From Patescibacteria group bacterium (lineage in GTDB: Bacteria > Patescibacteriota > Microgenomatia > UBA12405 > JAHJSD01), in assembly GCA_018830585.1 (NCBI GenBank), contig JAHJSD010000078.1, positions 1-39,180 on the forward strand: a stretch of 39,180 nt of DNA, given 5' to 3'. Under the pieces are notes generated by a model. The model was not told where the DNA came from and ran no database searches. It was given only the letters and a program-made list of their open reading frames with translations. A program made the translations under genes and the position numbers. This document shows positions 1 to 39,180 of this stretch, in pieces. Positions within the stretch are counted from its first letter, which is position 1, and the number at the start of each line of letters is the position of its first letter.

Positions 1-2
1 AA

Positions 3-374
3 TTTACTCCGGGGGAAATCGCTAAAATGGTCAGAAAATACTTTAAAAAAGTTGAAATTAAAGGATTGATTTGCCTAAACGAAGCATTCGAGGAGAGCCG
101 AAAAGAAGTGATGGCTACTTTTAGGCATAAATTGGCAGTTTTTTTAAAAAAAAGCAGGTTGGTTTGCGAAATTTTGGCGTTTTTGCCCGGGGGTTTTAAG
201 AGACGCTTGACCGGCGAGGCTAAATTAGAGAAGCTGATACCGAAGGAGTCGGATTTTGACTATACCGCGGTAAATGTCGATCAGGGGGAAAATCTTTTAA
301 TAGTTGCATCACACCCCGGGGGTGTGATGAATCACATCATAGGAACTAATTCCATCCTGGAAGTGAAAACCTAA
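3..374 (+). CDS. hypothetical protein, C-terminal part (frame open to left window edge)
   Basis: ORF track 27..374. The same frame has no stop back to nt 3 (FTPGEIAK precedes the listed Met), so the gene probably starts outside the window. No motif recognised. The last codons run through a CACACCCCGGGGGTGTG palindrome (310-326) of the family also seen at 15.8 and 17.4 kb. Confidence 0.35.
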   Translation, partial: FTPGEIAKMVRKYFKKVEIKGLICLNEAFEESRKEVMATFRHKLAVFLKKSRLVCEILAFLPGGFKRRLTGEAKLEKLIPKESDFDYTAVNVDQGENLLIVASHPGGVMNHIIGTNSILEVKT

Positions 375-400
375 AATAATTTAGGATTGTAATAATTCTT

Positions 401-715
401 GTTACCCCAGCACCGGTCCCGCAGTTGCGGGGCGGGGTGGAGCGAAGGATCCCTCTGAAAATAGTGATTTGCTTACACAAGGGCCGCGCCCGCCAGACAC
501 CGCCTGCTCGCCATCGCTATGCTCAGGCGTTAGCGGGCGAGAGCCGTCAGGCGATGCGGGCGGGGATCCTTCGTCGTCGGAACTTCCCCGTACCAGAGGG
601 TACAGGGCTTCGCTCAGGATGACGAGGTTGTTCCAAACGGGATCCTTTGTCATCATCCCGACGTTGCGTCGGGGTCAGAATGATGGGTGGGTAGAATTCC
701 CCAGGATGACGAAAG
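401..715. repeat. cluster of GC-rich nested palindromic repeat modules
   Basis: Contains units that recur elsewhere in the window: CCCGACGTTGCGTCGGG (657-673), CCCCGTACC..GGTACAGGG (586-607), and GGGCCGCGCCCGCCA...GCGGGCGGGGATCCTTCGTC (481-575). The three overlapping track ORFs here (402-656-, 425-622+, 469-762+) are Arg/Gly/Pro/Cys-rich repeat translations. Confidence 0.8.
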
Positions 716-731
716 AAAAACAGAACCCTTT

Positions 732-763
732 TTCTCAGTTTTTTCTCAGTTTTGATTTATAAT
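732..763 (+). promoter_or_regulatory. direct repeat TTCTCAG-N4-TTCTCAG (732-738, 743-749) followed by TATAAT (758-763)
   Basis: Two identical heptamers sit 11 bp apart centre to centre, directly upstream of a consensus -10 hexamer and the response-regulator ATG at 773. The same arrangement recurs at 10221-10251. Confidence 0.5.
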
Positions 764-772
764 ATGCCTGTA

Positions 773-1447
773 ATGAGGATTTTAGTGGTTGAGGACGAAC
801 ACAAGATCGCCAACTCGATTAAAAAGGGTTTAGAGCAGGAGTTATACGCGGTTGACCTTGCCTATGACGGCGAGGACGGTTTCGGTTTGGCGGCAACAGA
901 AGATTACGACCTGATTATTTTAGATTTGATGCTGCCCAAAATGGACGGTATGGAAATTTGCGCTAAGTTGCGCCAGGAAGAAAAAATCCATACCCCGATT
1001 CTGATTTTAACCGCCAGGGATCAAATTGATGATAAGGTTAAGGGTTTGAATCTTGGCGCCGACGATTATTTAACCAAACCATTTTCTTTTGCCGAGCTTT
1101 TAGCCCGAGTCAGGGCCTTGTCCAGAAGGCCGAAAAATGGGTTAAATACCTTGTTATCGGTTGGAGATTTAAGCTTAGATACCCTCAGCTTTGAGGTTAA
1201 ACGGGCCGGGAAAAGAGTAGCTTTGTCCAAGAGGGAGTTCTCCTTGCTGGAATACCTTTTAAGGCATAAAGGCAGGATTTTAACCAAAGAACAGATTATT
1301 AGTCATGTTTGGGATTACGACGCCGATGTTTTGCCTAATACGGTTGAAGTTTATATCGGTTACCTGAGAAAAAAAATTGACAAACCTTTTAAAAATAAGC
1401 CCTCTTTAATCCAGACGGTCAGGGGTTTTGGATATAAAATAGGTTAG
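773..1447 (+). CDS. OmpR/PhoB-family response regulator (receiver + winged-helix DNA-binding domain)
   Basis: Receiver motifs MRILVVEDE, DLIILDLMLPKMDG and LILTARD. C-terminal trans_reg_C-like LSKREFSLLEYLL...TVRGFGYKI. The track start 752 is a TTG; the ATG at 773 gives the canonical MRILVVEDE N-terminus. Confidence 0.9.
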   Translation: MRILVVEDEHKIANSIKKGLEQELYAVDLAYDGEDGFGLAATEDYDLIILDLMLPKMDGMEICAKLRQEEKIHTPILILTARDQIDDKVKGLNLGADDYLTKPFSFAELLARVRALSRRPKNGLNTLLSVGDLSLDTLSFEVKRAGKRVALSKREFSLLEYLLRHKGRILTKEQIISHVWDYDADVLPNTVEVYIGYLRKKIDKPFKNKPSLIQTVRGFGYKIG

Positions 1448-1480
1448 GGAGGATTATAAATTTATCGATAGATTCTAACA

Positions 1481-1596
1481 ACTGGTTTCAAAACTCTTTA
1501 CGTCATTGCGAGGAGTGTTAACGACGCGGCAATCTAGCTTTAAAAACGAGATCGCCACACTCGCTTCACTCGTTCGCGATGACTTTTGAAACAGGT
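1481..1596. mobile_element. 116-bp foldback MITE-like element, copy 1
   Basis: Terminal inverted repeats GGTTTCAAAA / TTTTGAAAC, and the whole element is an imperfect long palindrome. It differs at 3 positions from the reverse complement of copy 3 (35881-35996). TTCTAA is present on both flanks (1474-1479 and 1597-1602). Confidence 0.8.
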
Positions 1597-1605
1597 TCTA
1601 AATAT

Positions 1606-2712
1606 ATGTTTCGCTCGGCAAGAATCAAACTAACCGGCTGGTACCTGCTGATTATTATGTCAATCAGTTTAGTCTTTAGCCTGATTATTTACCAGCTTAT
1701 CGGCGGAGAGATGGAACGCGGTTTTAGGCGGGTGGAAATGCGTTTTAGAGCCGGGGAATTGGGTATCCCGCTTCCTCGCCATTTTGCTTTTACCGAGAAA
1801 ATCAGCCCGCAGTTAGTTGAAGATTTGAGATTGGCCAAAAAAAAGCTGATCTTGGATCTTTTGGTTGTCGATGGCATAATTTTTGGTTTTTCGGCTACGG
1901 CAGGATATTTTTTAGCCGGTAAAACCCTAAGACCGATCGAGAAGGTGATGGAAGAACAAAAGAGATTTGTTGCCGACGCTTCCCATGAGTTAAGAACGCC
2001 GCTAACGGCGCTGAAAACTTCTATCGAAGTAGCTTTAAGGGAGAAGAGAATAACTGCCAAAGAGGCCAAGTCGGTTCTTAAAAGCAGTCTTGAGGATATC
2101 GCCGGGCTGGAGTCCCTGAGCAACAGTCTCTTGAAATTGGCCCGATACCAGCAGGGGAACGGCAGCCTTGTTTTTGAACCGGTAAATATTAATAAAGTGG
2201 CCAAAAACGCTTTTAAGAAAATTTCCCCTTTAGCCGAAAAGAAAAGAATAAGATTTAGAACCAGAACATCGGCTATTTCTCTTCAGGCCAATGAGCAGAG
2301 TTTAGAGGAGATGCTGGTTATTTTTTTAGATAATGCGGTTAAATATACTCCAAAAGGCGGCGCGGTATCGCTATCGGCGAAGTCAGACAAAAACAGTCTG
2401 GTTATTAAAGTAAAAGATACCGGTATCGGTATTTCAAAAGAAGAGATTCCTCATATATTTGACAGGTTTTATCGAGTTGACCAATCTCGAAGCCGCAAGC
2501 GCCTCCGAGGTGACAGGCTGGAGCGAAGCAAAAGCTCTGCCTTGCCGGCAGGCAGGCATGGCTCCTCGGATGGTGAAAGTGCAGGAGGTTTTGGTCTGGG
2601 TTTGTCATTGGCTAAAAGAATTATTGAATTACACAAAGGGTCGGTTGAGGTAGAAAGTACCAAGGGCAAAGGAACTACCTTTACCATCAAACTTCCTGTT
2701 AAACATTCATAA
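1606..2712 (+). CDS. sensor histidine kinase (two TM segments, HisKA + HATPase_c)
   Basis: H-box SHELRTPL, N-box LDNAVKYTP, G1 DTGIGI, F-box FDRFYRVD, G2 GGFGLGLS. The track start 1579 lies inside the MITE, so ATG 1606 (MFRSARIKL) is more plausible. Carries an extra ~29 codons between the F and G2 boxes (see findings). Confidence 0.9.
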   Translation: MFRSARIKLTGWYLLIIMSISLVFSLIIYQLIGGEMERGFRRVEMRFRAGELGIPLPRHFAFTEKISPQLVEDLRLAKKKLILDLLVVDGIIFGFSATAGYFLAGKTLRPIEKVMEEQKRFVADASHELRTPLTALKTSIEVALREKRITAKEAKSVLKSSLEDIAGLESLSNSLLKLARYQQGNGSLVFEPVNINKVAKNAFKKISPLAEKKRIRFRTRTSAISLQANEQSLEEMLVIFLDNAVKYTPKGGAVSLSAKSDKNSLVIKVKDTGIGISKEEIPHIFDRFYRVDQSRSRKRLRGDRLERSKSSALPAGRHGSSDGESAGGFGLGLSLAKRIIELHKGSVEVESTKGKGTTFTIKLPVKHS

Positions 2713-2735
2713 ACTATCGATGGATCCCGTCTTTC

Positions 2736-3090
2736 GCCGTCCTTAGCTTCAGCGACGGACGGCTACAGACGATTTCATCTACTACGTCTAGAGACTAAGA
2801 CTAAAAAGTTCAAAATCTGGGGTTCTATATTACAGTTACACAACGGCAGGAACGGGTACGACGAGGCATTTATCCACCTACGCAGAGAACCACGGTTGTC
2901 AGGCAGGGCTTCGAGGGACAGGTCCGTCTACGGGACTACGGCGAGACAAGGTCGGAACGATTTCAACTCTGCCGAAGAAACAAAAAATACCACGTCCGTG
3001 AGGGCGTGGAGTTTCATACCATACCTTGGTCTATTTTGTGCCTATGTATCAAGGTATTCAGGACCCGTCCCCGTTTCCCCGTTTCCGGTC
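2736..3090. ncRNA. candidate structured RNA of unknown class (strand undetermined)
   Basis: ORF-poor, GC-richer stretch with nested long-range complementarity: AACGG 2842-2846 / CCGTT 3079-3083; AACGGG 2851-2856 / CCCGTT 3070-3075; GCAGAG 2882-2887 / CTCTGC 2967-2972. Local hairpins at CCACG 2990-2994 / CGTGG 3005-3009, ATACCTTG 3021-3028 / CAAGGTAT 3050-3057, and GCCGTCC 2736-2742 / GGACGGC 2757-2763. No known RNA family could be assigned by eye. Confidence 0.3.
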
Positions 3091-3119
3091 TTGACTTATG
3101 GGATATCCTGTTTTAAGAT
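3091..3119 (+). promoter_or_regulatory. sigma70-like promoter TTGACT-17 bp-TAAGAT
   Basis: -35 at 3091-3096, 17-nt spacer, -10 at 3114-3119. The ATG at 3128 lies only 8 nt after the -10, so the transcript would be leaderless or nearly so. Confidence 0.4.
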
Positions 3120-3127
3120 GCGGGTAT

Positions 3128-3574
3128 ATGAGGGAAGTTTTTTTTGAAAAGCCAACATTGTCGCAGGAAGATGCAGTGGGTGCAGCGAGAAAATTGATGG
3201 GTGAGTTACAGTTGGCGCTTCAAGGATCGAGGGAAGCTACTGATGCTTCGGTAACTCATTTTATAGGCGAGTATGATCGAGAGACTATGAGATATGAGAA
3301 GAGGGGGCAGAAGATAAGTGTGGTGAGATTTCAACCCGGAGAGATACGAGTTGATGCAGTAAGATTGGTTGAAGGCGATGGTAAGATTGTTTTTTCTCGT
3401 AAATCCCTGGGTTTGGATGTTAGGACACCTGGTCCGACGAAAGTGGGGTATGCTGTTGAGTGGTTTAATTACGCGGAGCAGAGAGAGGGAGAGGATGTCC
3501 GCTCGAGGGGGGTTCATGCGATAAATACTCCAAGAGCTGTTAACAGGGTAAGAAGATTTCTTGATAGTTTATAG
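3128..3574 (+). CDS. hypothetical protein
   Basis: ORF track 3098..3574; start moved to ATG 3128 (MREVFFEK) behind the promoter-like signal. No motif recognised. Codon and GC usage look richer in G/C than neighbouring genes. Confidence 0.5.
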   Translation: MREVFFEKPTLSQEDAVGAARKLMGELQLALQGSREATDASVTHFIGEYDRETMRYEKRGQKISVVRFQPGEIRVDAVRLVEGDGKIVFSRKSLGLDVRTPGPTKVGYAVEWFNYAEQREGEDVRSRGVHAINTPRAVNRVRRFLDSL

Positions 3575-3631
3575 TTTCACTTTTCGGACAATACACCCTC
3601 CAGGTGTATTTCAGGTGTATTTCTAGTACTT

Positions 3632-5908
3632 CTAACGACAACCATCGGTTCCCCAGTTTCTAATGATCACGTCTAAATCTAAGACATTAATTTTATTATC
3701 CTTAAATAGGTCTTGTTCAGATTTTTGGGGAACTTGACCCCAGATTTTTATCAAGATAATCAAGTCTTTCGAATTGACCACTCCGTCTTGATTAAGATCG
3801 GTCGGGCAGTCAGCGGTTGGCGTGATGGTCGGGACATGAGATTTAAAATCAAAGTTTTTTAGGGTGTCAAAAACCGGCCTGCGGCAAACCCGGTTAAAAG
3901 GAACGGCAAAAGAGGTCGGCTGACATTGATCATTATAAGTAGTGGCCGGCGAAAACGAATTAAAGTCATCTGTCCACCAATGGGTGTTCATGTTGGTAAA
4001 ATCGGTACCTGTTCGTCCCCAGTAGCGATTACCGGCAATAAAGCTTTCGTAAATGACGTTTCCTTCTTGGACAAAATAATGAGCATCAATTCCTGCTGAT
4101 GGCGGGTGAGGAAATCGGGAGTTATTACTGGTATGGCCGCTGAAATAGTTTTTTAAAAGGCCGTGAGTGAAATTACCGAGTTGGCTGATATCGGGCGCGT
4201 AACGAAGCCAATACTCATTTCCGGCAGTGGTAAATTCAATATATTGAGGAGTGCCGTTAACGCTGATTCTGCTTATATTACGAGAATCAAGATTGGTAAA
4301 ATAAGGCCGGGTCGGGTAAATATCCCAGGCTGATTTGAGGGTGTTTGAATACCAGGCGCCCGGGAGAAAACTAATGGCTTCGCCATTGATAGATAAATCT
4401 AAAAGGCGATACCAATATTTGTTGCCCAGAGTGATCGATTCCCGAAGAGAGTTGCCGTATTCATAAAAATATTGAGTTGCTATCGCGCCATTTTTTTGGC
4501 TGGTAATTTCTGTCGGATAGTTAAGAGAAGTTAAAGAATAATGATTCCATTGACCAGCCTGAACTGGTGATAAGGAATAAATTTTTCTGACCCAAAGATT
4601 CTGGGGCATCGTCTGTATTTCCAACATCTGGCCCTGATACCAGAAAAGATTATGGGCTTGCATTTTGGGCCTGATAAGCAAACCTGAATCCCATTGAGGG
4701 ATGACTTCAAGAAGGAAATGAGACCAATTATAGATATTTGCATTAACTAAAGAAGTAAAAATAGCCGATGTATTTTGAGCAATTGTTTGTTCTGATAAGA
4801 CGCCTCTGACTCCCCAGATACCGGCTTCAGTCATAGCTAGTGACTTGCTTTCCCAGCCGGAAAAAGAATGGAGGTAAGGCACTAGATTGCCAATAGTCGT
4901 ACTCGGAAAAAAAGAACCAGGTCGTTCAGCCGCCGAAGGCTGTTGGGAAGGAGGCAGGTGGTTATAGTAAAGATAGGGGTGGTAGCCAAGATGGTCAAAA
5001 AGCAGTTCTTGATTGTGGGTAAAGGTAAGCCAACTTGACGGCGTTCTATTATCGTTGGCAGCGCAGTTTGCTTGGTTGCACCCGGGATCAGGGCCAAGTA
5101 AAGGACTTAGATTGCCAACAATCACTTCTGCCGAAGGATTTTTATTCTTGATTGCCTGGTAAGCATGGTTGAGGAAAGCTATTCTTGAGGCTAAACCGGT
5201 CGTGTCCTGAGGAGATTCATCAGCTATATTTTGTTCATTGCCCAAAATAAAATATTTGACCTTCGGTAAGCCGCCGTGGGTACCGTTATATCGATCAGCT
5301 AAAGCGGCCATGAATTCTTGATAAGTATTAGAAGAAGCGCCACCATAAGTTACTTGGCGAAATTCTTTTTTTAAGGTGGAATTAGGCGTCATATCTACAC
5401 AGTGGGGATTGGGTTCGTAGACCGGCGGGTTTTTAACTGCCCAGCGAGGCGGTCCATAACTACCAAGGAGAGGTTCAATTCCATTTTGTTTAAGTAAAGT
5501 GATCACCCTGTCAAGTTCGGCAAAGTCATAATTGGGATCGTTCCAGTTACCAAGATTGATATTGATCGGGCTGTTTCCCAAAGAAACCCCGGGATATCGA
5601 GTGACAATATTATCCCAGCCGGCAGGACCGGTTCCACCAATAACAACCCAGTCTAAACCCAGCTCAAGGTAGTATCTAATGTCATCATCGCTAATAGTTC
5701 TTCTCATCGGTGGATCGCCAAAACCGAAAAAGGGGTTGTCGGGATAACCGGGGATATTGCCGCAACCTTCCTCAAAAGTCTCGGTCACGCCCTTACCGGT
5801 TAACATGGCACAGACAGGATGACGGCGGGCAGTCAGAAGAAAACTGATACTTAGAAGACTCAAAAAAAGCAACATTGACCTTATGTTTACCAACTTCTTA
5901 TTAAGCAT
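3632..5908 (-). CDS. secreted clan GH-A-like glycoside hydrolase with three internal G-N-x-Y-W repeats and a C-terminal dockerin
   Basis: Signal-like N-terminus from Met-29 (MLNKKLVNIRSMLLFLSLLSISFLL, start 5908). YFILGNEQN (acid/base NE) and LAMTEAGIWG (nucleophile E) fit a (beta/alpha)8 clan A hydrolase. C-terminal DLNQDGVVNSKDLIILIKIWG and DLFKDNKINVLDLDVIIRNWG form a two-segment dockerin. Confidence 0.7.
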   Translation of the reverse strand: MLNKKLVNIRSMLLFLSLLSISFLLTARRHPVCAMLTGKGVTETFEEGCGNIPGYPDNPFFGFGDPPMRRTISDDDIRYYLELGLDWVVIGGTGPAGWDNIVTRYPGVSLGNSPININLGNWNDPNYDFAELDRVITLLKQNGIEPLLGSYGPPRWAVKNPPVYEPNPHCVDMTPNSTLKKEFRQVTYGGASSNTYQEFMAALADRYNGTHGGLPKVKYFILGNEQNIADESPQDTTGLASRIAFLNHAYQAIKNKNPSAEVIVGNLSPLLGPDPGCNQANCAANDNRTPSSWLTFTHNQELLFDHLGYHPYLYYNHLPPSQQPSAAERPGSFFPSTTIGNLVPYLHSFSGWESKSLAMTEAGIWGVRGVLSEQTIAQNTSAIFTSLVNANIYNWSHFLLEVIPQWDSGLLIRPKMQAHNLFWYQGQMLEIQTMPQNLWVRKIYSLSPVQAGQWNHYSLTSLNYPTEITSQKNGAIATQYFYEYGNSLRESITLGNKYWYRLLDLSINGEAISFLPGAWYSNTLKSAWDIYPTRPYFTNLDSRNISRISVNGTPQYIEFTTAGNEYWLRYAPDISQLGNFTHGLLKNYFSGHTSNNSRFPHPPSAGIDAHYFVQEGNVIYESFIAGNRYWGRTGTDFTNMNTHWWTDDFNSFSPATTYNDQCQPTSFAVPFNRVCRRPVFDTLKNFDFKSHVPTITPTADCPTDLNQDGVVNSKDLIILIKIWGQVPQKSEQDLFKDNKINVLDLDVIIRNWGTDGCR

Positions 5909-6060
5909 TAAATAATTAAAAGAGAAAATAACCGTTTTATGCCTTAAAGCAATAAATTTGCTTAAAGGTTTATTTATTTTAAAAATAATCAACGAAACTG
6001 ATGATAATTCTGAATAGGGACGGGGACAGGTTTGTCAAGATATACGGTATTAAATCATTA

Positions 6061-6238
6061 GATCTTTTTATACTGAGCGGAATTAAATTTTTTGAGCGCC
6101 AATAATTTCTATCCGGACCATGGAACCCCACGGGTAAACCCGTGGCCTGCCTGCCCTCCTACCGGCGGGTAAACCGGCAGGCCCTGCACCAGACGGTACG
6201 GGGCAGGCAGGTTTTCTTGGTTCACGTATAAAAAGATG
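6061..6238. mobile_element. composite MITE-like element with 12-bp terminal inverted repeats and an 88-bp GC-rich palindromic insert
   Basis: ATCTTTTTATAC (6062-6073) and GTATAAAAAGAT (6226-6237). The inner part 6124-6211 is absent from the related inverted copy at 15648-15679. Confidence 0.6.
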
Positions 6239-6453
6239 TTAGACTATTTCTTGTATCTTTATCAACAACTCCCTGTCCCTAAGTAGCTAAGTACTCTAAG
6301 TAACTTGATTTTACGGGATATTTTGTTGGTTATAATAGTTTACGTTGGTTACCCCCACTTCGGTTGATTTATAATCTTAAAGGTATTGACTTCGAAATTT
6401 GTAAAGCAAGCCCCTACTTCATTAATTACTCAAACTTGAGTAAAATGTGACTT

Positions 6454-6834
6454 ATGGACAGTAAAAAAGTAATTGATGAATTAAAGAGAAAATATCCGGG
6501 TAAAAAAATTATCAAGAATGGTGAAGATAATCCTTCCGAGATACTTTGTGAGGTTGACCCTTCAACAAATCATCCAGAATACAGCTTGGCGGTAGCGGTG
6601 ATTGACAAAAGCCTTCCCCATTCCCACAAGAAGACAACGGAAACTTATAAAGTTACTAAAGGAAAGCTGGCTTTGTTTATTGACAACAAGAGACATGAGT
6701 TAAAAGAGGGCGAAGAGTTAATCATTAAACCTGGCTGGGTACATTGGGCAAAGGGAAATGAAATATGGGTTGAGTGCTATTCTGAGCCTGGTTGGACTTT
6801 TGAAGACCATATTTTGGAGGAGGTGAGTAATTGA
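6454..6834 (+). CDS. cupin domain protein
   Basis: 126 aa; cupin_2-like core KGKLALFIDNKRHELKEGEELIIKPGWVHWA. The stop overlaps the next start (TGATG at 6832-6836). Confidence 0.65.
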   Translation: MDSKKVIDELKRKYPGKKIIKNGEDNPSEILCEVDPSTNHPEYSLAVAVIDKSLPHSHKKTTETYKVTKGKLALFIDNKRHELKEGEELIIKPGWVHWAKGNEIWVECYSEPGWTFEDHILEEVSN

Positions 6835-7202
6835 TGTTTAATAAACTTTTTGGTAATTGCTTATTGGTAAATGATTTTGAAAAATCTCTAGCTTTCTATC
6901 GTGATGTTTTGGGTTTGACGATAAACAGCCAAGACGGTAAGTTTGCCGATTTCAAGCTAAAAGGGACCTCTTTGGCAATCTTTGAAAAGGAAGCTGCCAT
7001 AGCGATGTTCCCCAAAGAACATATGGGTTCTGGCGGAGGTGTAATCCTAGCCTTCCAAGTAGATAATGTAAATAAAATCTGCGGGGAGCTAAAGGCTAAA
7101 GGTGTAGAGGCGTTTGAGGGACCCAAGACAACCGATTGGGGTCAAACAGTCGCTTATTTCAAAGATCCCGATGGAAACATCTGGGAAATATCCAAGAAAT
7201 AA
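6834..7202 (+). CDS. VOC (glyoxalase/bleomycin-resistance/dioxygenase) family protein
   Basis: FYRDVLGL...FQVDNV...AYFKDPDGNIWEI is the typical VOC beta-alpha-beta-beta-beta signature. The ATG at 6834 is coupled to the upstream stop. Confidence 0.8.
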   Translation: MFNKLFGNCLLVNDFEKSLAFYRDVLGLTINSQDGKFADFKLKGTSLAIFEKEAAIAMFPKEHMGSGGGVILAFQVDNVNKICGELKAKGVEAFEGPKTTDWGQTVAYFKDPDGNIWEISKK

Positions 7203-7205
7203 AAT

Positions 7206-8189
7206 ATGAAGGGGACAATTTTAAGATTAAAAAACCAAGCCGGGTTGATTCTAATTCCTATTGCTCCTTTTTCTTTTGACCCATCAATGCACAAACCAGA
7301 CCATTTTCCTTCTCAAGATACAAAATGGGAGCAAGGAATCCGTTGGCAAACAATGCTTTGGCAAGGAAAACCTTTAGGATTAAAGTTTGAAAATATAGGA
7401 ACAATTGGCAAACCAAAAATTAAGTTGAATGTTTTCTCTGAGGACAAATTAGAGAAGAAATATCTTGAGGGATTAAAAGAGGAGATAAATTATCGCTACG
7501 ATTTTAATACCGATTTAACAGAGTTCAACCAAAAGTTTAGAGATGACAAACAATTAGGTCCAATTATTAAAAAATGGCCAGGGATGAGAATAATGAGTCC
7601 ACAATCTTTATATGAATACTTGGTAATCGGAATTATGCTTCAAAACTGCACTGTTGGCCGTTCTGTCAATATGATGCAGATTTTATTTGAAAAATACGGC
7701 AAGGAAGTGAAATTTGACGGAAATAAATTCTTTTGCTTTTGGGAAGCAAAAATTCTTCTTAGAACAACTGAGGAACAACTTAGAGCTTTGAAAGTTGGTT
7801 ATCGGGCAAAATCGCTTTTAAGAATTACAGAACCCTTTGCAAAAGGCGAAATAAACGAAATTAGCCTAAGAAAGAAAGATGAAGAAGAACAAAGAGAGAC
7901 ATTGATTAGTCTTTACGGAGTTGGGCCGGCAACTGTTGGTTATATTCTTTTTGATGTCTTTAAGCACTATGCTGAATTAAGACACATTTCCCCCTGGGAG
8001 CAAAAGATTTACTCAAAATTGTTTTTCGATAAAGATCCTGAAAACCCCGTCCCTGTTAAAAAACTCTTGAAACATTTTGAAAAGTACGGCAACTATAAGC
8101 AACTTGCCGTCCACTACATCTGGGAAGATTTGTGGTGGAAACGCAAGAATGAACATATTCCTTGGCTGGAGAAGTTAATAAGAGTTTAA
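7206..8189 (+). CDS. HhH-GPD superfamily DNA glycosylase (AlkA/Ogg-like)
   Basis: Helix-hairpin-helix LISLYGVGPATVGYILFDVF with a downstream acidic residue. 327 aa. Confidence 0.7.
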   Translation: MKGTILRLKNQAGLILIPIAPFSFDPSMHKPDHFPSQDTKWEQGIRWQTMLWQGKPLGLKFENIGTIGKPKIKLNVFSEDKLEKKYLEGLKEEINYRYDFNTDLTEFNQKFRDDKQLGPIIKKWPGMRIMSPQSLYEYLVIGIMLQNCTVGRSVNMMQILFEKYGKEVKFDGNKFFCFWEAKILLRTTEEQLRALKVGYRAKSLLRITEPFAKGEINEISLRKKDEEEQRETLISLYGVGPATVGYILFDVFKHYAELRHISPWEQKIYSKLFFDKDPENPVPVKKLLKHFEKYGNYKQLAVHYIWEDLWWKRKNEHIPWLEKLIRV

Positions 8190-8193
8190 TTTT

Positions 8194-8832
8194 ATGAGCA
8201 ATATAATCTATCAGCTTTATCAAGAGCTTTATAAAAAACACGGCGACCCGGTGAAACTTTGGCCTCAGTGGTGTGCCAAAAAGAAGAGTAAGAAATTGAG
8301 AGATTTGATTGCTATCGGAGCTATCTTAACCCAAAGAACTAGCTGGCGAAATGCGGATATAGCCTTAAATAATCTTAAACGAGAGAGTTTGCTTTCACTA
8401 AAGGCGATCGCAGAGCTTAATTCCCCTGATAAGTTAACAGAGCCAATCAGGCCTGCTGGTTTTTATCAAACCAAGCCTAAACGGCTTTTGGGTCTTGCTT
8501 CTTTTGTAATTAAAGAATACGGAGGTTTAGAAAATTTTATGAGAGAGGACTTAAAATCAGCAAGAGAAAAACTGCTTGGTCTTTATGGAGTCGGACCGGA
8601 AACTGCTGATGTTATTCTTCTGTACGCCTTAGATAAACCGAGTTTTGTTATCGATGAATATACAAAGCGACTAGTTGTCAAAAGAAAATTAGCCGAAAAG
8701 CCGGAATACAATTTCCTAAAACAGCTTTTTGAAGAAAGCCTACCCCGGGATGTAAAGATTTATCAGAACTACCATGCCTTAATTATCGTAGAACAAAGAG
8801 GAAAGAAAGCCTCTATAATGAGAGTTGTCTAG
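8194..8832 (+). CDS. endonuclease III-like HhH-GPD protein without a C-terminal Fe-S Cys cluster
   Basis: LLGLYGVGPETADVILLYALDKPSFVIDEYTKRL matches the EndoIII HhH plus the catalytic-Asp region. No Cx6Cx2Cx5C motif at the C-terminus. Confidence 0.7.
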   Translation: MSNIIYQLYQELYKKHGDPVKLWPQWCAKKKSKKLRDLIAIGAILTQRTSWRNADIALNNLKRESLLSLKAIAELNSPDKLTEPIRPAGFYQTKPKRLLGLASFVIKEYGGLENFMREDLKSAREKLLGLYGVGPETADVILLYALDKPSFVIDEYTKRLVVKRKLAEKPEYNFLKQLFEESLPRDVKIYQNYHALIIVEQRGKKASIMRVV

Positions 8833-8838
8833 ATAAAA

Positions 8839-9531
8839 ATGACGAAATCAAAAGCCTGGAATTGGACAGTTGCATCTGCTCCCTGGTGGGAAGAACCGGC
8901 GTCTGAAATTTACCCTCTACTTACAAGGTGGCAAAAGCAGGGATTTAACAAGCTTTTGGATTTAGGTTGTGGTATAGGAAGACACGCAGTATTATTCGCC
9001 AAAAATGGTTTTAAAGTAGACGCCAGCGACCTTTCTCAAGATGGTATCAGAAAACTAAATAACGTTGTTAAACAGAAAAGTCTGGAGATAACTACAAAAG
9101 TTGCAGACATGTTGTCCCTTCCCTACGAAGACAAATCTTTTGATTGTCTAATTGCTTTCCATGCTGTCTACCACACTAATGACACAGGAATTGGAAAAAC
9201 CATAAGCGAAATAAAAAGAGTATTAAAAAGAGAGGGTGAGGCCTTTGTTACTTTTAACTCCCAAAACAGTTCGGATTATAAAGACCGGGATAATAAGCAT
9301 CTAACAAAAAACACGATAGTCAAAAGTAAGGGTCATGAGGCTGGGATACCACACTATTATGCCAGCAAAGACGATATTGAAAAGTTGCTAGCAGGCTTTG
9401 AAATCATTGAATTTTCTTATAAAGAAGAATACTACTCTGATTATACAGGCGCTCATTATTTTGTTTTAATTAAAAATTCTAAACAACAGGTTGAACCTGA
9501 AGCCTTTTTATTTCCTCCCACTTCACTTTAA
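8839..9531 (+). CDS. class I SAM-dependent methyltransferase
   Basis: Motif I LLDLGCGIGRH, an acidic residue after beta-2 (VDASD), and motif LIAFHAVYH. Confidence 0.8.
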   Translation: MTKSKAWNWTVASAPWWEEPASEIYPLLTRWQKQGFNKLLDLGCGIGRHAVLFAKNGFKVDASDLSQDGIRKLNNVVKQKSLEITTKVADMLSLPYEDKSFDCLIAFHAVYHTNDTGIGKTISEIKRVLKREGEAFVTFNSQNSSDYKDRDNKHLTKNTIVKSKGHEAGIPHYYASKDDIEKLLAGFEIIEFSYKEEYYSDYTGAHYFVLIKNSKQQVEPEAFLFPPTSL

Positions 9532-9572
9532 TCCGCCTTCGCGAAAATCCCGAAGGGATCCCTTTGGGATTA
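9532..9572. repeat. palindromic module TCCGCCTTCGCGAAAATCCCGAAGGGATCCCTTTGGGAT
   Basis: Near-identical copies at 20856-20892 and 32467-32507. Two of the three sit immediately after a stop codon (9531, 32466). Confidence 0.75.
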
Positions 9573-9592
9573 ACCCCCTGGAAGTTTATTGA

Positions 9593-9620
9593 TGAGAAAA
9601 CCCTTTAAGCGTTTTCTCAG
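9593..9620 (+). promoter_or_regulatory. inverted repeat TGAGAAAAC-N9-GTTTTCTCA containing the TTCTCAG half-site
   Basis: 9-bp arms at 9593-9601 and 9611-9619. The right arm extends to TTCTCAG (9614-9620), the heptamer repeated at 732-749 and 10221-10238. Could equally be a terminator-like hairpin for the upstream block. Confidence 0.3.
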
Positions 9621-9680
9621 TCGTAATTAGTAAATTCTAATAGTTAAGGATTCTCGTTTGAAAAGAAGGAGGTGAGTAAA

Positions 9681-10319
9681 TTGAAAACAAGAGCGATTTT
9701 AATTTCAATGGTTTTTTTGGGTGTTCTTTCTTTGGTCGGGGCTCTTGGGATCGGTTCTGTCAAAGCTCAGGGAGGTCTTGGCTACTCCAACATTATTCAG
9801 AAGTTAGTTGACCGCTTTGGTTTAAAAACCGAAGAGGTTCAGCAAGTTTTCGATCAAGAAAGGACCGAACGGCAAGGGCAAATACAGCTTAGGTTCCAGG
9901 AACGTTTAGACCAAGCAGTCAAAGACGGAAAGATCACTGAAGAACAGAAACGGGCGATCTTAGACAAGAAAGCGGAAATGCAGGCTGATTGCCAAAATTC
10001 CCAAGGATTAAACCCTGATGAACGGCGAACCAATATGGAAACCCACCGGCGGAAGATGCAAGCCTGGGTGGAGGAGAGCGGGATTGACCCGACCCTTTCC
10101 CCGGTTTTTTGGGTAAAGGACGTGGAGGTGGGTTTAGAGGGTTTGGCTTTGAGAAATAAACCAGAGCTAAAACCCACAGTTCAGGTTAGCACCCCCTATT
10201 TAAAAAATAGGGGGTGCTTTTTCTCAGTATTTTCTCAGATTTTATTTATAGAATTGCAGCATGGCGAAGAAAGAAAATTTATCCAAATCCAGAAAAGATC
10301 GGTTTATAAGTATCATTAG
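9681..10319 (+). CDS. secreted coiled-coil-rich protein, 3' end apparently frameshifted
   Basis: SD AAGGAGG (9665-9671) favours TTG 9681 (MKTRAILISMVFLGVLSL signal peptide) over the track GTG 9672. After about 10100 another frame reads GFLGKGRGGGFRGFGFEK-stop (stop 10157-10159) ahead of a terminator. The annotated frame instead reads through that terminator to 10319. Confidence 0.5.
   Translation: MKTRAILISMVFLGVLSLVGALGIGSVKAQGGLGYSNIIQKLVDRFGLKTEEVQQVFDQERTERQGQIQLRFQERLDQAVKDGKITEEQKRAILDKKAEMQADCQNSQGLNPDERRTNMETHRRKMQAWVEESGIDPTLSPVFWVKDVEVGLEGLALRNKPELKPTVQVSTPYLKNRGCFFSVFSQILFIELQHGEERKFIQIQKRSVYKYH
10188..10223 (+). terminator. intrinsic terminator
   Basis: AGCACCCCCTA (10188-10198) / TAGGGGGTGCT (10208-10218), a perfect 11-bp stem followed by TTTTT. 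Confidence 0.8.
10221..10251 (+). promoter_or_regulatory. direct repeat TTCTCAG-N4-TTCTCAG (10221-10227, 10232-10238) plus AT-rich -10-like TATAGA
   Basis: Same heptamers, same 11-bp phasing and same downstream TTTNATTTATA context as at 732-763. Located 10-40 nt upstream of the exporter operon ATG 10261. Confidence 0.5.
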
Positions 10320-11622
10320 GGGTTTACTAAACAGCCGTAAGAAGATTGCTGTTTTCCTGATGATCCTGTCGATTGTGGGTTTTGCCGGATGGAAAATTTT
10401 AGGTAATAAAAAACAAGAGTTGCAGTACCAAATGGCCAAGGTAGAAAAAGGAACGCTTGTTGTTTCAATATCAGCCTCAGGAACAATCTCGTCCGCAAAT
10501 AGTGTAGGTGTAACAACCAAAGCTGGCGGCACCGTAACTCAAGTGTATGTTAAAGATGGAGACACTGTTGTCAAAGGTCAAAAATTAGCGGAAATCAATT
10601 TAGATGACGAAGCAAAAGAGAGGCAAGCGGCAAGTTGGGTAAGTTATCTTAACGCTCTAGAGGGTGTTAAAACCGCGGAGGCGGGAAAAATAACCGCTGA
10701 CATTGGGATGTGGGAGGAGCGACAGGCGATCTTTGATGCCATAGATGATATTGATTACAAAAACAATAACAGTATAAATCCCGACACGAAAAAGGAATAC
10801 ACAGATTCGGAGAGAATGATAATCGACAAAACCTTGGAAGAAGCCCAAAAGACTTTTGTAGCTTTGGAACTTAAATACAAAAATGCGGATGCTGATATAG
10901 CTTACGCCAAAGCAAAAGTAGCATCTTCATTGAGTTCTTATCAACAATTATCATCCACAATTACCGCCCCCGCCTCCGGAAAATTAACTAACTTTAGCCT
11001 TTCACCAGGGGTTTATATACAATCCTCTTCGACCACAAGCAATGAGACTGGAGCGGTAACAATATCTTCACAAAAAATCGGAGTGATTAAAAGTCCTGAA
11101 GGCAGACTCCAAGCCACCGTTAACTTATCAGAAATAGACATTATCAAAGTCGAGCCTGGCCAAAAATCGACTTTAACGATTGATGCCTATCCCGATAAAA
11201 CATTCACAGGCTCGGTACTTTCAGTAGATACCAGCGGCAAAATTAGCTCGGGTGTTACTACATACACAATTATTGTCTTGTTAGACTCAACTATCATAGA
11301 CATCTACCCGAATATGGCGGTGAACGCAAATATCATTCTCGATTCAAAAAGCGATATTTTATTAGTCCCCGTGAACGCAGTTCAGTCACAGAACGGACAA
11401 GCAACAGTTCGTGTCATGCAAAATGGACAAGTGAAAAACATTCCGGTCGAGACAGGGCTTTTTTCGGACACCCAGACGGAAATTATCTCTGGAATATCCG
11501 AAGGAGACGAGATAATTACTAACATTATTACCCCAACTGTTCCAAGTAATGGCTCGCAAACAAGAGACACTTCGCCATTTGGAGGGGCTGGTGCGGGCGG
11601 TATGATGAGGATGGTCCGTTAG
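10261..11622 (+). CDS. HlyD/MacA-type periplasmic adaptor (membrane fusion protein)
   Basis: N-terminal TM (IAVFLMILSIVGFAGW), lipoyl-like GTVTQVYVKDGDTVVKGQKLAEI, a long coiled-coil middle and a C-terminal beta-barrel. Operon context with a MacB-type ABC pair. Confidence 0.8.
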   Translation: MAKKENLSKSRKDRFISIIRGLLNSRKKIAVFLMILSIVGFAGWKILGNKKQELQYQMAKVEKGTLVVSISASGTISSANSVGVTTKAGGTVTQVYVKDGDTVVKGQKLAEINLDDEAKERQAASWVSYLNALEGVKTAEAGKITADIGMWEERQAIFDAIDDIDYKNNNSINPDTKKEYTDSERMIIDKTLEEAQKTFVALELKYKNADADIAYAKAKVASSLSSYQQLSSTITAPASGKLTNFSLSPGVYIQSSSTTSNETGAVTISSQKIGVIKSPEGRLQATVNLSEIDIIKVEPGQKSTLTIDAYPDKTFTGSVLSVDTSGKISSGVTTYTIIVLLDSTIIDIYPNMAVNANIILDSKSDILLVPVNAVQSQNGQATVRVMQNGQVKNIPVETGLFSDTQTEIISGISEGDEIITNIITPTVPSNGSQTRDTSPFGGAGAGGMMRMVR

Positions 11623-11638
11623 CAAGCTTAAAGAAAAT

Positions 11639-12346
11639 ATGATGATTAAGGTTTCTCACATCTCCAAAATATACAAAACAGGAGAGGTAGAAGTTAAAGC
11701 CTTGGATAATGTGTCTTTTGAGGTCAAAAAAGGTGAGTTTCTGGCTATCATGGGTCCCTCCGGTTCAGGTAAATCCACGCTAATGCATCTTTTGGGAGCG
11801 CTTGATAAACCCACGAAGGGTAACTATTTTTTGGATGGGGAAAATGTGGGTAAGCTTGATGATGACGAACTGGCTGAGATTAGAAATAAAAAGATTGGTT
11901 TCGTTTTTCAGGCATACAATTTATTGCCCCGAACCACAGCTTTGAAAAATGTCATGGTGCCGATGATTTACGGAGATGTTTCAAAGGAAGAAAGGACTAA
12001 AAAAGCTAAAAAGTATCTTCAGATGGTAGGTTTAGGAGATAGGCTTTATCACAGTTCCAGCCAATTGTCGGGAGGAGAGCAGCAAAGAGTGGCCATTGCT
12101 CGAGCGCTTGCTATGAACCCGAGCATTATTCTGGCTGACGAGCCAACAGGCAATATTGACACTAAACAAGCCGAGGAAATTATGGAAATTTTCCAAGACT
12201 TAAATAAACAAGGACACACAATAGTGATGATTACTCATGAAAAAGAGATTGCTGAATATGCCAAACGAACAATCCACCTAAGAGATGGATGGATAGCTGA
12301 AGACAATAAAAACAATAAAAACCAAAAACAAAAAACTAAAAGTTAA
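11639..12346 (+). CDS. ABC transporter ATP-binding protein (MacB/LolD/FtsE-like)
   Basis: Walker [10 protein letters not shown], signature [15 protein letters not shown], Walker [13 protein letters not shown]-loop MITHE. Confidence 0.95.
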
Positions 12347-12392
12347 AAACACAAACTTAAATACTTTAAAATTTTTACATTTTTAATATAAA

Positions 12393-12508
12393 CCCGTTTC
12401 AAAAGTGATCGCGAACGAGTGAAACGAGTGTGGCGATCTTGTTTTTAAAGCCAGATTGCCGCGTCGTTAACACTCCTCGCAATGACGTAAAGAGTTTTGA
12501 AACCAGTG
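12393..12508. mobile_element. 116-bp foldback MITE-like element, copy 2 (inverted relative to copy 1)
   Basis: 3 mismatches to copy 3. Lies between the ABC ATPase and permease genes. Confidence 0.8.
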
Positions 12509-12554
12509 GTATGCGTCTTTGATATTTGGTATTTAATTTTTAATTTTAATTATT

Positions 12555-13778
12555 GTGGATTATCAAGAATTAGCAATAGAAAGTTTTAGCACTCTTACCT
12601 TGAATAAAGTCAGAACTGGTCTGGCTGTGTTGGGGGTGGTGATTGGCATTGGCAGTGTGATCGCTTTGGTTTCCTTGGGTCAGGCAAGTCAGCGTTCAAT
12701 TGAAGAGCAGATAAAAATTTTGGGTTCAAACTTGTTGACGGTGTCGCCGGGAGCCCAAAGAAGCGGTGGAGTTCGTGGAGCCGCAGGCGGGGGTCAAACT
12801 TTGACTTATGACGATGCTAAAGCGATCATCACTTCTCCACAGATTATCACTGTTAAAAAGGTTTCACCCGAATATTCCGGCCGGGAGCAAATAGTGGCCG
12901 GGCGCAATAATACTAACACTCAAGTGGTGGGGGTAACCCCGGAATATACAGAGGTGAGAAACGTAGGCGTGTCGTCGGGCTTTTTTATTAGCCAGCAAAA
13001 TCTAGACGGCATGTCCAAGGTGGCGGTATTGGGACCTCAAACTGCGGCAGATTTATTTGGAGAGGGAGTTGACCCGGTTGGCAAAGACATAAGAATAAAA
13101 GGGTTGACTTTTAGAGTGGTGGGGGTAACAGCCAGTAAGGGCGGAAGCGGTTTTATGAATCTGGACGACAGAGTATATGTACCTTTGACAACAGCTCAAA
13201 AACAATTATTCGGCGTTGATTATTTAAGCTCGATTTCTATTGAAGTCGTCAATCAAGATGTTATGGTTGAGGCTCAAAACCAAGTGGGCTACTTATTGCT
13301 TGACAGGCATAAATTGAATGACCCGGCGCAAGCAGATTTTTCGATTATGTCCCAAGCAGATATTATAGGAACTGCCACTGAGGTAACCGGCACCTTTACC
13401 ACTCTTTTGTCGGGAATTGCCGCTATTTCATTGATAGTTGGCGGCATTGGCATTATGAATATTATGTTGGTGACGGTGACGGAAAGAACCAGGGAAATTG
13501 GTTTAAGAAAAGCTTTGGGGGCCAAGAAAAAAATTGTTAATGCCCAGTTTTTACTGGAGGCGGTGATGGTAACTTTTGTCGGCGGATTGATTGGGGTAGT
13601 TTTAGGAGTGGCTGTGGCTTATGTGCTTTCCCGCTCTATGGGGTTGCCGTTTGCCCTTTCGCTATCGTCTATTCTCTTGGCTTTTGGGGTATCGGCGGCT
13701 ATTGGAGTCTTATTCGGCTGGTATCCGGCGCAAAAAGCGGCGAATCTACAGCCAATTGAGGCATTACGTTATGAATAA
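12555..13778 (+). CDS. ABC transporter permease, MacB/FtsX type
   Basis: TM1, then a ~230-aa extracytoplasmic domain, then an FtsX-type C-terminal three-TM bundle with TERTREIGLRKALGAKK. GTG start. Confidence 0.9.
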   Translation: MDYQELAIESFSTLTLNKVRTGLAVLGVVIGIGSVIALVSLGQASQRSIEEQIKILGSNLLTVSPGAQRSGGVRGAAGGGQTLTYDDAKAIITSPQIITVKKVSPEYSGREQIVAGRNNTNTQVVGVTPEYTEVRNVGVSSGFFISQQNLDGMSKVAVLGPQTAADLFGEGVDPVGKDIRIKGLTFRVVGVTASKGGSGFMNLDDRVYVPLTTAQKQLFGVDYLSSISIEVVNQDVMVEAQNQVGYLLLDRHKLNDPAQADFSIMSQADIIGTATEVTGTFTTLLSGIAAISLIVGGIGIMNIMLVTVTERTREIGLRKALGAKKKIVNAQFLLEAVMVTFVGGLIGVVLGVAVAYVLSRSMGLPFALSLSSILLAFGVSAAIGVLFGWYPAQKAANLQPIEALRYE

Positions 13779-13882
13779 AGTAGTCTAAAAACACCTGCGA
13801 GGTGGCAGAGTGGAACGAAGTGGAACATCTGACTCCTCGGAGGTGAATAGGGAGGAGGTGAAAAGTAAATTCGAAAATCAAA

Positions 13883-14287
13883 ATGAAAAATTCAAAAATA
13901 TTAATTATTTTGGGAGTTTTGCTTATTGCGGTTGGGGTTGGCTCTTTTTATGGCGGGATGAAATATCAGCAAGGTAAACAACCTTCAAGAGCTGATTTTC
14001 AGTCCAGAGCAGGGGCAAGACAGCAAAATTTACCAGCCGGGGTTCGGCAGCGAATGGGAACAGGATCAGTCAGGGGAGAAATAATCAGCCAAGACAAAAA
14101 AAGCATTACCGTTAAACTACCTGATGATAGTTCCCGGATAATTTTTGTTGGCGATTCTGTTCAGATTAACAAATCAGCTCCAGGTACCAAAGATGACCTG
14201 GTTGAAGGGGTACGAATATTTGTTACTGGCTCGGAAAATCCCGACGGCAGTATCACCGCCCGAAACATCCAAATAAACCCGGCATAG
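13883..14287 (+). CDS. membrane-anchored small protein (DUF5666-like beta domain, tentative)
   Basis: N-terminal TM ILIILGVLLIAVGVGSF, a Gln/Arg-rich linker, and a C-terminal GEIISQDKKSITVKL...ITARNIQINP. Confidence 0.55.
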   Translation: MKNSKILIILGVLLIAVGVGSFYGGMKYQQGKQPSRADFQSRAGARQQNLPAGVRQRMGTGSVRGEIISQDKKSITVKLPDDSSRIIFVGDSVQINKSAPGTKDDLVEGVRIFVTGSENPDGSITARNIQINPA

Positions 14288-14408
14288 AGAAACTTTCTTA
14301 AAAAATTCAATCTCTTTGCCCTGTTCGCTTTCTCTATAGTTGCTCAATTTTTTATCATAGCATTTAAATCGTTTTGACCTCTTCAAAGTTGTGTTATATT
14401 ATTTATCG

Positions 14409-15018
14409 ATGGATATCTTGATCGGTACCAAAAATCAATATAAGGCAACTGAGATGGTGTGTTTTTTGGGGAATTTTCCTGATGTTAAAATTCATTTTTG
14501 GAATGAATTCGGCTTGGAAATCAAAGTTGAAGAGGATCAAAAAACTCTCGAAAGGAACGCAGAAAAGAAAGCAATCGAAATATCCAAACTGACTGGTTGG
14601 TATGTTCTCGCTTCGGACGGAGGGGTAGATATCCCGGGATTAGGCAAAAAATGGGATATCTTAAGAAACCAAAGAATCGTAGGAGAGGATAAAACAGATT
14701 TGGAAAAGGCGGATAAGTTACTTAATCTTATGAGGGGTCTGAAAAGGGGAAAAAGGAAAGCTGTTTATCGCTTAGCATTGGCTTTAGCAAGATATCTGGT
14801 CTACCGAACAAATTAGTGACAAAGGATACATTGTGGAAGAACTTCCTGACCGAGTAATTCCGGAATATCGGTGGATGGGCCACATTTGGTACTATTCTCA
14901 ATACAAAAAGGTTTTTAACAAGCTCAGTGAGAAAGAAAAAGAGGGAGTTAGAAAACAAGGAGCCGGGATTAAAAAAAGTTTACGGAAAAAAATTAGAGAA
15001 ATTTTGGAATCAAGATAA
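14409..15018 (+). pseudogene. Ham1/RdgB-like non-canonical NTP pyrophosphatase, split by a +1 frameshift near 14788-14816
   Basis: ILIGTKNQYKATEM, ERNAEKKA, LASDGGVDIPGL and RKAVYRLALAL lie in frame 0 (track ORF 14391-14816). The continuation QDIWSTEQISDKGYIVEELPDRVIPEYRW... lies in the next frame (track ORF 14833-15018), which is open from 14788. Confidence 0.5.
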
Positions 15019-15024
15019 TAATAA

Positions 15025-15621
15025 TTACAACAAAGAAAGAATCTCTATTGCTTTATCTTCATAAATCGGTTCTTTTGTTTTTGGGTCTCGGTAACTATGA
15101 TCTGCGCCTTTGATTCCAAAATAAGAAATATTTCCTGAGGCGGCGTTTTTCAAATCTCGTTTTACTTTATCAATCCCTCCAAATTTGTCTTTCTCTCCTT
15201 GAATAATTGAGATATTCCCGTAAAATCTTTTCAAATCTATACTTCCAGTTACATATCCCAAAACGACTATTGAGTATTTGTTCCGCTTGTCTTTTGGCAA
15301 GTTCCTTAGAAAATAACTGGCAACAATTGCTCCAAGTGATTTTGCCACAAATCTTACGTGTCCATAATCGTTTGCTTTAACAAACTTCATCGCCTCACCA
15401 AGAACCGATAACTCTTCTTTGAGTCCAGGACCGGATGATTTTTCTTCTCCTCTGTCAAAATATGGAAAGTTAAGAGCTAAAACAGAATAGCCTTTATTTC
15501 TGCAGGATGCGATTACTTTTTCCAAAAAGGAAGAATTCATTCCGTAGGAGCCTCCTTGTAGCACCAAGTCCAATGTCTTTGATTTATTGTTGTGAAAGTA
15601 TTTAAAATTTGGCAAAGTCAT
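15025..15621 (-). CDS. alpha/beta hydrolase fold protein
   Basis: Nucleophile elbow AKSLGA, C-terminal GADHSY (His of the triad). 198 aa. Confidence 0.7.
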   Translation of the reverse strand: MTLPNFKYFHNNKSKTLDLVLQGGSYGMNSSFLEKVIASCRNKGYSVLALNFPYFDRGEEKSSGPGLKEELSVLGEAMKFVKANDYGHVRFVAKSLGAIVASYFLRNLPKDKRNKYSIVVLGYVTGSIDLKRFYGNISIIQGEKDKFGGIDKVKRDLKNAASGNISYFGIKGADHSYRDPKTKEPIYEDKAIEILSLL

Positions 15622-15774
15622 TAGATTTTATTTGGCCAAGATAATGGTTTTTATACGTGAACCAAGAAAACCATGGTCCCTTTGGGATCAGTTCGTGGGG
15701 CTCCATTAACAAGAGAGTTTACAGGATAATTTGGGCTTAGGCAATTGTGAGAAGCTATTTTTCAAAAGATGAAA

Positions 15775-15818
15775 TCCACCCCCGGGGTGTCTCAGGTATG
15801 ACACCCCGGGGGTGTTGG
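15775..15818. repeat. 44-bp palindrome-containing repeat TCCACCCCCGGGGTGTCT..ACACCCCGGGGGTGTTGG, left copy
   Basis: Direct counterpart at 17388-17430. Together they bracket the toxin-antitoxin pair and the largest repeat cluster. Confidence 0.7.
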
Positions 15819-15827
15819 TTATCGACA

Positions 15828-16208
15828 TTAAATAAGACCGGTCAATTTTTTGTCTAAAGAGTAAAGTTTAATGCCGGTTTTTTGGGATAGATATAAGTAG
15901 CAAGAGTCATAAACGGAAATATCAAATTTCAAAGAAGTTTTTACAAGTTCTTGCAGGTTAAAATCGTAGATGTAATCAATATTATCTATTTTTTGAAAAG
16001 ATTCGATCAAACTAATTAATTTAGACTTTGGTATTCTCTTTGAGGCGAAAGCATATCTTAGGGCATTAATCACTTCCAGACTAAAAATGAACGGCTCAAC
16101 CAACAACAGTTCGCCTTCAATAAATTTCCGGAGTGTTTTTTGACAGGACTCCTCATCTGGGAGCAAAAAAGACAAGAAAAAACTGGCGTCAAAAATAGCC
16201 TGCTCCAT
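15828..16208 (-). CDS. vapC: PIN-domain toxin (VapC-like)
   Basis: 126 aa. N-terminal acidic AIFDASFF, mid LVEP, C-terminal VYDSCYLYL. 5 nt downstream of an RHH antitoxin gene. Confidence 0.8.
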   Translation of the reverse strand: MEQAIFDASFFLSFLLPDEESCQKTLRKFIEGELLLVEPFIFSLEVINALRYAFASKRIPKSKLISLIESFQKIDNIDYIYDFNLQELVKTSLKFDISVYDSCYLYLSQKTGIKLYSLDKKLTGLI

Positions 16209-16213
16209 TGGAA

Positions 16214-16453
16214 TTAAAGTCTACCTTTTAAGATATAGCTTTCTAATTGGGCTTTGTCTATTTTTAACTTAGATTTTAATTTAGATAGATTTTCAAAAAA
16301 ACCCTTTCCGGTCTTCCTGGTTTTGATTGAAGATAGGTAGGCTCTGACGGCATCATTAACTAGTTCAGAGAGTTTTTTTTGCTTTTGTACGGCCAAAATT
16401 TTCAAGTGGTCTAAATAGTCCCGGTTTAACGAAATGGTTGTTCTTTGCAACAT
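16214..16453 (-). CDS. vapB: ribbon-helix-helix antitoxin (VapB/CopG-like)
   Basis: 79 aa. TTISLNRDYLDHLKILAVQKQKKLSELVNDAVRAYL fits a beta-strand plus two helices. Sits upstream of and nearly abutting the PIN gene. Confidence 0.75.
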   Translation of the reverse strand: MLQRTTISLNRDYLDHLKILAVQKQKKLSELVNDAVRAYLSSIKTRKTGKGFFENLSKLKSKLKIDKAQLESYILKGRL

Positions 16454-16560
16454 AATAATAACATTTTAGCATTTTGATGATTTGATGTCAAGAACCTGTT
16501 GGCAGCTGTTTGTAGCCACGCGTAGTTAGCGCTATATGATTCGTGTTTTATTTCAAGATA

Positions 16561-17387
16561 GTGAAAATCCCGACGTTACGTCGGGAGAGGAATCCCCTCG
16601 CCTCCTGTCATTCTGACCCGCCCAAAGCTACGCAGTTGCTGGCGGGGAAGAATCCCCGTGAAAACAGCAATTTGCTGATCCCAAAGGGGCCGCGCCCGCC
16701 ATCGCTACCCGCCCAGAACTACGTAGCTGTTGGCGGGTTGCGGGCGGGGATTCTTCGTCATCAGAATTCCTCAGAATGACGGTGGAGAGTAAGGGATCGA
16801 GGTTCAAGATGATGGCCAGAGCAGCACAGTCATTCTGAGCGTAGCGAAGAATCCCCATGAAACCAGCAACCTGCTCTAATCCAAGGGGATCCTTCGTCGT
16901 CCCGACGTTACGTCGGGGTTAGGATAATAGGAAGGGGTGAATTTTGACCGCTCATTGATACGATCTTTGAAATGAGCGGTCATTTTAAAGCTTGGAAATT
17001 GGAATTAATTCTAAAAAACAAAACCCCTATTCAACATTGGGAACAAGAGGCCTCTTCTTCCGTCATTCTGAGCGTAGCCCCGTACCGTTCGGTACAGGGC
17101 GAAGCGAAGAATTTTACCCTGTACCCTATGTGGTGCGGGGCCCCTAATTTCCTGGCAACTTGCTTGTCTTGACGGGCCGCGCCCGCCATCGCTACCCGCT
17201 CAGAACTACGTAGCTGTTGGCGGGTTGCGGGCGGGGATCCTTCGTCATTAGAATTCCTCAGGTGCCGGCCGGAGCAGTCTCGTCATTCTGACCCTGAGGC
17301 TTTGTCGAATGGGGAAGAATCCCCTTCCCTCGTCATTCTGACCCCGCAGCGGCGGGGGAAGAATCTATCGAAGCGTAAATTTCGCGA
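16561..17387. repeat. largest cluster of GC-rich nested palindromic repeat modules
   Basis: CCCGACGTTACGTCGGG at 16569-16585 and 16901-16917. An 88-bp direct repeat 16687-16774 / 17174-17261 (3 mismatches). GTCATTCTGA...GAAGAATC units at 16607-16660, 17062-17110 and 17281-17365. 16606-16660 is the reverse complement of about 33051-33105. Confidence 0.85.
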
Positions 17388-17430
17388 TTCACCCCCGGGG
17401 TGTCTGGAGATTTTCACCCGGGGGTGTTGG
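17388..17430. repeat. palindrome-containing repeat, right copy
   Basis: TTCACCCCCGGGGTGTCT..TTCACCCGGGGGTGTTGG, a direct repeat of 15775-15818. Confidence 0.7.
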
Positions 17431-17590
17431 CTTTGGGTAGGGCACAAACTTATTAGTTTTAACAGAAAACATGGGTGTTAGCCTGTGTAGTTTATCAAAA
17501 CCGAAGAACCCCCCTCATACCGGGCAACTTGCCTTTTAAAGAGGGTTTTTTCGGGACTGTTTTCTCGAAGTTTATTTTCGGATAGATTTC

Positions 17591-18217
17591 CTAATACTTT
17601 AAAATCAGGCTTGGCGATTCCAGCCGGCAGGTAATTCCGTTTAAAGATTTAATTTCCAATTGGTAATCGTTCCTGCCCGACCAGATAGTTAAGCTTTGGC
17701 TGGTTAAGTTCTCAAAAACGATCTGACTACTGGATTGTTCCGAATAGTCAACTGCCCGGAAATTCGTTTTGTCATAAATTCTGGCGTAACAGCGGCTGTT
17801 GCCGTAGTCGGCTTTTAGATTGCCGACCCAATAGACCTTAACCCCGGCCGGGTAGTCTTTCAGGTTTAAAGAAAAATCGGAACCGGGAATTACCGTCCAG
17901 CTTCTCTCAGTGGTGTTGCCTCCGGCTCCCAGAGACTGATAACTGACCGTTTTATTGGAACTGATTCGGCTTTTGTTCAAACTATGTAAAGCCGCGTTAA
18001 TTTTCCGATCGATTAATTCCTGGCAGACCAAAGGACAGCTGCCGGTTTCGGTGGTCGAGGATAAAACTTTAGATTGGTTTTTTCTGCCCGCCAAAAGATA
18101 GCTAAAATAGAGGAAGTTTTCCGCCAAAAACAAAAATAAAAGAAAAATTAAGACCTTGTTTTTAAACAATGGACCATTCGGCCTTTTGCTTTTAAGCAAT
18201 TTGTGGGTAGTGATCAT
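17591..18217 (-). CDS. hypothetical membrane-anchored protein
   Basis: 208 aa. One N-terminal TM (VLIFLLFLFLAENFLYFSYLL), then a Ser/Thr-rich linker and a beta-rich domain. No known motif. Confidence 0.55.
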   Translation of the reverse strand: MITTHKLLKSKRPNGPLFKNKVLIFLLFLFLAENFLYFSYLLAGRKNQSKVLSSTTETGSCPLVCQELIDRKINAALHSLNKSRISSNKTVSYQSLGAGGNTTERSWTVIPGSDFSLNLKDYPAGVKVYWVGNLKADYGNSRCYARIYDKTNFRAVDYSEQSSSQIVFENLTSQSLTIWSGRNDYQLEIKSLNGITCRLESPSLILKY

Positions 18218-18331
18218 TCGGTTTCTTCCAAAAGCGGACTAATTCATTTTACATCAATTAACCGGGCCAGATCAATCCAGACTGTTTTGCGAAAAAACAG
18301 TTCTGAGTAAATTTCTGGTAAAATAGTCTTA

Positions 18332-18760
18332 GTGGCAAAAAAGCGTGTGATACCGATAGTCCTTTTTGGTTTGACAGCTTCCTTCTTGGTTGTTTTGACC
18401 AGCTTCTTTTTTCCTGCTTTTAGGCAATTAATTCAAGGAACCGCCTTTATGGTTATTTTAATCTTAATTTTTCTTTTAGGACTATTGTTGCTTTTTTTGG
18501 TTTTAAGGCAAAAAGTAAAGCAACCTCTTCGAAAGTTCTTGCTTTTAACCAGTATTGGCGCGGTTGGCTTTTTCGGAGGCGCTTTTTTACATAATTTCTT
18601 TTACGGTCTTGGTGTTTTATTTAACAACATTCCGGTTTTGGGCTTTTTAATGGAGCTTCTGCATGTTGCCTTTTTTCTTATTTCCATTCTGGTTTCTCCG
18701 GTCATTTTTTTGATAGGCCTGATCGGTAGTTTGATAATTTTCTTAAGAAAGAAGGTTTAA
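18332..18760 (+). CDS. hypothetical polytopic membrane protein
   Basis: 142 aa, four hydrophobic segments, GTG start. Confidence 0.6.
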   Translation: MAKKRVIPIVLFGLTASFLVVLTSFFFPAFRQLIQGTAFMVILILIFLLGLLLLFLVLRQKVKQPLRKFLLLTSIGAVGFFGGAFLHNFFYGLGVLFNNIPVLGFLMELLHVAFFLISILVSPVIFLIGLIGSLIIFLRKKV

Positions 18761-18971
18761 AATATGTTATCCTTTGCCTTCGCTTGGTTGAGGGAGTGGT
18801 ATCTGGGCCATTCATTTCCCAGAATCTGGATAATTCAGACCTGCTTTAGAATATGAAAATTTCGGAGGAAATCGGTAATTGGCAAGGGAAACCGAAAGAG
18901 TTAGTTATTTTTCTGTCAGGGAAAATCTTAAAGGATAAGGGATCAATTTCCGAATTGGCAAGGAGGGAAAG

Positions 18972-19640
18972 ATGAAGAAAAAATTTTTAATTTTTTTGGC
19001 TTTGGCGGTCTCGGCAGTGGCGGCGGTTTTCTGGCTTTTTTCGAAACCTTTGCCCGAGGTTGAGGATAAAGAGGATCAAGGCACTGAAATTACCATACCG
19101 GTTGAAGTGACTATTGTTGAAAAACGAGACGAACAGATAGTCGGCGGCGACAAAGATGAACATGGTTGTATCGGTTCTGCCGGATATGCTTGGTGTCAGG
19201 CCAAGGAAAAATGCATTCGTGAGTGGGAGGAGCCCTGTGATAATGAAGAAGTTTTTGATCTGTTTAGTCGGATGAAAGACTCGCTTTCGGAAAGCTTTTC
19301 CGGTATTGCCAAAGTAGATTTTAACTGGAATGTTGAAGGAGAGAAAGAGGGTAAAGCGGTCAAAACGGAGATTTTGCCTGTTTCCGGCGAGGGGATTAGC
19401 GCCACCGAAATTGCCAGTGGAAAAATATCAGAGATCGAAAGTTTTTTGAAAGATAACGGCTTTTCCGTTGATGTTTATAATGTCAGCGCCGGCACTATCG
19501 GTTCGGCTGCCGGATATCAAAAGGGAAAAACCGTTTGTCTGATCACTGAAGCCCTTTCCGGTTTTAATCCGGAAGAATCAATGATACCGACAATAACAGG
19601 CAAGAGCGATATTAAAGTCAGTTGTGGACGGTTGCAATAA
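18972..19640 (+). CDS. secreted/anchored protein with an HGC-x4-AGY-x-WC-x5-C-x3-WE-x-PC motif
   Basis: SD AGGAGGG is 4 nt upstream. N-terminal signal/anchor. DEHGCIGSAGYAWCQAKEKCIREWEEPC. Paralogous to 22010-22600. Confidence 0.65.
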   Translation: MKKKFLIFLALAVSAVAAVFWLFSKPLPEVEDKEDQGTEITIPVEVTIVEKRDEQIVGGDKDEHGCIGSAGYAWCQAKEKCIREWEEPCDNEEVFDLFSRMKDSLSESFSGIAKVDFNWNVEGEKEGKAVKTEILPVSGEGISATEIASGKISEIESFLKDNGFSVDVYNVSAGTIGSAAGYQKGKTVCLITEALSGFNPEESMIPTITGKSDIKVSCGRLQ

Positions 19641-19660
19641 TTTTTTGCTAAACTGCTTTT

Positions 19661-19987
19661 ATGTTCGGTAAAAAAGAAGAAACATCTCTGCCGGTGATTG
19701 GTTTTCTGCAAGCGGCTGGATTAGTTGCTTATTGCGGCCTGGTTGCTTTGCTTTTCTGGCAGGGTGAACACTGGTTTGGCAAAGTGGCTAACTTCTTAGG
19801 ACCGTTATTGTTCTTAACTCTTTTTATTGTCTCAGCCCTGATTTGCGCCTTGATAGCTTTGGGCTACCCGGTGATTCTGTTTTGGGAGAAGAAGAAAAAA
19901 ACGGAAGCGGTTCATTTGATCGCCTTCACCGCTGGCTGGTTAGTCTGTTTTGTTTTTGTCTTTATCCTGCTGACCCTGCTTTTTTGA
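19661..19987 (+). CDS. hypothetical membrane protein
   Basis: 108 aa, three hydrophobic segments. Confidence 0.6.
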   Translation: MFGKKEETSLPVIGFLQAAGLVAYCGLVALLFWQGEHWFGKVANFLGPLLFLTLFIVSALICALIALGYPVILFWEKKKKTEAVHLIAFTAGWLVCFVFVFILLTLLF

Positions 19988-20003
19988 AGAAGCCCCTTTT
20001 TTG

Positions 20004-20012
20004 TGCTATAAT
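20004..20012 (+). promoter_or_regulatory. extended -10 promoter element TGCTATAAT
   Basis: Exact TGnTATAAT at 20004-20012, 49 nt upstream of the ATG at 20061. Confidence 0.45.
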
Positions 20013-20060
20013 GTCCTATTGCATACTCTGTTTAATGTTTGCGATTAAGGAGGAGAGTAA

Positions 20061-20192
20061 ATGGCGAATTTTATAAAAATTGAGAGGAGTGCTTTAGGAG
20101 GCCGACCCCAGACTACTGTTATTTTGATGGGGAAATGGTCGCCCGTATGCTGCGGTGGGTGTAGTACGTTCCGTAGACGGATCGTGCGATGA
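20061..20192 (+). CDS. 43-codon Cys-rich small ORF (speculative)
   Basis: AAGGAGGA at 20047-20054, 7-nt spacer, ATG 20061. Product MANFIKIERSALGGRPQTTVILMGKWSPVCCGGCSTFRRRIVR. Below the ORF-track length cut-off. Its 3' half lies in GC-rich, possibly non-coding sequence. Confidence 0.3.
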   Translation: MANFIKIERSALGGRPQTTVILMGKWSPVCCGGCSTFRRRIVR

Positions 20193-20855
20193 GCTCGTTG
20201 AACATAGAAGGATGATTGGTAGCGGAGATAGTCGGCAGCTTGCTCACTCAGGGGATTGTTCTATCATAGAGGGTCCTTGTTGTTACGACACTCATACTTT
20301 ACCTGGACCACCCAAAAGCTTTCGAGATGCGGTGGGGGTAGCGACAGAAAGATTGAGACAAATGCACCCGACTCTTGTAGCGCCCAGAAGGAGAAGAAGG
20401 TCATCGGGTAACGGATAACCTCCGCTAACGACAATTGGTGTTTGGCAGTGACTGCTTTGAAAGAGTTTAAAAACTTTGAGTTTACCCTTCCGGAACTATT
20501 TTAGTTATCTATCATCTTTGAATTATGGGAAATAGGGTCGGGATTTGCCCGAACCAAAAGGAATCTCTCGGTTGTGATTCTCGAGGCAGTGTTTGTCCGC
20601 GTTTGGTATCTGTACCTGTCTGGGCTGGCCAGGAGGGCAAGAGCGATTGTGTTCGGCTAACAGCGCGTTGTTCTTTGACCAGTGCCGAACTTAGGGCCGG
20701 AATAGATTACTCCGAGGCAAAACTTCCTCCTGTAAAAAGAGATGTAAAACCGTCAATCTTCCCCGGTTGATAAGGTATCTTGTTTTATTTCTATTTTTGA
20801 CGACTTTCTTCGCTGTTTCTTTCATAAAAAGAGTCATTTTTTCTCTTATTTTGGT

Positions 20856-21080
20856 CCGCCTTCGCGAAAATCCCGAAGGGATCCCTTCGGGGCCCGAGGC
20901 TTTTCAAGCCTCGGATGGATAGCGAGCCTGAGTGTAAATGTTGTTTTCGCTTCCACCTTCGCTAAGGCTTCGGTGGACAGGTCGGCGCCTGCCTGCCGGC
21001 AGGCAGGGATTTCAGCTTTTGAACGGAAGAAACGTTTGTCTATCATACGAAGAATCCGAGGCCTGTTAGACCTCGGAGCT
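20856..21080. repeat. GC-rich palindromic repeat modules
   Basis: TCCGCCTTCGCGAAAATCCCGAAGGGATCCC (copy of 9532-9572), CCGAGGCTTTTCAAGCCTCGG, GCCTGCCTGCCGGCAGGCAGG (20988-21008), CCGAGGCCTGTTAGACCTCGG. Confidence 0.75.
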
Positions 21081-21431
21081 TCAATAAAATATGCTGATAT
21101 GTCAAAATGGCGGGGAGAGTTGGCTAAACTGAATCTTAGGCGTTGCTGCTGCGGCAGAGTTTGGGTGCCGCCAGGACAGGCGGCAAAAGTACCTGGGACC
21201 GGGTCCGGTTGGTATTCAAGTTTTCAGGAAGCAAGAAATTCTTTTGAACGAACTCCGGGCTACGATCCGGTGTTGAGAGTTTCAGGTAGCAGGCGGGGTA
21301 GAATAACTTGTCCTGAGTGCAGAGAACGACCCCGGTAGTTATTTGAAGTTAGCTCTTTCTGAGAAGATAGTTCTTGCTGTATGAATTTCTACTTGTTCAA
21401 AAAATAAATACAGCTCCACCTTTACCTTCCT

Positions 21432-21480
21432 TACATTTAACTCCGCGATCGCGGGGTTAAATGTAAACCCCGGCCTTTTT
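21432..21480 (+). terminator. long perfect hairpin followed by a T-run (terminator or operator)
   Basis: TACATTTAAC (21432-21441) / GTTAAATGTA (21456-21465) enclose the palindrome CCGCGATCGCGG (21443-21454). TTTTT at 21476-21480. Located 20 nt upstream of the 21501 gene. Confidence 0.4.
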
Positions 21481-21500
21481 AAAACTGCTAAAATATTTTA

Positions 21501-21974
21501 ATGAAAACCTCCTTTAAAACCGGCTTCAGCTTTGGTTTAACTTCGGCAGTAATTACTACTTTGGGTCTAATCGTCGGTTTGGATGCCGGTACCCATTCCA
21601 AACTGGCGGTAGTCGGTGGCATTTTAACTATCGCCGTTGCCGACGCCTTTTCCGACGCTTTGGGAATCCATATTTCCGAAGAATCCAAAGACGGAAACAG
21701 CCAAAGTGAAATCTGGGAGTCAACAATCTCGACCTTTTTGGCCAAATTTATTTTCGCTCTCACCTTTGTCGCTCCGGTTCTTCTGTTCAATTCTTCTTTG
21801 GCGGTTTTAGTCGATGTCGTTTGGGGTTTTTTGCTTTTGGCGGTGGTTAGCTTTTTAGTGGCAAAAGAGCAGGGGAGAAACTCCCAGAAAGCAATAATGG
21901 AACACCTGGCTATTGCCTTTTTGGTTGTTGTCAGTCGCGGGGTTGGTTATGGGGTAGCCCGTCTTTTGTCGTGA
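21501..21974 (+). CDS. VIT1/CCC1-like family membrane protein
   Basis: GLTSAVITTLGLIVGL and IAVADAFSDALGIHISEES resemble the two conserved VIT-family segments. Hydrophobic C-terminal half. Confidence 0.55.
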   Translation: MKTSFKTGFSFGLTSAVITTLGLIVGLDAGTHSKLAVVGGILTIAVADAFSDALGIHISEESKDGNSQSEIWESTISTFLAKFIFALTFVAPVLLFNSSLAVLVDVVWGFLLLAVVSFLVAKEQGRNSQKAIMEHLAIAFLVVVSRGVGYGVARLLS

Positions 21975-22009
21975 TTTTGAATTAACGCCAATTAGTGTAA
22001 AATGAAAAT

Positions 22010-22600
22010 ATGAAAGGACGATTACAAAAAAACAATTTCTTAATTTTGCTTTTGGCGATAGTTGTCATTTGCGGAGCAGCCTATTTTTTGGTTAGTTTTA
22101 GTTTAAAGAAAAATGGCAGTAAAGAAGCTGATTTAGACCAGCACGGCTGTAATTTGACCGCCGGTTATCGCTGGTGCGAACCGGAGCAAAGATGTTTGGG
22201 TGGGTGGGAAGATCCTTGTGGAGAGGGAACTGCCTCCGCCCCGACCGTGTTGGAGAAAGAAATGGTTTTGGAAAAAATAGAAAAAGAGTTGGGCTTTTTG
22301 ATTGAAAGTAAAAAACAGTTTTCGGTTAAATGGCGTGTTTTGGAGGAGATAATTTCATTTGACGGTCAGGGTTACCAATATGCCGGCAAAGCAGAAGATG
22401 TCTTAGTTAAGTTTAATCAAATAGACGGGATTTTAAGAAGCGAAAACTTTACCAAAAAAACGGTTGATTACGATCGCGACCTTGGGGCGATCGATTATTT
22501 TGCTTATAAAAGCGCGGCTACAATTTGTAATCTGAGGACTTTTAAAGTCGGGTCCGAAGATCCGGGCAAACTGGAAATACTTTGCGCGCTTACCAATTAG
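22010..22600 (+). CDS. secreted/anchored protein with the same four-Cys motif as 18972-19640
   Basis: N-terminal anchor, DQHGCNLTAGYRWCEPEQRCLGGWEDPC, and a C-terminal pair of Cys (ATICNL...LEILCA) as in the paralog. Confidence 0.65.
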   Translation: MKGRLQKNNFLILLLAIVVICGAAYFLVSFSLKKNGSKEADLDQHGCNLTAGYRWCEPEQRCLGGWEDPCGEGTASAPTVLEKEMVLEKIEKELGFLIESKKQFSVKWRVLEEIISFDGQGYQYAGKAEDVLVKFNQIDGILRSENFTKKTVDYDRDLGAIDYFAYKSAATICNLRTFKVGSEDPGKLEILCALTN

Positions 22601-22604
22601 AGAT

Positions 22605-22835
22605 TTTTTCGGGAAGAAAAAACAGCTTATCCTTCGAGCCTTTCGGTAAACTCAGGGTAAACTTGTGTCGAGAAGGATTTGTCCAGAGGCAGTTCTCGAT
22701 AAACTCGAACAATAAACGTGAAAAGGCTTGTCTTCGACAGGCCTTCGGTCCCGAGTCATTCGATAGTGAGCTCATGACAGTCGAACTGCTCAAACCGAGG
22801 GGTTCGAACGGTAATGATTCCTTATCCTTTGAGTC
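22605..22835. repeat. GC-richer palindromic intergenic block
   Basis: CTTATCCTTCGAG / CTTATCCTTTGAG direct ends, with internal hairpins (GGCCTGTCGAAGACAAGCC-type). The two mutually antisense track ORFs (22582-22908+, 22590-22859-) are judged artefacts. Confidence 0.55.
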
Positions 22836-22894
22836 TTTTGAGATTTTTTTAATATTCAAATTTATTTGTTATTTTTTTAAAAAAGGAGGAAAAA

Positions 22895-23503
22895 ATGACT
22901 GGTTTTAAAACCAACATCGAAGAAAAGACAGCGGCTAACGCCAATTTCCGGCAAGTTTTATTTACCGGCAAGTATAGTCAATTAGTAGTAATGAGCCTTC
23001 GGCCGGGTGAAGAAATTGGTCTGGAGGTTCACGATATTGTGGATCAATTTTTCCGGTTTGAAAAAGGCCAGGGTAAAGTAATCATTGACGGAGAGGAGTT
23101 TGTCGTTGCCGACGGCGACGCGGTAGTGGTTCCTGCCGGATCAAGGCATAATGTGATCAATACCTCGCTGGTGGAAGACCTTAAGCTTTACACTCTTTAT
23201 AGCCCGCCCAACCATCCGGACGGGACAATTCAGGCTACTTTAGAAGAGGCAATGGCGGCCGAAGAGGTGGAACACGATCAGATTGGCGCTCCGGTTGCTC
23301 CGGAAGAACCGCCGGCAATGATTCCTTCCGCGCCTGCCCCGGCGGAAGCTCCGGTATTGGCACCGGTTCCGGACACTGCTCCGGAAATAGTTCCGGAACC
23401 TATGCCGGAACCCGTCTCGAATCCTGCTTTGGAAGCAGTTGCTGATCCTATTTCAACAGCCGATTCCGGGCTGGAATCGGATCCCGCTGGAGATATAGAA
23501 TAA
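22895..23503 (+). CDS. cupin domain protein with a Pro/Ala/Glu-rich C-terminal tail
   Basis: SD AAAGGAGGA upstream. Cupin core GEEIGLEVHD...GDAVVVPAGSRHNVIN. The last ~75 aa are PAPE-rich low complexity. Confidence 0.8.
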   Translation: MTGFKTNIEEKTAANANFRQVLFTGKYSQLVVMSLRPGEEIGLEVHDIVDQFFRFEKGQGKVIIDGEEFVVADGDAVVVPAGSRHNVINTSLVEDLKLYTLYSPPNHPDGTIQATLEEAMAAEEVEHDQIGAPVAPEEPPAMIPSAPAPAEAPVLAPVPDTAPEIVPEPMPEPVSNPALEAVADPISTADSGLESDPAGDIE

Positions 23504-23506
23504 ACT

Positions 23507-23536
23507 ACACACGGGCTAAAGCCCGTGTGTTCTGTT
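23507..23536 (+). terminator. hairpin ACACACGGGC-TAAA-GCCCGTGTGT
   Basis: Perfect 10-bp stem 3 nt after the cupin stop, with a weak T tract (TCTGTT). Related copies at 17470-17492 (inverted) and 28886-28905. Confidence 0.5.
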
Positions 23537-23552
23537 AAAACTGATAAGTTTA

Positions 23553-23645
23553 CGGCTTCGCCCCGTACCGTCTGGTACGGGGTTTCGCTGGATTCTTCGC
23601 TCCGCTCAGAATGACGGGGAAAGGAGGTTTCTCTTTTAACGTAAC
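23553..23645. repeat. GC-rich palindromic repeat modules
   Basis: CCCCGTACCGTCTGGTACGGGG (23561-23582) followed by GATTCTTCGCTCCGCTCAGAATGAC. Confidence 0.7.
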
Positions 23646-23697
23646 ATCGGGGTTTTCGCTTTCCCGGAATAAGTTGGAGTTTTAACGCGGTAACCGG

Positions 23698-24084
23698 TTA
23701 ACCGGTGTAGCGGGCTCTGTTTATTTGCCAGGGCTTTCTTTGGACAATTTTTTCGTCTATACGGGTAGTAGCCCTTCCGCCGATCGTTACTCCCCGTAAG
23801 GGCTGGCGAGGATTGGTTGGCACTATTCCCAAAAAAAACCCAGGCTTTTTTACCACAACTACTTTTGCTCCAATTCTGATTTGACGGAAAGTTGGGCCGA
23901 TACTTGTCATAATTTCCAAACCAAAACTCCCTCTCGGCACCGCCAGTCTTTGGTGGTGTGGAAGAACCAGCCCGTTTCTCGGAAACCGGAGTCCGTCAGC
24001 GCTGTTGACATATTCATTTCTCCGTCCGCCGGTTGTTTCAATTGCTATCCAATGGTTAAGCCCGGCCCGCAGTCTTAGTCTCAT
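23698..24084 (-). CDS. orphan Arg-rich 128-aa ORF (doubtful; may be non-coding RNA)
   Basis: Track ORF. On its strand a consensus TATAAT (plus coordinates 24096-24101) lies 11 nt before the ATG, with no SD. Composition is Arg/Gly/Pro-rich and GC-richer than typical genes here. No motif recognised. Confidence 0.25.
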   Translation of the reverse strand: MRLRLRAGLNHWIAIETTGGRRNEYVNSADGLRFPRNGLVLPHHQRLAVPRGSFGLEIMTSIGPTFRQIRIGAKVVVVKKPGFFLGIVPTNPRQPLRGVTIGGRATTRIDEKIVQRKPWQINRARYTG

Positions 24085-24149
24085 GGTATCATGGTATTAT
24101 AGTATATACTATATATATTAAGTGGCTTTGAAAGGATAATATTTCCCTC

Positions 24150-24262
24150 TATCTTTTCCACAGACGCTGGTTTTCGAAAATATCGTGAGGATGATGGGGA
24201 GTAATTAATTTTTTCGGGTTTTCACCTAAAATTTCGATTTTATCTTTCGGATAAAGCAATCC
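24150..24262 (-). pseudogene. orphan 3' fragment of a DUF362 gene (last ~36 codons plus stop)
   Basis: 24154-24258 is 97/105 identical, ungapped, to 28911-29015. The minus-strand frame reads LLYPKDKIEILGENPKKLITPHHPHDIFENQRLWKR-stop, against SLYPKDKIEILGENPKKLTTPYRPHDTFENQRLWKK-stop in the intact gene. Confidence 0.85.
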
Positions 24263-24363
24263 TGAGCTTGCTGTGTCCTTCCATAGCCATAGGAGCTTCA
24301 ATTTACCCTAATTGTTCGATAAAAACTTGACAAAAACACTCCCATATTATAGGATCAGTCAAG

Positions 24364-27300
24364 ATGTTAAAAGATCAGGACTCTTCAGGTCCAAGAGCGC
24401 TGACGGTGTGTTCTCGCTGGTCAGTAGTTCCATCTGCTGATTCAGCAACTTTCTCCCCCGAGGGTCAGGTAAAACAGTTGTTGGCTCGGGTAAAAGACCG
24501 TTTGGATAGAGGGGGGTCTGCCCGGAGAGGAACGACAGGGCCGTCTGGTCAGATTAGAACTATTGTAACGAGCAAACATCCTGGACCAAAAAGACTTGTT
24601 TGGCTTCCTGGCCCTCTTTCTGGATCAGCCGGGTCGTTAATTAAACCAGCCATGCTTCTTTCCGGGCCTTTAGAGGCGGTCAGATTACCGATTGAATCAC
24701 CAACAGGAGTTGGTAAGAGAAACACAGTAGCAGTCAGCGGACCGGTGAACCCAGTAGAAATGACAAGGGTGTTTCGTTCCTCAATAGGAACAGTAGAAAC
24801 AATTCAGTCTGAAAAGGCCGGCGATAGACAAAAAGGGCCAACAGGAATTTTGTCTGAACTGTTGGGAACAAGAAGGGGCGAAAAGAACGCGGGAGGAGAA
24901 GTAAAAGCTCCGACGCCGAAAACCAAATCAAGACAGACCAGGACAACAGAAAGAAGACCGCAAACAGTTTCTTTAACACATCAGCCAGCTCCTCTTTCAG
25001 AGACTCTTTTTGGAGGGTTATCTGATCTGCCAAGAATGTTATCTCTCGATCCTGTTTCAGTTAGCCCTGTTCCCAGTCCCAGTAAGGATTGTCCGATTTC
25101 ACCCAGAGCCGCTTCGGAAGGGTTAGTCAGAGTTGAGCAACCAGAAATAATCAGACCAAGAAGAGCAGTAAAAGGAGTAAGAGGGCAATCTTCTGGAAAC
25201 GGAAACAAAAGGGTAGAAGGAAAACCTGTTAGTTTAGTTCTGTCCCAATCATCAGGAGAACAACCAGGACAAAGAGCTGTTGCCCCGGTTGAACAAGTAA
25301 GACTTTTTAGACAACAAGTCGGGCCAACTATCACTATCCCGGAAAAACCAGAACTCTTTTTACGGGTGGTACAGAAAGCACAGGGAGAACAGAAAAAACC
25401 AGGTCTTTTGCGGAGAGTATCAGAGATAGCTGACCGAGTTTTAAATCCAGATTTCCGGTCAGAAGATACGCGGGAAGCTATGGCAAGAAGGAGAGGGGGA
25501 GCGTCTGTTGTTAATAGGCGGGGTTTTATAAGAAGAATAGGGACTGCTGTTGGAGCGGCAATGCTTGCCGCTTGCGTTCCGAAAACAGAAAAAGTGATAG
25601 GAAACCAACCACTATCAACAGCTGTTCCAGCAGGAACTCCCCGGTCGGTAGAAACTCCCCGGCCAATAGGAACACCTAAAGTTGATGTAAGAAATGATAT
25701 CCCTGTTGTGGTTGAAAAAACAGAAGCGGCGAGAAAACCTGTTACCCCTGTGCAGGTAGAGAAGACGGCAATTCCTACATCCACTCCAGCGAATCCGGAA
25801 ACTGACAAACCGCCTACCCACCAAGAACGCGTAAGTAGAGTGATAGACTTGATGTTAGATAGTGGTGAAGCAAAGCGAGTTCCAATATCAGAACTGAAAA
25901 AAATGGGGGCGGGTGTTGAAAGAAGAGAGCCGGATTTGCCTGAAAAATTAAGGCAAGCCAATAGCTTTTTGGGGAATTTTGGTATTCATTTAGAGTCAAC
26001 CCATTGGGATTTGCTGAATTTGGTTGAGCAAAGATACCAGGAATGGTTAGACGACCCCCGTTCCTTGAAAATTGATCCGACAAAAGAAGAAATAGACGCG
26101 CTTTGTCAGCAAGTTGCCGGAGAAACCGGTCTTCCATCGGAGGCTTTTGACGAACTGCTCCACCTTATCGGTTGGCGGGAGAGCGGTCTTAGGGGTAAAA
26201 AAGCAAAAGACGGCCACGGCGATATTTTTCGGGATGTGCTTGACGGTATTACTAACCCTTTTGTTTATGCCGCTATAGATTCGAACGAGGATGGCCTAAT
26301 TTCTCCTGATGAAGAACGTTACTGGGCTGTTTTTTTACCCAAAAGAGAAACCTCTCTTCCGCTCAAAGAACTTGATGAAAATTACCAGAGAGTGGCCGCG
26401 TTTAAGGTTTCTCGAGTGGATCCAAAAACAGGCCGGGAAGATGCACGGCTTCTAGGAGAAAGAATTTTGCCGGTACCAGGAAGTTTCATTGTCAACGATG
26501 CCCGCGCAAACCTCCTTTTTGGTATGGCCATCGCTCTTGACAGCATCATTCGTATTGCCGCAGATATGAATAATAACGAGGGGTCCTACAAGCAGGTTTA
26601 TGATTACCTTTTACGCGAACAACCTGAGTATCTTTTTGATAGATTTACAAAAGGTCAAAGAGAAAGCCTGAAAGCAGGAGGGAAAAGCTTATTAGATGGT
26701 CGATCATTATTTTTTGCTATGGTTTTTGCTAACTTTCATTACGGCCGAAGACAATTTGAAAGAAATATTCTTTATGGAAGCAGTGCTCGTCAGGTTTTAA
26801 GCTTGCCTGGTGATAATTTCAACAAAAGGTCGTGGTTTAAGGGCGTGACGGCGGAGACCAGCTGGGGCGATGCTCTTAAATTGGCAGTCTGGTCTTTAGC
26901 TGATCCTCAGTGGAAGCAGGCTCGCTATATTGGCCCCGGTTATTTACCGGGAACAAAAGACGATCGGTTTTATTATAATGTTGGCCCGGAAAAGCGGGAA
27001 AGACTGTCTAGAATAGCTGAAGGAAGGGTAGAATTAGCTGATCTTGAGGATGGTGAAACTCCTTTTTGGTTTTGGCAAGAAAATGCGGATCTTTTCTACC
27101 AATATCTGTTTAGAAATACTGATTCGTCAGAACCAGCCTTAGCAAAAAGGATCGCGGCAAGTAAAAGTTTTTTTAGAGAGGTTTTTAGGGAAAGTATCGT
27201 TCTCAAGCAAGATTCTTTACATTTCCCTTGGTACGGCATGGGTTCTGTCGAAAGAAGACTGTCTGTTTTTGATCAGTCAATTGGTATTATTTTGGACGGT

Positions 27301-28800
27301 CTGCAGACAGTTCCAAAAACAGACCAGGAAAGGAAATTATATATCAACGCTCTTTTCGGTTTTTCCAAAAACGCTGAAATCAGCTCTGCTGGTTTAGATA
27401 CCGATTTGGCGGTAGCCCGTTTTGATCAGGTTTACCACAAACTGGGTCAATTACAGGAACTTCATTCAACAATCCCTTCTGATCTGGTAAAGGCCGTAAG
27501 GTCTGGAAAGATACTTGACCTTGACAATTTGGTTTTGGGTTCGAAAGAAGGGTCTTTGGGAAGGATAAAGTTGGCGGAAAAATACGCAGAGATTGTTTTT
27601 AAAGGAAGAGACTTGGAATACCAACGCTTGCTTATAGAAAGAATTAAAAGTTTTGTCAGAGAGACAGGAGAAACTTATTTTAGGGACTTGGATCCGTCTG
27701 AAAAGGCGCTTTTGACATCTATGGCTCAAAATTATTTTCATTGGGATCGAAATACTTCACTTTTTAACTCGCCGGTTGAAAACGGTGTTAACGTGGTGGC
27801 TAACGGACTGATGTATCGTCTTTATGATGATCTCTTTTCTGTAACAGGCGAAAATTTTCACTCTGCTAAAATTACTGAAACTGTTTTGGCTCGGTTTTCT
27901 CGCGGCAGAAAAATTTTGGCAGAAATGACCGCTTTGGCAGAAACAAAAGTAGCAATAGAAAAAATGAGCAGTGGTCTAAATGGAGATCAGTTGCTTCGGT
28001 TTTTTCCTCCTGTCAGCTTTGAAATCTCGGCGGATTTTGAACTTGACCAACTTGCCGCTATGGTGGTGACAAAAGAAAGAGTCTCTATTAAAGATGTGGC
28101 TGATGATAAAAAAGATCAGGAAGGAAGTAGAGTGATGCTTTTACACCGCTCTTTAGCCGCTTTGCAGGTACTTTCCAGCTTGGAGAAAAAATTTCCGGAT
28201 CGAAAACTTTTTTTTGAAGAAGCAAGAAGAGAAATCTTGGAACAGGCAGTTCTTTTAACAGATATTGATTATCATTTCCCGCTCCATCTGGGAGGGAGTA
28301 GTATTTTTAACAAAAGGCACTTTTATTCTCCCAGGGGTGACTATCACAGGATTTCTGACAGATTATTTTTTTGGACTCACCCTTTATTAATCCCCGCTTA
28401 TTTGGCTGATCAACCGCCTAAACATTTTGATATAGAAACTGCCTGGCGAATTTGTGAAAAATACCAGAGCTATGCTGATGGGTCAGTTTATGCAGGTTTT
28501 TGGGAAAAGCATGAGGATTTGGTCAACGAATCTTTCAATGCAATGCTTTTAGATTCTGACAAGTTCCCGCAGGCTATGACTCCTCGTATTAGGAGGGAAG
28601 AGGAGAAAGTAATAAGGAGCCTAAAAGGAGGACAAGACCTTGACGTTTCTGAAGGAGACTATCTCCTTTTAAAAGTATATTATCTCCTTTATAAAATGAG
28701 ACTGAATCCATACGATGATAGTCATTTATCTAGGTTTGCCCTTTGGTTCAGAAAGAAGAGAATTAGTAGGGGTTGGGGAAGGGAAAGCCTGACCCGATAA
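24364..28800 (+). CDS. 1478-aa ORFan: low-complexity N-terminal region, internal Tat-like/lipobox hydrophobic segment, ~1070-aa C-terminal domain of unknown function
   Basis: Uninterrupted 4.4-kb frame. N-terminal internal repeat PVEMTRVFRSSIGTVETI / PVEQVRLFRQQVGPTITI is conserved at protein level but not DNA level. NRRGFIRRIGTAVGAAMLAAC at residues ~383-403. No catalytic motif recognised in the C-terminal part. Confidence 0.75.
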   Translation: MLKDQDSSGPRALTVCSRWSVVPSADSATFSPEGQVKQLLARVKDRLDRGGSARRGTTGPSGQIRTIVTSKHPGPKRLVWLPGPLSGSAGSLIKPAMLLSGPLEAVRLPIESPTGVGKRNTVAVSGPVNPVEMTRVFRSSIGTVETIQSEKAGDRQKGPTGILSELLGTRRGEKNAGGEVKAPTPKTKSRQTRTTERRPQTVSLTHQPAPLSETLFGGLSDLPRMLSLDPVSVSPVPSPSKDCPISPRAASEGLVRVEQPEIIRPRRAVKGVRGQSSGNGNKRVEGKPVSLVLSQSSGEQPGQRAVAPVEQVRLFRQQVGPTITIPEKPELFLRVVQKAQGEQKKPGLLRRVSEIADRVLNPDFRSEDTREAMARRRGGASVVNRRGFIRRIGTAVGAAMLAACVPKTEKVIGNQPLSTAVPAGTPRSVETPRPIGTPKVDVRNDIPVVVEKTEAARKPVTPVQVEKTAIPTSTPANPETDKPPTHQERVSRVIDLMLDSGEAKRVPISELKKMGAGVERREPDLPEKLRQANSFLGNFGIHLESTHWDLLNLVEQRYQEWLDDPRSLKIDPTKEEIDALCQQVAGETGLPSEAFDELLHLIGWRESGLRGKKAKDGHGDIFRDVLDGITNPFVYAAIDSNEDGLISPDEERYWAVFLPKRETSLPLKELDENYQRVAAFKVSRVDPKTGREDARLLGERILPVPGSFIVNDARANLLFGMAIALDSIIRIAADMNNNEGSYKQVYDYLLREQPEYLFDRFTKGQRESLKAGGKSLLDGRSLFFAMVFANFHYGRRQFERNILYGSSARQVLSLPGDNFNKRSWFKGVTAETSWGDALKLAVWSLADPQWKQARYIGPGYLPGTKDDRFYYNVGPEKRERLSRIAEGRVELADLEDGETPFWFWQENADLFYQYLFRNTDSSEPALAKRIAASKSFFREVFRESIVLKQDSLHFPWYGMGSVERRLSVFDQSIGIILDGLQTVPKTDQERKLYINALFGFSKNAEISSAGLDTDLAVARFDQVYHKLGQLQELHSTIPSDLVKAVRSGKILDLDNLVLGSKEGSLGRIKLAEKYAEIVFKGRDLEYQRLLIERIKSFVRETGETYFRDLDPSEKALLTSMAQNYFHWDRNTSLFNSPVENGVNVVANGLMYRLYDDLFSVTGENFHSAKITETVLARFSRGRKILAEMTALAETKVAIEKMSSGLNGDQLLRFFPPVSFEISADFELDQLAAMVVTKERVSIKDVADDKKDQEGSRVMLLHRSLAALQVLSSLEKKFPDRKLFFEEARREILEQAVLLTDIDYHFPLHLGGSSIFNKRHFYSPRGDYHRISDRLFFWTHPLLIPAYLADQPPKHFDIETAWRICEKYQSYADGSVYAGFWEKHEDLVNESFNAMLLDSDKFPQAMTPRIRREEEKVIRSLKGGQDLDVSEGDYLLLKVYYLLYKMRLNPYDDSHLSRFALWFRKKRISRGWGRESLTR

Positions 28801-28906
28801 AGTCCTACCAATTTCCACCAACTCGGAGGTGGTTTGTTGACACTTCGGTAGTAACTCGTTTCCGGTACCCTACCTGTTTCACTTCGGGCATAAGCCCGTG
28901 TGTATT

Positions 28907-29791
28907 TCACTTTTTCCACAGACGCTGGTTTTCGAAAGTATCGTGAGGACGGTAGGGGGTAGTTAATTTTTTCGGGTTTTCACCTAAAATTTCAATTTTA
29001 TCTTTCGGATAAAGCGAGCCTAAACCTTCTTTTTTGATCAGGTTCAGATAGCCGATATCCTCGATTTTAAACCCCATCAGGTAGGAGGCCAGAGAGTCGG
29101 CGGCAAGAGGATCCAAAGAGGCAATTGCCCAACCGGAGTTGATTGGGGTGCCGTTACAGGGACCGTTTCCTTGCATACCGATAGTACCATCAATAATTGC
29201 CAGATTGGGAAAGGTGTGTTTGGCGATTTCGGCCAAAATCCAATGGATGTTTTTGCCTTGATGAACCTTTCCCCGGTTGCCGAAAAGTTTTTGTTGGATT
29301 GCCCCCATCAAAAGGTTTTTAATTGCCAGAGTTGTTACCACTGCATCGTGAGTTTTCGCTCGGCAGATAGAAACAATAAAAGGCGATTGAGTATAAATTT
29401 TTGCCAGAGGGAGGATTACTTTGCCATTGGGATATTTTATGGTCACTTTTTCGGTAAGACTTTTGGCGGAATCCAATAATTTAACTTGCGGATTTTTAGC
29501 CAATTCTAAAAAACCAAACCGGTTGAAACCTCCGTCGCTGTTGCCTAAAGTAGCCTCTTCAGCGATGATAATTTCGCCTTGATGAAACTTCTCAATTGAG
29601 TAGACGAATGCTTTTACCGCTTCGAACGGAGTGGCGGATAGTTCCGTATAAGTGGAAACGAAATTAACTTTTACCACTATCCGGTCAACTTTTGCCAATT
29701 TCTCTTTCAAATTTGGCATAATTGCTTTCAGAGCTCTTTGGACTCCGGAATAAGAGCTTAGACTTTTGGCCAAAGATACTTGAGACGGCAT
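28907..29791 (-). CDS. DUF362 domain-containing protein
   Basis: 294 aa. VKVNFVS, ICRAKTHDAVVTTLAIKNLLMG and IIDGTIGMQGNGP match the DUF362 pattern as I recall it. Confidence 0.8.
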   Translation of the reverse strand: MPSQVSLAKSLSSYSGVQRALKAIMPNLKEKLAKVDRIVVKVNFVSTYTELSATPFEAVKAFVYSIEKFHQGEIIIAEEATLGNSDGGFNRFGFLELAKNPQVKLLDSAKSLTEKVTIKYPNGKVILPLAKIYTQSPFIVSICRAKTHDAVVTTLAIKNLLMGAIQQKLFGNRGKVHQGKNIHWILAEIAKHTFPNLAIIDGTIGMQGNGPCNGTPINSGWAIASLDPLAADSLASYLMGFKIEDIGYLNLIKKEGLGSLYPKDKIEILGENPKKLTTPYRPHDTFENQRLWKK

Positions 29792-29898
29792 AGTTGAGAA
29801 CTACTATAACATATCATTCCTAAAACCCGCCTTCCCCGGTGATCTAACTCTTGGACTATTGCCAAAGGACAGCTTTTTGGGGTTTAATAAAGGTAATT

Positions 29899-32466
29899 AT
29901 GGTTAACCCGGCTTCCTGGAGCAGACCGACAGAACTTCTCTTGAAAGAGCTTGGTACTTCCGCCGACGGTCTGAAGAAGATCGAGGCTAAAAAACGGCTG
30001 GAAAAAGACGGTTTGAACGAGATCAGACAAGAATCTTCGCGTCCGGTTTTAAGGATTTTATGGTTACAGCTTCAAAACTGGCTGATAATAATCCTCTTTT
30101 TAGCCGCGGCAGTTTCTTATTTTTTGGGTGAACATCTTGAGGGAGGGGTAATCACCAGCCTGGTGCTTTTAAGCGTGTTTTTTGGTTTTTTCCAGGAATA
30201 TCGCGCCGAAAAGGCTTTGGAGAAGTTAAGAAAATATATCAGCCACAAGATAAGAGTAAAAAGAGACGGCCAGTGGCAGACTTTGGAAAACAAAGAATTG
30301 GTCGTGGGAGATTTGGTGGAATTAAGGATCGGGGATATTGTCCCGGCCGATATCCGACTGATTTCTTTGGACGGATTGGCCGTTAACGAATCGGTTTTAA
30401 CCGGCGAATCCGAGCCGGTGGTCAAGGATCTGAAAACCGTCAGCAAAAAGCGCAGCCAGCCTCAAGACTTAAAAAATATGGTTTTTATGGGAACTTCGGT
30501 TTCTTTAGGCTTGGCAACCGGGGTGGTGACGGCGGTGGCTAAAGACACTTTTTTTGGAAAAACAGCCAAGCTCTTGTCTGCTATCCCCAGAGAGACCGAT
30601 TTTCAAAAACAGATAAAAAATTTCGGCTCTTTTCTTTTCAAGGTTACTGTGATTATGACCACCTTCGTATTTTTGGCCAACGCTTTTTTGGAAAAAGGAA
30701 TCTTCGAATCGCTCCTTTTTGCTGTTGCCTTGGCGGTAGGAATTGCTCCGGAGATGCTGCCGGCGGTAATTACGGTAACTTTGTCTCAAGGCGCTTTAAA
30801 AATGGCCCGCCAAAAAGTAATCGTCAAAAGGTTAGCTTCCGTTGAGGATCTGGGAAATGTAGACACTTTGTGTACCGATAAGACGGGCACGTTGACCGAA
30901 GGCAAATTTTCTCTTGCCGGTTTTAAAAACGTTAACGGTGATGATTTGGATCAGGAGTCGCTCAGGTTAGCCTTGCTTTGTACCGGTGGTTTTAACCATC
31001 AGCGTAAAGTGGTTCCGACTAATGCCACCGACAAAGCTCTTTGGGAAAGTGGAATAGCCGGAAAACTTAAAAAAAGCTTGGCAAGCTATCGGGTTTTAGA
31101 TGAAAACGAATTTGATTTTGAGCGGAAGCGGATGAGTGTTTTGGTCGCTAAAAAGGAGCGGTCTGAAAATTATTGCTTGGTTGTCAAGGGAGCTCCGGAA
31201 TCTGTTTTGGCGGCAGTTTCCGAAGTTATAGTTAAGGGCGAATCAGTTTTGATCAAAAAACAGAAAAGAGAGGAAATTGCAAAACAGTTGGCCGGCTATG
31301 AAAGTTTGGGTTACCGGGTGATTGCTTTGGCTCGGAAAAAAATGAAAGAGGCCGATTCTGTGATCAAAGACGAGAACAATCTTACTCTTTTAGGGTTTTT
31401 GCTTTTCAGTGATCCGGTTAAGGCTTCGGCGGCCAAGTCTTTGGAATTATTCCAAAAGTTAGGGGTAAAAATTAAAATTATCAGCGGCGACAGCATCGGT
31501 ATAACCAAGAGCATTGCCGTCAAAGTCGGCTTGATCGGCCAGACGGAAAAAATAATCAGCGGAGAAGACTTAGCCCGGCTTCATGATAGGGATTTTGATC
31601 AATGCGTGAATCAATGCCGTGTTTTTGCCAGGGTTACTCCGGAGCAGAAGTATAAGATTGTTGCTTCATTGAACCGGGAAGGACATATCGTCGGTTTTTT
31701 GGGTGACGGAATCAATGATGCTCCGGCTTTAAAGGCGGCTGATGTAGGTATTGCCGTTGATACCGGGGCGGCGATTTCTAAAGAAGCGGCGGATATTATT
31801 TTGTTGAAAAAAGATCTGCAGATTTTAGCCGAAGGAATTGGAGCGGGGAGAAAAACGTTCGGCAATATTATGAAATATATTTTAAATACCATCAGCGCCA
31901 ATTACGGCAATATGTTTACCGTCTCCGCCTCATCTCTATTTTTAAAATTTATCCCGCTTTTGCCTTCGCAGATACTTTTAAACAACTTTATCAGTGATAT
32001 CCCTCTTTTGGCAATTGCTACCGACAATGTTGATGGTGAATTTGTTAAAAAACCGAAACGGTGGAATATCCGGCTGATCGGGATGTTCATGCTTTACTTC
32101 GGCCTGATCAGTTCGTTTTTTGATTTTGTTTTGATTTTGTTTTTGCTTCTTTTTTGGAAGGTCGGCCCCGGTGTTTTCAGGACAGCTTGGTTTATTGAGT
32201 CCTCGCTTTCGGAAATAATGGTTACTTTTTCGATCCGGACCAAGTTGCTGTTCTTCCGAAGCAAACCGAGCCGATGGCTGATCGTTCTTAGTTTCTTTTC
32301 CAGCTTGCTGGTGGTTTTAATGCCTTTTCTGGCTTTCGGCAGAGAGGTTTTTGAGTTCAGTCTTTTGCCGGTATCGGTTTGGATTTGGATTGCTTTGGTA
32401 GTGGTCTCTTATTTCATCGTTACCGAAATGGTTAAACATAAATTTTTCGCTAAGTTTGAGTTTTAG
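29899..32466 (+). CDS. mgtA: magnesium-importing P-type ATPase (MgtA-like)
   Basis: TGES, DKTGTLT, GDGINDAPALK, and the MgtA-type TM segment QILLNNFISDIPLLAIATDNVDGEFVKKPKRW. The track start 29851 is a TTG; ATG 29899 (MVNPASW) is preferred. Confidence 0.85.
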   Translation: MVNPASWSRPTELLLKELGTSADGLKKIEAKKRLEKDGLNEIRQESSRPVLRILWLQLQNWLIIILFLAAAVSYFLGEHLEGGVITSLVLLSVFFGFFQEYRAEKALEKLRKYISHKIRVKRDGQWQTLENKELVVGDLVELRIGDIVPADIRLISLDGLAVNESVLTGESEPVVKDLKTVSKKRSQPQDLKNMVFMGTSVSLGLATGVVTAVAKDTFFGKTAKLLSAIPRETDFQKQIKNFGSFLFKVTVIMTTFVFLANAFLEKGIFESLLFAVALAVGIAPEMLPAVITVTLSQGALKMARQKVIVKRLASVEDLGNVDTLCTDKTGTLTEGKFSLAGFKNVNGDDLDQESLRLALLCTGGFNHQRKVVPTNATDKALWESGIAGKLKKSLASYRVLDENEFDFERKRMSVLVAKKERSENYCLVVKGAPESVLAAVSEVIVKGESVLIKKQKREEIAKQLAGYESLGYRVIALARKKMKEADSVIKDENNLTLLGFLLFSDPVKASAAKSLELFQKLGVKIKIISGDSIGITKSIAVKVGLIGQTEKIISGEDLARLHDRDFDQCVNQCRVFARVTPEQKYKIVASLNREGHIVGFLGDGINDAPALKAADVGIAVDTGAAISKEAADIILLKKDLQILAEGIGAGRKTFGNIMKYILNTISANYGNMFTVSASSLFLKFIPLLPSQILLNNFISDIPLLAIATDNVDGEFVKKPKRWNIRLIGMFMLYFGLISSFFDFVLILFLLLFWKVGPGVFRTAWFIESSLSEIMVTFSIRTKLLFFRSKPSRWLIVLSFFSSLLVVLMPFLAFGREVFEFSLLPVSVWIWIALVVVSYFIVTEMVKHKFFAKFEF

Positions 32467-33160
32467 TCCGTCGAAAGCGAAAATCCCGAAGGGATCCCTT
32501 TGGGATTCTAAGGCCCCTGTATCCTTCTGTAGCCCTGCCGGCAGGCAGGGATTCCTGTCTCGTAAGGCTTGCTCAGAGTGATAGAAGGGAAATAGGCGCT
32601 GGCGCTGGATTCCTCTTTCTGCCGGAGGCAGAAATTCGGAATGACGGAAGAAGGAGGCGCTTCGCTGCCTGTCTTGTCCACCACGGGCGGGCCTGCCTGC
32701 TCGCCTCGCTGAGCGGTCGAAGCGGGCCGGTAGGCGTAACCAGCCCTCGGCTTTCCCACTGCAGTGGAGTCGCTCAGAATGGCTTTCTTGACTCGTCATC
32801 CTGAGTGTAGCGAAGGATCCCCTTTTCGATGGCAAGTTGTCGAAGATTAGGGGCCTCGTACCACCACAGGGTACAGGGAAAATTCTTCTCCCGACGTAAC
32901 GTCTGGGCGATGACGAAGGACCCCTCTCTGGAACAACCTCGTCATCCTGAGGAATTCTGATGACGAAGAATCCCCGCCCGCATCGCCTGACGGCTTCAGC
33001 GTCTGGCGGGCGCGGCCCTTGTCTAAGCAAGTTGCTGGTATATGAGGGGGGGATTCTTCCCCGCCAGCAACTGCGTAGCTTTGGGCGGGTCAGAATGACG
33101 GGAAACGAGAGGATTCTTCGAGATTAGAATAACAAGAGAGTCCGCCTTCGCTTTGACCTT
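32467..33160. repeat. cluster of GC-rich nested palindromic repeat modules (partly the inverted counterpart of 401-715 and 16561-17387)
   Basis: Module copy of 9532-9572 at 32467-32507. CTGCCGGCAGGCAGG at 32535-32549. 32890-32952 is the reverse complement of about 613-673. 32962-33018 is the inverted GGGCCGCGCCCGCCA...CTTCGTC unit. 33051-33105 is the inverse of 16606-16660. Track ORFs 32317-33030-, 32508-32759- and 33023-33247- are repeat translations. Confidence 0.85.
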
Positions 33161-33226
33161 TGAACGGTACTTGTTTTTCAGGTGTGTCATCTGTTGGTTA
33201 GCCCCTGACATGCTATCATTAGCTTG

Positions 33227-35704
33227 ATGTCTTTTTTGGTCTGGCATTATACCAAAGGTTTAAACTTTTTTCTCAATCGTTGGCTTTTTGTTCTGACCTG
33301 GGTCAATCATTACTTTTCAATCGGTCTTTTAATCAAGTCCCTTTTTGCCCCCTGGAAGAGATTGATTATTGAAGAATCCGACAGTCCGGGGCTAAAAGGT
33401 TTTTTTGACAGGTTTACCTTTAACTTGATTTCCCGCGCTATCGGCGCAGTGGTCCGCCTTGCCGTGGTTTTGGCCGCTTCTCTGATCCTTGTTTTGACGG
33501 TAATTGCCGGCTTTTTGCTCTTTTTAATCTGGTTAATTTTTCCTCCCTTGGGATTAAGGCCTTTTTGGCAGGAGAAAGGTCAGTCACTCTCTTTTGCCAA
33601 AGAACTGTTTAATAAGATTAAAAGGAATCCGGGTTTTGCCTCCAGGATTCTCTGGGAGAACCGGGCAGGGGTGTTTATTTTTGCCCACGTGGGCCTAAAC
33701 AAAGAGGAAATGATCAGCAATACTAACCTAAATTTGGAATTTTTAAAATCGGCTCCTCCGTCTTCGTATCAGGCCTTGGTCGAAGGGTTAATCAAGCCGA
33801 CCGATGAGTTTGAGAATTTTTTAAATGCAAGAGGTTTATTAAAAGAGGATATCTTTTTAGCCGCCTACTGGTGGGATGCCCAGCAAAAACCGCCCGGTTC
33901 GCTTGACGGAAAACTGTTTGGTCGTCCCGGTATCGGATTGGAGCTGCTTTTTGGCTATACCCCCAGCTTGAATAACTATGTAGTTGATCTTTCTGCTCCC
34001 CGGCCGTTTTCCCACCACTTAATCGGCCGGGAACCGGTTGTTTTTAGAATGGAAAGAATTCTTTCCAGCAACAAAAGTGTTTTTTTGACCGGTCAGCCCG
34101 GAGTGGGTAAGTACACTGTCGCTTTGGAATTTGCCTATCGCGCCGGTACTGGCCAGTTGGGAAAAGAGATGTCTTATCGCCGGGTTCTGGAGTTCGACTA
34201 TAACTTTCTTCTTTCAGAGACAACAGACTTAAGTCTGAAGAAAAAGAAACTTTCCCTGATTTTGGACGAGGCAGCCAGAGCGGGAAATATCATTTTAGTG
34301 ATCAGAGATTTGCACCGGTTGACCAACTCCGACGTTGAGGGAATTGACTTTACCGATGTTTTTGAACCCTTTTTGGAACAGGGCCAGCTTAAAATTATTG
34401 CCATCGTTTCCCAGGTTGACTACGAGCGTTTTTTAGCTCCCAACCTGAAGTTGCGTAAAAATTTCCAACCGGTTGAGGTAATCCCGCCGACCAAAGACGA
34501 GGCGATGATAATTTTGCTTTTGGCCGCTTACCAGTGGGAAAAAACTAAAAGAACAGTGATTACCATTCCTTCGCTGAGGAGAATTTTAGACGGCACCGAC
34601 CGCTATATCACCGACATTCCCTTTCCCGAAAAAGCGCTTGAGCTTTTAGACGAGGTCGTTTTCAGTCTGGAGAAAGAATCTCAAAAAACGGCGACACCTG
34701 CCAAGGTGGACCAGATTCTTTCGGAAAAAGTGGGCTTGCCGTTGCTGTCTCCTGCCGATTCTGAAAAAAAGAGGCTGAACAATCTCGAGGAAATTATTCA
34801 CCGGAGGTTAATCGACCAGGAAAAAGCGGTTTCTTTAATTGCCAAGAGTTTAAGGAGTAGAATTGTCGGTGTCAGAGGTGAAAACAGGCCGGTGGGCTCT
34901 TTTCTCTTTATGGGGCCAACCGGAGTGGGCAAAACGCAGACTGCCAGGGCTTTGGCCTCGGCTTACTACGGCAGTGAAAAGGAGATTTTGCGTTTTGATT
35001 TGGCCGAATATGCTTCTGATGAGGGAATAATGAGGCTTTTGGGCTCTTTGTCGCAAAACCAGCCCGGTGTCTTGGCCCCTTCGATCCGGAACAGGCCGGC
35101 AAGCCTGCTCTTGTTAGACGAGATAGAAAAAGCGCCTCCAAAAATTTACAATCTTTTTTTGACCCTTCTTGACGAGGGTTATTTCACCGACGCTTTTGGG
35201 AGAAAGATCAACTGTAGAAATCTCTTTGTTATTGCCACTTCCAACGCCGGCGCGGAAAAAGTGAGGCAATTGGTTTCTCAGGGTCTTTCCGGAGAAGAGC
35301 TGCAGAAAGAAGTGGTCGACTATGTCCAGAGAGAAGGTTTTTTCCAGCCTGAGTTCTTAAACCGTTTTGATGGGGTGGTTGTTTTTGAACCCCTCAGAGG
35401 CGAGGATTTAATTAAAATCGCCTATCTGCAAATGGAAGATTTGCAGCGCAGTTTAAAGCAGAAAAACATTTATTTAGAAATAAGCGAGGATGTTTGCCGC
35501 AAACTAGCCCAAGACGGTTACCAGCCCGAGTATGGAGCTAGACCGATGAAAAGGATGATAGACTTGGTTTTGGGCGATTTGATCAGCCGGGCGATTTTAA
35601 ATAATGAAATAACCTCCGGGGACAATATCAAAATTGTTGCCAAAGAGGGAGTCGAGGAATTTGCTTGGGAAAAAATAGACAAACCTCCCGTCAGGAGTTC
35701 TTAG
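33227..35704 (+). CDS. membrane-anchored ClpA/ClpB-like double AAA+ ATPase
   Basis: N-terminal ~110 aa with 3 hydrophobic segments. D1 GQPGVGKYT / ILVIRDLH (degenerate Walker A/B). D2 GPTGVGKT / LLLLDEIEKA, sensor-2 GARPMKR. Confidence 0.85.
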   Translation: MSFLVWHYTKGLNFFLNRWLFVLTWVNHYFSIGLLIKSLFAPWKRLIIEESDSPGLKGFFDRFTFNLISRAIGAVVRLAVVLAASLILVLTVIAGFLLFLIWLIFPPLGLRPFWQEKGQSLSFAKELFNKIKRNPGFASRILWENRAGVFIFAHVGLNKEEMISNTNLNLEFLKSAPPSSYQALVEGLIKPTDEFENFLNARGLLKEDIFLAAYWWDAQQKPPGSLDGKLFGRPGIGLELLFGYTPSLNNYVVDLSAPRPFSHHLIGREPVVFRMERILSSNKSVFLTGQPGVGKYTVALEFAYRAGTGQLGKEMSYRRVLEFDYNFLLSETTDLSLKKKKLSLILDEAARAGNIILVIRDLHRLTNSDVEGIDFTDVFEPFLEQGQLKIIAIVSQVDYERFLAPNLKLRKNFQPVEVIPPTKDEAMIILLLAAYQWEKTKRTVITIPSLRRILDGTDRYITDIPFPEKALELLDEVVFSLEKESQKTATPAKVDQILSEKVGLPLLSPADSEKKRLNNLEEIIHRRLIDQEKAVSLIAKSLRSRIVGVRGENRPVGSFLFMGPTGVGKTQTARALASAYYGSEKEILRFDLAEYASDEGIMRLLGSLSQNQPGVLAPSIRNRPASLLLLDEIEKAPPKIYNLFLTLLDEGYFTDAFGRKINCRNLFVIATSNAGAEKVRQLVSQGLSGEELQKEVVDYVQREGFFQPEFLNRFDGVVVFEPLRGEDLIKIAYLQMEDLQRSLKQKNIYLEISEDVCRKLAQDGYQPEYGARPMKRMIDLVLGDLISRAILNNEITSGDNIKIVAKEGVEEFAWEKIDKPPVRSS

Positions 35705-35880
35705 TCGGTTTTAATGATGGAAATAGACCTTTTTCAATTGCCTCTGTTTTTAATTCTCTGAGTAGCGCCAGACCCCGCTTTCTTTGCCTCCTTGCTTCCG
35801 GGGTTTTAAGTATCCGGCCGTCCGGCCCGGTACCGATCATAGACACTCTTAAGGCATTTAAAGCTGAAGCTCTGGTTGAA

Positions 35881-35996
35881 CCTGTTTCAAAAGTGATCGC
35901 GAACGAGTGAAGCGAGTGTGGCGATCTTGTTTTTAAAGATAGATTGCCGCGTCGTTAACACTCCTCGCAATGACGTAAAGAGTTTTGAAACCAGTT
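35881..35996. mobile_element. 116-bp foldback MITE-like element, copy 3
   Basis: Between the convergent Clp-like and mltG genes. 3 mismatches to each of the other two copies. Confidence 0.8.
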
Positions 35997-36019
35997 GGTT
36001 TTAAAATCGTTTTCGCCAG

Positions 36020-37051
36020 TCATCTTAAAAACTTTTCTATGTTTTCCTGATGTTCCCGGTAAGTTTCGGCGATATGGATTTTTTTATCGGGTGAGTGGAG
36101 GTAGAAAAAGGCGTCGGTATCGGCAGGGTTGATTACCGCTTCAATTGAAGCTAAGCTTGGACTGCAGATTGGTCCGACCGGCGGCCCTTGGTTCAGATAG
36201 GTGTTGTAAAGAGACGGGGTCGTTCTTAATTGACTTCCTGTTACTACGGGCCAGAAGTGGCACTCGGTGATTGGTGTTTGCCCTTTCGGATCTGCCTGTG
36301 AAAACTGGCAGTCTCTTGAAGCCAGGGCGTATTGAACAGTAGCGTCGATTTCCAGTCTCATCCCTTTTTCAAGACGGTTCAGGATAATCCCGGCAATAAT
36401 CGGCTTATCATAATCTCCGCCGCTTTCCCGCTCGATTAAAGAGGCGATTTTAATGGCGGTATCATTTCTGATATTGGCAGCCAGCAACTGTTGGTAAATT
36501 CGGCTATCAAACTTATCATCGAAGTTAGCTTTTAGCTTTTGGGCGACCTGGTAAGGCTTTGCCTTTGAGTCTATCAGATAAGTGTCGGGAAATAGATAGC
36601 CCTCTTCCGCTAAACCGATAAATGAAAAAACGTCATCTTCGGTCCAGTTAAGCGACCTTTTCAGAATCAGGGCGGTTTGCTCTTTCCTTTTTCCCGGCGG
36701 AATGGTGATCCATTTCTGGTAAGGCTCTTGAAGCAAAATTTTAGCTAACTGGTAAGCGTTGACACTATTGGAAACCAAGTAAGCCCCCGGGTTTATTCTC
36801 TGGCCGACGACAGGACAGCCCTTCTGCCTCCAACAGCGAAGAAAAAGACTGATCTCAAAAATTTCGCGGTTGCGTAAAAACTTGGACTCGATTAGGCGGC
36901 TGATGATTATTTCTTCGGTGTCATTCGGTTTAACGACAAACCTCTCCTGATGGCTATCTTTGCCCGGACCCTTAAACTGGAAGAAAATAATCCCGGCAGA
37001 AATCATTATCAGAGCCAGGAAAGCAAGAAAAGCGGTCTTTATCAGTTTCAC
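36020..37051 (-). CDS. mltG: endolytic murein transglycosylase MltG (YceG family)
   Basis: N-terminal TM. YceG-like core LFPDTYL, LASLIERE, YNTYLNQGPPVGPICSPSLASIEAVINP. Confidence 0.9.
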   Translation of the reverse strand: MKLIKTAFLAFLALIMISAGIIFFQFKGPGKDSHQERFVVKPNDTEEIIISRLIESKFLRNREIFEISLFLRCWRQKGCPVVGQRINPGAYLVSNSVNAYQLAKILLQEPYQKWITIPPGKRKEQTALILKRSLNWTEDDVFSFIGLAEEGYLFPDTYLIDSKAKPYQVAQKLKANFDDKFDSRIYQQLLAANIRNDTAIKIASLIERESGGDYDKPIIAGIILNRLEKGMRLEIDATVQYALASRDCQFSQADPKGQTPITECHFWPVVTGSQLRTTPSLYNTYLNQGPPVGPICSPSLASIEAVINPADTDAFFYLHSPDKKIHIAETYREHQENIEKFLR

Positions 37052-37099
37052 TCCAGTAGTTTACCACCTTAACCAGGAAAGATTAATTAATGGATCGGG

Positions 37100-37726
37100 T
37101 TAATTAGGTAATGTCTTTTTTTGGGGAATAAGACTAATTAGTTTTCCCTGAATAGAAAAATTTTCCAAGATCGGTTTATATTTCGGGTTGGCCGGAAAAA
37201 GCATCGCTCTTCCTTCGACAATTCTGAACCTTTTTAAAGTTACCCCGTTTTCATACAGGGCGGCGATGATTTCTCCGTCATTGGCTACCGGTTGGGGGGC
37301 GATGATAGCGATATCACCGCTGTTGATCCCGGCTCCGATCATGCTGTCCCCGGAGACTTCAACGGCAAAAACATTTTTCAGCCCCCGGCTTTGGAGTAGT
37401 GAGATTTTGATGTATTTGTCTACGTGATCTTCGGCAAAAAAAGCAGTCCCGGCAGGAATACTGCTGGACATCAACGGAACGGAGAAATACCCCTGGTCAG
37501 GTTGGAGTAAAGAAGGGTCTATTCTGATGTTTCTGGCCCCTTTTTTCCTCGAAAGAAGACCGGCTTCTTCCAATTTTTCAAGCTGGAGAGTGACTCCTCT
37601 AAGCGATTTAATCTGGCATCGATCCCTGATTTCTCTAATTGTTGGAGAGAATCCTAAAGTCTTAATTTGGCCGATGATGATTTCCAAGACCCTTTTTTGT
37701 TTTTCGGTCAGTTTTTGATAATCCAT
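37100..37726 (-). CDS. lexA: LexA repressor
   Basis: N-terminal winged helix LTEKQKRVLEIIIGQIKTLGFSPTIREI. C-terminal S24 peptidase VSGDSMIGAGINSGDIAII with a downstream Lys (LKRF). Confidence 0.9.
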   Translation of the reverse strand: MDYQKLTEKQKRVLEIIIGQIKTLGFSPTIREIRDRCQIKSLRGVTLQLEKLEEAGLLSRKKGARNIRIDPSLLQPDQGYFSVPLMSSSIPAGTAFFAEDHVDKYIKISLLQSRGLKNVFAVEVSGDSMIGAGINSGDIAIIAPQPVANDGEIIAALYENGVTLKRFRIVEGRAMLFPANPKYKPILENFSIQGKLISLIPQKKTLPN

Positions 37727-37814
37727 TTGAGATCTCTTTAGTTTAAAAATTTAACTGGTTGGCCCGCAGTCTGCCAAATAGTGAATAGTAAATTTTAGTC
37801 TATTGACTTTTGTC

Positions 37815-37828
37815 TACTAAAGATAGTA
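37815..37828. promoter_or_regulatory. 14-bp palindrome TACTA-AAGA-TAGTA, candidate LexA operator
   Basis: The only clean dyad in the 183-bp lexA / radical-SAM divergent intergenic region. Roughly equidistant (about 85-90 bp) from both starts. Confidence 0.3.
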
Positions 37829-37909
37829 ACATCAGTCCAAAGAGTTGTCAAGCCGGAAAATAGTTAAGAAAAGCTTTTACTTTTAAGCTGTAGCTTTGAG
37901 ATTTTAATT

Positions 37910-39013
37910 TTGAGTTTTAACCTTTCCGTGGACTTATATCAAAAAATTTCCGTTTTAGGTCCGGGAGCCAAATATGATACCTGCGGGCCCAAGGATTTTG
38001 GCAAGACGACCGAGATCCCCGGCGTTTATCACGCTAAAGTCGCCGGCAACCATATCTGCCGGCTTTTTAAGGTTTTGCAAACTAATGCTTGTCTTAACAA
38101 TTGCCGCTATTGCGCTTTCCGCCGGGATCGCGCTTGTCTCAGGGTTAGCGCCAGTCCGGACGAGATGGCCAAAGCCTTTGATTCGGCTTACTCAAGACGG
38201 TTAGTGGAAGGTCTTTTTTTGTCTTCCGGGATTGCCGGCGGGCCTGATCCGGCAATGAGCCGGATGTTGGATACTGTTCACCTCTTAAGGGAAAAATATT
38301 ATTATCGCGGCTACATTCATCTTAAGATTATGCCTCAAAGCTCCTTAAGCGTAATCCGGGAATCAATCAAATTAGCCAACAGAATTTCTTTAAACATCGA
38401 ATCGCCGACGGATGAAAGTTTGGCGCGCCTTTCCGGAGAAAAAAGCTTGAAAAAAGGTTTTTTCCACACCCTTTCCCTGATTAAAGGGGAACTTAAAAAA
38501 AACTTTTTTGCCGACAAGAAGATTCCCAGTTTAACCACTCAGTTTGTTGTTGGCGCCGGGGATGAAAATGACGGTGAAATTGTTAAAACCACTCATTTTC
38601 TTTATAAAAATTTCGGTTTAAAAAGAGTTTTTTACTCCGCTTTCCGTCCTATCGATGACACCCCTTTAGCCAACAGACCGGCTGTTTCGCTGGTTCGGGA
38701 GCATAGACTTTATCAGACGGATTTTCTAATGCGTTTTTACCATTTTTCTCCTTGGGATATTCCTTTAGACAAAAACGGCTTTCTTTCTGAAATGGAAGAC
38801 CCGAAGCTCATCTGGGCCAGAAGAAATCCGTGGTTTTTCCCGGTTGATATCAACAAAGCTTCTTATTGGGATTTAATTAAAGTTCCCGGGATCGGTCCGG
38901 TCTCGGCCAAAAAGATCGTTCAGATCAGAAGACAAACTAAGGTTGTTTCTCTGGATCGGCTTTATAATCTCCGGTTTCAGCTAAGTAAAATCAGTCCTTA
39001 TCTAAAAGTTTGA
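37910..39013 (+). CDS. putative DNA modification/repair radical SAM protein with a C-terminal helix-hairpin-helix
   Basis: Cys cluster CLNNCRYCAFR. N-terminal AKYDTCGP. C-terminal LIKVPGIGPVSAKKIVQIR (HhH). The architecture matches the family usually annotated as putative DNA modification/repair radical SAM protein. TTG start. Confidence 0.8.
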   Translation: MSFNLSVDLYQKISVLGPGAKYDTCGPKDFGKTTEIPGVYHAKVAGNHICRLFKVLQTNACLNNCRYCAFRRDRACLRVSASPDEMAKAFDSAYSRRLVEGLFLSSGIAGGPDPAMSRMLDTVHLLREKYYYRGYIHLKIMPQSSLSVIRESIKLANRISLNIESPTDESLARLSGEKSLKKGFFHTLSLIKGELKKNFFADKKIPSLTTQFVVGAGDENDGEIVKTTHFLYKNFGLKRVFYSAFRPIDDTPLANRPAVSLVREHRLYQTDFLMRFYHFSPWDIPLDKNGFLSEMEDPKLIWARRNPWFFPVDINKASYWDLIKVPGIGPVSAKKIVQIRRQTKVVSLDRLYNLRFQLSKISPYLKV

Positions 39014-39180
39014 GCTAAAGATTTGAGACCCTTTTTATTTCCCGACTTCGCCACTTTGATTTTTGGAAAAAGATTTACGCAAAGATAGGCATGTTTTTTC
39101 ATAATTTTAGCGATTTGGGTCACTTGCGAATTTTGAGTTATAGATGAACCAGATCAAATCTGCTGTTACACAGGTTTGCC

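Follow-up and report, generated by a model that had tools for sequence, protein, structure and literature searches.

The window analysed here, the whole stretch of 39,180 nt, belongs to the chromosome of a Patescibacteria (CPR) bacterium. In it, a cupin gene and a DUF362 gene converge on a spacer that is fast-evolving and that holds a lineage-specific block, in which a long open reading frame (ORF) lies beside an orphan copy of the last codons of the DUF362 gene. The features of this region are as follows.

22895–23503, plus strand: cupin gene (Pfam Cupin_2), the conserved left anchor.
23504–28842, no strand: the whole lineage-specific block, about 5.3 kb, which neither the sister species nor L009 has.
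23507–23673, no strand: REP-like palindromic repeats just past the cupin stop; their hairpin core recurs after the DUF362 stop.
23674–24148, no strand: sequence X, unique, which separates the REP-like repeats from the left tail and contains a 128-aa ORF and a 16-nt perfect palindrome (24098–24113).
24149–24272, minus strand: left tail (T_L), an orphan DUF362 3' fragment comprising the last ~37 codons and a TAG stop (24149–24151); core 24154–24258.
24327–24355, plus strand: promoter-like site TTGACA-17-TAGGAT upstream of the long ORF, a consensus match only (10/12 positions).
24364–25479, plus strand: 372-codon in-frame extension of the long ORF, rich in S, G, P and R.
25480–28800, plus strand: conserved cargo protein, 1106 aa from M373, with a helical domain after a Tat-like signal and an LAAC lipobox.
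28815–28838, plus strand: the cargo's own terminator-like hairpin, followed by a T-rich run.
28843–28906, minus strand: flank D, the native downstream flank of the DUF362 gene, with a terminator-like hairpin at 28885–28905.
28907–29791, minus strand: intact DUF362 gene, 294 aa (Pfam PF04015, E 4e-31), whose genuine tail (T_R) is 28907–29030.

The two tails form a direct repeat far beyond chance (BLAST E 2e-38 to 2e-40). Compared position by position, 24154–24258 and 28912–29016 are identical at 97 of 105 positions at an offset of 4758, with identical runs of 26, 31 and 21 nt, and a repeat search lengthens the match to 119 nt (89% identity; 24154–24272 versus 28912–29030). The preliminary description had arrived at the same count but had set the right arm at 28911–29015 and the offset at 4757, at which just 44 of 105 positions match; likewise, it had placed the right stop correctly (TGA, 28907–28909) but the left one, the TAG at 24149–24151, at 24150–24152. 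The five residue differences that it listed between the tails (T>I, Y>H, R>H, T>I and K>R) are all correct, and a further one, S>L, lies at the inner edge. A larger tandem duplication was rejected, because the repeated stretch is 105–119 nt only. The same structure is present in two other assemblies of the species, NCBI GCA_043820715.1 and ENA ERZ27247117, at 99.7–99.95% identity; the three differ from one another by 7–44 positions (0.05–0.27% overall), and both junctions have thus been assembled independently.

The left tail matches residues 258–294 of the DUF362 protein by tblastn (E 2e-16) and the DUF362 family HMM (E 6e-13). Its homology fades across 24259–24272, and upstream of about 24262 neither tblastn nor the family HMM, applied in all frames, detects any DUF362 body. 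A decayed body beneath the 5' region of the long ORF was considered and rejected, since both searches were empty there. Among the three strains, the left tail carries two polymorphisms (24196 and 24214), both at first codon positions and both amino-acid-changing, and the DUF362 gene, identical in all three, carries none. Judged from these small numbers of sequence differences, the left tail evolves freely under what appears to be relaxed constraint, and the earlier view of the left copy as a non-functional orphan tail is upheld.

The question whether the orphan tail is foreign can be answered for both copies: neither is. Each tail matches that of the sister species at 84 of 105 positions and the other tail at 97 of 105, and thus the copy originated in this lineage once it had separated from the sister. 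The polarised changes are balanced, with four derived in the right tail and four in the left, and those of the right tail include two amino-acid changes on the functional copy. The derived sites are also segregated along the repeat, those of the right tail lying at 24200–24258 (the body side) and those of the left tail at 24180–24196 (the stop side), a pattern for which our own combinatorial estimate, not the output of a tool, gives p of about 0.03–0.06. Homology between the tails stops at the stop codon. No second tail was found in contigs L003–L014, L003–L009 having one tail each, and no tail duplications were found near other DUF362 genes or near homologues of the cargo. The intact DUF362 gene has orthologues at 77% and 73% identity in syntenic loci. 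Its nearer relatives were sought as well: no DUF362 protein between 77% and 100% identity was present in 5.8 billion clusters, a search of genome contigs with DUF362 returned no relative, and the P0003 search of metagenome contigs returned just two JGI sister contigs and distant DUF362 genes. No relative with two DUF362 copies was found.

The gene-attached copy is also the one that adjoins flank D, and the orphan does not. D runs for 58–63 nt past the DUF362 stop at 72% identity to the sister flank, with which it is collinear and at the same distance from the stop, and it is unique in the window except for the short hairpin core, the 31-nt part beyond the hairpin being unique. A terminator-like hairpin had been noted near 28886–28905, and it is indeed there, at 28885–28905. 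The flank of the orphan is unrelated, with 9 of 60 positions identical to the flank of the right copy and 17 of 60 to that of the sister.

The long ORF, of 1478 aa, had been called an ORFan, which overstates its isolation. With residues 488–1478 as the query, exhaustive HMMER searching finds P0115 (E 2.7e-79; 31% identity over about 850 residues), P0116 (E 4.4e-47) and seven weak relatives (P0117–P0123); a word-indexed protein search with the whole ORF gave only the ORF itself among the matches listed, and an exact-protein look-up of the 1478-aa product gave no record. The start-proximal Tat signal of the homologues aligns to residues 383–404 (nt 25510–25575), where the Tat-like signal and LAAC lipobox of the cargo lie, and the conserved protein therefore corresponds to 25480–28800. 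The cargo motif NRRGFIRR...AMLAAC, which aligns with the homologues' N-terminal RRxF[LIV], is N-terminal only if the start is at 25480. The cargo scores below the cutoff against TIGR01409 (E 0.057), and P0118 passes Pfam TAT_signal (PF10518). The cargo is a predicted Tat-signal protein of a rare family, and it is possibly a lipoprotein. Relative to the otherwise unnamed Tat-signal family of P0115–P0123, the window's ORF has 372 extra in-frame upstream codons, and its LAAC lipobox is absent from P0115 and P0117. Searches of Pfam, NCBIfam, PHROGs, PADLOC and PDB profiles gave no useful match for function; the AlphaFold2 model is poor (pLDDT 52), and Foldseek against the PDB returned nothing at E <= 0.001.

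The two parts of the long ORF differ in how they vary among the strains: two differences fall in 25480–28800, both at third codon positions, versus 13 in the extension, of which just three are at third positions. The frame of the extension has no stops, compared with 25 and 17 in the other forward frames, and its codon score is weak. No homologue covers it, and P0116 likewise has a long extension ahead of its RR motif. The extension may be a disordered N-terminal domain or a 5' region, an assignment that we regard as uncertain. An antisense 326-aa ORF (24981–25961), which overlaps the homology-supported sense frame, was discarded as a composition artefact. The TTGACA −35-like hexamer pointed out earlier belongs to the best promoter-like match in 23400–29900. 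Homologues of the cargo lie in unrelated contexts, not near DUF362 and without such tail repeats; a 37-nt terminator-like repeat that flanks P0116 in L011 was judged to be a shared terminator hairpin.

As had been proposed, the segment is an insertion, at least against the nearest available relative. The search for an empty site led to the sister contig L005, which has one tail and no big gene, its order being ATPase, DUF362, a 784-bp repeat-filled spacer and cupin. The cupin gene of the window is 82% identical in nucleotide sequence to that of L005 and 74% to that of L009, which represents a third lineage. By sensitive blastn, alignment to the spacers of the sister and of L009 breaks off after 23489 on the left and resumes at 28843 on the right. 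The spacer of L007 encodes a 358-aa secreted-looking protein and that of L009 a sortase and a DcrB-like gene, and L008 is like L005 except that about 430 nt between 60-nt direct repeats are missing. Because the content differs from lineage to lineage, the spacer is a hotspot. The block has a GC content of 43.8%, equal to that of the window; it is present in all three assemblies (3/3), and no presence/absence polymorphism was seen among the three strains. Sequence X has no similarity to related loci. Its 128-aa ORF (23698–24084, minus strand) has no Pfam, NCBIfam, PHROG or phage DNA match, and it is doubtful as a gene given the lack of any homologue among 5.8 billion proteins and its frameshift in strain L001 (A deleted at 23831). 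An RNA in this region was also rejected, as there was no Rfam match even at E <= 1.

The preliminary description had read the repeats as attL/attR-like, with a surrogate tail brought in by an element. The surrogate-tail model, typified by e14 in icd with its icdC remnant, leaves the original downstream flank of the gene with the orphan and puts element DNA after the gene-attached copy. The polarity at this locus does not fit, since the ancestral flank D follows the gene-attached copy and the flank of the orphan is unrelated. As in an integrative element, direct repeats of the target gene's 3' end flank the segment and relatives show the site empty, with one tail; however, no integrase encoded by the element was found in the 39-kb window, and neither within-species presence/absence nor copies at other sites point to mobility. 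The accompanying statement that integrase, transposase and tRNA are lacking holds for the ORFs scanned in the 39 kb: neither the long ORF nor the 128-aa ORF shows an integrase or transposase domain in Pfam, NCBIfam or PHROGs, and neither do 35 other ORFs in Pfam, a set that does not include the segment's short antisense ORFs. The 39 kb also gave no tRNA and no Rfam family. A transposon is no better matched, with no transposase and no inverted repeats at the block ends, where neither terminal inverted repeats nor a shared palindrome was found beyond the common REP-like hairpin core. Known target-site duplications come nowhere near a 105-nt repeat with eight mismatches. A pseudogene is indicated by the homology of the left tail to DUF362 together with its relaxed constraint (from small numbers), but no gene body was detected in place and no full second copy was found in relatives. 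Overall, the evidence leans against the left repeat being the att site of a self-mobile element.

We put at roughly even chances a model in which the left tail is what is left of a second DUF362 copy, now dead, and lies at the border of a block that is old and fixed. The second copy, a paralogue or a close relative's allele about 8% diverged, would have arrived with the cargo DNA, or the cargo would have cut it off at about codon 257. The resident DUF362 gene and its ancestral terminator flank would never have been interrupted, and the block's one credible gene would have its own promoter-like and terminator-like sites. Both the order of these events and the former body of the second copy are things that we infer. 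The balanced derived changes, four and four, are expected if both tails once evolved as genes, and the end of homology at the stop codon is as for two gene copies with different intergenic flanks. The preliminary description had offered, as its alternative, a second DUF362 paralog whose body was overwritten; the lost body fits better, but gradual decay does not, because the DUF362 HMM finds nothing upstream of about 24262, which points to a clean truncation. Counted against a second copy are the need for at least two events, the finding of no two-copy relative or donor in the data searched and the segregated derived sites, which resemble a reciprocal crossover and would favour integration within the tail.

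Such an integration, which we consider rather unlikely, would have joined a circular DNA carrying D', tail' and the cargo to the chromosomal DUF362 tail, either through a recombinase acting in trans, as in e14/icd, or through a RecA-dependent Campbell-type crossover. Reciprocal hybrid tails would then lie at both ends, X would be the recipient's native flank and D would have arrived on the circle. Consistent with this, direct repeats of the gene's 3' end bracket a self-contained promoter-gene-terminator cassette, the sister species has an empty site and the derived sites are segregated as by a reciprocal crossover between 24196 and 24200, for which the identical runs of the repeat could have served as the core; recombination between short repeats is also seen in the sister spacer (L008 versus L005). 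However, D would have to be incoming and the recipient's own D lost, even though the sister shares D at the same position, and the mosaic implies about seven changes on one parental haplotype and none on the other, which is itself unlikely. In addition, neither the segment nor the rest of the 39 kb encodes an integrase or excisionase, the three strains show no presence/absence polymorphism, the cargo homologues lie away from DUF362 without such repeats, and any event must be old given that the tails are 7.6% diverged.

Quite improbable is a local partial duplication at insertion, in which mending of a double-strand break, by template switching or gap repair, would have placed a copy of the last ~120 nt of DUF362 beyond the incoming DNA and no second gene would ever have existed. 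The short repeat with sharp breaks on both sides would suit it, as would the origin of both tails in the same lineage. Nonetheless, the copied piece sets in at the stop codon and leaves out D right beside it, which is odd for coding-blind repair; the balanced derived changes, two of which alter amino acids of the functional copy, speak for a longer time apart, and no microhomology or other repair signature was found at the junctions. We also see as a long shot that the block is a minimal recombinase-less cassette that entered the DUF362 3' end by recombining inside the last 37 codons, carrying a replacement tail and terminator; the recombination would rely on RecA or on a recombinase of the host or acting in trans, and the segregated derived sites are the only positive hint of it. 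A chimeric or collapsed metagenome contig, conceivable because the source is a metagenome and repeats can mislead assemblers, has a negligible probability, as three assemblies from different sources, 7–44 positions apart, span both junctions, and arms differing at 8 of 105 positions would not collapse.

The left tail is thus an ordinary rearrangement relic at the far edge of an old insertion that is confined to this species and has one secreted-protein gene; on the even-chance model above, it would be the remains of a second DUF362 copy. Its main value is as a correction: att-like geometry is here no sign of a mobile element, and the supposed ORFan joins a rare family of Tat-signal proteins. 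More modestly, the locus documents how a CPR genome gained a gene for a surface or secreted protein: the insertion went into a hypervariable spacer flanked by conserved genes and left a datable gene remnant. Integration of a circle, if true, would point to recombinase-independent cassette exchange in Patescibacteria, although the evidence leans against it, and a recombinase-less cassette, if true, would give Patescibacteria a way to exchange single genes in which reciprocal hybrid tails stay behind. As for mechanism, the two tails could now serve only as direct repeats of 105 nt, between which RecA-type recombination could delete the cargo.

The locus can be compared with several known systems. 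It resembles the border pseudogenes of islets in its conserved anchors, its lineage-varying content and its truncated fragment with relaxed constraint, but unlike the usual islet-border remnants, this one duplicates the neighbouring intact gene and ends exactly at the stop codon. A Campbell-type single crossover, by which a circular DNA with an internal piece of a gene inserts, leaves direct repeats of exactly the shared fragment around the insert, requires RecA only and is reversible through recombination of the repeats. Direct repeats of a shared fragment flank the inserted DNA here as well, and the derived sites are segregated four and four, yet D, which lies between the repeats, is orthologous over 58–63 nt to the chromosomal flank of the sister, whereas in the Campbell type all DNA between the repeats is incoming. 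Hill, Gray and Brody reportedly described e14 in 1989 as a cryptic prophage lying within icd of E. coli, icdC being the pseudogene. In e14, the icd 3' end occurs twice in direct orientation, the orphan C-terminal pseudogene icdC has few substitutions and recombination between the two icd copies would delete the insert (PMC13626634). The present locus is similar in that the 3' end of a gene is duplicated around an insert, where one copy finishes the gene and the other is an orphan. Unlike e14, which has its own site-specific recombination functions and SOS-induced excision, this locus has no recombinase that we could find, and its insert is a single gene rather than a prophage. Finally, in e14 host DNA borders the orphan copy, at the far end, and element DNA continues from the gene, whereas here it is the gene-attached copy that keeps flank D.

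The direct repeat that brackets the long (1478-aa, plus-strand) ORF was confirmed by ungapped comparison, with 97 of 105 positions identical between 24154-24258 and 28912-29016 at an offset of 4758. The preliminary description had set the right arm at 28911-29015 (offset 4757), off by one and in a register where identities drop to 44/105. A repeat search extends the pair to 119 nt at 89% identity (24154-24272 / 28912-29030), with BLAST E-values of 2e-38 to 2e-40. In the same frame, the left copy reads ...GLLYPKDKIEILGENPKKLITPHHPHDIFENQRLWKR*, and its TAG stop, also previously misplaced by one (24150-24152), lies at 24149-24151 as the counterpart of the DUF362 TGA at 28907-28909. The TTGACA hexamer and terminator-like hairpin reported between the repeats are both present, and the reported lack of mobility functions holds: no tRNA or Rfam family was found in the window, and no integrase or transposase domain in the long ORF, a 128-aa ORF or 35 other ORFs tested. 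The features concerned are as follows.

23507-23673, REP-like repeats of families occurring elsewhere in the window
23674-24148, unique sequence holding the 128-aa ORF
24327-24355, promoter-like TTGACA-17-TAGGAT site
28843-28906, flank D, after the DUF362 stop; 58-63 nt aligned with the sister-species flank
28885-28905, hairpin
28907-29791, minus strand, DUF362 gene, 294 aa (PF04015, E 4e-31), whose end is the right copy

An identical DUF362 protein is encoded on two contigs of the same species, L001 (NCBI GCA_043820715.1; 99.73% identical to the window) and L002 (ENA ERZ27247117; 99.95%). The neighbouring genes (a two-component system, MacB-type ABC exporter, P-type ATPase, ClpB-like ATPase, YceG, LexA and a radical SAM protein) are chromosomal, and from the named DUF362 homologues, annotated as Shapirobacteria, Pacebacteria or Patescibacteria, we infer that the window belongs to Patescibacteria (CPR). 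Strain differences from L001 cluster in ~110-150-nt tracts at 24769-24917, 35749-35857 and 37424-37563, which look like recombination imports between strains; transitions make up 42 of 43 substitutions, and differences in lexA are spaced mostly by multiples of 3.

The closest DUF362 relatives are P0003 (77% identity) and P0004 (73%); in 5.8 billion protein clusters, the range between 77% and 100% is empty. The order of radical SAM, LexA, YceG, ClpB-like, ATPase and DUF362 genes is conserved on contigs with P0003, and the DNA downstream of DUF362 varies among lineages and strains. The site between DUF362 and cupin is a hotspot, and the sister species has the empty site that the preliminary description had envisaged in relatives: on its contig L005, 784 bp of short dispersed repeats separate DUF362 from the orthologous cupin (82% nucleotide identity), with neither the big gene nor a second tail. 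At L005 4206-4695, the spacer is made of the sister's own short dispersed repeats. A second P0003 contig, L008, equals L005 minus ~430 nt, and the missing part is flanked in L005 by two 60-nt direct repeats (92% identical); the difference is a repeat-mediated deletion or duplication at this site. A third, L007 (2081-3157), diverges after ~460 nt and bears a 358-aa protein that looks secreted and has no recorded Pfam hit, and the DUF362-cupin interval of the 73% lineage (L009, 6742-8386) holds a 48-aa ORF, a sortase and a DcrB-like gene. Among more distant DUF362 genes (~60% identity), synteny was not shared and no orphan tails were found; upstream of one, on a 113-kb JGI contig (L013, 2981-8001), ~5 kb contains no called gene.

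The left copy is dead, and its truncation is clean. It differs at two sites among the three strains (24196 and 24214, both first codon positions), against none in the whole DUF362 gene. An HMM of the DUF362 family (76 sequences) matches the tail alone (E 6e-13) and scores below zero on the upstream translation alone, with tblastn in agreement, so either the body was deleted outright or there never was one. Of the earlier idea that the body of a second DUF362 paralog was overwritten, the stump is retained as the favoured reading, but no trace of the body is seen upstream. Each tail matches the sister tail at 84/105 positions and that of L009 at about 68-70/105. Since the two tails are closer to each other than to the sister, the duplication postdates the split from that species, and neither tail is foreign, as had been considered for the left copy. 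When the 8 core differences were polarised using the sister species, four were derived in the right tail (24258, 24236, 24204, 24200; two alter the amino acid, L>S and I>T) and four in the left (24196, 24194, 24192, 24180), a balance suggesting that both copies spent time as gene parts.

The species-specific block spans 23504-28842 by sensitive alignment, is fixed (3/3 assemblies) and is compositionally native, with a GC content of 43.8%. REP-like palindromic families, such as CCCGACGTTACGTCGGG and ACACGGGCTAAAGCCCGTGTGT, form intergenic clusters at 440-690, 16550-17490, 20850-20890, 23507-23673 and 32460-33120, and one hairpin core recurs directly behind two stops, that of cupin (23507-23530) and that of DUF362 (28885-28905). 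The 128-aa ORF was rejected as a gene: it is frameshifted in L001, no homologue was found and its codon score is neutral. The AT-rich gap between this doubtful ORF and the orphan-tail stop holds a perfect 16-nt palindrome, TATAGTATATACTATA (24098-24113), preceded by tandem CATGGTAT CATGGTAT and with just one weak second match in the window. Elsewhere, a ~118-nt intergenic repeat in three copies of 95-98% identity (12391-12510 (+), 35878-35997 (+) and 1479-1598 (-)) folds into a long hairpin (-45 kcal/mol, z -5.2) whose inverted termini read GTTTCAAAAGT...AGTTTTGAAAC; in appearance it is MITE-like, and no Rfam match was found for it.

The 1478-aa protein, previously called an ORFan, is not a strict orphan. 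A word-indexed protein search returned only the self-match; exhaustive HMMER with residues 488-1478 as query recovered P0115 (1094 aa, 31% identity, E 2.7e-79), P0116 (E 4.4e-47) and seven weaker proteins. All homologues except P0116 and P0121 carry an N-terminal RRxF[LIV] twin-arginine signal, and P0118 passes Pfam TAT_signal. Because this motif aligns with long-ORF residues 383-404, NRRGFIRRIGTAVGAAMLAAC, ending in a lipobox-like LAAC, the conserved protein corresponds to 25480-28800 (1106 aa); TIGR01409 gave E 0.057 on the window protein, below the model's cutoff. The 372 upstream codons are open (0 stops, versus 25 and 17 in the two alternative forward frames), with a weak codon score and no homologue covering them; third codon positions hold 3/13 strain differences there and 2/2 in the conserved part. 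A long extension likewise precedes the RR motif in P0116, so this one may be real. An antisense 326-aa ORF (24981-25961, minus) lies within the low-complexity 5' portion, where it overlaps the signal and linker that homology supports, and is probably a composition artefact. Function searches gave no Pfam, PHROG, PADLOC or PDB match, and the poor AlphaFold2 model (pLDDT 52) gave no fold match with E <= 0.001. The neighbourhoods of P0115 and P0116 are unrelated to the window's, with no nearby DUF362 and no tail repeats.

The most economical account, to which we give about an even chance, combines an inherited D-tail-body arrangement with a left stump of a second DUF362 copy. The D-tail-body order would have been kept. 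The left tail would be what is left of a paralogue or of a close relative's allele, and it would mark the edge of DNA that either carried in the cargo gene or acquired it afterwards. The event dates far back: the tails differ by 7.6%, the strains by <=0.27%. Flank D is collinear with the sister flank (72% identical, the alignment beginning ~6 nt past the stop) and its portion beyond the hairpin is unique within the window, so D is ancestral; its neighbour is the right copy, the one attached to the gene. On the left, the orphan tail runs into unrelated AT-rich DNA, its flank matching that of the right copy at 9/60 positions and the sister's at 17/60.

Every model inserting DNA into the tail, whether by site-specific integration, Campbell-type crossover or staggered-cut target duplication, would place D on the left side of the orphan copy, and the attL/attR-like surrogate tail of the preliminary description fails on this point. 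For any of them to fit, D would have to come in with the new DNA and the recipient's own D would have to have been lost, a version of integration within the tail that we consider unlikely. Right- and left-derived sites are spatially separate, a pattern that mimics reciprocal crossover (perfect segregation by chance is 2/70 by our own combinatorial count, or 2/35 without 24196, a polymorphism seen in the window strain alone). The crossover reading, however, demands ~7 changes in one parental haplotype with 0 in the other, and we count the pattern neither for nor against it. A repair-associated local duplication could also have produced the second tail, and we regard it as quite improbable. An assembly artefact, chimeric or collapsed, is barely credible: L001 and L002 span both junctions with the same structure, and the repeat structure is not an artefact.

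With the inherited arrangement and left stump as the preferred account, what was found is a genuine yet ordinary relic, new solely as an instance. The type case of a surrogate tail is e14/icd-icdC. There, as described in PMC13626634, which cites Hill et al. 1989 (PMC210168), host DNA borders the orphan copy, and the gene continues into the element. Here, in contrast, it is the gene-attached copy, not the orphan copy, that borders the ancestral flank.

Follow-up and report, generated by a model that had tools for sequence, protein, structure and literature searches.

In this Patescibacteria (CPR) bacterium, the open reading frame at positions 24364-28800 (plus strand) is a genuine gene. The reading that best accounts for its product, to which we assign about an even chance, is that of an exported, membrane-tethered enzyme that would cleave glycan, probably peptidoglycan, and represent a new and very divergent lysozyme-like family. 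The frame runs uninterrupted from an ATG through 1478 codons to a stop codon and is, as stated in a preliminary description of this DNA, the largest gene in the window (the whole analyzed stretch of 39,180 nucleotides), where the next-longest frame encodes 871 amino acids (aa). Two further assemblies, L002 and L003, carry the same gene. Three parts can be distinguished: an N-terminal extension (aa 1-372), a twin-arginine (Tat) motif (aa 384-404) and a conserved part (aa 480-1478). The preliminary description had separated an N-terminal part of about 370 aa from the rest but overlooked the internal Tat motif with its lipobox at aa 384-404, which divides the frame into unrelated halves.

An exhaustive HMMER search, which covered 1.84 billion cluster representatives, found only nine related clusters. 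The closest relative is encoded in a Ca. Paceibacterota MAG and aligns collinearly from the signal onwards (27 % identity, E 2e-87). Both observations were counted as evidence that the gene is real, as was the SNP pattern between near-identical assemblies, where aa 373-1478 show no nonsynonymous and two synonymous changes. The homologue alignments and the nine clusters bear out the initial view of a real, translated, large and lineage-restricted gene. Searches with the giant protein against Pfam, NCBIfam, PHROGs and PDB sequences gave no match, and metagenome scans revealed no relatives. The initial statement that no family is recognizable thus holds for curated libraries, and HExxH, P-loop and literal GLMQ motifs are indeed absent, but with nine distant relatives the protein is not a strict ORFan. 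Residues 373-1478 belong to a very rare, unannotated family with a twin-arginine export signal.

The alternative start Met373 and the following twin-arginine signal-like segment occupy positions 25480-25578 (plus strand). The motif NRRGFIRR (aa 384-391) precedes a 13-residue hydrophobic h-region and the lipobox LAAC with Cys404. The profile TIGR01409 scored the window protein at 13.8 bits (E 0.057), below its cut-off of 16.7 bits. Seven of the nine relatives start with a Tat signal of the SRRxFLK type; for PF10518, the relative P0005 reached 25.3 bits (above the 22.7-bit cut-off), with P0004 and P0007 slightly under it at 22.2 and 22.3 bits, and the alignment of the closest homologue starts at the Tat signal. 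Because the protein carries a Tat-type signal and its homologues begin with such signals, most of it is predicted to be extracytoplasmic, which makes the earlier term surface protein reasonable, while the adhesin role attached to it is unsupported. The lipobox cysteine is not conserved across the relatives, and the window contains no tat, lgt or lsp gene. The signal is followed by a linker rich in Pro, Thr, Val and Glu (aa 406-479; 25579-25800, plus strand) that aligns with a Pro-rich, unconserved stretch of protein P0002. From these sequence features we infer a topology in which the protein would be exported and tethered to the membrane. Two caveats apply: a start at 24364 places the signal 380 residues from the N-terminus, an unusual position if it is to be cleaved, and an h-region of 13 residues is short for a stable membrane anchor. 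The cell-wall amidases AmiA and AmiC of E. coli use the Tat pathway with N-terminal signals and would be a parallel for a cell-wall-active enzyme exported via Tat. If the N-terminal extension is translated, the actinobacterial Rieske protein Sco2149, a membrane protein with an internal Tat signal, offers another example of a twin-arginine motif away from the extreme N-terminus. To our knowledge, however, internal Tat signals come after Sec-inserted transmembrane helices and not after a soluble disordered region of 380 residues.

The extension itself (aa 1-372; 24364-25479, plus strand) is lineage-specific, basic and probably disordered. It is of low complexity and, in agreement with the preliminary description, rich in Arg, Ser, Gly, Pro and Val (10.6, 10.4, 9.9, 9.6 and 9.6 %, respectively), contains no Tyr and has a net charge of +27; a search for homologues of this part detected none. 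A sigma-70-like promoter (TTGACA-17-TAGGAT; 24327-24355, plus strand) ends 9 nt before the ATG at 24364 and would yield an mRNA with no or a very short leader. A -10-like hexamer is found in the same place for six of the 17 other genes in the window, versus 15 % of all ATGs, and for none of the internal Met codons of the giant frame. As this leaderless-type promoter lies directly at ATG 24364, the extension is most likely translated, and ATG 24364 would be the start codon used. It is unlikely, in our estimate, that the functional gene instead starts at ATG 25480 (Met373) and encodes an ordinary Tat-exported lipoprotein precursor of 1106 aa, with the upstream 372 codons being a non-functional in-frame extension that could be a fused-gene remnant or a young de novo addition. 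All of the close relatives and most of the distant ones start with the Tat signal, the short h-region followed by a lipobox is like a cleavable signal, and the lack of a detected homologue fits this alternative, as does the atypical synonymous codon choice of the extension (CCA 0.43 vs 0.10; GGA 0.50 vs 0.25). The comparison of near-identical assemblies also looks neutral: these 372 codons changed at eight nonsynonymous and three synonymous codons, compared to two and 14 in the remaining coding sequence of the compared 16 kb, and the SNP density is about four times the 16-kb overall value. Yet a neutral frame of this length should not remain open. The first 372 codons are free of stops while the other two plus-strand frames contain 25 and 17 (P ~6e-10; none of 20,000 shuffles stayed open), and they show three-base periodicity, with a third-position composition that differs from positions 1 and 2. 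The sole promoter-like site is that at ATG 24364, and Met373 lacks both a Shine-Dalgarno sequence and a -10 box. In addition, the relative P0003 independently has a long region of 450 aa ahead of its own RR/hydrophobic segment, with a promoter and terminator of its own upstream. With translation from ATG 24364 retained, the extension, which evolves fast and changes mainly via amino acid replacements, is under little or no amino acid constraint.

This pattern bears on an 18-aa motif present twice in the extension, whose synonymous codon differences had been taken as a sign of selection at the protein level. Both copies are located exactly where they had been reported (24751-24804 and 25285-25338), within VNPVEMTRVFRSSIGTVETI (aa 128-147; 24745-24804, plus strand) and VAPVEQVRLFRQQVGPTITI (aa 306-325; 25279-25338, plus strand). 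Their duplication is only borderline, as the score of 49 was matched by four of 300 shuffles, and self-BLASTP of the giant protein reported no internal duplication. The selection argument is undercut because the first copy carries six amino acid replacements in a 99.7 %-identical assembly and is not conserved; a cluster of seven SNPs (24769-24794) separates it from L002. The replacement counts given above for the 372 codons and the other coding sequence of the 16 kb contradict it.

The family-defining conserved domain (aa 480-888; 25801-27027, plus strand) consists mainly of helices in a confident AlphaFold model (pLDDT 80.7, pTM 0.86), as had been proposed for the C-terminal 1070 aa or so, and combines a three-stranded sheet with what looks like the core of a highly diverged, glycan-cleaving enzyme of the lysozyme type. 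The high-confidence model obtained for a short member of the family (pLDDT 92.9, pTM 0.93) shares the order helix-Glu-loop-three-stranded sheet-helices. Glu606 in WRESG (26179-26181, plus strand) sits at the C-terminus of a helix, is invariant in all nine members covering this column and is the proposed catalytic acid. In hhalign comparisons it is matched to the catalytic Glu of the E. coli SLT domains of Slt70, MltC, MltD, MltE and MltF, at probabilities of 0.3-0.5 % (P 0.12-0.2). Four motifs, whose correspondence was recognized after the fact, are collinear with the SLT/GH23 signature motifs: TGLP..I...WRE[SN]G with ygvdp.l..AI..ES, GDG[VM]M[NS]P with GA.GLMQ, D..AN.AFG.AI..HL with DP..NI..G..YL and [AIV]YH.G with AYN.G. 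The initial statement that an SLT-type ES is missing was therefore too strong, as the invariant Glu606 is followed by Ser607 inside this motif series. Foldseek searches of the PDB with both models, like the profile comparisons, gave no individually significant match (best Foldseek E-values 0.26 and 1.3). Nevertheless, 31 of the top 50 matches of the short member are lysozyme-superfamily glycosidases representing about ten different proteins (FlgJ, GH124, MltF, MltE, an archaeal chitinase, Auto, AtlA, goose lysozyme, phi6 P5 and Tge2), with target-normalized TM-scores up to 0.47, and the model of the window protein also returned MltE and the phi6 lysin. Support for the glycan-cleaving reading was also seen in the surroundings of two relatives: P0005 follows mreB at a distance of 13 nt and precedes a glycosyltransferase/WecG/ABC-2 cluster, and P0004 adjoins a glycan phosphorylase gene. 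Overall, the neighborhoods differ between relatives and synteny is not conserved, which was counted against a specific cell-wall role.

We consider it improbable that the conserved domain is a new helical extracytoplasmic fold outside the lysozyme superfamily, serving as a binding or scaffold module in host attachment or envelope structure. The lack of significant Foldseek or profile matches is compatible with this, as is the domain size of 340-410 aa, twice that of SLT, with extra N- and C-terminal helices. The protein is also large, lineage-specific and predicted to be surface-exposed, and it contains an EF-hand/dockerin-like Ca2+ loop, DSNEDGLISPDE (aa 639-650; 26278-26313, plus strand; EF-hand_5, E 0.2), inside an insertion exclusive to the three long members. 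However, the invariant positions do not form a hydrophobic core alone but are polar and catalytic-looking (E606, H618-G-D620, D712 and H792), and the weak structural matches of the short member are dominated by a single superfamily with higher Foldseek probabilities (mostly 0.1-0.38, compared to 0.01-0.05 for most others). The host-attachment role suggested in the preliminary description is unsupported, as repeats and adhesin-type beta domains are absent and the conserved module resembles lysozyme-superfamily enzymes.

Among known enzymes, the lysozyme-like reading brings the protein closest to the SLT family-1 lytic transglycosylases and their relatives (PF01464, GH23; MltE, Slt70, MltC, MltF, goose-type lysozyme and phi6 P5). 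Shared features are the motif order (helix-ending Glu-Ser/Asn; Gly-x-Met/Thr-polar; D-x3-N-hydrophobic-x2-G-x-A; aromatic-His/Asn-x-Gly), the alignment of Glu606 with the catalytic Glu, the predicted topology and, as in MltA-F, predicted export and membrane tethering; MltE, MltF, goose lysozyme and phi6 P5 dominate the Foldseek lists. In contrast, PF01464 does not match even at E 10, and in the conserved domain DGITNP and FHYG stand in place of a literal GLMQ and AYNxG. The family further differs by an additional invariant HGD motif, a domain twice as large with loops 6-60 residues longer, a Tat instead of a Sec/lipoprotein signal, and extensions of 590 aa (C-terminal) and 372 aa (N-terminal). 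GH73 enzymes (FlgJ, Listeria Auto and Enterococcus AtlA; 5dn4, 5dn5, 3fi7 and 7qfu) are the top Foldseek matches of the short member, and the E-S-G following the helix resembles the GH73 motif LESGWG, but the E-values are at least 1.3, Pfam Glucosaminidase does not match and hhalign to the FlgJ domain aligned just seven residues. Large VirB1-like SLT+CHAP peptidoglycan hydrolases of type IV secretion systems occur in CPR genomes (PMC12102498); these are recognized by existing HMMs and lie in T4SS loci, whereas the giant gene has neither T4SS neighbors nor a profile match. The C-terminal 590 aa or so (27028-28797, plus strand) are collinear only with the Paceibacterota homologue, up to about aa 1400, and have no Pfam match; they form a helical extension, and a role for it in targeting or binding would be guesswork.

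The gene lies alone, as described earlier, between two copies of a 119-nt direct repeat that are 89 % identical (24154-24272 and 28912-29030). The right arm (minus strand) is the functional 3' end of a DUF362 gene (28907-29791), and the left arm (minus strand) is a relic copy of its last 36 or so codons, ending in YPKDKIEILGENPKKLITPHHPHDIFENQRLWKR and a stop codon. A GC-rich hairpin (28885-28903) is common to the convergent giant and DUF362 genes and has a near-identical copy at 23512-23530, after a cupin gene. One could imagine, though we find it doubtful, that a small integrated mobile element carried the giant gene as cargo, or that the gene is a lysin module of a decayed prophage; insertion of the element into the DUF362 3' end would have duplicated the terminator hairpin and some 119 nt. 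The displaced DUF362 end, the duplicated hairpin, the promoter and terminator of the gene itself and the patchy distribution of the family without conserved synteny would all fit. However, the repeats enclose neither an integrase or transposase nor any gene besides the giant one, searches of viral contigs, phage genomes and PHROGs gave no match, and the GC content of the segment resembles that of its surroundings. An empty site was not found, and the two other assemblies show the same arrangement, with no relatives in the metagenome scans. Such an origin would be compatible with a lysozyme-like function.

According to the preferred reading, the giant protein would be exported by the Tat pathway in a folded state and tethered to the membrane via lipidation of Cys404 or an uncleaved signal, with the Pro/Thr-rich linker keeping the conserved domain off the membrane. 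This domain would then cleave a beta-1,4-linked glycan with Glu606 as general acid. The most likely substrate would be peptidoglycan, either of the cell's own wall, for remodelling, or of the wall of a host. If this is true, aa 480-888 represent a new branch of the lysozyme superfamily, extremely diverged and resembling SLT/GH23 and GH73.

The open reading frame at 24364-28800 (+) comprises 1478 codons and is the longest of the window (the next encodes 871 aa), as the preliminary description had stated. Its finding that the gene carries no recognisable motif was borne out in part: Pfam returned no match for the protein at E<=1 and HExxH, P-loop and literal GLMQ motifs are absent from it. The gene had further been called an ORFan, which agrees with the blank Pfam result but not with an exhaustive HMMER scan of 1.84 billion representatives, in which residues 373-1478 retrieved nine relatives. 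The closest is P0002 (1094 aa, E 8e-80), followed by P0003 (1208 aa, E 5e-47) and seven shorter proteins (E 6e-9 to 6e-4). The gene for P0002 comes from a MAG of Candidatus Paceibacterota (L001, the only locus returned by the genome scan); the protein is collinear with window residues 378 to ~1400, its residue 15 pairing with window residue 378. In an assembly with 99.7 % identity, NCBI annotates the giant gene as a "hypothetical protein" from a "Patescibacteria group bacterium". The relatives, the alignment with P0002 and this annotation show that the giant gene is a real CPR gene of a very rare family, which begins at an export signal. The family escapes detection by Pfam, NCBIfam, PHROGs and PDB sequence searches: Pfam and PHROGs gave nothing useful for any of the ten members at E<=10, and PDB searches, whether queried with one sequence or with the profile, returned only matches dismissed as spurious (IcaR and designed proteins). 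Word-indexed searches retrieved only the window's own protein with the whole protein as query and only P0010, one of the shorter relatives, with the family profile. Two metagenome-contig scans yielded no relatives, and a literature search with the assembly accessions found no paper. No relative was detected in viral contigs or, by tblastn, in phage genomes, so a phage-lysin origin is unsupported.

The giant ORF consists of three unrelated parts, which had previously been overlooked. Its N-terminal extension (aa 1-372) is basic (+27), devoid of Tyr and rich in Arg, Ser, Gly, Pro and Val. A signal-like segment with an RR motif, an h-region and a lipobox (aa 373-405) and a Pro/Thr-rich linker (aa 406-479) are followed by the conserved domain that defines the family (aa 480-888), and the C-terminal region (aa 889-1478) is common only to the window protein and its closest homologue. 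An antisense ORF of 326 aa at 24981-25961 (-) was rejected as a gene, as it runs across the signal, the linker and the beginning of the + strand domain that the homologues support; it is judged to be an artefact caused by the high purine and low T content of the sense strand. A structured RNA in the purine-rich 5' third of the giant gene was also considered and was dropped because Rfam and tRNA scans of the window were empty.

The conserved domain was analyzed in an alignment of the ten members (A3; positions in window numbering). Invariant or nearly invariant residues are E606, H618-G619, D712, H792, G794, W850, Y855, G859, F869-Y870 and R878. D620, replaced by Glu in one member, completes an HGD motif, and the F791 column holds Tyr in nearly all members and Phe in the window protein. 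E606 and S607 are part of the sequence WRESG, in which the Glu is invariant (9/9 members covering the column) and the next residue is Ser or Asn. AlphaFold models of the window domain (pLDDT 80.7, pTM 0.86) and of the shorter member P0004 (pLDDT 92.9, pTM 0.93) share a helix ending at the invariant Glu, followed by a loop, a three-stranded sheet and long helices. Four family motifs are collinear with the four SLT signature motifs taken from E. coli Slt70, MltC, MltD, MltE and MltF: TGLP..I...WRE[SN]G corresponds to ygvdp.l..AI..ES, GDG[VM]M[NS]P to GA.GLMQ, D..AN.AFG.AI..HL to DP..NI..G..YL and [AIV]YH.G to AYN.G. Aligning the family to a 5-sequence E. coli SLT profile with hhalign placed E606 on the catalytic Glu at a non-significant score (probability 0.3-0.5 %, P 0.12-0.2), and low-mact alignments paired motifs two and three as well; hhalign comparisons with T4 lysozyme and the FlgJ domain were uninformative.

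Structure comparison with Foldseek, a check proposed in the preliminary description, gave no significant match in the PDB: none had E<0.26 for the window model (MltE and the phi6 lysin were among the matches) and none E<1.3 for the P0004 model. For P0004, 31 of the top 50 matches were nevertheless lysozyme-superfamily glycosidases, individually weak and representing about ten different proteins, including GH73 enzymes (FlgJ, Auto, AtlA), GH124, MltF, MltE, an archaeal chitinase, goose lysozymes, phage phi6 P5 and the T6SS effector Tge2. Foldseek probabilities were 0.1-0.38 for most of these matches, compared to 0.01-0.05 for most unrelated helical proteins. TM on target reached up to 0.47, with values of 0.41-0.47 for MltE, goose lysozyme and phi6 P5 (all E >=1.3, probability <=0.38); the tendency was less pronounced for the window model. 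A structure search of BFVD returned nothing significant. The lines of evidence are consistent and individually weak, and the chance that the larger domain contains a very diverged lysozyme-like core is estimated as only slightly better than even. The predicted mode of action of the family core is most likely that of a lysozyme or lytic transglycosylase. The giant protein is not filed as a member of SLT/GH23 (PF01464), because neither it nor the other members match the profile and the motif set is incomplete: the ES motif, in which the catalytic Glu sits at the C-terminus of a helix and Ser comes next, is present as E606-S607, whereas GLMQ and AYNxG are not found literally and have analogues in the same order, DGITNP (GDG[VM]M[NS]P) and FHYG (YHxG). 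A host-attachment role, as had been proposed, found no specific support; the tandem Ig-like, beta-helix or other repeats of repeat-type surface adhesins are absent by Pfam and self-BLAST, and the region covered by the model is mainly helical. At 26278-26313 (aa 639-650), an insertion confined to the three long members contains a canonical Ca2+ loop of the EF-hand/dockerin type, DSNEDGLISPDE; P0002 reads DRNRDRRLEPWE at this position.

The preliminary description had recommended a check for Tat and lipoprotein signals. At aa 383-406, the sole NCBIfam match of the whole protein is a sub-threshold twin-arginine signal (TIGR01409, 13.8 bits vs a 16.7-bit cut-off). The signal segment, MARRRGGASVVNRRGFIRRIGTAVGAAMLAAC followed by VPK, contains N-R-R-G-F-I-R, a 13-aa hydrophobic h-region and LAAC (aa 401-404), which conforms to the lipobox pattern [LVI][ASTVI][GAS]C; the lipobox Cys is not conserved among the relatives. 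Seven relatives start with the Tat-type signal SRRxFLK, at the position homologous to the window segment, and with the Pfam profile TAT_signal (PF10518, cut-off 22.7 bits) P0005 scored 25.3 bits and P0004 and P0007 fell just under the cut-off (22.2 and 22.3 bits). Tat genes were absent among the window ORFs scanned. The product of the conserved two-thirds of the giant gene is probably extracytoplasmic, bears a Tat-type signal and is probably tethered to the membrane; it represents a very rare family associated with Patescibacteria.

The signal is N-terminal only if translation starts at Met373 (25480); from the promoter-proximal ATG at 24364, the motif starts at residue 384. That Met373 is the true start is regarded as possible but rather doubtful. 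A promoter-like TTGACA-17-TAGGAT ends 9 nt 5' of the ATG at 24364, and none of the internal Met codons (97, 133, 225, 373 and 400) is accompanied by a -10 box or a Shine-Dalgarno sequence. A -10 box just 5' of the ATG is present in 6 of 17 other window genes, compared to 15 % of all ATGs. Window-wide, starts such as those at 6454, 10261, 21501, 22010, 29791(-) and 24364 have a -10-like TAnnnT 5-12 nt before the ATG and no Shine-Dalgarno sequence, which suggests that leaderless or very short-leader mRNAs are frequent in this organism. Like the promoter-like site, the frame of the extension speaks for coding: it contains no stop codon, vs 25 and 17 in the other two + frames (probability of remaining open ~6e-10; 0 of 20000 shuffles), and shows clear three-base periodicity (third-position A 0.43, C 0.11), a signature shared by the linker in the certain coding region. 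Other features of the extension point to a lack of constraint: its synonymous codon choice is atypical, the closest relative P0002 lacks it, and no homologue of it was detected in word-indexed searches with the whole protein or the extension alone. As the latter search gave zero matches and missed even the window's own protein, its sensitivity for this low-complexity query is doubtful. In P0003, ~450 residues precede the RR/hydrophobic segment, with their own promoter and terminator upstream; a stretch before the signal is thus a recurrent feature of the family, although those of the two proteins are not related. That the extension is translated and forms a poorly constrained, disordered cytoplasmic tail is preferred over a start at Met373 and considered reasonably, though not highly, probable.

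Two 18-residue motifs in the extension had been correctly located (copy 1, 24751-24804; copy 2, 25285-25338) and described as a duplication maintained by selection at the protein level. The duplication exists but is borderline, because the score of 49 of the best off-diagonal ungapped self-match within the N-terminal 385 residues (VNPVEMTRVFRSSIGTVETI vs VAPVEQVRLFRQQVGPTITI) was attained by 4 of 300 shuffles, and BLASTP of the giant protein against itself detected no internal repeat. Two near-identical assemblies carry the locus, L002 (99.73 %) and L003 (99.95 %), and the comparison with L002 contradicts selection on the motif at the protein level. Relative to L002, the extension (aa 1-372) shows 8 nonsynonymous and 3 synonymous codon changes and the remainder of the gene (aa 373-1478) 0 and 2; the corresponding numbers are 2 and 9 in lexA, 0 and 3 in three other genes, and 2 and 14 in all coding sequence outside the extension. 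Six of the extension replacements sit within copy 1 and turn it into PVEMTRTFPSPVRTAETI. Gene conversion between the motif copies was dismissed as a source, with only one of the six replacements shifting copy 1 towards copy 2. A diversity-generating retroelement as the origin of the SNP cluster in copy 1 was rejected because the window contains neither a reverse transcriptase nor a template repeat and similar SNP clusters, mostly synonymous there, occur in an intergenic region and in lexA. The cluster in lexA (37100-37726, -), with 11 SNPs inside 140 nt (37424-37563) vs L002, resembles a patch acquired by recombination with a diverged strain and served as a contrast for the mostly nonsynonymous cluster in the N-terminus of the giant gene. 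The N-terminal third is a fast-evolving lineage-specific extension and not a conserved motif-bearing domain.

Presence and synteny in relatives had been suggested as a further check; relatives were found, but synteny is not conserved among them. The window neighbours are unrelated (cupin, DUF362, P-type ATPase and ClpB-like proteins). In the region 6981-10373 of contig L012, the gene for P0005 follows mreB at a distance of 13 nt and precedes genes for GT4/WecG glycosyltransferases and an ABC-2 exporter, and a glycan phosphorylase gene adjoins that of P0004. An envelope/glycan theme is found in 2 of ~5 informative contexts, the remaining contexts being uninformative. Three sigma-70 paralogues were also seen near P0005 on L012, a metagenome contig.

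The giant gene indeed lies in a repeat-bracketed segment, as had been noted, with a 119-nt direct repeat at 24154-24272 and 28912-29030 (89 % identical). In the left repeat, the final ~36 codons of the convergent DUF362 gene (28907-29791, -) are present as a displaced copy, and near-identical GC-rich terminator hairpins follow the cupin gene (23512-23530, CGGGCTAAAGCCCGTGTGT) and the DUF362 gene (28885-28903, CGGGCATAAGCCCGTGTGT). The bracket resembles a scar left when DNA inserted into the DUF362 3' end, and the hairpin pair together with the repeat suggests that an ancestral cupin-hairpin-DUF362 junction was split by inserted DNA. The flanking repeats of an integrative genomic island are present, but the interior of the bracket contains no recombinase and no second gene, and an empty site was not found (L002 and L003 carry the same locus; the metagenome scan was blank). 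Between the cupin terminator and the DUF362 relic lies a 128-aa ORF (23698-24084, -; local GC 52 %) without a Pfam match, which is called as a gene in L003 and carries a 1-nt deletion (23831) in L002.

Further repeats were observed in the window. A 120-nt intergenic repeat occurs in three copies with 95-98 % identity (1479-1598, inverted; 12391-12510; 35878-35997) and may be a MITE-like or regulatory element; 10 SNPs vs L002 are clustered at 35749-35857, adjoining its third copy. A GC-rich repeat (…GGGCCGCGCCCGCC…GCGGGCGGGGATyCTTCGTCATCAGAATTCCTCAGAATGACG) is present at at least four sites in both orientations with 81-98 % identity (451-582, 16587-16781, 17174-17261, 32940-33119 and possibly 23556-23620) and has no match at Rfam gathering thresholds. 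A 42-nt hairpin-containing repeat (…CGCGAAAATCCCGAAGGGATCCCTTTGGG) at gene 3' ends (9527-9568, 20850-20891, 32463-32504) is probably a shared terminator or REP-like element. The gene at 3632-5992 (-) encodes a protein of 786 aa whose only Pfam match is a dockerin type I domain at the C-terminus; it is another large, probably extracellular protein of this CPR genome.

CPR bacteria (Patescibacteria) live attached to other microbes, and to our knowledge it is largely unknown how they remodel their own wall or breach that of the host. The family is probably a branch of the lysozyme superfamily that uses the Tat route, and the giant gene provides a concrete candidate for a wall-cleaving enzyme of CPR with a named putative catalytic residue, E606. 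It also provides two confident AlphaFold models of a domain without a significant structural neighbour, and exemplifies how a "giant ORFan" resolves into a predicted conserved exported enzyme and an unconstrained lineage-specific extension. A Tat motif that is internal and preceded by 380 residues would, if real, be unusual for Tat biology. A more speculative and rather improbable proposal is that the family is more than a diverged lysozyme and forms a class of Tat-exported envelope enzymes that is new and restricted to ultrasmall CPR bacteria. In this view, two lineages (those of the window protein and P0003) place a long cytoplasmic region, in the window protein the hypervariable, basic, disordered extension of 372 residues, before an internal twin-arginine segment, and such a cytoplasmic tail would control export or activity of the wall-cleaving domain at the symbiont-host interface. 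If true, this arrangement of the cytoplasmic tail would constitute a previously undescribed topogenesis or regulatory set-up.
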